Below, in pieces: positions 1-53,844 of a stretch of 53,844 nucleotides of DNA (the stretch's first letter is position 1; the number at the start of each line of letters is the position of its first letter). The position numbers and the translations under genes were made by a program. This DNA comes from Pristiophorus japonicus. Its lineage: Eukaryota. Under the pieces are notes generated by a model that was not told where the DNA came from, ran no database searches, and worked only from the letters and a program-made list of their open reading frames with translations. The stretch covers positions 1-53,844 of the forward strand of contig NW_027251303.1 of the NCBI RefSeq assembly GCF_044704955.1, given 5' to 3'.

Positions 1-446
1 AACTTTATAATTGCTAAATTTAAAGAGATGAGGGAAGGATTGAGACAAATGGATTGGAGGATTGACCCTGATTCAGAAACCATCATTCTAATTGGTCAAA
101 TGGCTGCCAATGTGGAACTAAGGGAGGGGCGGTGGACAAGGGAAGACACATATAATGGAACTTTGAAAAGATAAATTGCAGATAGTGAGCAATTGAAATA
201 GCTGTTCCAATGGGAGTTTGTTAGCTGCCACGTTCGGGGGGAATGGAGTGAGCCAATGGTACCGACTGAAGGGAGTCACTGTTGTACATCCCTGTGCTGT
301 GAAGGGATTCTCTCTTTAAATAACACATTTATTGTATTGGGAATGGAAAGATCTCCTGCTGAAACTGCTCCCCTTTATTTACTGTATCGCTCAGGTTTTC
401 AGAATGCAAATTAAAAATCAGATTTGACCACAGGTTAAACAGCAGC

Positions 447-494
447 ATGACCAGTGTTTCATTCTTCTCATTCTACTCACACTCTGCGTTTCGT
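447..494 (+). pseudogene. Putative leader (signal peptide) exon of the V-V-TM-ITAM receptor, apparently damaged
   Basis: ATG at 447 (ATG ACC AGT GTT) is followed, after a 1-nt shift, by hydrophobic FILLILLTLCVS (458-493). It ends in phase 1 at T494 with ataagt where gtaagt is expected. Restoring one T gives MTSVFILLILLTLCVS-C-LKASPVLIQ. A possible acceptor ccacag ends at 433. Confidence 0.55.
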
Positions 495-609
495 ATAAGT
501 CTTTTATTTATTTTATTTCTCCCATTAGGTCTCCTTTTGTCTTCTGCACAAATCACTTCTGCCCTTTAATCTTTTCCAGATCCCCACTGGAGCACTTCAC
601 AGGTCATTC

Positions 610-1320
610 TCTGGGGTCTTTAACCCGGAGTGGGTCTAGGGGAGTGGTCTCTCTACACCTCCCGGGTCTGTATAAATACTGCTGGTCGATTTTAACCCGG
701 AGTGGGTCTTGGGGAGTGATCTCTGCACCTCCCGGGTCTGTATAAATACTGCCGGTCGATTTTAACCAGGACTGAGTCTTGGGGAGTGATCTCTGCACCT
801 CCCGGGTCTGTATAAATACTGCCGGTCGATTTTAACCAGGACTGGGTCTTGGGGAGTGATCTCTGCACCTCCCAGGTCTGTATAAAGACCGCCGGTCGAT
901 TTTAACCCGGAGTGGGTCTTGGGGAGTGGTCTCTGCACCTCCCAGGTCTCTATAAATACTGCCGGTCGATTTTAACCCGGAGTGGGTCTTGGGGAGTGAT
1001 CTCTGCACCTCCCGGGTCTGTATAAATACTGCCGGTCGATTTTAACCCAGAGTGGGTCTTGGGGAGTGATCTCTGCACCTCCCGGGTCTGTATAAATACT
1101 GCCGGTCGATTTTAACCCAGAGTGGGTCTTGGGGAGTGGTCTCTGCACCTCCCGGGTCTGTATAAATACCGCCGGTCAATTTTAACCCAGAGTGGGTCTT
1201 GGGGAGTGATCTCTGCACCTCCCGGGTCTGTATAAATACCGCCGGTCAATTTTAACCCAGAGTGGGTCTTGGGGAGTGATCTCTGCACCTCCCGGGTCTG
1301 TATAAAGACTGCCGCCCACT
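610..1320. repeat. 70-bp minisatellite, about 10 copies
   Basis: ggggagtg(a/g)tctctgcacc recurs at 711, 781, 851, 921, 991, 1061, 1131, 1201 and 1271. Confidence 0.95.
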
Positions 1321-1474
1321 CCAGGCTGGGAAGAGGGCACAGAGTGTCTGCTGGAGATGAAGATCCGGTGGCCCCTGGCGGCCTGACAACTTCCAGGTAA
1401 ATGGGGGAAGTGGGTTGGAGTTTGGGGCAAGGGGGATTTGTGGCCGCACAAAGGAGATTTTTTGACTTGCCTTG

Positions 1475-2520
1475 GATGGGGGGGTGGGACTGTGGATTCA
1501 GCAGGGGTCGGGGGGGAGGAACTGTGGATTCGCGGAGGGGGGGAGAGTGTGCATTGAGCGGGGGCGGGGGGGAGGAACTGTGGATTCGCGGAGGGGGGGG
1601 AGAGTGTGCATTGAGCGGGGGCGGGGGGAGGTGGACTCAGGGGGTGGGGGGAGAGTGTGGATTGAGCGGGGGAGGGGGGAGGTGGACTCGGGGGGTGGGG
1701 GGGAGTGTGGATTGAGCGGGGGTGGGGGAGGGGTGGACTCGGGGGGTGGGGGGGGAGTGTGGATTGAGCGGGGGTGGGGGAGGGGTGGACTCGGGGGGTG
1801 GGGGGGAGTGTGGATTGAGCGGGGGTGGGGGAGGGGTGGACTCGGGGGGTGGGGGGGAGTGTGGATTGAGCGGGGGTGGGGGAGGGGTGGACTCGGGGGG
1901 TGGGGGGGAGAGTGTGGATTGAGCGGGGGTGGGGGAGGGGTGGACTCGGGGGGTGGGGGGGAGAGTGTGGATTGAGCGGGGGTGGGGGAGGGGTGGACTC
2001 GGGGGGTGGGGGGGAGAGTGTGGATTGAGCGGGGGTCGGGGGGGGTGGACTCGGGGGGTGGGGGGAGGTGGACTCGGGGTGGGGGGGGGGGGTGTGGATT
2101 GAGTGGGGGGGGGAGTGTGGATTGAGTGGGGGGGGGGATGTGTGGATTGAGTGGGGGGGGGGAGTGTGGATTGAGTGGGGGGGGTGTGGGGGGAGAAAGT
2201 GTGGATTGAGCGGGGGTGGGGGGGGGGTGGACTCAGGGGGTGGGGGGAGTGTGGATTGAGCGGGGGTGGGGGGAGGTGGACTCGGGGTCGGGGGGGGAGT
2301 GTGGATTGAGCGGGGGTCGGGGGGGTGGACTCGGGGGGTGGGGGGGGAGTGTGGATTGAGCGGGGACGGGGGGGGTGGACTCGGGGGGTGGGGGGGGAGT
2401 GTGGATTGAGCGGGGACGGAGGGGGTGGACTCGGGGGGTGGGGGGAGTGTGGATTGAGCGGGGACGGGGGGGAGGTGGACTCGGGGGGGGGGGGGGGGTG
2501 GTGGGGGGGGCGGTGGATTC
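1475..2520. repeat. G-rich minisatellite (~50-bp unit, variable G runs)
   Basis: Repeated gagtgtggattgagcgggggtgggggaggggtggactcgggggg. Confidence 0.93.
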
Positions 2521-2627
2521 AGTGGACGCAGCCAAGATCTCACAAAGAGAGCTCAACAAGCTTCCCAGCTGGGCTGATTAATGATGAATGGTGTTCAGTA
2601 AGAATAAATGAAAGGTGCCGTATATAT

Positions 2628-3455
2628 CGGGAACGGTAGCATAGTGGTTATATCATTGGATGAGTAATCCAGAGGCCTGGATTAATGATCCAGAGACATG
2701 AGTTCAAATCCCACCACGGCCGCTGGGGAATTTAAATTCAGTGAATAAATAAATCTGGAATAAAAATCCAGTGTCAGTAATGGTGACCATGAAACCACCG
2801 GATTGTCATAAAAACCCATCTGGTTCATTAATGGCCTTTAGGGAAGGAAATCTGCTGCCTTTGCCCGGTCTGGCCTATATGTGACTCCAGACCCAGGTCA
2901 ATGTGGTTGACCCTTAACTGCCCTCTGAAATGGTCTAAAAAGCCACTCAGTTGTCATCATCATCACAGGCAGTCCCTCGGAATTGAGGAAGACTTGCTTC
3001 CACTCGAGAAGTGAGTTCTCAGGTGACTGAACAGTCTAATACAGGAATTACAGTCTCTGTCACAGGTGGGACACACAGTGGTTGAAGGAAAGGGTGGATG
3101 GGACTGGTTTCCCGCACTCTCCTTCTGCTACCTGCGCTTGGTTTCTGCACGATCTCGGCGACGAGACTCGAGGTGCTCAACGCCCTCCCGGATGCTCTTC
3201 CTCCACTTCGGGCGGTCTTTGGGCCAGGGATTCCCAGGTGCCAGTGGGGATGTTGCATTTTATTAGGGAGGCTTTGAGAGTGTCCTCGAAACGTTTCCTC
3301 TGCCCACCTGGGGCTCGCTTGCCGTGTCGGAGTTCGAGTAGAGCACTTGCTCTCAGTTGTATAAGGCGGCTCACCACCTCCTTCTCTAAGGCAATTAGGG
3401 ATGGGCAATAAATGCTGGCCTTACCGGCGATGCCCACGAATAAATGAATAAAAAT
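2628..3455 (+). mobile_element. tRNA-derived SINE interrupted by an RTE insertion
   Basis: A-box-like tagcatagtgg (~2637) and B-box gagttcaaatcc (~2700). The body runs to 2954 and resumes at 3361, ending in an A-rich tail (gaataaatgaataaaaa). Confidence 0.75.
2955..3351 (-). mobile_element. 5'-truncated RTE-clade LINE
   Basis: Minus-strand peptide ELRHGKRAPGGQRKRFEDTLKASL is typical of the RTE RT C-terminus. It has a (GAT)n tail and a 9-bp TSD ctcagttgt at 2946-2954 and 3352-3360. Confidence 0.85.
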
Positions 3456-3799
3456 ATTGCAAATAAACAATAGGAGGTACCCGTGCCCCAGGGGAAGGAC
3501 AGTACGTGTTGTGGGGGTAGGTAGAGCAAACCCAGAACAATACTTTCAGATATAACCAGGGCAGGAGGGCACGGTCAGGATTGTAAAGGCCAAGTTCAGG
3601 ACTCAGTTATTTGAAGACGGTGATCAAAAGCTGGAACAGGTTCCCAGGCGAGGCCAGAACACGGGACAGGTTTACAAACCGCTGGACGCTGCAATGGGAC
3701 GATGGTAGTATTGGAATTCTGGAAGGATGAGATGAAGTGGACCGAGAGCCTTCTGTATCTGAACCCACATCAGAATCTTGTGTTGGGTATCGCACAATA

Positions 3800-4640
3800 T
3801 TACTAAAACTGGCAGCTTTTTACCTGATTTTCTGATCCTTGTTGTACCAACCTCCGTGGTAAAGGCAGCAAAGAACATATCCACAGCAGGAGTTCTGAGT
3901 TCAGTTGCAGTGTGTGTGTTTTTGGGCTGCCTGTTCACACTGGGATTGTTGGTCAGTACAGGGCAATGTGGGACAGCTAAGCTCAGGATATGTTTGAACA
4001 ACTCGGCTACAAATTACTGATGATACACATTGGGGCAGATATCCCGGCCTCCCTGAGTCTGTCCGGAGTGTGTACGGACCGGGGAAGGCATCACAAAAGC
4101 CGGTTTTCGGTGTGCAATGCGCATGTGCAGAAAACCAGCTTTGAAACATACAAAAACATGTAACAATAACATTTAAAAAGCACATTTTAATGTTAAAAAC
4201 ACTGTCCACTAAGGTAAGTTTATTTTAAACCATAATGAAAAATCTTTTAAAAAAAAGTTTGAAAAATAATATTTTTTTCGAAGACATTTATTAACTTTAA
4301 TTTAAATTAATCTTAAATATGTGATGTGTTTTTTCTATTTTTTACTTGTGTTTGGATGTTGGGGGGGAGTGTTTCTCAATCATAATGAGAACTCCCACTG
4401 ACCGAGTTCCCATTATTATGAATGAGAAAATACTTGACCTGGATTGGCTGCCCAGTGCCATGTCACTCCAGCTCCAACATACATCCGTCCTGACAGACAC
4501 ACGCTCCGATGTGCAGGGAGAGTAGGCCTCAGGACCGGGATCTCTGGTGGGCGCAGCAGGAAAAGGTCGGTGCGCATCTTTTTTACCATTTTCTGTCGAG
4601 CGCCCGCGGGAAACAGAGGAGTGGGATTTCAGACCAATAT
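3800..4640. repeat. Palindrome-rich interspersed repeat, possibly a non-autonomous DNA element
   Basis: Hairpins at ~4097-4143 (aaagccggttttc / gaaaaccagcttt) and ~4383-4415 (taatgagaactc / gagttcccatta) around an AT-rich core. Boundaries are uncertain. Confidence 0.35.
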
Positions 4641-4743
4641 CCATTCGCAAACACACAGGAGATTTTATAATCACTTCGGTTTCAACTTATGACTTCATGT
4701 TGTTCCTCATCTGTTCTGATCCTCAGTTATTTACAATTCACAG

Positions 4744-5097
4744 GTCTAAAGGCAAGTCCGGTTCTTATCCAGTCCCCAGAAGTTGTGACGGTGCCCGAGG
4801 GTGGGACGGTGCAGTTTGGGTGTACCCTGGAGAGCAGCAATGTGAATGACCGTGTGGATAAATATACTGTACACTGGTACCTCTCACAGGATAGGAAACA
4901 CAAAATATTTACTCATTATGTAGATGGCAGGATTTACCGATCACACGGTGTCTCTGAGCGGTTTCAGCTTTCCAGAGATGTTGCCAGTAACAGCTACATT
5001 CTGACCATCAGAGGCGTGGAGCGCAGAGACAGCGCGGTCTATATCTGTGGTATTTGGGGATCAATCTATGGAAATGGAAACCGGCTGAATGTAACCA
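4744..5097 (+). CDS. Exon: Ig V-set domain 1 (germline-joined VJ type) of an IgSF receptor
   Basis: Acceptor ttcacag|GT at 4743/4744, donor A|gtaagt at 5097/5098, phase 1-1. The translation has B-strand Cys (QFGC), C-strand Trp (VHWY), RF..S, LTI..V...DSAVYIC and a J-like YGNGNRLNVT. Confidence 0.93.
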
Positions 5098-5629
5098 GTA
5101 AGTATATTCTACATTATATTGGTTTGATATCTAATAATGTTACAATACCAACATCTCATGTGTAAGTAAATGTTGTACAACGTTGTCACTTTTACAGTAA
5201 CAACACTGAGTGGAAATTCTAAGTACAGAATGGAGGGTGAAATCTGGGACAAACTCCATTTGTTTTTAATTTGTTTAAGTGAGCACATGGTGGGACAAAA
5301 CCTCACACACAGGATTCAACGGGAAAATACATGTTGAGGGAAAAGTGCAGTAATAGGAATAATGGTGACATACCTGGTTAAATCAGGATATTGACAGGGT
5401 ATATATATAAAACAATGCATCTCTGAGTGACTAAATCTGCACTCATCAATGCAAACAAATGAACCCTCGACCCTTTCCAAGCTGCAATACACCATCCTTC
5501 AGCCTGTTAATGTAATTCAGGAATGTGCAATCCGCTTTCAGAATGGCTGGGCGGCAAAGTAGTGCGTCTCGTTTTGGAGTTGAAAGCCAGAAAATATTTA
5601 ATAATAGAGTCCCGTGAGAAACTCGTCCG

Positions 5630-8600
5630 TGGGCCCGGAATGTACCCAATACACACAGACTGTAGTGGGTCTGGAATGTGCACAATACACACAGACTGTA
5701 GTGGGTCTGGAATGTGTCCAATACACACAGACTGTAGTGGGTCTGGAATGTGTCCAACACACACACAGACTGTAGTGGGTCTGGAATGTGTCCAATACAC
5801 ACAGACTGTAGTGGGTCTGGAATGTGCACAATACACACAGACTGTAGTGGGTCTGGAATGTGTCCAATACACACAGACTGTAGTGGGTCTGGAATGTGTC
5901 CAACACACACAGACTGTAGTGGGTCTGGAATGTGTCCAATACACACAGACTGTAGTGGGTCTGGAATGTACCCAATACACACAGACTGTAGTGGGTCTGG
6001 AATGTACCCAATACACGCAGACTGTAGTGGGTCTGGAATGTACCCAATACACACAGACTGTAGTGGGTCTGCAATGAACCCAATACGCACAGACTGTAGT
6101 GGGTCTGGAATGTACCCAATACACACAGACTGTAGTGGGTCTGGAATGTACCCAATACACACAGACTGTAGTGGGTCTGGAATGTATCCAATACACACAG
6201 ACTGTAGTGGGTCTGCAATGACCACAATACGCACAGACTGTAGTGGGACTGGAATGTATCCAATATACACAGCCTGTAGTGGGTCTGGAATGTACCTGAT
6301 ACACACAGACTGTAGTGGGTCTGAAATGTACACAATACACACAGACTGTTGTGGGTCTGGAATGTACCCAATACACACAGACTGTAGTGGGTCTGGAATG
6401 TATCCAATACACACAGACTGTAGTGGGTCTGGAATGTACCCAATACACACAGACTGTAGTGGGTCTGGAATGTACCCAATACACACAGACTGTAGTGGTT
6501 CTGGAATGTACCCAATACACACAGACTGTAGTGGGTCTGGAATGTACACAATACACACAGACTGTAGTGGGTCTGCAATGTACATTATACACACAGACTG
6601 TAGTGGGTCTGGAATGTACCCAATACACGCAGACTGTAGTGGGTCTGGAATGTACCCAATACACACAGACTGTCGTGGGTCTGGAATGTACCCAATACAC
6701 ACAGACTGTAGTGGGTCTGGAATGTATCCAATACACACAGACTGTAGTGGGTCTGCAATGAACCCAATACGCACAGACTGTAGTGGGACTGGAATGTATC
6801 CAATATACACAGCCTGTAGTGGGTCTGCAATGAACCCAATACGCACAGACTGTAGTGGGACTGGAATGTATCCAATACACACAGACTGTAGTGGGTCTGC
6901 AATGAACCCAATACGCACAGACTGTAGTGGGACTGGAATGTATCCAATACACACAGACTATAGTGGGTCTGGAATGTACCTGATACACACAGACTGTAGT
7001 GGGTCTGAAATGTACACAATACACACAGACTGTAGTGGGTCTGGAATGTACCCAATACACACAGACTGTAGTGGGTCTGGAATGTACCCAATACACACAG
7101 ACTGTAGTGGGTCTGGAATGTACCCAATATACACAGACTGTAGTGGGTCTGGAATGTACCCAATACAAAAAGACTGTAGTTGGTCTGGAATGTACCCAGT
7201 ACACACAGACTGTAGTGGGTCTGGAATGTACCCAGTACACACAGACTGTAGTGGGTCTGGAATGTACCCAGTACACACAGACTGTAGTGGGTCTGGAATG
7301 TACCCAGTACACACAGACTGTAATTGGTCTGGAATGTACCCAGTACACACAGACTGTAGTGGGTCTGGAATGTACCCAATACACACGGACTGTCGTGGGT
7401 CTGGAATGTACCCAATACATACAGACTGTAGTTGGTCTGGAATGTGCCCAGTACACACAGATTGTAGTGGGTCTGGAATGTACCCAATACACACGGACTG
7501 TAGTGGGTCTGGAATGTACCCAATACATACAGACTGTAGTTGGTCTGGAATGAACCCAATACACACACACTGTAGTTGGTCTGGAATGTACCCAATACAC
7601 ACAGACTGCAGTGGGTGTGGAATATACCCAATACACACAAACTGTCGTGTGTCTGGAATGTGCCCAATACGCACAGACTGTAGTGGGTCTGGAATGTACC
7701 CAATACACACAGACTGTAGTGGGTCTGGAATGTACCCAATACACACGGACTGTAGTGGGTCTGGAATGTACCCAATACACGCAGACTGTAGTGGGTCTGG
7801 AATGTGCCCAGTACACACAGACTGTAGTGGGTCTGGAATGTACCCAATACACACGGACTGTAGTGGGTCTGGAATGTACCCAATACAAAAAGACTGTAGT
7901 TGGTCTGGAATGTACCAAGTACACACAGACTGTAGTGGGTCTGGAATGTACCCAGTACACACAGACTGTAGTGGGTCTGGAATATACCCAATACACACAG
8001 ACTGTAGTGGGTCTGGAATGTACCCAGTACACACAGACTGTAGTTGGTCTGGAATGTACCCAGTACACACAGACTGTAGTGGGTCTGGAATGTACCCAGT
8101 ACACACAGACTGTAGTGGGTCTGGAATGTACCCAGTGCACACAGACTGTACTGGGTCTGGAATGTACCCAGTACACACAGACTGTCGTGGGTCTGGAATG
8201 TACCCAATGCACACAGACTGTAGTGGGTCTGGAATGTACCCAATACACACAGACTGTAGTGCGTCTGGAATGTGCCCAATACACACAGACTGTAGTGGGT
8301 CTGGAATGTACCCAATACACACAGACTGTAGTGCGTCTGGAATGTACCCAATACACACAGACTGTAGTGCGTCTGGAATGTGCCCAATACACACAGACTG
8401 TAGTGGGTCTGGAATGTACCCAATACACACAGACTGTAGTGGGTCTGGAATATACACAATACACACAGACTGTAGTGGGTCTGGAATGTACCCAATACAC
8501 ACAGACTGTAGTGGGTCTGGAATGTACCCAATACACACAGACTGTAGTGGGTCTGGAATGTACACAATACACACAGACTGCAATGGGTCTGGAATGTACC

Positions 8601-11600
8601 CAATACACACAGACTGTAGTGGGTCTGGAATGTACCCAATACACACAGACTGTAGTGGGTCTGGAATGTACACAATACACACAGACTGTAATGGGTCTGG
8701 AATGTACCCAATACACACAAACTGTCGTGTGTCTGGAATGTGCCCAATACACACAGACTGTAGTGGGTCTGGAATGTACCCAATACACACAGACTGTAGT
8801 TGGTCTGGAATGTGCCCAGTACACACAGACTGAAGTGGGTCTGGAATGTACCCAATACACACGGACTGTAGTGGGTCTGGAATGTACCCAATACATACAG
8901 ACTGTAGTTGGTCTGGAATGTACCCAGTACACACAGACTGTAGTGGGTCTGGAATGTACCCAGTACACACAAACTGTCGTGTGTCTGGAATGTGCCCAAT
9001 ACACACAGACTGTAGTGGGTCAGGAATGTACCCAATACAGGCAGACTGTAGTGGGTCTGGAATGTGCCCAGTACACACAGACTGTAGTGGGTCTGGAATG
9101 TACCCAATACACACGGACTGTAGTGGGTCTGGAATGTACCCAGTACACACAGACTGTAGTGGGTCTGGAATGTACCCAGTGCACACAGACTGTAGTGGGT
9201 CTGGAATGTACCCAATGCACACAGACTGTCGTGGGTCTGGAATGTACCCAATACACACAGACTGTCGTGGGTCTGGAATGTACACAATACACACAGACTG
9301 TAATGGGTCTGGAATATACCCAATACACACACACTGTAGTTGGTCTGGAATGTACCCAATACACACAGATTGTAGTGGGTCTGGAACATACCCAATACAC
9401 ACAGACTGTAGTGGGTCTGGAATGTACCGAATACACACAGACTGTATTGGGTCTGGAATGTACCCAATACACACGGACTGTCGTGGGTCTGGAATGTACC
9501 CAATACATACAGACTGTAGTTGGTCTGGAATGTGCCCAGTACACACAGATTGTAGTGGGTCTGGAATGTACCCAATACACACGGACTGTAGTGGGTCTGG
9601 AATGTACCCAATACATACAGACTGTAGTTGGTCTGGAATGAACCCAATACACACACACTGTAGTTGGTCTGGAATGTACCCAATACACACAGACTGCAGT
9701 GGGTGTGGAATATACCCAATACACACAAACTGTCGTGTGTCTGGAATGTGCCCAATACGCACAGACTGTAGTGGGTCTGGAATGTACCCAATACACACAG
9801 ACTGTAGTTGTTCTGGAATGTACACAATACACACAGACTGCAGTGGGTCTGGAATGTACACAATACACACAGACTGTAATGGGTCTGGAATATACCCAAT
9901 ACACACAGACTGTAGTTGGTCTGGAATATACCCAATACACACAGACTGTAGTTGGTCTGGAATGTACCCAATACACACAGATTGTAGTGGGTCTGGAACA
10001 TACCCAATACACACAGACTGTAGTGGGTCTGGAATGTACCGAATACACACAGACTGTAGTGGGTCTGGAATGTACCCAATACACACAGACTGTAGTGGGT
10101 CTGGAATGTACCCAATACATACAGACTGTAGTGGGTCTGGAATGTACACAATACACACAGACTGCAGTGGGTCTGGAATATACCCAATACAAACAGACTA
10201 TAGTGGGTCTGGAACGTACCCAATACACAGAGACTGTAATGGGTCTGGAATGTACCCAATACACACAGACTGTAGTGGGTCTGGAATGTACCCAATACAC
10301 ACAGACTGCAGTTGGTCTGGAATGTACCCAATACACACAGACTGTAGTGGGTCTGGAATGTACCCAATACACACAGACTGTAGTGGGTCTGGAATGTGCC
10401 CAATACACACAGACTGTAGTGGGTCTAGAATGTACCCAATACACGCAGACTGTAGTGGGTCTGGAATGTGCCCAATACACACAGACTGTAGTGGGTCGGG
10501 AATGTACCCAATACACACAGACTGTCGTGGGTCTGGAATGTACCCAATACACACAGACTGCAGTGGGTCTGGAATGTACCCAATACACACGGACTGTAGT
10601 GGGTCGGGAATGTACCCAATACACACAGACTGTAGTGGGTCTGGAATATACCCAATACAAACAGACTATAGTAGGTCTGGAATGTACCCAATACACACAG
10701 ACTGTAGTGGGTCTGGAATGTACCCAATACACACGGACTGTAGTGGGTCTGGAATGTACCCAATACACACAGACTGCAATTGGTCTGGAATGTGCCCAAT
10801 ACACACAGACTGTAGTGGGTCTGGAATGTACCCAGTACACACAGACTGTCGTGGGTCTGGAATGTACCCAATGCACACAGACTTTAGTGGGTCTGGAATG
10901 TACCCAATACACACGGACTGTAGTGGGTCTGGAATGTACCCAATGCACGCAGACTGTAGTGGGTCTGGAATGTGCCCAGTACACACAGACTGTAGTGGGT
11001 CTGGAATGTACCCAATGCACACGGACTGCAGTGGGTCTGGAATGTACCCAATACAAAAAGACTGTAGTTGGTCTGGAATGTACCCAGTACACACAGACTG
11101 TAGTGGGTCTGGAATGTACCCAGTACACACAGACTGTAGTGGGTCTGGAATATACCCAGTACACACAGACTGTAGTGGGTCTGGAATGTACCCAGTACAC
11201 ACAGACTGTAGTTGGTCTGGAATGTACCCAGTACACACAGACTGTAGTGGGTCTGGAATGTACCCAGTACACACAGACTGTAGTGGGTCTGGAATGTACC
11301 CAGTGCACACAGACTGTAGTGGGTCTGGAATGTACCCAGTACACACAGACTGTTGTGGGTCTGGAATGTACCCAATGCACACAGACTGCAGTGGGTCTGG
11401 AATGTACCCAATACACACAGACTGTAGTGCGTCTGGAATGTGCCCAATACACACAGACTGTAGTGGGTCTGGAATGTACACAATACACACTGACTGTAAT
11501 GGGTCTGGAATATACCCAATACACACAGACTGTAGTGCGTCTGGAATGTGCCCAATACACACAGACTGTAGTGGGTCTGGAATGTACCCAATACACACAG

Positions 11601-14600
11601 ACTGTAGTGGGTCTGGAATGTACCCAATACACACGGACTGTCGTGGGTCTGGAATGTACCCAATACACACAGACTGAAGTGGGCCTGGAATATACCCAAT
11701 ACACACGGACTGTAGTGGGTCTGGAATGTACCCAATACATACAGACTGTAGTTGGTCTGGAATGTACCCAGTACACACAGACTGTAGTGGGTCTGGAATG
11801 TACCCAGTACACACAGACTGTAGTGGGTCTGAAATGTACCCAATACACGCAGACTGTAGTGGATCTGGAATGTACACAATACACACAGACTGCAGTGGGT
11901 GTGGAATATACCCAATAAACACAAACTGTCGTGTGTCTGGAATGTGCCCAATACACACAGACTGTAGTGGGTCAGGAATGTACCCAATACACACAGACTG
12001 TAGTGGGTCTGGAATGTACCCAATACACACGGACTGTCTTGGGTCTGGAATGTACCCAATACACGCGGACTGTCGTGGGTCTGGAATGTACCCAATATAT
12101 ACAGACTGTAGTTGGTCTGGAATGTGCCCAGTACACACAGATTGTAGTGGGTCTGGAATGTACCCAATACACACGGACTGTAGTGGGTCTGGAATGTACC
12201 CAATACATACAGACTGTAGTTGGTCTGGAATGAACCCAATACACACACACTGTAGTTGGTCTGGAATGTACCCAATACACACAGACTGCAGTGGGTGTGG
12301 AATATACCCAATACACACAAACTGTAGTGGGTCTGGAATGTACCCAGTACACACAGACTGTAGTGGGTCTGGAATGTACCCAGTACACACAGACTGTAGT
12401 GGGTCTGGAATGTACCCAGTACACACAGACTGTAATTGGTCTGGAATGTACCCAGTACACACAGACTGTAGTGGGTCTGGAATGTACCCAGTACACACAG
12501 ACTGTAATTGGTCTGGAATGTACCCAGTACACACAGACTGTAGTGGGTCTGGAATGTACCCAGTACACACAGACTGTAGTGGGTCTGGAATGTACCCAGT
12601 ACACACAGACTGTAGTGGGTCTGGAATGTACCCAGTACACACAGACTGTAGTGGGTCTGGAATGTACCCAGTACACACAGACTGTAATTGGTCTGGAATG
12701 TACCCAGTACACACAGACTGTAGTGGGTCTGGAATGTACCCAATACACACGGACTGTCGTGGGTCTGGAATGTACCCAATATATACAGACTGTAGTTGGT
12801 CTGGAATGTGCCCAGTACACACAGATTGTAGTGGGTCTGGAATGTACCCAATACACACGGACTGTAGTGGGTCTGGAATGTACCCAATACATACAGACTG
12901 TAGTTGGTCTGGAATGAACCCAATACACACACACTGTAGTTGGTCTGGAATGTACCCAATACACACAGACTGCAGTGGGTGTGGAATATACCCAATACAC
13001 ACAAACTGTCGTGTGTCTGGAATGTGCCCAATACACACGGACTGTAGTGGGTCTGGAATGTACCCAATACAAAAAGACTGTAGTTGGTCTGGAATGTACC
13101 AAGTACACACAGACTGTAGTGGGTCTGGAATGTACCCAGTACACACAGACTGTAGTGGGTCTGGAATATACCCAGTACACACAGACTGTAGTGGGTCTGG
13201 AATGTACCCAGTACACACAGACTGTAGTTGGTCTGGAATGTACCCAGTACACACAGACTGTAGTGGGTCTGGAATGTACCCAGTACACACAGACTGTAGT
13301 GGGTCTGGAATGTACCCAGTGCACACAGACTGTAGTGGGTCTGGAATGTACCCAGTACACACAGACTGTCGTGGGTCTGGAATGTACCCAATGCACACAG
13401 ACTGTAGTGGGTCTGGAATGTACCCAATACACACAGACTGTAGTGCGTCTGGAATGTGCCCAATACACACAGACTGTAGTGGGTCTGGAATGTACCCAAT
13501 ACACACAGACTGTAGTGCGTCTGGAATGTACACAATACACACAGACTGTAGTGCGTCTGGAATGTGCCCAATACACACAGACTGTAGTGGGTCTGGAATG
13601 TACCCAATACACACAGACTGTAGTGGGTCTGGAATGTACACAATACACACAGACTGTAGTGGGTCTGGAATGTACCCAATACACACAGACTGTAGTGGGT
13701 CTGGAATGTACCCAATACACACAGACTGTAGTGGGTCTGGAATGTACCCAATACACACAGACTGTAGTGGGTCTGGAATGTACACAATACACACAGACTG
13801 CAATGGGTCTGGAATGTACCCAATACACACAGACTGTAGTGGGTCTGGAATGTACACAATACACACAGACTGTAATGGGTCTGGAATGTACCCAATACAC
13901 ACAAACTGTCGTGTGTCTGGAATGTGCCCAATACACACAGACTGTAGTGGGTCTGGAATGTACCCAATACACACAGACTGTAGTGGGTCTGGAATGTACC
14001 CAATACACACGGACTGTCGTGGGTCTGGAATGTACCCAATACACACAGACTGTAGTTGGTCTGGAATGTGCCCAGTACACACAGACTGAAGTGGGTCTGG
14101 AATGTACCCAATACACACGGAGTGTAGTGGGTCTGGAATGTACCCAATACATACAGACTGTAGTTGGTCTGGAATGTACCCAGTACACACAGACTGTAGT
14201 GGGTCTGGAATGTACCCAGTACACACAGACTGTAGTGGGTCTGGAATGTACCCAATACACGCAGACTGCAGTGGATCTGGAATGTACACAATACACACAG
14301 ACTGCAGTGGGTGTGGAATATACCCAATACACACAAACTGTCGTGTGTCTGGAATGTGCCCAATACACACAGACTGTAGTGGGTCAGGAATGTACCCAAT
14401 ACACGCAGACTGTAGTGGGTCTGGAATGTGCCCAGTACACACAGACTGTAGTGGGTCTGGAATGTACCCAATACACACGGACTGTAGTGGGTCTGGAATG
14501 TACCCAGTACACACAGACTGTAGTGGGTCTGGAATGTACCCAGTGCACACAGACTGTAGTGGGTCTGGAATGTACCCAGTACACACAGACTGTCGTGGGT

Positions 14601-17600
14601 CTGGAATGTACCCAATGCACACAGACTGTAGTGGGTCTGGAATGTACCCAATACACACAGACTGTCGTGGGTCTGGAATGTACACAATACACACAGACTG
14701 TAATGGGTCTGGAATATACCCAATACACACACACTGTAGTTGGTCTGGAAAGTACCCAATACACACAGATTGTAGTGGGTCTGGAACATACCCAATACAC
14801 ACAGACTGTAGTGGGTCTGGAATGTACCGAATACACACAGACTGTAGTGGGTCTGGAATGTACCCAATACACACAGACTGCAGTGGGTCTGGAATATACC
14901 CAATACACACAGACTGTAGTTGTTCTGGAATGTACACAATACACACAGACTGCAGTGGGTCTGGAATGTACACAATACACACAGACTGTAATGGGTCTGG
15001 AATATACCCAATACACACAGACTGTAGTTGGTCTGGAATATACCCAATACACACAGACTGTAGTTGGTCTGGAATGTACCGAATACACACAGACTGTAGT
15101 GGGTCTGGAATGTACCCAATACACACAGACTGTAGTGGGTCTGGAATGTACCCAATACATACAGACTGTAGTGGGTCTGGAATGTACACAATACACACAG
15201 ACTGCAGTGGGTCTGGAATATACCCAATACAAACAGACTATAGTGGGTCTGGAACGTACCCAATACACAGAGACTGTAATGGGTCTGGAATGTACCCAAT
15301 ACACACAGACTGTAGTGGGTCTGGAATGTACCCAATACACACAGACTGCAGTTGGTCTGGAATGTACCCAATACACACAGACTGTAGTGGGTCTGGAATG
15401 TACCCAATACACACAGACTGTAGTGGGTCTGGAATGTGCCCAATACACACAGACTGTAGTGGGTCTAGAATGTACCCAATACATGCAGACTGTAGTGGGT
15501 CTGGAATGTACCCAATACACACAGACTGTCGTGGGTCTGGAATGTACCCAATACACACAGACTGCAGTGGGTCTGGAATGTACCCAATACACACGGACTG
15601 TAGTGGGTCGGGAATGTACCCAATACACACAGACTGTAGTGGGTCTGGAATATACCCAATACAAACAGACTATAGTAGGTCTGGAATGTACCCAATACAC
15701 ACAGACTGTAGTGGGTCTGGAATGTACCCAATACACACGGACTGTAGTGGGTCTGGAATGTACCCAATACACACAGACTGCAATTGGTCTGGAATGTGCC
15801 CAATACACACACACTGTAGTGGGTCTGGAATGTACCCAGTACACACAGACTGTCGTGGGTCTGGAATGTACCCAATGCACACAGACTTTAGTGGGTCTGG
15901 AATGTACCCAATACACACGGACTGTAGTGGGTCTGGAATGTACCCAATGCACGCAGACTGTAGTGGGTCTGGAATGTACCCAGTACACACAGACTGTAGT
16001 GGGTCTGGAATATACCCAGTACACACAGACTGTAGTGGGTCTGGAATGTACCCAGTACACACAGACTGTAGTTGGTCTGGAATGTACCCAGTACACACAG
16101 ACTGTAGTGGGTCTGGAATGTACCCAGTACACACAGACTGTAGTGGGTCTGGAATGTACCCAGTGCACACAGACTGTAGTGGGTCTGGAATGTACCCAGT
16201 ACACACAGACTGTCGTGGGTCTGGAATGTACCCAATGCACACAGACTGCAGTGGGTCTGGAATGTACCCAATACACACAGACTGTAGTGCGTCTGGAATG
16301 TGCCCAATACACACAGACTGTAGTGGGTCTGGAATGTACACAATACACACTGACTGTAATGGGTCTGGAATATACCCAATACACACAGACTGTAGTGCGT
16401 CTGGAATGTGCCCAATACACACAGACTGTAGTGGGTCTGGAATGTACCCAATACACACAGACTGTAGTGGGTCTGGAATGTACCCAATACACACGGACTG
16501 TCGTGGGTCTGGAATGTACCCAATACACACAGACTGAAGTGGGTCTGGAATGTACCCAATACACACGGACTGTAGTGGGTCTGGAATGTACCCAATACAT
16601 ACAGACTGTAGTTGGTCTGGAATGTACCCAGTACACACAGACTGTAGTGGGTCTGGAATGTACCCAGTACACACAGACTGTAGTGGGTCTGAAATGTACC
16701 CAATACACGCAGACTGTAGTGGATCTGGAATGTACACAATATACACAGACTGCAGTGGGTGTGGAATATACCCAATACACACAAACTGTCGTGTGTCTGG
16801 AATGTGCCCAATACACACAGACTGTAGTGGGTCAGGAATGTACCCAATACACACAGACTGTAGTGGGTCTGGAATGTACCCAATACAAAAAGACTGTAGT
16901 TGGTCTGGAATGTACCCAGTACACACAGGCTGTAGTGGGTCTGGAATGTACCCAGTACACACAGACTGTAGTGGGTCTGGAATGTACCCAGTACACACAG
17001 ACTGTAGTGGGTCTGGAATGAACCCAGTACACACAGACTGTAATTGGTCTGGAATGTACCCAGTACACACAGACTGTAGTGGGTATGGAATGTACCCAGT
17101 ACACACAGACTGTAGTGGGTCTGGAATGTACCCAGTGCACACAGACTGTAGTGGGTCTGGAATGTACCCAGTACACACAGACTGTCGTGGGTCTGGAATG
17201 TACCCAATGCACACAGACTGTAGTGGGTCTGGAATGTACCCAATACACACAGACTGTAATGGGTCTGGAATATACCCAATACACACACACTGTAGTTGGG
17301 CTGGAATGTACCCAATACACACAGACTGTAGTGGGTCTGGAATGTACCCAATACACACGGACTGTAGTGGGTCTGGAATGTACCCAGTACACACAGACTG
17401 TAGTGGGTCTGGAATGTACCCAGTGCACACAGACTGTAGTGGGTCTGGAATGTACCCAGTACACACAGACTGTCGTGGGTCTGGAATGTACCCAATGCAC
17501 ACAGACTGTAGTGGGTCTGGAATGTACCCAATACACACAGACTGTCGTGGGTCTGGAATGTACACAATACACACAGACTGTAATGGGTCTGGAATATACC

Positions 17601-20600
17601 CAATACACACACACTGTAGTTGGTCTGGAATGTACCCAATACACACAGATTGTAGTGGGTCTGGAACATACCCAATACACACAGACTGTAGTGGGTCTGG
17701 AAAGTACCGAATACACACAGACTGTAGTTGGTCTGGAATGTACCCAATACACACAGATTGTAGTGGGTCTGGAACATACCCAATACACACAGACTGTAGT
17801 GGGTCTGGAATGTACCGAATACACACAGACTGTAGTGGGTCTGGAATGTACCCAATACACACAGACTGTAGTGGGTCTGGAATGTACCCAATACATACAG
17901 ACTGTAGTGGGTCTGGAATGTACACAATACACACAGACTGCAGTGGGTCTGGAATATACCCAATACAAACAGACAATAGTGGGTCTGGAACGTACCCAAT
18001 ACACAGAGACTGTAATGGGTCTGGAATGTACCCAATACACACAGACTGTAGTGGGTCTGGAATGTACCCAATACACACAGACTGCAGTTGGTCTGGAATG
18101 TACCCAATACACACAGACTGTAGTGGGTTTGGAATGTACCCAATACACACAGCCTGTAGTGGGTCTGGAATGTGCCCAATACACACAGACTGTAGTGGGT
18201 CTAGAATGTACCCAATACACGCAGACTGTAGTGGGTCTGGAATGTGCCCAATACACACAGACTGTAGTGGGTCGGGAATGTACCCAATACACACAGACTG
18301 TCGTGGGTCTGGAATGTACCCAATACACACAGACTGCAGTGGGTCTGGAATGTACCCAATACACACGGACTGTAGTGGGTCGGGAATGTACCCAATACAC
18401 ACAGACTGTAGTGGGTCTGGAATATACCCAATACAAACAGACTATAGTAGGTCTGGAATGTACCCAATACACACAGACTGTAGTGGGTCTGGAATGTACC
18501 CAATACACACGGACTGTAGTGGGTCTGGAATGTACCCAATACACACAGACTGCAATTGGTCTGGAATGTGCCCAATACACACAGACTGTAGTTGGTCTGG
18601 AATGTACCCAGTACACACAGACTGTCGTGGGTCTGGAATGTACCCAATGCACACAGACTTTAGTGGGTCTGGAATGTACCCAATACACACGGACTGTAGT
18701 GGGTCTGGAATGTACCCAATACACGCAGACTGTAGTGGGTCTGGAATGTGCCCAGTACACACAGACTGTAGTGGGTCTGGAATGTGCCCAATACACACGG
18801 ACTGTAGTGGGTCTGGAATGTACCCAATACAAAAAGACTGTAGTTGGTCTGGAATGTACCCAGTACACACAGACTGTAGTGGGTCTGGAATGTACCCAGT
18901 ACACACAGACTGTAGTGGGTCTGGAATATACCCAGTATACACAGACTGTAGTGGTTCTGGAATGTACCCAGTACACACAGACTGTAGTTGGTCTGGAATG
19001 TACCCAGTACACACAGACTGTAGTGGGTCTGGAATGTACCCAGTACACACAGACTGTAGTGGGTCTGGAATGTACCCAGTGCACACAGACTGTAGTGGGT
19101 CTGGAATGTACCCAGTACACACAGACTGTCGTGGGTCTGGAATGTACCCAATGAGCACAGACTGCAGTGGGTCTGGAATGTACCCAATACACACAGACTG
19201 TAGTGCGTCTGGAATGTGCCCAATACACACAGACTGTAGTGGGTCTGGAATGTACACAATACACACTGACTGTAATGGGTCTGGAATATACCCAATACAC
19301 ACAGACTGGAGTGCGTCTGGAATGTGCCCAATACACACAGACTGTAGTGGGTCTGGAATGTACCCAATACACACAGACTGTAGTGGGTCTGGAATGTACC
19401 CAATACACACGGACTGTCGTGGGTCTGGAATGTACCCAATACACACAGACTGAAGTGGGTCTGGAATGTACCCAATACACACGGACTGTAGTGGGTCTGG
19501 AATGTACCCAATACATACAGACTGTAGTTGGTCTGGAATGTACCCAGTACACACAGACTGTAGTGGGTCTGGAATGTACCCAGTACACACAGACTGTAGT
19601 GGGTCTGAAATGTACCCAATACACGCAGACTGTAGTGGATCTGGAATGTACACAATACACACAGACTGCAGTGGGTGTGGAATATACCCAATACACACAA
19701 ACTGTCGTGTGTCTGGAATGTGCCCAATACACACAGACTGTAGTGGGTCAGGAATGTACCCAATACACACAGACTGTAGTGGGTCTGGAATGTACCCAAT
19801 ACACACGGACTGTCTTGGGTCTGGAATGTACCCAATACACGCAGACTGTAGTGGGTCTGGAATGTGCCCAGTACACACAGACTGTAGTGGGTCTGGAATG
19901 TACCCAATACACACGGACTGTAGTGGGTCTGGAATGTACCCAATACAAAAAGACTGTAGTTGGTCTGGAATGTACCCAGTACACACAGGCTGTAGTGGGT
20001 CTGGAATGTACCCAGTACACACAGACTGTAGTGGGTCTGGAATGTACCCGGTACACACAGACTGTAGTGGGTCTGGAATGTACCCAGTACACACAGACTG
20101 TAATTGGTCTGGAATGTACCCAGTACACACAGACTGTAGTGGGTCTGGAATGTACCCAGTACACACAGGCTGTAGTGGGTCTGGAATGTACCCAGTGCAC
20201 ACAGACTGTAGTGGGTCTGGAATGTACCCAATACACACAGACTGTAATGGGTCTGGAATATACCCAATACACACACACTGTAGTTGGTCTGGAATGTACC
20301 CAATACACACAGATTGTAGTGGGTCTGGAACATACCCAATACACACAGACTGTAGTGGGTCTGGAATGTACCGAATACACACAGACTGTAGTGGGTCTGG
20401 AATGTACCCAATACACACAGACTGTAGTGGGTCTGGAATATACCCAATACACACAGACTGTAGTTGTTCTGGAATGTACACAATACACACAGACTGCAGT
20501 GGGTCTGGAACGTACCCAATACACAGAGACTGTAATGGGTCTGGAATGTACCCAATACAACAGACTGTAGTGGGTCTGGAATGTACCCAATACACACAGA

Positions 20601-23133
20601 CTGCAGTTGGTCTGGAATGTACCCAATACACACAGACTGTAGTGGGTCTGGAATGTACCCAATACACACAGACTGTAGTGGGTCTGGAATGTACACAATA
20701 CACACAGACTGTAGTGGGTCTGGAATGTGCCCAATACACACAGACTGTAGTGGGTCTAGAATGTACCCAATACACGCAGACTGTAGTGGGTCTGGAATGT
20801 GCCCAATACACACAGACTGTAGTGGGTCTGGAATGTACCCAATACACACAGACTGTAGTGGGTCTGGAATGTAGCCAATACACACAGACTGTAGTGGGTC
20901 TGGAATGTACACAATACACACAGACTGTAGTGGGTCTGCAATGTACCCAATACATACAGACTGTAGTTGGTCTGGAATGTACCCAGTACACACAGACTGT
21001 AGTGGGTCTGGAATGTACCCAGTACACACAGACTGTAGTGGGTCTGGAATGTACCCAGTACACACAGACTGTAGTGGGTCTGGAATGTACCCAGTACACA
21101 CAGACTGTAGTTGGTCTGGAATGTACAAAGTACACACAGACTGTAGTGAGTCTGGAATGTACGCAGTACACACAGACTGTAGTGGGTCTGGAATGTACCC
21201 AGTGCACACAGACTGTAGTGGGTCTGTAATGTACCCAGTACACACAGACTGTCGTGGGTCTGGAATGTACCCAATGCACACAGACTTTAGTGGGTCTTGA
21301 ATGTACCCAATACACACAGACTGTAGTGCGTCTGGAATGTGCCCAATACACACAGACTGTAGTGGGTCTGGAATGTACCCAATACACACAGACTGTAGTG
21401 GGTCTGGAATGTACCCAATACACACAGACTGTAGTGGGTCTGGAATGTACACAATACACACAGACTGTAGTGGGTCTGGAATGTACCCAATACACACAGA
21501 CTGTAGTGGGTCTGGAATGTACCCAATACACACAGACTGTAGTGGGTCTTGAATGTACACAATACACACAGACTGTAATGGGTCTGGAATGTACCCAATA
21601 CACACAGACTGTAGTGGGTCTGGAATGTACACAATACACACAGACTGTCGTGGGTCTGGAATGTACACAATACACACAGACTATAATGGGTCTGGAATGT
21701 ACCGAATACACACAGACTGTAGTGGGTCTGGAATGTACCCAATACACACAGACTGTCGTGGGTCTGGAATATACCCAATACACACAGACTGTAGTTGGTC
21801 TGGAATGTGCCCAATACACACAGACTGTAGTGGGTCTGGAATGTACCCAGTACACACAGACTGTCGTGGGTCTGGAATGTACCCAATGCACACAGACTTT
21901 AGTGGGTCTGGAATGTACCCAATACACACAGACTGTCGTGCGTCTGGGATGTACCCAATACACACGGACTGTAGTGGGTCTGGAATGTACCCAATACACA
22001 CAGACTGTAGTGGGTCTGGAATGTACCCAATACACACAGACTGTCGTGGGTCTGGAATATACCCAATACACACAGACTGTAGTTGGTCTGGAATGTGCCC
22101 AATACACACAGACTGTAGTGGGTCTGGAATGTACCCAATACATACAGACAGTAGTGGGTCTGGAATGTACACAATACACACAGACTGCAGTGGGTCTGGA
22201 ATATACCCAATACAAACAGACTATAATGGGTCTGGAACGTACCCAATACACAGAGACTGTAATGGGTCTGGAATGTACCCAATACACACAGACTGTAGTG
22301 TGTCTGGAATGTACCCAATACACACGGACTGTAGTGGGTCTGGAATGTACCCAATACACACAGACTGTAGTGGGTCTTGAATGTGCCCAATACACACAGA
22401 CTGTAGTGGGTCTGGAATGTACCCAATACACACGGACTGTAGTGGGTCTGGAATGTACCCAATACACACAGACTGTAGTGGGTCTTGAATGTGCCCAATA
22501 CACACAGACTGTAGTGGGTCTGGAATGTACCCAATATACACAGACTGTCATGGGTCTGGAATGTACCCAGTGCACACAGACTGTAGTGGGTCTGGAATGT
22601 ACCCAGTACACACAGACTGTAGTGGGTCTGGAATGTACCCAATACACACAAACTGTAGTGGGTCTGGAATGTACCCAATACACACGGACTGTAGTTGGTC
22701 TGGAATGTGCCCAGTACACACAGACTGTAGTGGGTCTGGAATGTACCCAATACACACAGGCTGTAGTGGGTCTGGAATGTACCCAATACAAACGGAGTGT
22801 CGTGGGTCTGGAATGTACCCAGTACACACAGACTGCAGTGGGTCTGGAATGTACCAAATACACACAGACTGTCGTGGGTCTGGAATGTACCCAATACACA
22901 AAGACTGCAATGGGTCTGGAAAGTACCCAATACACACAGACTGTAGTGGGTCTGGAATGTACCCAATCCACACAGACTGTAGTGGGTCTGGAATGGACCC
23001 AATACACACAGACTGTAGATGGTCTGGAATGTGCCCAATACACACAGATTGTAGTGGGTCTAGAATGTACCCAGTACACACAGACTGTCGTGGGTCTGGA
23101 ATGTACCTAGTACACACAGACTTTAGTGGGTCT
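5630..23133. repeat. 36-bp minisatellite array, ~17.5 kb, roughly 485 units
   Basis: Consensus gtagtgggtctggaatgtacccaatacacacagact. It lies in the V1-V2 intron and accounts for all the long repetitive ORFs from 5446 to 23196. Confidence 0.99.
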
Positions 23134-23134
23134 C

Positions 23135-24645
23135 GAACAGGAGTAGGCCATCTGGCCCCTCGAGCCTTCTCCGCCAATCAAAAAGATCATGGCTGATCTG
23201 GCCGTGGACTCAGCTGCACTTGCCCACCCGCTCCCTGTCACCCTTAATTCCCTTATTGGTTAAAAATGTATCCAGCTGTGATTTGAATACATTCAATGAG
23301 CTCGTCTCAAGTGCTTCCCTGGCCAGAGAATTCCACAGATTCACAACCCTCTGGGAGAAGAAATTCCTTCTCAACTCATTTTTAAATTGGCTCCCCCGTA
23401 TTTTGAGGCTGTGCCCTTTAATTCGAGTCTACCCGACTAGTGGAATCAACCTCTCTGCCTCTATCTTGTCTATCCCTTTCATTATTTTAAATGTTTCTAT
23501 AAGATTATCCCTCATCCTTCTGAACTCCAACGAGTAAAGACCCAGTCTACTCAATCTATCATCAAAAGGTAACCCCCTCATCTCCGGAATCAGCCAAGTG
23601 AATCGTCTCTGTACCCACTCCAAAGCTAGTGTATCCCTCCTTAAGTCAGGTGACCAAAACTGCAAGCAGTACTCCAGGTCCGGCCTCACCAATACCCTGT
23701 ACAGTTGCAGCAGGACCTCCCTGCTTTTGTACTCCATCCCTCTCGCAATGAAGGCCAACATTCCCTTTGCCTTCCTGATTACCTGCTGCACCTGCAAACT
23801 AACCTTTTTTTGGGATTCATGCACAAGGACCAAAAAGAGTTTCATGCACAAGGACCCTCAGGGTCCCTCTGCACCTCAGCATGTTGTAATTTCTCCCCAT
23901 TCAAATAATATTCCCTTTTACTGTTTTTTTTCCCCCAAGGTGGATGACCTCACACTTTCCGACATTGTATTCCATCTGCCAAACCTTAGCCCATTCGCTT
24001 AACCTATCCAAATCTCCTTGCAGCCTCTCTGAGTCCTCTCCACAACCCGCTTTCCCACTAATCTTTGTGTCATCTGCAAATTTTGTTGCACTACACTCTG
24101 TACCCTCTTCCAGGTCATCTATGTATATTCTAAACAGTTGTGGTCCCAGCACTGATCCATGTGGCACACCACTAACCACTGATTTCCAACCCGAAAAGGA
24201 CCCATTTATCCCGACTCTCTGCTTTGTGTTAGCCAGCCAATTCTCTATCCATGCTAATACATTTCCTCTGACTCCGCGTACCTTTATCTTCTGCAGTAAC
24301 CTTTTGTGTGGCACCTTATCGCATGCCTTTTGGAAATCTAAATACACCACATCCATCGGTACACCTCTATCCACCATGCTCGTTATATCCTCAAAGAATT
24401 CCAGTAAGTTAGTTAAACATGATTTCCCCTTCATGAATCCATGCTGTGTCTGCTTGATTGCACTATTCCTATCTCGATGTCCCACTACTTCTTCCTTTAT
24501 GATAGTTTCAAGCATTTTCCCCACTACAGATGTTAAACTAACCGGCCTATAGTTACCTGCCTTTTGCCTGCCCCCTTTTTTAAACAGAGGCGTTACATTA
24601 GCTGCTTTCCAATCCGCTGGTACCTCCCCAGAGTCCAGAGAATTT
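23135..24645 (-). mobile_element. CR1 LINE 3' portion (RT), 5'-truncated
   Basis: Minus-strand QHGFMKGKSCLTNLLEFF, YLDFQKA, GVPHGSVLGP, KFADDTK and LVRPDLEYCLQFWSP; 3' UTR hairpin region at 23135-23200. Confidence 0.95.
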
Positions 24646-24729
24646 TAACGGGCGGCGCGGCCCATTCAAAGTTTCAGGCATGTCTCAAACTTTCACATCA
24701 GGAAAGCTGATCCCGGGCTGTGCTGATCT

Positions 24730-26950
24730 CCCCCTCCCCCCCGCCCCCCCCCGCCGCACATCCACAACACACCTCCCCCTCCCCCACGTACCCTCCCCCA
24801 CCCACATCCCCCCTCCCCCTCCCCCACGTCCCCCCCCGCACATCCACAACACACCTCCCCCTCCCCCACGTACCCTCCCCCACCCACATCCCCCCTCCCC
24901 CACGTCCGTCCCCCCGCACATCCACAACACACCTCCCCCTCCCCCACGTACCCTCCCCCACCCACATCCCCCTCCCCCTCCCCCACGTACCCTCCCCCAC
25001 CCACATCCCCCCTCCCCCTCCCCCACGTACCCTCCCCCACCCACATCCCCCCTCCCCCTCCCCCACGTACCCTCCCCCGCCCACATCCCCCCTCCCCCTC
25101 CCCCACGTACCCTCCCCCACCCACACACCCCCTCCCCCTCCCCCACGTACCCTCCCCCACCCACATCCCCCCTCCCCCTCCCCCACGTCCTCTCATCCTC
25201 CCCCACGCCCACCCCCACCCACAGCACCCCTCCCCCTCCCCCATGCCCCCCCCATCCACAGCACACCTCCGCCTCCCCCACCCCCACGTCCTCTCATCCT
25301 CACCCACGTCCCCCCCCACCCACATCACCCCTCCCCCTCCCCCACGTCCCCCCTCCCCCTCCCCCACGTCCCCCCCCATCCACAGCACACCTCCCCCTCC
25401 CCCACGTCCTCTCATCCTCCCCCACGGCCCCCCCATCCACATCACCACTCCCTCTCCCCCACGTCCTCTCATCCTCCCCCCACACACATCAACCCCTCCC
25501 CCTCCCCCACGCCCCCCCCCACCCACAGCACCCCTCCCCCTCCCCATGCCCCCCCCATCCACAGCACACCTCCGCCTCCCCCACGTCCTCTCATCCTCAC
25601 CCACGCACCCCCCCACCCACATCACCCCTCCCCCTCCCCCACGTCCCCCCCCATCCACAGGACACCTCCCTCTCCCCCACGTCCTCTCATCCTCCCCCAC
25701 GCCCCCCCCCCATCCACAGCACCCCTCCCCCTCCCCCACGTCCCCTCCCCCATCCACAGCACACCTCCCTCTCCCCCACGTCCTCTCATCCTCCCCCACG
25801 TCCCCCCCACCCACATCAACCACTCCCCCTCCCCCACGTCCACCCCCCATCCACAGCACACCTCCCCCTCCCCCACGTCCTCTCATCCTCCCCCACGCAA
25901 CCCCCCACCCACAGCACACCTCCCCGTCCCCCACGTCCTCTCATCCTCCCCCACGTCCCCTCCCCCCCACGTCCCCTCCCCCATCCACAGCACACCTCCC
26001 CCTCCCCCACGCAACCCCCCACCCACAGCACACCTCCCCGTCCCCCACGTCCTCTCATCCTCCCCCACGTCCCCTCCCCCCCCACGTCCACCCCCCATCC
26101 ACAGCACACCTCCCCCTCCCCCACGTCCTCTCATCCTCCCCCACGCAACCCCCCCACCCACAGCACACCTCCCCCTCCCCCACGTCCTCTCATCCTCCCC
26201 CACGCAACCCCCCCACCCACAGCACACCTCCCACTCCCCCACGTCCTCTCATCCTCCCCCACGCAACCCCCCCACCCACAGCACACCTCCCACTCCCCCA
26301 CGTCCTCTTCCCCATCCACATCACCCCTCCCACACGTCCCCTCCCCCACGTCCCCTCCCCCACCCACATCACCCCTCCCCCACGTCCCCTCCCCCACATC
26401 ACCCCTCCCCCACATCACCCCTCCCCCACGTCCCCTTCCCCTCCCCCACGTCCCCTCCAACTCCCCTATGTCCCTTCCCCTCCCCACATCCCCTCCCCCT
26501 CCCCTACATCCCCTCTCCCATCCAGATCTCCCCTTCCCCACGTCCCCTCGCCTCCCCCACGTCCCCTCCCCCATCCACATCACCCCTCCCCCTCCCCCAC
26601 GTCCCCTCCCCCACCCACATCTCCCTTCCCCCCTCCCCGCCCACAACCCCCCTCCCCCACGTCCCCTCCCCTCCCCCACGTCCCCTACCCCATCCACATC
26701 ACCCCTCCTCCTCCCCCACATCACCCCTCCTCCATGTCCCCTCCCCCACCCACATCTCCCTTCCCCCCCCCACATCCCCCTCCCCCACGTCCCCTCCCCA
26801 CCCACAACCCCCCTCCCCCACGTCCCCTCCCCATCCAAATCCCCCTCCCCCATGTCCCCTCCCCCACCCACATCCCCCCTCCCCCACGTCCCCTCCCCCA
26901 TGTCCCCACACATCCCCTCCCCTCTCCCACTCACATATCCCTCCCTTACC
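24730..26950. repeat. C-rich compound minisatellite
   Basis: Evolving units built from cctcccccacgt, cacatccc and catccacagcacacctc. Confidence 0.93.
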
Positions 26951-27324
26951 CTCGATTTAATTCCTAAGTTGATTTTTATGCTGCTCCTTTCCGCTCCCGA
27001 CAGGATTTGTTCATTCTTTATAAATTCACCTGAAATAATGATTTGTGGTTAATTCTATAAAAATTGTTTGGCTGGGATTTGCGATGTTCTGGGCAGAGGA
27101 TGTGTTCCCCCTCGCACCAAGTGCAGTTATTGAAGTAGAGCAGGGATGACCATCACTGGTATAACATTGAGACAAACACCATGCGCTGTATATTTTAGGT
27201 ACTTGCTGTCTCACAATACAAGCTGTTCTCGCTCCACAGTCCCATTGACCAGTTTTATGCTCCGACTTCCTTCTGTTTGAATCAAACTTTGATAAAGTTT
27301 ACACTTGTATTATCCATGCCTTTA

Positions 27325-28230
27325 TATAATCTTACAGCACAGAAAGAGGCCATTCGGCCCATCGTGCCTGTGCTGGCTCTTTGAAAGAACGATCCAATTA
27401 GTCCCACTGCCCCTGCTCTTTCCCCACAGCCCTGCAATTTTATTCCTTTTCAAGTATTTATCCAATTCCATTTTGAAAGTTACTATTGAATCTTCCACCG
27501 CCCTTTCAGGCAGCGCATTCCAGATCACAGCAACTCGCTGCGTAAAAAGGAATTCTCATCTCTTTCCCCCCTCCCCCCTGGTACTTTTGTTAATTATCTT
27601 CAATCTGTGTGCTCTGGTTACTGAGCCTCCCCACACTGGAAACATTTCATCCTCATTTACTCCAGCAAAACCCCTCAGAATTTTAAACACCTTGATTAAA
27701 TCCCCCTGTAACTTCACTGCTCTAAGGAGAACAATCCTAACTTCTTCAGTCTCTCCACATAACTGAAGTCCCTCATCTCTGGTCTCATTCTAGTAAATCT
27801 CCTCTGCACCCTCGCCAAGGCCTTGACATCGTTCCTAAAGTGTGGTGCCCAGAATTGGACACAATAGTCCAGCTGAGGCCTAACCAGTGATGTATGGAGG
27901 TTTAGCATCACTTCCTTGCTTTTGTACTCTACACCTCGATTTATAAACCCAGGGTTTTTTAGCTCTTTTAAAGCCTCATCAACTTGTCCTGCCAATATGA
28001 AGATTTGTGTATGTGAACCCCCAGGGCTCCCTGTTCCTGCACCCACTTTATAATTGCACCATTTAGTTCATATTACTGTTCCTCATTTTTCCTTCCAAAA
28101 TGCATCACTTCACACTTCTCTGCATTAAATTGCATCTGCCATGTATCTGCCCATTTCACCAGTCCTCCTGGAGGCTGCTGCTTTCCTCCTCATCTGCAAA
28201 CTTTGAAATTATGCCCTCTATATCCCAGTC
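27325..28230 (-). mobile_element. Older, degenerate CR1 3' fragment
   Basis: Minus-strand LVRPQLDYCVQFWAPHF, RVQRRFTRM and IWNALPERAVE, with frameshifts. Confidence 0.85.
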
Positions 28231-28324
28231 TATTTTCAGCATTTAAAAAACCTGCTTCATGTCCTTTCTCAATGAAATATCCCTGCTCCAGTGAGAACTA
28301 ATCTAATTCTATCGTCACACTTCT

Positions 28325-28560
28325 ACACAGGGTATTGGTGAGGCCACACCTGGAGTACTGCGTGCAGTTTTAGTCTCCGTATTTACGGAAGGATATACTT
28401 GCATTGGAGGCTGTTCAGAGAAGGTTCACCAGGATGATTCAGGAGATGGGCAGGAAAGTGGAGCTGAGTCCATGATCGGATTGGCCATGATCTTATTGAA
28501 TGACGGAGCAGGCTCGAGGAGCCAATGGCCTACTCCTGCTCCTACTTCTTATGTTCTTAT
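28325..28560 (+). mobile_element. Short internally deleted CR1 3' fragment
   Basis: gtgaggccacacctggagtactgcgtgcagttt... joined directly to the 3' UTR ggctcgaggagccaatggcctactcctgctcct and a ttcttatgttcttat tail. Confidence 0.8.
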
Positions 28561-28694
28561 CCACAGCTCTCGGCCACTCTGCTGCTATAACTCTGCTGGG
28601 AGTGCATGGGAGGGCTGCAAGTTATTCTTGGACCCGGATATGCCTGGTCCCAGTCTTCCATTGGCCTTTTGGGGGCACCAGGGATAGACACTAA

Positions 28695-29530
28695 GAGAAA
28701 GAACCTGCACTTCTATAGCACCTTTCACAGTCTCGGGATGTCCCAAAGCACTTTACATAAGCCAATGAAGTACATGTGAAGTGTAGTTACTGTTGTAATT
28801 TAGGAAACACACAAGGTCCCACAAACAGCGATTAAATAAATAGCCAGATCATGTGTTTTAGGTATAAATGTTGGCCTGGACACTGGAAGAACTCCCCTGC
28901 TAATCTTCGAATAATGCCGTGAGATCTTTTACATCCAACTGAGATGCCAATCTTGTTTTGACATCTCATTTCAATAACAGCACCTCCAACAGTGCAGCAC
29001 ACCCTCCATACTGCACTGGAGTGTCGAGATATGTGCTGGGATCTCTGGAGTGGGACTTGAACCCACAACACTCTGACTCCAAGAAAGAAAGATTTGAATT
29101 TCTACAGTGCTTTTCATGACCTCATGATGTCCCAAAGCACTTTACAGCCAATGAAGTACTTGTTGAAATGTCGACACTGTTGTAATGTAGGAAACACGGC
29201 AGCCACTTTGCACACAGCAAGCTCCCATAAACAGCAATGTGATAATGGCCAGGGCACTGGGGATAACTCCCCTGCTCTTCTTCAAAATAGTGCCGTGGGA
29301 TCTTTTACATCCACTTGAGAGAGCAGACGGGGCCTCGGTTTAACAACTCATTCAAAAGCTGGCACCTCGGACAGTGCAGCACTCCCTCAGCACTGCACTG
29401 GGAGTGTCAGCCTACTGCACTCCATACTGCACTGGAATGTCTAGATATGTGCTGAAGTCTCTGGAGTGGGACATAAACCCATAACCTTCTGACCCCGAGG
29501 CGAGAGTGCAGCCACTGAGTCATGGCAGAC
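28695..29530 (-). mobile_element. Two tandem DeuSINE/SacSINE-like SINE copies (about 28695-29082 and 29083-29530)
   Basis: Reverse B-box gggacttgaaccc (~29051). Deu-domain-like ggcctcggtttaac...gcacctcggacagtgcagcactccc. Both copies share gatgtcccaaagcactttaca..gccaatgaagtac. Confidence 0.75.
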
Positions 29531-29696
29531 ACTATTGATGATGTCGAGTTCCACTTTGTCTGGGCTCTCAGTTTACAAACTGCTGGGTTAAGCATCAGGT
29601 GCTCTCATAACATTCCAAATGTTATAAATTGTTCAACTTTGAACGCTGGAGAAATATATTTCTTTGTGTCAGACTCCATATATTTCCCATGTACAG

Positions 29697-30044
29697 ATCC
29701 ATTGGCTGATCCGGTCCTTGTTCAGCATCCAACAGTCAGCAAGGTCCCAGAGGGTGAAACCGTGCAGTTACAATGTGCCATGTACAATGCCAGTGTGAGT
29801 GACGCTGATGTCCACTGGCACTGCCAGCGACCCGGGAACAACAGCGAGTGGGTGATGAGCCAGTTTGTGAATGGCACCATTACCAGGTCCCGGGGTATCC
29901 ACGACCGTTTTCTGCCTTCCAGGAACGTCACCAGTAACAGTTACATTCTGACCATCGTGAATGTGTCCCTCAGTGATACTGCTGCCTACAGCTGCAGTGT
30001 GTGGAGCTACATCTATGGAGCAGGGACCCAGCTCAATGTAACCG
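29697..30044 (+). CDS. Exon: Ig V-set domain 2 (germline-joined VJ type)
   Basis: Acceptor tgtacag|AT at 29696/29697 and a GC-type donor G|gcaagt at 30044/30045, at the position equivalent to the V1 donor; phase 1-1. Motifs QLQC, VHWH, DRF, LTIVNVSLSDTAAYSC and YGAGTQLNVT; clearly paralogous to V1. Confidence 0.92.
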
Positions 30045-30617
30045 GCAAGTCAATGTTAACTCACACTGGCAGGGTCACAGTAACAGCTCCTTACTGGGAA
30101 CATGTGTAACCTTCACACAGTGGGGTGGACCAGTGGAAATATACCGTCAGACACAGTGGTTACTGTCGTGCTGTGGAACAGAGAGTGGGAATGTTGTTAG
30201 TGATGTGCGAAATGCCAGAGTTGAATAGTGGCGATGTAAGAATGGATCAAAACTCTGGAACAACAACAGAACATACGGAATGTCTCGGCAAGTCTGTTTT
30301 TTGTGGAGAAAATGGAGGAGTTGACATTTTGGGTGTGGGCCACTCAGAACAAAAGAGACGGGAGAAGGGAAACCAGACATGAGAAATGAGATGGGCACAC
30401 ATATTTGTACTGAAAAATGGCCGCCATGCTCCACCCTTTGTCAATGATTGGTCCTTGTGGAGGATAAGCCACACCCTGAAGTTTCACTGGAATGTGTAAC
30501 TGGAACCGCCCATCCCAAGGTCTCACTGACTTTGCAAATTGTAATTCGATCCACTTTGACTTCCTGAAGCGACAGAGGACAGAGCTCCCCAGAAGACAGC
30601 AGGGCCAGAAGGGCCTG

Positions 30618-31077
30618 ACCCCAGTCCAGGTATATCCCTCCCCCAGCCAAAGTACCTTACCCCAGTCCAGGTACATCCCTCCCCCAGCCAAAGTACCTTA
30701 CCCCAGTCCAGGTACATCCCTTCCCCAGCCAAAGTACCTTACCCCAGTCCAGGTACATCCCTCCCCGAGCCAAAGTACCTTACCCCAGACCAAGTACATC
30801 CCTACCCCAGCCAAAGTACCTTACCCCAGTCCAAGTACATCCCTCCCCCAGCCAAAGTACCTTACCCCAGTCCAAGTACACCCCTCCCCCAGCCAAAGTA
30901 CCTTACCCCAGTCCAGGTACATCCCTCCCCCAGCCAAAGTACCTTACCCCAGTCCAAGTACACCCCTCCCCCAGCCAAAGTACCTTACCCCAGTCCAGGT
31001 ACATCCCTCCCCCAGCCAAAGTACCTTACCCCAGTCCAAGTACACCCCTCCCCCAGCCAAAGTACCTTACCCCAGCT
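30618..31077. repeat. 41-bp minisatellite, about 11 copies
   Basis: Unit ccccagtccaggtacatccctcccccagccaaagtacctta. Confidence 0.95.
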
Positions 31078-31748
31078 AAAGCAGGCAGTGAAGAAGCCAA
31101 ATGGTATGTTGGCCTTCATAGCTAGGGGATTTGAGTATAGGAGCAGGAAGGTCATACTGCAGTTGTACAGGGCCTTGGTGAGGCCTCACCTGGAGTATTG
31201 TGTTCAGTTTTGGTCTCCTAATCTGAGGAAGGACATTCTTGCTGTTGAGGGAGTGCAGCGAAGGTTCACCAGATTGATTCCAGAGATGGCTGGACTGACA
31301 TATGAGGAGCGACTGGATCAACTGGGTCTTTATTCACTGGAGTTTAGAAGGATGAGAGGGGATCTCATAGAAACGTATAAGATTCTGACGGGACTGGTCA
31401 GGTTAGATGCGGGAAGAATGCTCCCGATTTTGGGGAAGTCCAGAACCAGGGGACATTGACTAAGGATAAGGGGTAGGCCATTTAGGACTGAGATGAAGAG
31501 AAACTTCTTCACTCAGAGAGTTGTTAACCTGTGGAATTCCCTGCCGCAGAGAGTTGTTGGTGCCAGTTCATTGGATATATTCAAGAGGGAATTAGATATG
31601 GCCCTTACGGCTAAGGGGATCAAGGGGAATGGAGAGAAAGCAGGAAAGGTGTACTGAGGGAATGATCAGCCATGATCTTATTGAATTGCAGGTTCGAAGA
31701 GCTGAATGGCCTACTCCTGCATCTATTTTCTATGTTTCTATGTTTCTT
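31078..31748 (+). mobile_element. CR1 3' fragment
   Basis: LVRPHLEYCVQFWSPNLRKD...RRMRGDLIETYKI with a (ttctatgt)n tail at ~31728-31747. Confidence 0.95.
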
Positions 31749-31754
31749 TGACAT

Positions 31755-32115
31755 GATGGGGGCCCAGGAGAGGCGCGAGTTCGGGGACTAGAAGAGGCGA
31801 GGGCCCAGGGCCAGCATGTGCCAGCCCACACTGCGATACATGTGCGCACAAGGTCCGTGCAACATAGCTGGTCTCCAGTTGTCTTGGTTAATCCTTACCA
31901 CTGGACCAAGACCTAGCTCTGTCAAGCCCGTGTGGTGGCTGGTGTGCAATGGCCACTACACATTAAAAAAATCCACGCACAGGCATCTTCCACCTTTCAA
32001 TAGGTAGTTCGGGATCTGGAATACTAGGTCCTTCATTGAAACACCTGTGAACTCATCCCTTTTTGGTGTGGAAGCAAGTCATCCTCGATACAAGGGATCG
32101 CCTCAGAAGAAGACA
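31755..32115 (+). mobile_element. Non-coding SINE-like element with RTE-type 3' end
   Basis: Ends in ggaagcaagtcatcctcgatacaagggatcgcct, similar to the 3' terminus of the RTE at 2965-3001 (reverse strand). A second, inverted copy lies at 39497-39528 plus 40821-41090. Confidence 0.65.
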
Positions 32116-32462
32116 GAAGGGCACCCACTGGGACTCTGCAAGTCACTTTCCCTCCATCAGTGGAGCTTTTCTACATTGACCAACAGTTCTGCGTCCTTTT
32201 GCCAAGCCAGCTCGATAGCACAGCAAGTAGTCAGTGTGTGATACTAGGACTGACTGACAGCCCACATTACAGATAAATCAAGCTGCTCTATGTTTAAACT
32301 AACATTATCCCTCCAACTTTCCATCATGTCGGGTGCCCCGCTCTATCTGAATTCCACCGGGATTTGATTTTCCCAGTGGTACCATTTCACACTTCACTGA
32401 CTGACGAGAATCTGATGTCTTCCCCGGGGCTTCTGCCTTAAACATGTGATTTCCTTTCACAG

Positions 32463-32582
32463 AAACAAAAGTTGTGAAGTCAAGCCTGGTCTGGATCATT
32501 CTGGGTGCTGTGCTGGGAGTCACTGTTGTTACTGGAGGCATTTTACTCATCAGACACACACTTTTTGGAAAAAAACAGTCCG
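32463..32582 (+). CDS. Exon: short stalk plus transmembrane helix
   Basis: ttcctttcacag|AA ... TCC G|gtatgt, phase 1-1, 120 bp. Encodes (E)TKVVKSSLVWIILGAVLGVTVVTGGILLIRHTLFGKKQS: a 22-residue hydrophobic stretch followed by basic residues. Not in the ORF track. Confidence 0.88.
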
Positions 32583-32736
32583 GTATGTGTGACTAAATAA
32601 TTCAGTTTGTCTCGATTGCTGTGTATAGTTAATAAGATATTTGTTTTGATAATATATAAAATATTACTGTCGGCAGCAAGATATGATTAATATCATTGTA
32701 GTTGATGTTGGTGATATTTTATCCTTTATTTTACAG

Positions 32737-32810
32737 CACCATCGGGAACTGCTGCTGATCAGAACACAACTGCTGATTATGAAAATGTTTTTTCTGCAGG
32801 AGACACACAG
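32737..32810 (+). CDS. Exon: cytoplasmic 1 with YENV motif
   Basis: tttattttacag|CA ... CAG|gtgagt, phase 1-0. Encodes (A)PSGTAADQNTTADYENVFSAGDTQ. Confidence 0.85.
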
Positions 32811-33034
32811 GTGAGTTCCGTTGGTTTTCGAGAATGTTGCTTTCTGTAACGAGAAGGATCTGTGTGATGTGACAGATCTGATGGTGTGTTTGTGTCTTTC
32901 GACACCACTGTTACCAGTTATTTCTGCATTATTTTCCCTCGTGGCCCTGTAGACCATCTGAATATTGGCAGTTAAGATGAATGTCCTTGTCCTGCGCAAA
33001 TGTATTTTGATACAGCTGGACTCTGAGACACTTC

Positions 33035-34620
33035 GAAACATCGGAACATAGAAAATAGGTGCAGGAGTAGGCCATTTGGCCCTTCGAGCCTGCACCACCA
33101 TTCAATAAGATCATGGCTGATCATTCCTTCTGTACCCTTTTCCTGCTTTCTCTCCATACCCCTTGATCCCCTTAGCCGTAAGGGCCATATCTAACTCCCT
33201 CTTGAATATATCCAATGAACTGACATCAACAACTCTCTGCGGCAGGGAATTCCACAGGTTAACAACTCTCTGAGTGAAGAAGTTTCTCCTCATCGCAATC
33301 CTAAATGACCTACCCCTTATCCTAAGACTGTGTCCCCTGGTTCTGGACTTCCCCAACATCGGGAACAATCTACCCGCATCTAACCTGTCGAGTCCCGTCA
33401 GAATCTTGTATGTTTCTATGGGATCCCCTCTCATCCTTTTAAACTCCAATGTATAAAGGCCCAGTTGATCCAGTCTCTCCTCATATGTCAGTCCGGCCAT
33501 CCCGGGAATCAGTCTGGTGAACTTTCGCAGCACTCCCTCAATAGTGAGAACGTCCTTCCTCAGATTAGGAGACCAAAATTGAACATAATATTCCAGGTGA
33601 GGCCTCACTAAGGCCCTGTACAACTGCAGTAAGACCTCCCTGCTCCGATACTCAAATACCCTAGCTATGAAGGCCAACATACCATTTGCCTTCTTCACCG
33701 CCTGCTGTACCTGCATTCCAACTTTCAATGACTGATGAACCTGTCTCGTTGCACCTCCCCTTTTCCGAATCTGCCACCATTCAGATAATATTCTGTCTTC
33801 ACCTTATTGCCCCCAAAGTGGATAACCTCACATTTATCCACATTATACTGCATTTGTAATGCATTTGCCCACTCACCTAATGTGTCGAAGTCACCCTGCA
33901 GCCTCTTAGTGTCCCCCTCACAGCTCACACCACCACCCAGTTTAGTGTCATCTGCAAACTTGGAGATATCACACTCAATTCCCTCATCCAAATCATTGAT
34001 GTATATTTTAAAGAGCTGGGGTCCCAGCACTGAGCCCTGCGGCACTCCACTAGTCACTGCCTGTCATTCTGAAAAGGACCCGTTTCTCCCGACTCTCTGC
34101 TTCCTGTCTGCCAACCAGTTCTCTACAGTGCATTACCCCCAATACCATGTGCTTTGATTTTGCACACCAATCTCTTGTGTGGGACCTTGTCAAAAGCCTT
34201 TTGAAAGTCCAAATACACCACATTCACTGGTTCTCCTTTATCCACTCTACTAGTTACATCCTCAAAAAATTCCAGAAGATTTGTCAAGCATGATTTCCCT
34301 TTCATAAATCCATGCTGACTTGGACCGATCCTCTTGCTGCTTTCCAAATGCGCTGCTATTTCATCCTTAATAATTGATTCCAACATTTTCCCCACCACTG
34401 ATGTCAGGCTAACCGGTCTATAATTACCCGCTTTCTCTCTCCCTCCCTTTTTAAAAAGTGGTGTTACATTAGCTATCCTCCAGTCCATAGGAACTGATCC
34501 AGAGTCGATAGACTGTTGGAAAATGATCACCAATGCATTCACTATTTCTCGGGTACTTCCTTAAAGACTCTGGGATGCAGACTATCAGGCCCAGGGGATT
34601 TATCGGCCTTCAATCCCATC
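33035..34620 (-). mobile_element. CR1 LINE 3' portion (RT), frameshifted
   Basis: Minus ORFs 33111-34542 carry NYRPVSLTS, QHGF, GVPQGSVLGP and FADD; tail acatagaaaa at ~33047. Confidence 0.95.
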
Positions 34621-36745
34621 GAGGCAGCCTACAAAAGGCACAGGAGTCGGGAGGCTCGGGAGTTCGAGGACATGGAGTGGGGAGATCGAGGTGGCCTACA
34701 AAAGGCCCAAGAGTCGGGAGGCTCGGGAGTTCGAGGAGGCGGAGCGGGGAGATCGAGATGGTCTACAAAAGGCCGAGGAGTCGGGAGGCTCGGGAGTTCG
34801 AGTGTCGAGGAGTCGGGAGGCTCTGGAGTTCGAGTGTCGAGGAGTCGGGAGGCTCGAGAGTTCGAGTGTCGAGGAGTCGGGAGGCTCGGGAGTTCGAGTG
34901 TCGAGGAGTCGGGAGGCTCGGGAGTTCGAGTGTCGAGGAGTCGGGAGGCTCGGGAGTTCGAGTGTCGAGGAGTCGGGAGGCTCGGGAGTTCGAGTGTCGA
35001 GGAGTCGGGAGGCTCGGGAGTTCGAGTGTCGAGGAGTCGGGAGGCTCGGGAGTTCGAGTGTCGAGGAGTCGGGAGGCTCGGGAGTTCGAGTGTCGAGGAG
35101 TCGGGAGGCTCGGGAGTTCGAGTGTCGAGGAGTCGGGAGGCTCGGGAGTTCGAGTGTCGAGGAGTCGGGAGGCTCGGGAGTTCGAGTGTCGAGGAGTCGG
35201 GAGGCTCGGGAGTTCGAGTGTCGAGGAGTCGGGAGGCTCGGGAGTTCGAGTGTCGAGGAGTCGGGAGGCTCGAGAGTTCGAGTGTCGAGGAGTCGGGAGG
35301 CTCGGGAGTTCTAGTGTCGAGGAGTCGGGAGGCTCGGGAGTTCGAGTGTCGAGGAGTCGGGAGGCTCGGGAGTTCGAGTGTCGAGGAGTCGGGAGGCTCG
35401 GGAGTTCGAGTATCGAGGAGTCGGGAGGCTCGGGAGTTCGAGTGTCGAGGAGTCGGGAGGCTCGGGAGTTCGAGTGTCGAGGAGTCGGGAGTTCGAGTGT
35501 CGAGGAGTCGGGAGGCTCGGGAGTTCGAGTGTCGAGGAGTCGGGAGGCTCGGGAGTTCGAGTGTCGAGGAGTCGGGAGGCTCGGGAGTTCGAGTGTCGAG
35601 GAGTCGGGAGGCTCGGGAGTTCGAGTGTCGAGGAGTCGGGAGGCTCGGGAGTTCGAGTGTCGAGGAGTCGGGAGGCTCGGGAGTTCGAGTGTCGAGGAGT
35701 CGGGAGGCTCGGGAGTTCGAGTGTCGAGGAGTCGGGGCAGGTGCAGCAGGCAGGCAAAAAGAAGTAGAAAGAAATCGAAAGGTGACGTCACAGCCAAGGG
35801 GGTAAGTGATTGGTAAATAGTTTTTCTTTTTCTTTCTTTATCAGTAAGTAACATTTAGCATTGCTGTTGCCAAATTAAGTTAATCTAAGGGTTAAGTCAT
35901 GGCAGGAGAGCTGGGACACGTGTTATGCTCCTCCTGTACTATGTGGGAAGTTAGGGACACTTCCGGTGTCCCTGACGACTACGTGTGCGGGAAGTGTATC
36001 CGCCTCCAGCTCCTGACGGACCGCATTGTGGCACTGTAGCTGTGGGTGGATTCACTCTGGAGCATCCACGATGCTGAGAATGATGTGAATAGCACGTGTA
36101 GCGAGTTGGTCTTACCGCAGGTAAAGGGTACTCAGCCAGATAGGGGATGGGTGACCAACAGGAAGAGCAGTGCAAGGAAGGTAGTGCAGGGGTCCCCTGC
36201 GGTCATCCCCCTGCAAAACAGATACACCGCTATAGGTACTGTTGAGGGGGATGACTCATCAGGGGAGGGCAGCAGCAGCCAAAATCATGGCACTGTGGGT
36301 GGCTCTGCTGCACAGGAGGGCAGGAAAAAGAGTGGGAGAGCGATAGTGATAGGGGATTCGATTGCAGGGGAATAGATAGGCGTTTCTGCGGCCGCAACCA
36401 AGACTCCAGGATGGTATGTTGCCTCCCTGGTGCAAGGGTCAAGGATGTCTCAGAGCAGCTGCAGGACATTCTGAAAAGGGAGAGTGAACAGCCAGTTGTC
36501 GTGGTGCATATAGGTACCAACGATATAGGTAAAAAAACAGGATGAGGTCCTACGAGACGAATTTAGGGAGCTAGGAGCGAAATTAAAAAGTAGGACCTCA
36601 AAAGTAGTAATCTCAGGATTGCTACCAGTGCCACATGATAGTCAGAGTAGGAATCGCAGGATAGCTCAGATGAATACGTGGCTTGAGGAGTGGTGCAAGA
36701 GGGAGGGATTCAAATTCCTGGGACATTGGTACCAGTTCTGGGGGA
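34621..36745 (+). mobile_element. CR1 5' UTR plus ORF1 (zinc finger and SGNH esterase-like), disrupted
   Basis: ATG at 35899 begins MAGELGHVLCSSCTMWEV...YVCGKC; later IVIGDS and VHIGTND motifs; stops and frameshifts present. Confidence 0.85.
34775..35735. repeat. 32-bp CpG-rich minisatellite, about 30 near-identical copies, inside the CR1 5' UTR
   Basis: Unit gaggagtcgggaggctcgggagttcgagtgtc. Confidence 0.97.
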
Positions 36746-38600
36746 TCCTGTCACTGCTTTCCAAATGTGCTGCTATTTCATCATTAATGATTGATTCCAA
36801 CATTTTCCCCACTTCTGATGTCAGGCTAACCGGTCTATAATTACCCGTTTTCTCTCTCCCTCCTTTTTTAAAAACTGGTGTTACATTAGATACCCTCCAA
36901 TCCATAGGAACTGATCCCGAGTCGATAGACTGTTGGAAAATGATCACCAATGCATCCACTATTTCTAGGGCCACTTCCTTAAAGACTCTGGGATGCAGAC
37001 TATCAGGCCCCGGGGATTTATCAGCCTTCAATCCCATCAATTTCCCGAACACAATTTCCCGCCTAATAAGGATATCCTTCAATGCCTCCTTCTCACTAGA
37101 CCCTCGGTCCCCTAGTACTTTCGGAAGGTTATTTGTGTCTTCCTTAGTGAAGACAGAACTAAAGTATTTGTTCAATTGATCTGCCATTTCTTTGTTCCCC
37201 ATTATAAATTCACCTGAATCAGACTGCAAGGGATCTACATTTTTCTTCACTAATCTTTTTCTCTTCACATATCGATAGAAGCTTTTGCAGTCAGTTTTTA
37301 TGTTCCCGGCAAGCTTCCCCCTCTTAATTAAACCCTTTGTCCTCCTCTGCTGAATTCTAAATTTCTCCCAATCCTCAGGTTTGCTGCTTTTTCTGGCCAA
37401 TTTATATGCCTCTTCCTTGGATTTAACACTTTCCTTAATTTCCCTTGTTAGCCACGGTTGAGCTACCTTCCCCGTTTTATTTTTACTCCAGACAGGGATG
37501 TACAATTGCTGAAGTTCATCCATGTGATCTTTAAATGTTTGCCATTGCCTATCCACCGTCAATCCTTTAAGTATCATTTGCCAGTCTATTCTAGCCAATT
37601 CACCTCTCATACCATCGAAGTTACTTTTCCTTAAGTTCAGGTTCCTAGTTTCTGAATTAACTGTGTCACTCTCCATCCTAATAAAGAATTCTACCATGTT
37701 ATGGTCACTCTTCCCCAAGGGGCCTCGCACAACAAGATTGCTAATTAGTCCTTTCTCATTACACATCACCCAGTCTAGGATGGCCAGCTCCCTCGACATA
37801 TTGGTCTGGAAAACCATTCCTAATACACTCCAGGAAATCCTCCTCCACCGCATTGCTTCCAGTTTGGTTAGCCCAATCAATATGTAGATTAAAGTCACCC
37901 ATGATAACTGCTGTACCTTTGTTGCATGCATCCCTTATTTCTTGTTTGATGCCGTCCCCAACCTCACAACTACTGTTTGGTGGTCTGTACACAACTCCCA
38001 CTCGTGTTTTCTGCCCTTTGGTATTCCGCAGCTCCACCCATACTGATTCCACATCATCCAAGCTAATGTCCTTTCTTACTATTGCATTAATTTCCTCTTT
38101 AACCAGCAATGCCACCCTGCCTCCTTTTCCTTTCTGTCAATCCTTCGTGAATGTTGAATACCCCTGGACGTTGAGTTCCCAGCCTTGGTCACCCTGGAGC
38201 CATGTCTCCGTGATGCCAATTACATCATACCCGTTAACTGCTATCTGCGCAGTTAATTCGTCCACCTTATTACGAATACTCCTCGAATTGAGGCACAGAG
38301 CTTTCAGGAGTTAGATGTAGTCCTTTCTACTAGGCGGATCAAGGGGTATGGTGAGAGAGCAAGAATGGGGTACTGAAGTTGCATGTTCAGCCATGAACTC
38401 ATTGAATGGCGGTGCAGGCTCGAAGGTCTAAATGGCCTGCACCTGCACCTATTTTCTATGTTTCTATGTTTCTTTCCAACACACTTTGCCCCTTTGGAAT
38501 TTTGCTGCAATGTGGCCCTTTTTGTTTTTTGCCTTGGGTTTCTCTGCCCTCCACTTTTACTTTTCTTCTTTCTATCTTTTGCTTCTGCCCCCATTCTACT
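36745..38600 (-). mobile_element. CR1 ORF2 N-terminal part (APE endonuclease and linker), with a small + strand CR1 3' end inserted at ~38308-38470
   Basis: GVVYRPPNS, IMGDFNLHIDW, LGKSDHNMV and KSPGPDSLHPRVFKE; the insert ends in a ttctatgtttctatgtt tail. Confidence 0.9.
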
Positions 38601-39554
38601 TATCACACACTGGCAGCTGATGAGACGCGTGGACACAAACTCCAAGTTTGAACGAGTGATAGCTTAGTGGGCAGTAGCTTGTCAGGCCTTTGATCAGCAA
38701 ATCTGCTGAATTCCCATCGTCCAATCCCAACTCTACAATCCTCCACCTCATGACTCCATTCTCCTGGCTCTGGCCTGTCGAGCACCTAATTCCCGTGTCC
38801 GCCCATTGGTAATAAATCTTTCTGCCGCATGGGATCTACTCTTTGGGATTCGCTTCAATCTTCTCTGTCTTCCCACTGCCACAGCCAATCACGTCATCCC
38901 ACCTTTCCATGCCAGGCACTTACTCCTGCTTCACTGCCATGCATTCTGCCATTCATTCCTGCTACTGTCCTTCCCACTACCATCCACGCCCTCCCTCCCG
39001 ACACTGCTATCCATTTCCCTCAACTTCCTGCTGCTGTCCATTGTCCCCTCCCTCTAACAGCCTCCCATTCTTTTCTCCCTCTTCCACTGCCATCCATTCT
39101 CTCATCTCTCCTTGACATCCATTTTCCTGCCTGCTCTCGCTATCCATTTTGTTTCCCTGACCATTTATTCCCCCCTCCCCCGCTTCTCCCTGTGTTTGCC
39201 AATGAATGCACTGGACAGATGCATCACTAATGGCCTGCACTGCTGCCTTTCATCAGAATGTGAGTATCTGCCCACACTGAGACAGATATCCTGGCCATTG
39301 GAACTGAGACAGATATCCTGGCCATTAGCACTGAGAGAGTGCTGAGAGGAGAGAGCAGGACTGGGGGGCACTATGGGGCCTGACTGTGACGATTTTTGTT
39401 CTGATACACTAACACGCTGACTGGGACCCCAAAACCCCAAAACATTGTCTGCCCCTGCAAAGCACCGATGGTTGGCAACTGAGTCCAAATCAAATCACAG
39501 GCGCTCTCTCGAATGAGGATGACTTGACAATGAGAATGAGAATGAGAATGAGGA

Positions 39555-40820
39555 TTGACAAATCTTCTGGAATTTTTTGAGGATGCAACTAGTAGAGTGG
39601 ACAAGGGAGAACCAGTGGCTGTGGTGTATTTGGACTTTCAAAGGGTTTTGAAAGAGGTCCCACACGAGAGATTGGTGTGCAAAATTAAAGTACATGGTAT
39701 TGGGGGTAATGTACTGACGTGGATAGAGAACTGGTTGGAAGACAGGAAGCAGAGTTGGGATAAACGGGTCCTTTTCAGAATGGCAGGCAGTGACTAGTGG
39801 AGTGCCGCAGGGCTCAGTGCTGGGACCACAGCTATTTACAATATACAGTAATGATTTAGATGAAGGAATTGAGTGTAATATCTCCAAGTTTGCAGATGAC
39901 ATTAAGCTGGGTGGCGATGTGAGCTGTGGAGGGGAGGCTAAGAGGCTGCAGGGTGATTTAGACAGGTTAGGTGAGTGGGCAAATGCATGGCAGATGCAGT
40001 ATAATGTGGATAAATGTGAGGTTATCCACTTTGGGGGCAAAAACACGAAGGCAGAATATTATCTGAATGGTGGCAGATTAGGAAAGGGGGAGGTGCAACG
40101 AGACCTGGGTGTCATGGTTCATCAGTCATTGAAAGTTGGCATACAGGTTCAGCAGGTGGTGAAGAAGGCAAATGGTATGTTGGCCTTCATAGCTAGGGGA
40201 TTTGATTTATAGAGCAGGGAAGTCTTACTGCAGTTGTACAGGGCCTTGGTGATGCCTCACCTGGAATATTGTGTTCAGTTTTGGTCTCCTAATCTGAGGA
40301 AGGACGTTCTTGCTATTGAGGGAGTGCAGCAAAGGTTCACCAGACTGATTCCAGGGACGGCGAGACTGACATATGAGGAGAGACTGGATCAACTGGGCCT
40401 TTATACACTGGAATTTAGAAGGATGAGAGGGGATCTCATAGAAACTTACAAGATTCTGACGGGACTGGACAGGTTAGATGCGGGAAGAATGTTCCCGATG
40501 ATGGGGAAGTCCAGAATCAAGGGACACAGTCTTAGGATAAGGGGTAGGCCATTTAGGACTGAGATAAGGAGAAACTTCTTCACTCAGAGAGTTGTTAAGC
40601 TGTGGAATTCCCTACCGCAGAGTTTTGTTGATGCCAGTTCATTGGATATATTCAAGAGGGAGTTAAATATGGCCCTTACAGCTAAAGGGATCAAGGGGTA
40701 TGGAGAGAAAGCAGGAAAGGGTTACTGAGGGAATGTTCAGCCATGATCTTATTGAATGGTGGTGCAGGCTCGAAGGGCCGAATGGCCTACTCTTGCACCT
40801 ATTTTCTATGTTTCTATGTT
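39555..40820 (+). mobile_element. CR1 3' portion (RT) inserted into the RTE-tailed SINE
   Basis: LTNLLEFF, GVPQGSVLGP, FADD and HLEYCVQFWSP with a (ttctatgt)n tail; preceded by an (aatgag)n filler. Confidence 0.95.
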
Positions 40821-41090
40821 TCCACATGGGTCCACAGGTGTTTCAATGAAGGACCCGATGTTCCAGTCCTGAACTTCAACTGAAGGGGTGGAAAATGTCA
40901 GTGCGTGGATTTGTTTAACGTGTGGTGGCCGTTGCACATCAGCCACCACACGGGCTTAACAGAGCTAGGCCTTTATCCAGTGGCAAGAGTTAACCAGGAC
41001 GACTGGAGACCTGCTCTGCTGCACCGACCTAATACATGCACATATCGCAGTGTGGGCTGGTCCGTGTGGCCACAATCTCTCGCCACTCCT
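40821..41090 (-). mobile_element. Inverted copy of the RTE-tailed SINE-like element (remainder; its 3' tip is at 39497-39528)
   Basis: Reverse complement of ~31815-32070, e.g. cagccaccacacgggctt.acagagctagg and ttaacca.gac.actggagacc. Confidence 0.75.
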
Positions 41091-41308
41091 CCACCACAAA
41101 CATTCGGGGGGGCCGGGGGTGACCAAATAGGTGCAGACACCCAAACCAGGTGCCATTCAGGACACAACTATGAGTGTGTGTATGCCATCACAACTGAGTA
41201 ATCAGGCTCGATGGGTTCACATGGAGCTTGTTCGATTGAATATCTTTGGATCTGCAATTTTTTACAAAGCAGTTGGTTCTCCAGAACTGTTACAAATTTC
41301 ACCCTTGG

Positions 41309-41530
41309 CAGGACAAATCTGGTTTGTGGTATTCACCCTGTAGTTATAGGATGTAGTTGTAGGTATGGGACCAGCAGTAAATCAGGACAAACCTGGTTTG
41401 TGGTATTCACCCTGTAGTTATAGGATGTAGTCGGAGGTATGGGACCAGCAGTAAATCAGGACAAACCTGGTTTGTGGTATTCACCCTGTAGTTATAGGAT
41501 GTAGTCGGAGGTATGGGACCAGCAGTAAAT
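41309..41530. repeat. 74-bp tandem repeat, 3 copies
   Basis: ggacaa recurs at 41311, 41385 and 41459 with near-identical intervening sequence. Confidence 0.95.
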
Positions 41531-42394
41531 CTGGTCTTGTCTGGGAATAATGGAAGTGTCAGCCAGGTCACCTGCACTCCCATTTTCCATTTGCTGTGCC
41601 TGTTTCTGACTCCACATTGAGTTGATTGGTCTGTGATCGCTTGTTTAAAATCATTTCAGAACCCTTTAAAACTTGCCTTCACAACCTTGCTGATAAACAC
41701 TCTTCTAGTCTCTGAATTCCATTCACATTATTGACTCCTACGTGACATGGTGTTGCTTGGAGCTCGTTCATGCTGCTCCCAGTTTGTTATAATGCAGGCC
41801 TCCGTTTATAGATTACAAAGTCAACACCTTTTGGTCTTTGGAGAAATAAACTGTAAGCTTTCTTGTCGGCTGGTTATACTCGTTACCAACACCTTCCCTA
41901 ACCCCATGTCTCGCAATGTATGGGAAATATTGAGTGTTTGTTCACCCAAACAATGAAGTGACTGCCAAGTTTCCTGGTCCAATCTTTCACATCCACCTCT
42001 CTGACACATTTCAAACCTCTTTCTCCACTTGTCCTATCGTGTCCTGAGTTGTGAAACTCAAAGACTGGGAAAGGAAATCAGCTCTCAGACTGTGCTTTGC
42101 TCCCTCTGTGACTGTGTTTATCTGCAGGCCCCAGAACACTCTCTCTTTCATCAGCCTGTTTCCTTATGGCATGTTCTCAGTGGCTGGACGGCATTTTTAT
42201 CAAGTTGGGGATATCCTTTACTTCATGCTTCTCTCCACGCACTGTACAAGACTGATTGGATCGGACTTTTTTTGGTTATACATTTAAGGAAAATGTGTAG
42301 ATTACTGAATAACAACGCCGTCATCCCAGAGAATTCTTAAACCAGCATCAGCAATGTATTGGACAATGTAACTATCATTTGTATTTTGTTGTAG

Positions 42395-42436
42395 AACTCC
42401 GGAGATCGTCTGGAGGATCCAAATGCCACGTACATG
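42395..42436 (+). CDS. Exon: cytoplasmic 2, first half of ITAM
   Basis: tattttgttgtag|AAC ... ATG|gtaaga, phase 0-0. Encodes NSGDRLEDPNATYM. Confidence 0.82.
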
Positions 42437-42538
42437 GTAAGAAACTCCAAATTCAGAACGTTAATACATTCCAAATAACCCTTCATTGGGCACGTGTTAC
42501 TAGATTGCTGATTCTATCATTGCTCTGTTCCCTGTTAG

Positions 42539-42581
42539 GCATTACAGCAACCGGATCAGTCCATATACAGTGAGCTTAAAG
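42539..42581 (+). CDS. Exon: cytoplasmic 3, second half of ITAM
   Basis: ctctgttccctgttag|GCA ... AAA G|gtatgt, phase 0-1. Encodes ALQQPDQSIYSELK; joined to the previous exon it gives YMAL-QQPDQSI-YSEL. Confidence 0.82.
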
Positions 42582-43109
42582 GTATGTTTCTCTCACACTT
42601 GACAAGGGTAGAGGCAAAGCGTGTGATATCGGTCACTTTTTGTATAAATGGCGAAACTGTGGGAAACCTAAAATGGATCCATAGCAGCAACACTGCCTGG
42701 AATAGACCGAGAGCAATGGGCCCAGTGTGGTAACGGGCCATCAGTAGCCCAGTACGGTGATGGATTGAATGTTGTGTGGTGATGAACAGCTTTCACTAAA
42801 TCATTAACACCCACAGCCGCACACACACAAATCCTCTCCTTTGTTCACACTGAGTATTGTAACCAGGTTAAAAGTAGCCAGCACACTTCATTTTCTGATT
42901 CAACATTTTCCATTGGTGTCGAGGGTTAAGCAAGTTATTGGGCCTGATTTTTCCAACAAGAGCTATGTCACATTAATTCTGGGAAAATAGACCATAATAA
43001 TCAAGGAAAAGCTACATACTAGCCGGCCACTTACACTCCGATAACCAGTCATTACTTGTCACTGTTATTTCAGAGATAAACACATCTCCCGCTGATCAAT
43101 TTTTCAACC

Positions 43110-46100
43110 TCAGAATGATACAGGGACTGAAAGGGTTAAATGATTGCATCAATTGGATTGTATTGCCTTCAGTTTCGAAGGTCGAGGGGTGATCTAATCG
43201 AGGTGTTAAAATGTTAAAGGGATTCTGTAAAGTCCTTACTCTACTGCATGAAACCACACGGGGCACCTTCCAGGGACAAGGCCACTACGTGACCTGAACT
43301 CTTTATTTAGTATCCAGAATTGATGACCCTGTGTGGGACCTCCCTTTATATACCTGAGTGATCAGGTAAGGAGTGTCTCCCACAAGTTCACCCCTTGTGG
43401 TCAAGGTGTGCATCTCAGTTGAGTGCATACAGTAATACAGTGGTGTTACATTGTAGTTACAAACATGACATCACCTTCCCCCCACCCCCAAAGTCTTATT
43501 GGGATCATAGGTTCAGTCTTTCAGGTGGTCTACGCTCCCTCGTGGAGCGCTGCAGTTGGGGCTCTGGTTGTTGAACACTGACGTGAGTGTCTGTCCCCTG
43601 TGGTGATTCCGGCCTGTCCGGGCTGACCTCAGGGACTGTGCATTCTTCTGATTGTTTTTGTTGCACATTCACTGGCGGTAGTGTGAGCTCCATCTCATGG
43701 TCTTCTTCAGCTTCCTGCGTGTCATTGCTGAACCTTTTCTTTACTTGGTCCAGATGCTTTCGGCATATCTGGCCATTGTTGAGTTGACTCTATTCCCTTC
43801 TTTGTCTATTACAGTACCCTCGAGCCATTTGGGTCCCATTGCGTGATTGAGGACGAATACAGGATCATTTATTTCTATACATCTCCCCCTCGAATTACGG
43901 TCATGGTACTCGTTTTGTGACTTGCGCTTGCCCTCAACTATGTCAGTCAGGACTGGGTGGATGAGGGACAACCGAGTTTGGAGTGTCCGTTTCTTTAGTA
44001 ACTCCGCGGGCGGGACCACCGTGAGCGAGTGCGGGCGGGATCTATAGGCCAGCAGGAGGCGCGATAGGTGGCATTGTAGGGAGGGTCCTTGAATCCTGAG
44101 CATACCTTGCTTAACGATTTAGACCGCACATTCCGCCTGGCCATTGGAGGCTGGCTTCAATGATGCAGTCCTGAAATCGTTGATGCCATTGCCTGACATA
44201 AACTGCCGGAATTCATAACTTGTGAAACACGGGCCATTGTCACTAACCAGGAGTCTGGCAAGCCATGGGTTGCGAAGATCGCATGTAGGCTTTCCACGGT
44301 GGTGGATGATGTGCATGAATTCAGGATGATGCAGTCGATCTATTTCGAGTACGCATCTACAACGATAAGGAACATCTTACCCACGAACGGGCCCGTGTAG
44401 TCAACGTGAATGCGTGACCATAGCTTGGTGGGCCAGGGCCACTGGCTGAGTGGGGCCTCCCTGGGGGCATTACCCAGCTGGGAACATGTCGTGCACCTTC
44501 AAACACAGTGTTGCAGGTCTGAGTCAATTTCAGGCCACCAAACGTGTGACCGGGCAATGGCCTTCATCATCACAATGCCTGGGTGCTCTCTGTGGAGTTC
44601 CCTGATGAACGCCTCCCTGCCCTTCTGGGGCATAACTACCCGGCTGCCCCATAGTAGGCAGTCAGCTTGGACAGAAAGCTCATCCATCCGCCTGTGGAAC
44701 GGGCGCCCAATCCCCAGTCAGGACACATTTCTTAATCAGGGATAGGAGGGGATCCCTCTTTGTCCAGATTTTGATCTGGCGGGCTGTGATGGGGGAGCCT
44801 GCACTGCTGAAAGCATCGACAGCCATGACCAACTCAGCGCTTTGCTCAGCTGCCCCCTCAGTGGTGGCCAGTGGAAGCCTGATGAGCGTGTCAGCGCAAT
44901 TTTCAGTGCCAGGCCGGTGCCGGATGGAGTAGTCATAGGTAGCCAGCGTGAGAGCCCATTGCTGTATGTGAGCTGATGCGTTGGCATTGACAGGCTTGCT
45001 GTCTGACAACAGGGATGTGAGTGGCTTATGGTCCATTTCCAATTCAAACTTTCTACCAAAGAGGTACTGATGCATTTCTTTACACCATAGACACATGCGA
45101 GCACTTCCTTCTCAACCATCCCATACCCGCTTTCTGCTTGAGAGAGCGACCTGGAGGCATAAGCCACAGGTTGTAGCTGACTCTCAGCATTACCCTGCTG
45201 CAACACGCACCCAAACCCATAGGACGAAGCATCACAAGTCAGAACTAAACTTTTACAGGGGTCATACAGGGTCAACAGCTTGTTAGAACACAGTAGGTTT
45301 CGCGCTCGATCGAAAGCACATTCCTGACAGTCCCCCCAAAACCAATTGCAGCCCTTACGCAGGAGCACGTGTAGCGGCTCCAACAACGTGCTCAAGTTCG
45401 GCAGAAAGTTCCCGAAATAGTTCAACAGTCCCAGGCATGAACGCAGCTCCGATGTGTTGCAGGGCCTGGGTGCTCGTCGAATCGCCTCTGTTTTGGATTC
45501 GGTGGGCCAAATCCCATCTGCAGCAACCCTCCTGCTCAGAAACTCAACCTCGGGAGCTAAAAACATGCATTTAGATTTCTTGAGTCGCAGGCCTACCCGG
45601 TCCAGTCGGCGTAGCACCTCCTCCAGGTTGTGGAGGTGTTCCTCGGTGTCTCGACCCGTGATGAGGATGTCGTCCTGGAATACAATCGTGCCAGGAATTG
45701 ATTTAAGCAGGCTTTCCATGTTGCGTTGAAAGATCGCGGCCGCTGATCGAATGCCAAACGGGCACCTGTTATACGCAAACAGTCCCTTGTGCGTGGTGAT
45801 GGTGATCAGCAGTTCAGATTCGTCGGCCAGTTCCTGGGTCATATAGGCTGATTGAGGTCCAACTTGGTGAACAGCTTGCTGCCTGCCAGCGTGGCGAAGA
45901 GGTCCTCCGCTCTTGGGAGCGGGTATTGGTCTTGTAGGGACACCCGATTGATGGTGGCCTTGTAGTCGCCACAGATCCTGACAGAACCATCTGCTTTCAG
46001 AACGGGGACAATGGGGCTCGCCCAGTCGCTGAATTCAACAGGCGAGACGATGCCCTCTCTCAACAGCTGGTCCAATTCGCTCTCAATTTTCTCCCGCATC

Positions 46101-48005
46101 ACATACGGCACCGCTCTGGCTTTGTGGTGCACTGGCCTGGCGTCTGGGGTGATGTGTATCACTACTTTGGTGCCTTTGAATGTCCCGACGCCAGGTTGGA
46201 ACAGTGACTTGAATTGTTGTAGGACTTATGAGGACCACGGATGACATTGCGTGAACATCCCCCCATTTCCAGTTCATCTCGGCTAACCAGCTCCTCCCAA
46301 CAATGCGGGCCCATTTCCCGGGACAATCCAGAGCGGCAGCCGGTTCACCGAGCCATTGTGTGTGACAGCCAACATTGCACTGCCTAGCACCGGAATGATT
46401 TCTTTGGTTTACGTCCTTAATTGCGTCTCGATGAGTTGTAATTTGGGTCTGCTGGCTTTGCGTGGCCATAATTTCGCGAATTGCTGAACGCTAATGAGTG
46501 ACTGGCTGGCCCCCGTGTCCAGCTCCATGTGTACCGGGATGCTGTTCAACAAAACCCTCATCATCATTGGTGGCGTTTTGGTGTATGAACTGTGAATATT
46601 CACCGCATGGACCCGCTGAACCTCGGCATCCATCGGTTTGCCCCAAAAGTCATCCTGCCTCACAGAACCCTCTTTTGGTCCATCTGCCTCAAATATCAGT
46701 CTGGTTGCAGGCTTTCTGCACAGACGGGCTAAATGGCCACTGAGGTTGCAGTTTCTGCAAACGAACTGTTGGAACCTGCAAGATCTGGCTGAGTGTTTTC
46801 CCCCACACCTCCAACACAAGTTAAAGTTTCCATTGTTGGGGACGAAAGGGCTGTGGCCAGTGATTCCGCGCTGACTGTCCCTTTGACTGCTCTTAAGTAC
46901 CCTATTAGTGGGTGTCAATGGCTCCATCCCGGGCCACATTGTCCACTGTGATGGCGTGAACGTCCGTTCAGCCTGCCATTGTCTTTGTTGAGGTCCTACT
47001 CTGGGGTCTATTGCTGCCTGGGGAGTGTCGGACTGCCCCTGCCTGCCTGCGGGGCTCTGAGTAGCATGGAGCACGTTGACGCCCTGATCCATCGCCGTGT
47101 TGGAGACAGAATTGCGCGCGTAAATCATTTTCGTCTCTTCCTCCCCCGCCATGAAAGTCTGAGCCAACAACGCCGCCGCTTCAAGGTCAAGTCCTTGGTC
47201 TCAATTAACTTGTGAAAGATTCTCACATGACCGATACCTTCAATAAAGAAGACCCTTAGCATCTCCCCACTGCAGGCATCTGTGAACTTACAGAGGCTGG
47301 TCAAACGCCGGAGGTCCACTACAAAGTCCGGTATGCTCTGCCCTTCACAATGTGTAGAATCTGTGTCGAGCCATGTGTATGCTGCTCACCAGCTTGAGGT
47401 GCTCCCCAATCAACTTGCTAAGCTCCTCAAAGGTTTTGTCCGACGGCTTCTCAGGTGCCAGGAAGTCCTTCATGAGCGCATAAGTCTTTGGTCCACAGCT
47501 GGTCAAGAGATGAGCCCGACGCTTGTCGGCCGCTGCATCCCCCAGCCAGTCTTTCGTCACAAAACTCTGCTGAAGCCTCTCAACAAAATCGTCCCAGTCT
47601 TCCCCAACATAGTACCGTTCATCTGTGTTACCGGTGGCCATTCTCGTGGGTCGTGAGTTCCCGTTTCTCGTCGCCAATGTAAAGTCCTTACTCCACTGCA
47701 TGAAACCACACGAGGCACATTCCAGGGACAAGGCTACTACGTGACCTGAACTCTTTATTCAGTACTCCAGAAGTGATGACCCTGTGTGTGACCTCCCTTT
47801 ATATACCTGTGTGATCAGGTAAGGAGTGTCTCCCACAAGTTCACCCCTTGTGGTCAAGGTGTGCATCTCAGTTGAGTGCATACAGTAATACAGTGGTGTT
47901 ACATTGCAGTTACAAAATGACAGATTTGATGGGGTAGATTGAGAGAAACTATTTTCTCTGATGGGAGAATTAAGAACAAGACGGCATAATCTTAAAATGA
48001 GAGTT
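43110..48005 (+). mobile_element. Old CR1 3' fragment split by the Gypsy insertion (43110-43225 and 47923-48005)
   Basis: ggggtgatctaatcgaggtgttaaaatgttaaagggattc continues after the LTR element as gatggggtagat..gagaaactatttt...agaacaag..ggcataatcttaaaat. Confidence 0.75.
43226..47922 (-). mobile_element. Full-length but decayed Gypsy LTR retrotransposon (Mag / K02A2.6-like)
   Basis: TG..CA LTRs at 43226-43470 and 47678-47922. PBS TGGCGACGAG lies next to the right LTR and a PPT next to the left LTR. Gag has two Cys/His knuckles; PR LDTGA, RT FQDDIL, RNase H TCDASSYG, IN HPGIVMMK..ARSHVWW and VSDNGPCF, in Gypsy order. Frameshifts present. TSD gattc/gattt. Confidence 0.96.
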
Positions 48006-48119
48006 GAGGAGGGAAACAGTTCCAGCAGCAGTCCCTGATGGTGATCAGGAGTGGCAATGTGACCAGATTTTATCCCTCTCCAGCCCATGGCTCCTCAACT
48101 GCCACTGTTGGAGACAACA

Positions 48120-51100
48120 CAGATCATTATTACTGAAACATGGCTGAAAGGGCAGGACTGGCAGCATAACATTCCTGGTTACAGGGTTTTCAGACGTGAT
48201 AGAGAGGGAGATAAAAAGGAGGGGGGGTCCCAATATTGGTTAAAGAAACAATTACAACTGTGAGGAGGGATGATACATTAGAAAGATCATCAAATAAGTC
48301 CATATGGGTTCAACTGAAGATCAAAAAAGAGCCAATTACACTGCTGGGAGTGTATTATAGGCCCCCAAACAGTCAGAGGGGACAGGAGAACAAATATGGC
48401 CACATTTCTGAGAAGTGCAAAAACAATAGGCAGTAATAGTAGGGGATTTCAACTACCCTAACATGAACTGGGATAGCATCAGTGTAAAAGGTATAGAGAG
48501 CACAGAATTCACAAAATGCAATCGAGAACATTTATAGCCAACACACAGCAAACCCAACAAGAGAGAGGCGGTTCTGGCCTTAGTTTTAGGGAATGATGCT
48601 GGAGAGGTGGAAGGGGTATCAATGGGGGAGCATTTTGGTGATAGTGATCATAATTCAGTTAGATTTAGTGTAGTTATGGAAAGGAGAAAGATAAACCAAG
48701 AGTAAAAGTTCTCAGTTGGGGAAAGGCCAATTTTAATAAGCTGAGATGTGACTTAGCAAAAGTGGAGTGGAAACAGCGACAAAGGTAAATCAGTGTTGGG
48801 GCAGTGGGAGGCATTCAAGGAGGAGATAGTGGTGGTTCAGAGCAAATATGTTCTCTCAAAGAAAAAGGGTGGGACTCCCACATCTAGAGCTCCCCAGATG
48901 TCAAGGGAGATACAGGGTGGGATAAGGCAAAAAAGGGAAGCTTATATTGGATACCGAGAGTTAGAAAGTGCAGAGGTGACATTAAAAAGGGAATTCAGAA
49001 AGCAAAGAGAGGGTTTGAAAAAATATTGGCAAGTAAAATCGCGGAAAACCCAAAGATGTTTTATAAATACATAAAGAGCAAGAGGATAACGAAAAAAAGA
49101 GTAGGGTCTATTAGAGACCATAAAGGTAACCTGTGTGTGGAGGTGGAAGACATGGGTATGGGTCTTGATGAATACGTTGCATCTGTCCTCACAAAAGAGA
49201 GGGATGATGCAGACATTGTAGTTAAGGAGGAGGAGTGTAATATATTAGATGAGATAAATATAGTGAGACAGGAGATATAAGGGGGTTTAGCATCTTTGAA
49301 AGTGGATAAATTGCCAGGCCTGGATGAAATGCATCCCAGGCTGTTAAGAGAAGCAAGGAAGGAAATAGCGGAGGCTCTGACCATCATTTTTCAATCCTCT
49401 CAGGCTACATGTGTGGTACTGGAGGACTGCTAATGTTGTACCGTTGTTTAAAAAGGGAGAAAGGGATAGACCAAGTAATTACAGCCCAGTCAGCCTAACC
49501 ACGGTGGTGGGGAAATTGTTGGCAAAAGTTCTGAGGGACAATATTAATTAATCATCATTTAAAAAGGCATGGATTAACCAAGGATAATCAGCATGGATTT
49601 GTTAAGGGAAGGTCGTGTCTGACTTACTTGATTGAGTTTTTTGAGGAGGTAACGAGGATGTTTGATGAGAGTAGTGCTTGTCTGCATGGATTTTTAGCAA
49701 GGCCTTTGACAAGATCCCACATGGCAAACTGGTCAGGAAAGTAAAAGCCCAGAGGATCCAAGGGGAAGTGGCAAGTTGGATCCAAAATTGTCTCAGTGGC
49801 AGGAAGCAAAGGGTAATGGCCAACGGGTGTATTTGTGACTGGAAGGCTGTTTCCAATGGGGTTCCACAGGGCTCAGTACTGGGGCCCTTGCTTTTTGTAG
49901 TATGCGTCAATGATTTATATTCCAATGTAGTTTGAAGATGATATAAAATTGACCGTGTGGTTGACAGTGAAGAAGAAAGCTTCAGACAAGTGGGAGAAAG
50001 GTGGCAAATGGAAATCACCCCAGAGAAATATCAGGTATTCCATTTGAGGATGGCTAACAAGGCAAGGGAATACACAATAAATGGTAGGACACTGAGAGGT
50101 GTAGAGGGACAGAGGGACCTTGGAGTGTATGTCTGCAGATCCCTGAAGGTAGCAGGAAGGTAACAGCAGGACCCACCTCCCCACCCCTGACCCAGCCATT
50201 CCCACCCCCGACCCCCGACCCAGCCACCCCTGACCCCCGACCCAGCCACCCCCGCCCCTGACCCCTCCCCACCTCCCCCCGACCTTCCCTACCCCCCCGA
50301 CCCCCGACCCTCCCCCACCCCGGACCTTCCCCACCCCCCAGACCCCCGGCCCGCCCCCACCCCCCGACCCTCCCCCACCCCCAACCTTCCTCCACCCCTC
50401 CCCCCAGACCCCCGACCCACCCACCCCCGATCCTCCCCCCCGATCTTCCCCAGACCCCCGGCCCGCCCCCACCCCCCCCCCCCGACCCTCCCCCACCCCT
50501 GACCCGACCACCGACCCTCCTCCACCCCCGACCCTCCCCCCACCCCCCCAGACCGCCCCCATCCCCCAGACCCTCCCCCACCCCGGACCTTCCCCACCCC
50601 CCAGACCCCCGGCCCGCCCCCGACCCTCCTCCACCCCCAACCCTCCCCCCCACCCACCCACCCCCGACCCTCTCCCCCCGATCTTCCCCAGACCCCCGGC
50701 CCACTCCCACCCCCCCGACCCTCCTCCACCCCCAACCCTCCCCCCCACCCACCCACCCACCCCCGACCCTCCCCCCCCGATCTTCCCCAGACCCCCGGCC
50801 CACCCCCACCCCCACGACCCTCCCCCACCCCTGACCCGACCCACCGACCCTCCTCCACCCCCGACCCTCCCCCACCCCCCCCGGCCCGCCCCCATCCCCC
50901 AGACCCTCCCCCACCCCCCAGACCCCTGACCTTCCCCCATCCCCCAGACCCCTGACCCTCCCCCACCCCCCTGACCCCCGACCCTCCTCTACCCCGTGAC
51001 CCTCCCCCACCCCCCTGACCCCCGACCCTCCCCCCTCCTCCACCACTCTCCCCCACCCTCTGACCTTCGACCTACCCCCACCCATCAGAGAGCTGCGGAA

Positions 51101-51935
51101 GCTGGGATATTGAATAAATTTAAGACAGAGATAGACAGTTTCTTAACCGATAATGGAATAAAGGGTTATGGGGGGCGGGCAGGGAAGTGGAGCTGTGTCC
51201 ATGATCGGATCAGCCACGATCGTATTAAATGGCAGAGCAGGCTCGAGGGGCCATATGGCCTACTCCTGCTCCTGTTCTTATTCCTGATAAAGTGGTTCAG
51301 AAGGCAAACGGGATACTTGCCCTTATTAGCCGAGGCATAGAATATAAGAGCAGGGAGATTATGCTAGAACTGTATAAAACACTTGTTCGGCCACAGTTCT
51401 GCGGACAGTTCTGCTCACTGCATTACAGGAAAAATGTGATTGCACCAGAGAGGGTACAGAGGAGATTTACCAGAATTTTGCCAGGAATGGAGAATTTTAG
51501 TTATGAGGAAAGATTGGATAGGCTGCGGTTGTTATCTGAGGAGAGCTCAGAGGTGGCTGAGGGGAGACGTGATTGAGGTGTATAAAATTATGAGGGGCCG
51601 AGATCGAGTGGAAAGGAAGGACCTATTTCTCCTAGCAGAGGGGTCAATAACAGAGGGCATAGATTTAAAGTCATTGGTAGAAGGATTAGAGGGGAGTTGA
51701 AAACTTTTTTCCCCAGAGGGTTGGGGGAACTCTGGAACTCACTGCCTGAAAGGGTGGTAGAGGCAGAAACCCTCGTCACAGTTCAAAAGTACTTGGATAT
51801 GCTCTTGAAGTGTAACCTATGGGGAGGGCTAACAAGGCTACGGACCGAGAGCTGGACAATGGGATAAGGCTGGATAGCTCTTTGTCAGCCGGCACAGACA
51901 CACTGGGTCGAATGGCCTCCTTCTGTGACATATAT
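48120..51935 (+). mobile_element. Degenerate CR1 ORF2 (APE to RT to 3' end), interrupted by a C-rich array and a second CR1 3' tip (51086-51285)
   Basis: GVYYRPPNS, GDFNYP, FSKAFDKIPH, GVPQGSVLGPLLF and ELYKTLVRPQ; many stops and frameshifts. Confidence 0.88.
50170..51085. repeat. C-rich minisatellite / low-complexity array
   Basis: Units such as cccgaccctcccccacccc and cagacccccggccc. Confidence 0.9.
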
Positions 51936-52087
51936 TTCTGATTCACTCAACCCTGAGGCCTTCCCAGTCTGTATGGCTCAGATACGCCCGGGATAAACTC
52001 AGACAGTGTCTGAAATTGTCTTTTATTGTCACATTTTGCACTAGATTACTTCAGATAACTGCTTTGTTTTTAATTTTGTTCAAACAG

Positions 52088-52098
52088 GCAATAAATAA
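52088..52098 (+). CDS. Putative terminal coding exon (G-N-K-stop) followed by 3' UTR
   Basis: Strong polypyrimidine acceptor ttgtttttaattttgttcaaacag|GC AAT AAA TAA. It is phase-1 compatible with the donor at 42581 and lies in a non-repeat island (about 51940-52540). Confidence 0.55.
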
Positions 52099-52539
52099 AC
52101 AGCTGACAGCTGACCCACAGAAGAAGTCCTGCCATAAGATGCTATTCTGGGAGGACGAACATACGATGGACATTTTGAGCAGGAAAGGTTATCAGACCCA
52201 ACAAACCTGCTCCCCACCTACTCACCAGATACCTCAATCCCTTTTCTCAACAGATTATCTCCTGGACCCATTTATTCTGCCCAAGTTACTCCTGTCTTCC
52301 TAACTTGTTTCTCCTGGTATTTGAACAATTTGCTTTGGCACATTCCTTCAGAATCTTATAAAGTTCAACAGATCAAGCTGAAGTTTTCTGTTTTGCAAAG
52401 GAAACAATCAAAGCTTCCTTAACTTTTCATAATTTAAATATCCTGGCACCTTGAATAACATGCAGGTGACGGATTTTCAAGTTAAACCATTGTCTCCCCT
52501 CCCACCCATCTGAAAGTCTTGGAACAGCTCACTGTTCCC

Positions 52540-53844
52540 CATCCATCCCTCCCTCATCTCCCACTCACTCCCTCGCTCCTCTCCCCCTCCCTCCCTCGCT
52601 CCTCTCCCACCCTCCCTCTTTCCCCACCCTCCCTCTTTCCCCACCCTCCCTCGCTGCTCCCCCTCCCTCGCTACTCTCCCCCCCTCGCTACTCTCCCCCT
52701 CCCTCGCTACTCTCCCCCCCTCCCTCCCTCCCTCCCTGCTACTCTCCCCCTCCCTCCCTCGCTACTCTCCCCCTCCCTCTCTACTCTCTCCCTCCCTCCC
52801 TCTCTCCCTCCCTCGTCTCCCTCCCTCCCTCTTCCCCCTGCCTCGTCCCTGTCCCTCCCTCGCTCCTCTCTCCCTCCCTCCTCTCCCCCTCCCTCCCCCT
52901 CATCACTCCCCCTCCCTCCCCCTCATCACTCCCCCCCCTCCCTCATCTCTCCCCCTCCTCCTCCCCCCCCCTCATTCCCCTCCCTCCCTCATCTCTCCCC
53001 CTCATCTCTTCCCCCTCCCTCCCTCATCTCTCCCCCTCCCTCACCTCTCCCCCTCACCTCTCCCCCTCCCCCTCCCTCCCTCATCTCTCCCCCTCCCTCC
53101 CTCCCTCATCTCTCCCCCTCCCTCCCTCCCTCATCTCTCCCCCCTCCCTCCCTCATCTCTCCCCCTCCCCCTCCCTCCCTCATTCTCTCCCCCTCCCTCC
53201 CTCCCTCATCTCTCCCCCCTCCCTCCCTCCCTCATCTCTCCCCCCTCCCTCCCTCATCTCTCCCCCCCCTCCCTCCCTCATCTCTCCCCCCTCCCTCCCT
53301 CCCTCATCTCTCCCCCCTCCCTCCCTCCCTCATCTCTCCCCCTCCCTCCCTCCCTCATCTCTCCCCCTCCCTCATCNNNNNNNNNNNNNNNNNNNNNNNN
53401 NNNNNNNNNNNNNNNNNNNNNNNNNNNNNNNNNNNNNNNNNNNNNNNNNNNNNNNNNNNNNNNNNNNNNNNNNNNNNNNNNNNNNNNNNNNNNNNNNNNN
53501 NNNNNNNNNNNNNNNNNNNNNNNNCTCCCTCATCTCTCCCCCCCCCTCTCTCCCTCCTCCCTCATCTCTCCCCCCTCCCTCCCTCCTCATCTCTCCCCCT
53601 CCCTCCCTCCTCTCCCCTCCTCCCTCATCTCTCCCCCTCCCTCCCTCCTCATCTCTTCCCCCTCCCTCCCTCATCCTTCCCCCCTCCCTCCCTCATCCCT
53701 CCCTCATCTCTCCCCCCTCCCTCCCTCCTCATCTCTCCCCCCCCCCCCCCTCCCTCATCCCTCCCTCATCTCTCCCCCCCTCCCTCATCTCTCCCCTCCT
53801 CCCTCATCTCTCCCCTCCTCCCTCCCTCCCCTCCTCCCTCCCCC
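52540..53844. repeat. CT-rich simple repeat containing an assembly gap (N at 53377-53524)
   Basis: (ccctccctcatctctcc)n flanks a run of N. Confidence 0.95.

Follow-up and report, generated by a model that had tools for sequence, protein, structure and literature searches.

The window analysed here, a stretch of 53,844 nucleotides from the sawshark Pristiophorus japonicus (contig NW_027251303.1), contains two exons that together encode an ITAM. We consider it probable that this is the conserved ITAM of a receptor with VJ-type domains, acting as the activating partner in a family with ITAM and ITIM tails, and that its three-exon tail was shuffled from a CEACAM-type receptor before sharks and rays split.

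The predicted gene and its split ITAM

The features of the predicted gene are as follows.

4744..5097, + strand: V exon 1, V-set with a J-like end in a single exon, phase 1-1 (Pfam V-set, E 1.4e-14)
29697..30044, + strand: V exon 2, family domain type 3, phase 1-1 (Pfam V-set, E 2.4e-14), GC donor
32463..32582, + strand: TM exon, 120 nt, phase 1-1, identical to the deposited model P0057
32737..32810, + strand: first cytoplasmic exon, 74 nt, phase 1-0, encoding YENV (YxN, GRB2-type)
42395-42436, + strand: ITAM exon A, 42 nt, phase 0-0, preceded by ag and followed by gtaagaaa, ending in Tyr-Met
42437-42538, + strand: ITAM intron, 102 nt, GT-AG, phase 0, splitting the first YxxL
42539-42581, + strand: ITAM exon B, 43 nt, phase 0-1, followed by gtatgt
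52088..52098, + strand: coding part of the last exon, 3 codons and the stop, completing the P0057 tail

The initial annotation had taken the two-exon ITAM as support for the gene model, and this held: the seven predicted exons join in one open frame of 329 residues, the final 96 of which are the tail of P0057, a deposited model from P. japonicus. The ITAM is also attached to a VJ-type ectodomain, as had been claimed, with two single-exon V-set domains with J-like ends in the same frame. The best PDB matches of these V domains are antibodies, and no C1-set constant domain was detected in P0057 or in the window model. The TM helix contains no D, E, K or R, and TM exons of this type are present in 4 copies in the genome. 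A leader exon was not found in contig NW_027251303.1. A candidate for the last exon near 43065 was dropped, since the exon at 52088 reproduces the deposited tail. P0057 itself represents a sibling gene, other than the window copy, because contig C699 matches its V domains at 97-100%. Between the two V exons of the window, where siblings have a middle V exon, lies a 17.5-kb array of a 36-nt unit repeated in 486 copies (5629-23137). The intron 3′ of exon B contains an LTR retrotransposon on the - strand (43226-47922), whose ends are 95.5% identical over 246 nt and whose reading frames are broken.

Joined after Tyr-Met, exons A and B give YxxL-x7-YxxL in the tail, 3′ of the TM exon. The proposed split of an ITAM by a 102-bp phase-0 intron was confirmed in all its parts (exons, GT-AG sites and motif), as were the acidic residues upstream of the first Tyr, which stand at -5 and -6. 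Position -3 of this Tyr is Asn in the window, and is N in 12 and D in 4 of 16 sequence windows compared. Asn fits the classical ITAM consensus (D/E/N) of PMC4536121, and departs from the stricter D/E form of the rule given in the available text of PMC5112662. A Pfam scan for ITAM (PF02189) with 7 whole ITAM-bearing proteins gave no match at E up to 1, the motif being short.

The ITAM exon pair is unique within the window, as judged from a splice-signal scan of both strands. As a control for chance, 300 Markov-simulated sequences of 23 kb were used: pairs at most 500 nt apart arose in 1 of the 300, and pairs at most 20 kb apart in 23, so that a chance origin is unlikely yet not nil. The search for the exon pair elsewhere in the genome, suggested at the outset, yielded 5 loci with both ITAM exons, in line with 5 copies of exon A, and 20 loci with exon B alone or in part. 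The ITAM intron was 102 nt long in all 4 paralogues compared. Deposited isoform models generally reflect RNA-seq; those of the sawshark paralogue P0060 and of the ray P0067 skip exon B at the same donor, P0060 joining exon A directly to the last exon (52088 type), and the ray model P0077 reads through at the same exon A donor.

Orphan copies of exon B number 19 and are found for instance at C9:5927814-5931172, C1816:317889-321251, C4060, C137 and C2571. A V exon lies ∼2.9 kb upstream in 5 of the 6 read, without a TM exon or exon A between, and in the one copy checked the gap was a LINE. Splicing V to an orphan exon B would shift the frame and lead to a stop after ∼10 codons, which might yield a secreted form; frameshifts are present in two of the V exons upstream of orphan exon B. 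Another paralogue (C9:5720238-5720498) has a stop codon where exon B otherwise encodes the conserved Gln, and a TM exon was not found in the 30 kb upstream.

CEACAM-like kin of the tail

The intron position had been read as tying the tail to CD3, CD79, FcR-gamma and DAP12. Classical ITAMs as a rule consist of two exons, with a phase-0 boundary in the first YxxL (PMC4536121). To compare ITAMs within the same genome, Pfam matches (CD3e, CD247-type TM) were followed by splice-signal scans, which gave six control ITAMs with predicted exons: one CD3e-like, two neighbouring CD3g/d-like and three CD247-like. The two genes beside CD3e are presumably CD3g/d-like; their Ig exons were not located. They stand in tandem (C11:219829770-219850365), and in the first of them Ile replaces Leu in the first module. 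All six controls are split after Y-x in phase 0, and one CD247-like exon is likewise 42 nt long and in phase 0-0. The same position as in CD3 was therefore recovered here, and for CD79, FcR-gamma and DAP12 it is taken from the literature; genes for DAP10, DAP12 and FcR-gamma were not found in this genome. Being common to all classical ITAMs, the intron position does not name a donor, nor does it tie the tail to these adaptors. They resemble the window ITAM in YxxL-x7-YxxL and in the intron after Y-x (PMC4536121, PMC4034164), but they are adaptors with an acidic TM residue, while the TM of the window receptor is uncharged. None of them was found among the matches of the tail profile described below, and the closest kin are CEACAM-like.

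A profile was built from eight TM+tail segments, thus including the TM, and compared with 1.84 billion representative proteins. It retrieved 11 matches, 6 from the family itself and 5 from outside, at E 2.7e-7 to 4.3e-4. The named ones among the latter are PSG22-like (Heterodontus, Scyliorhinus) and CEACAM1-like (Callorhinchus); the unnamed ones, a TM+tail fragment from Cetorhinus and a hypothetical lizard Ig protein, we take to be CEACAM-like by resemblance. CD3, CD79, FcR-gamma, DAP12 and NFAM1 were absent from the 11 matches among these 1.84 billion representatives.

The Cetorhinus fragment, used as a query in the sawshark genome, picked out 9 TM exons on C33 and a single copy on C17, contiguous but broken. 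The sequence 3′ of 7 of the 9 C33 exons was read, and contained exon B and a YEN exon in 6 cases each, and exon A in 4 cases. These four copies of exon A are of the 42-nt type (the length was verified for one), with introns of 133-135 nt, and C33 exon A ends in TACATG followed by gtaagaaa, as in the window. The YEN exon is in phase 1-0 in both, with 65 nt on C33 and 74 nt in the window, and the upstream Tyr motif lies 21 residues away on C33 and 23 in the window. Compared with one C33 gene, the window ITAM has 13 of 28 residues identical, with 19 of 42 nt in exon A (controls 13-16) and 30 of 43 nt in exon B, which is 44 nt long on C33. The six CD3/CD247-like ITAMs share 4-7 of 28 residues and 8-18 of 42 nt with the window. 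A tail HMM made from 24 family sequence windows, which had been selected beforehand by the residues preceding the second Tyr, gave 25-42 bits to six CEACAM-like tails and -2 to 6 to the six CD3/CD247-like controls, the scores of the five profile-found CEACAM-like tails being partly circular. The interior of the ITAM intron had no likeness to the C33 intron (495 of 1000 shuffles scored as high).

Outside the tail, the two groups differ. The window family and shark PSG-like ectodomains align over just 9 and 37 residues, and as judged from these sequences the ectodomains of the VJ family and of the CEACAM-like genes show no kinship other than the Ig fold. The CEACAM label of the C33 genes is moderately supported, by record names and by weak PDB matches: P0068 matches CEA, contactin-1 and CEACAM1 best, with E values of 4e-7 to 1.5e-6. 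Synteny with LIPE does not support it, as LIPE lies on C36/C37. The C17 copy (C17:85945663-85945905), an intronless and broken CEACAM-like TM + ITAM tail, is probably a processed pseudogene, and would then show C33 tail exons spliced together.

According to the available text of PMC2110893, PMC2832619, PMC5112662 and PMC13278318, CEACAM ITAM tails are exchangeable exon sets with an upstream YxN or single-Tyr motif; the last of these describes reptile CEACAMs whose ITAM tail spans three exons and has a single Tyr motif 17-21 residues further upstream. In the same texts, ITAM CEACAMs (dog CEACAM28; marsupial, reptile and Xenopus forms) are like the window receptor in having an ITAM in their own tail, with a phase-0 split in the first YxxL, an upstream YxN or single-Tyr motif, tail exons swapped as a set, and an oppositely oriented ITIM partner. 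They differ in their N/A/B domains, in place of which the window family has an array of antibody-like, disulfide-type V domains with J-like ends. The shuffled ITAM cassette of the initial annotation is likely as far as exon shuffling goes, but its size was underestimated: it has three exons, with the upstream YEN exon, and not two.

Two other histories of the tail have to be weighed. The tail could be a generic classical ITAM, its CEACAM likeness being due to convergence on kinase/SH2 preferences or to a deep common ITAM origin. The split shared with all classical ITAMs and with 6 of 6 in the genome, the CD247-like exon of equal length and phase, the unlike intron interiors and a comparison that spans just 28 codons all leave room for this reading. 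Yet spacer and flank residues, exon length, donors, the short intron and the phases of the YEN exon match CEACAM-like genes and not CD3/CD247, and 1.84 billion proteins gave only CEACAM-like look-alikes outside the family, so we give it a slight chance. Alternatively, it may be the ectodomain that moved, VJ exons having replaced that of a CEACAM-type gene, or both families may have kept the tail of an older ancestral receptor. The profile matches do span TM and tail, and with V and TM exons all in phase 1-1 the ectodomain exons are equally portable. Against this, the ITIM genes of the family include other TM types, the ITAM tail occurs on two TM types, and the C33 genes carry extra sequence between TM and YEN exon; the chance of this second history is similarly slight. 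We thus favour transfer of the tail. Its direction, from CEACAM to the VJ family, is proposed tentatively from the wider spread of tails of the CEACAM type.

A shark and ray family with opposite tails

The family sample comprised 131 proteins, after exclusion of 10 CEACAM-like rows. An ITAM was present in 37 of them, and an ITIM/ITSM-type motif at the end in 45. Among these ITAMs are 18 distinct cores, each with a spacer of 7 residues. Family matches were labelled shark or ray in 52 cases out of 52 in one search and in 103 out of 104 in another, with one unlabelled. No labelled chimaera member was seen among 52, 6 and 104 matches (one unlabelled) in word-based, length-limited searches.

In the genome, at least 133 V-exon matches were counted, 150 of 648 candidates having been scored, together with 18 TM exons of the ITIM type, against 4 of the window type. 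Family loci are on C9 and on unplaced contigs, as opposed to C33 for the CEACAM-like genes. The window V exons 1 and 2 are respectively 86% and 95% identical to domains of P0019, which is of ITIM/ITSM type; it is because ITIM-tailed paralogues have V domains 86-95% identical that we propose ITAM/ITIM pairing. One ITAM gene and one ITIM gene stand in facing orientation on C3961. With near-identical ectodomains and opposite tails, the family has, by sequence, the anatomy of paired receptors.

Within the family, tails also appear to combine with different TM segments. A TM other than the window type precedes the ITAM tail in three carpet-shark genera. The bamboo-shark ITAM protein P0006 shares 49 of 61 residues with the ITIM protein P0026 in TM and first exon; with P0036, which has an ITAM as well, it shares 16 of 53 residues in that region and 13 of 24 in the ITAM. 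A TM tree needs 2 label changes, and 34% of bootstrap trees permit 1. The ITIM last exon, which holds both ITIM-type tyrosine motifs unsplit, is compatible with exon A in phase, both beginning in phase 0. The idea that the ITAM arose by point changes from the family ITIM tail was rejected, as the ITIM motifs are unsplit and just 3 of 18 aligned residues are common.

Several deposited isoforms bear on the architecture of family proteins. At the annotated locus LOC134350038 of Mobula hypostoma, the isoforms P0038 and P0047 have 250 residues in common but end differently, one with an ITIM-type tail and the other with an ITAM: either one ectodomain takes alternative tails, or neighbouring genes were merged. 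P0054, P0063, P0075 and P0076, from three shark species, leave out the TM exon (phase 1-1) without loss of frame, which predicts soluble V-domain proteins still bearing the tail. Divergent single-exon VJ domains, 36-39% identical to those of the window, were also seen several Mb from the main cluster (C9:655985-656305 and C9:1012204-1012524); a simple scan detected no C1 exon within about 20-26 kb on their 3′ side.

Among known systems, elasmobranch UrIg and UrIg2 (PMC12227049) are similar in having V and J-like parts in a single exon. UrIg genes possess C1 domains, however, and the available text of PMC12227049 mentions no ITAM or ITIM, whereas the present family has V domains only, plus signalling tails, and is of the size counted above. 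NFAM1, teleost NITR and NILT and hagfish NICIR likewise combine V-type Ig domains with tyrosine motifs in the receptor's own tail, a likeness of architecture. NFAM1 was rejected as a source of the tail, since it was not among the profile matches and its Ig family PF25830 had no match in the genome (a control had none either); on 2 of 8 proteins scanned, PF25830 gave scores below the cut-off. No published account of the VJ family or of the shared tail was found in a literature search covering few subscription journals, and the available text of PMC6795676 names no such shark family. The intron rule is already known; the VJ family and its CEACAM-type tail appear undescribed.

Predicted signalling and the fate of the tail

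Does the window copy itself make a membrane receptor? It could instead produce a secreted protein with two V domains, by read-through of the GC donor that follows V exon 2 at 30045, its tail exons being recent hitch-hikers of segmental duplication. Read-through there gives a secreted-type end, and the deposited models P0005, P0015, P0017 and P0058 end in this way; the middle V exon of the siblings is missing, the orphan exon B copies show much decay, and two other contigs match the ITAM exons and their intron at 100%, so that selection is unreadable. On the other hand, G at -1 and AAGT at +3 to +6 are retained around the GC donor, and GC is also present in 6 of 14 other copies of V exon type 3 (L056-L069; GT in 6 and AT in 2). 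The frame stays open through all seven exons, and the reading is confined to the window copy, since sibling C699 has GT and matches P0057. We regard it as unlikely, with a modest chance of being right. A different doubt concerns the sign of the signal. It had been noted that the second Tyr fits the ITIM consensus, and indeed SxYxxL is conserved, with Ser at -2 in 17 of 18 distinct cores and Gln at +4 in 18 of 18. The motif might then be dual or switchable, single phosphorylation or an acceptor 9 nt downstream leaving SxYxxL alone to recruit SHP-1/2. Such an acceptor may be provided by the in-frame CAG at 42545-42547, and its use would delete the first YxxL. In the epaulette shark, the RefSeq isoform P0031 lacks, relative to P0053, exactly the three residues after Y-x, a gap that would follow from such an acceptor; the CAG codon was read in this genome. 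But the short isoform was seen in 1 of 131 proteins, P0094 lacking exon A instead, and dedicated ITIM/ITSM paralogues exist. Nearby tandem acceptors often reflect low-level splicing noise, and P0031 may be of this kind. The Ser, moreover, is shared by all six CEACAM-like tails and may be inherited; it is thus an old feature of the cassette and no proof of ITIM function. The chance that the motif is dual is small in our estimation.

A bolder scenario, to which we grant a similarly small chance, is that a jump of the three-exon cassette from CEACAM-type receptors to arrays of germline-joined VJ domains in early elasmobranchs created a natural one-chain ‘chimeric antigen receptor’, with later TM swaps within the family and a flip from ITAM to a lone inhibitory SxYxxL through a conserved second acceptor 9 nt into exon B.

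Coming back to an activating receptor with a CEACAM-type tail, ITAM biology suggests how it would signal. Clustering by ligand would lead a Src-family kinase to phosphorylate both ITAM tyrosines, on which the tandem SH2 domains of Syk/ZAP-70 would dock, while the upstream YENV would recruit GRB2. With its uncharged TM, the receptor would need neither DAP12 nor FcR-gamma as an adaptor. By analogy with CEACAM1 and CEACAM3, as presented in the available text of PMC5112662 and PMC4079198, the small number of ITAM genes would act against ligands, perhaps of microbial origin, of the many ITIM receptors.

The tail then has candidate partners in Syk/ZAP-70, GRB2 and SHP-1/2. A traceable transfer of an entire signalling tail between two Ig-superfamily families would be a concrete route to activating paired receptors, and a large, unnamed family of single-exon VJ domains bears on the debate over non-rearranging relatives of antigen receptors. 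If the proposed reading is true, sharks own an adaptor-independent activating receptor made of antibody-like domains.
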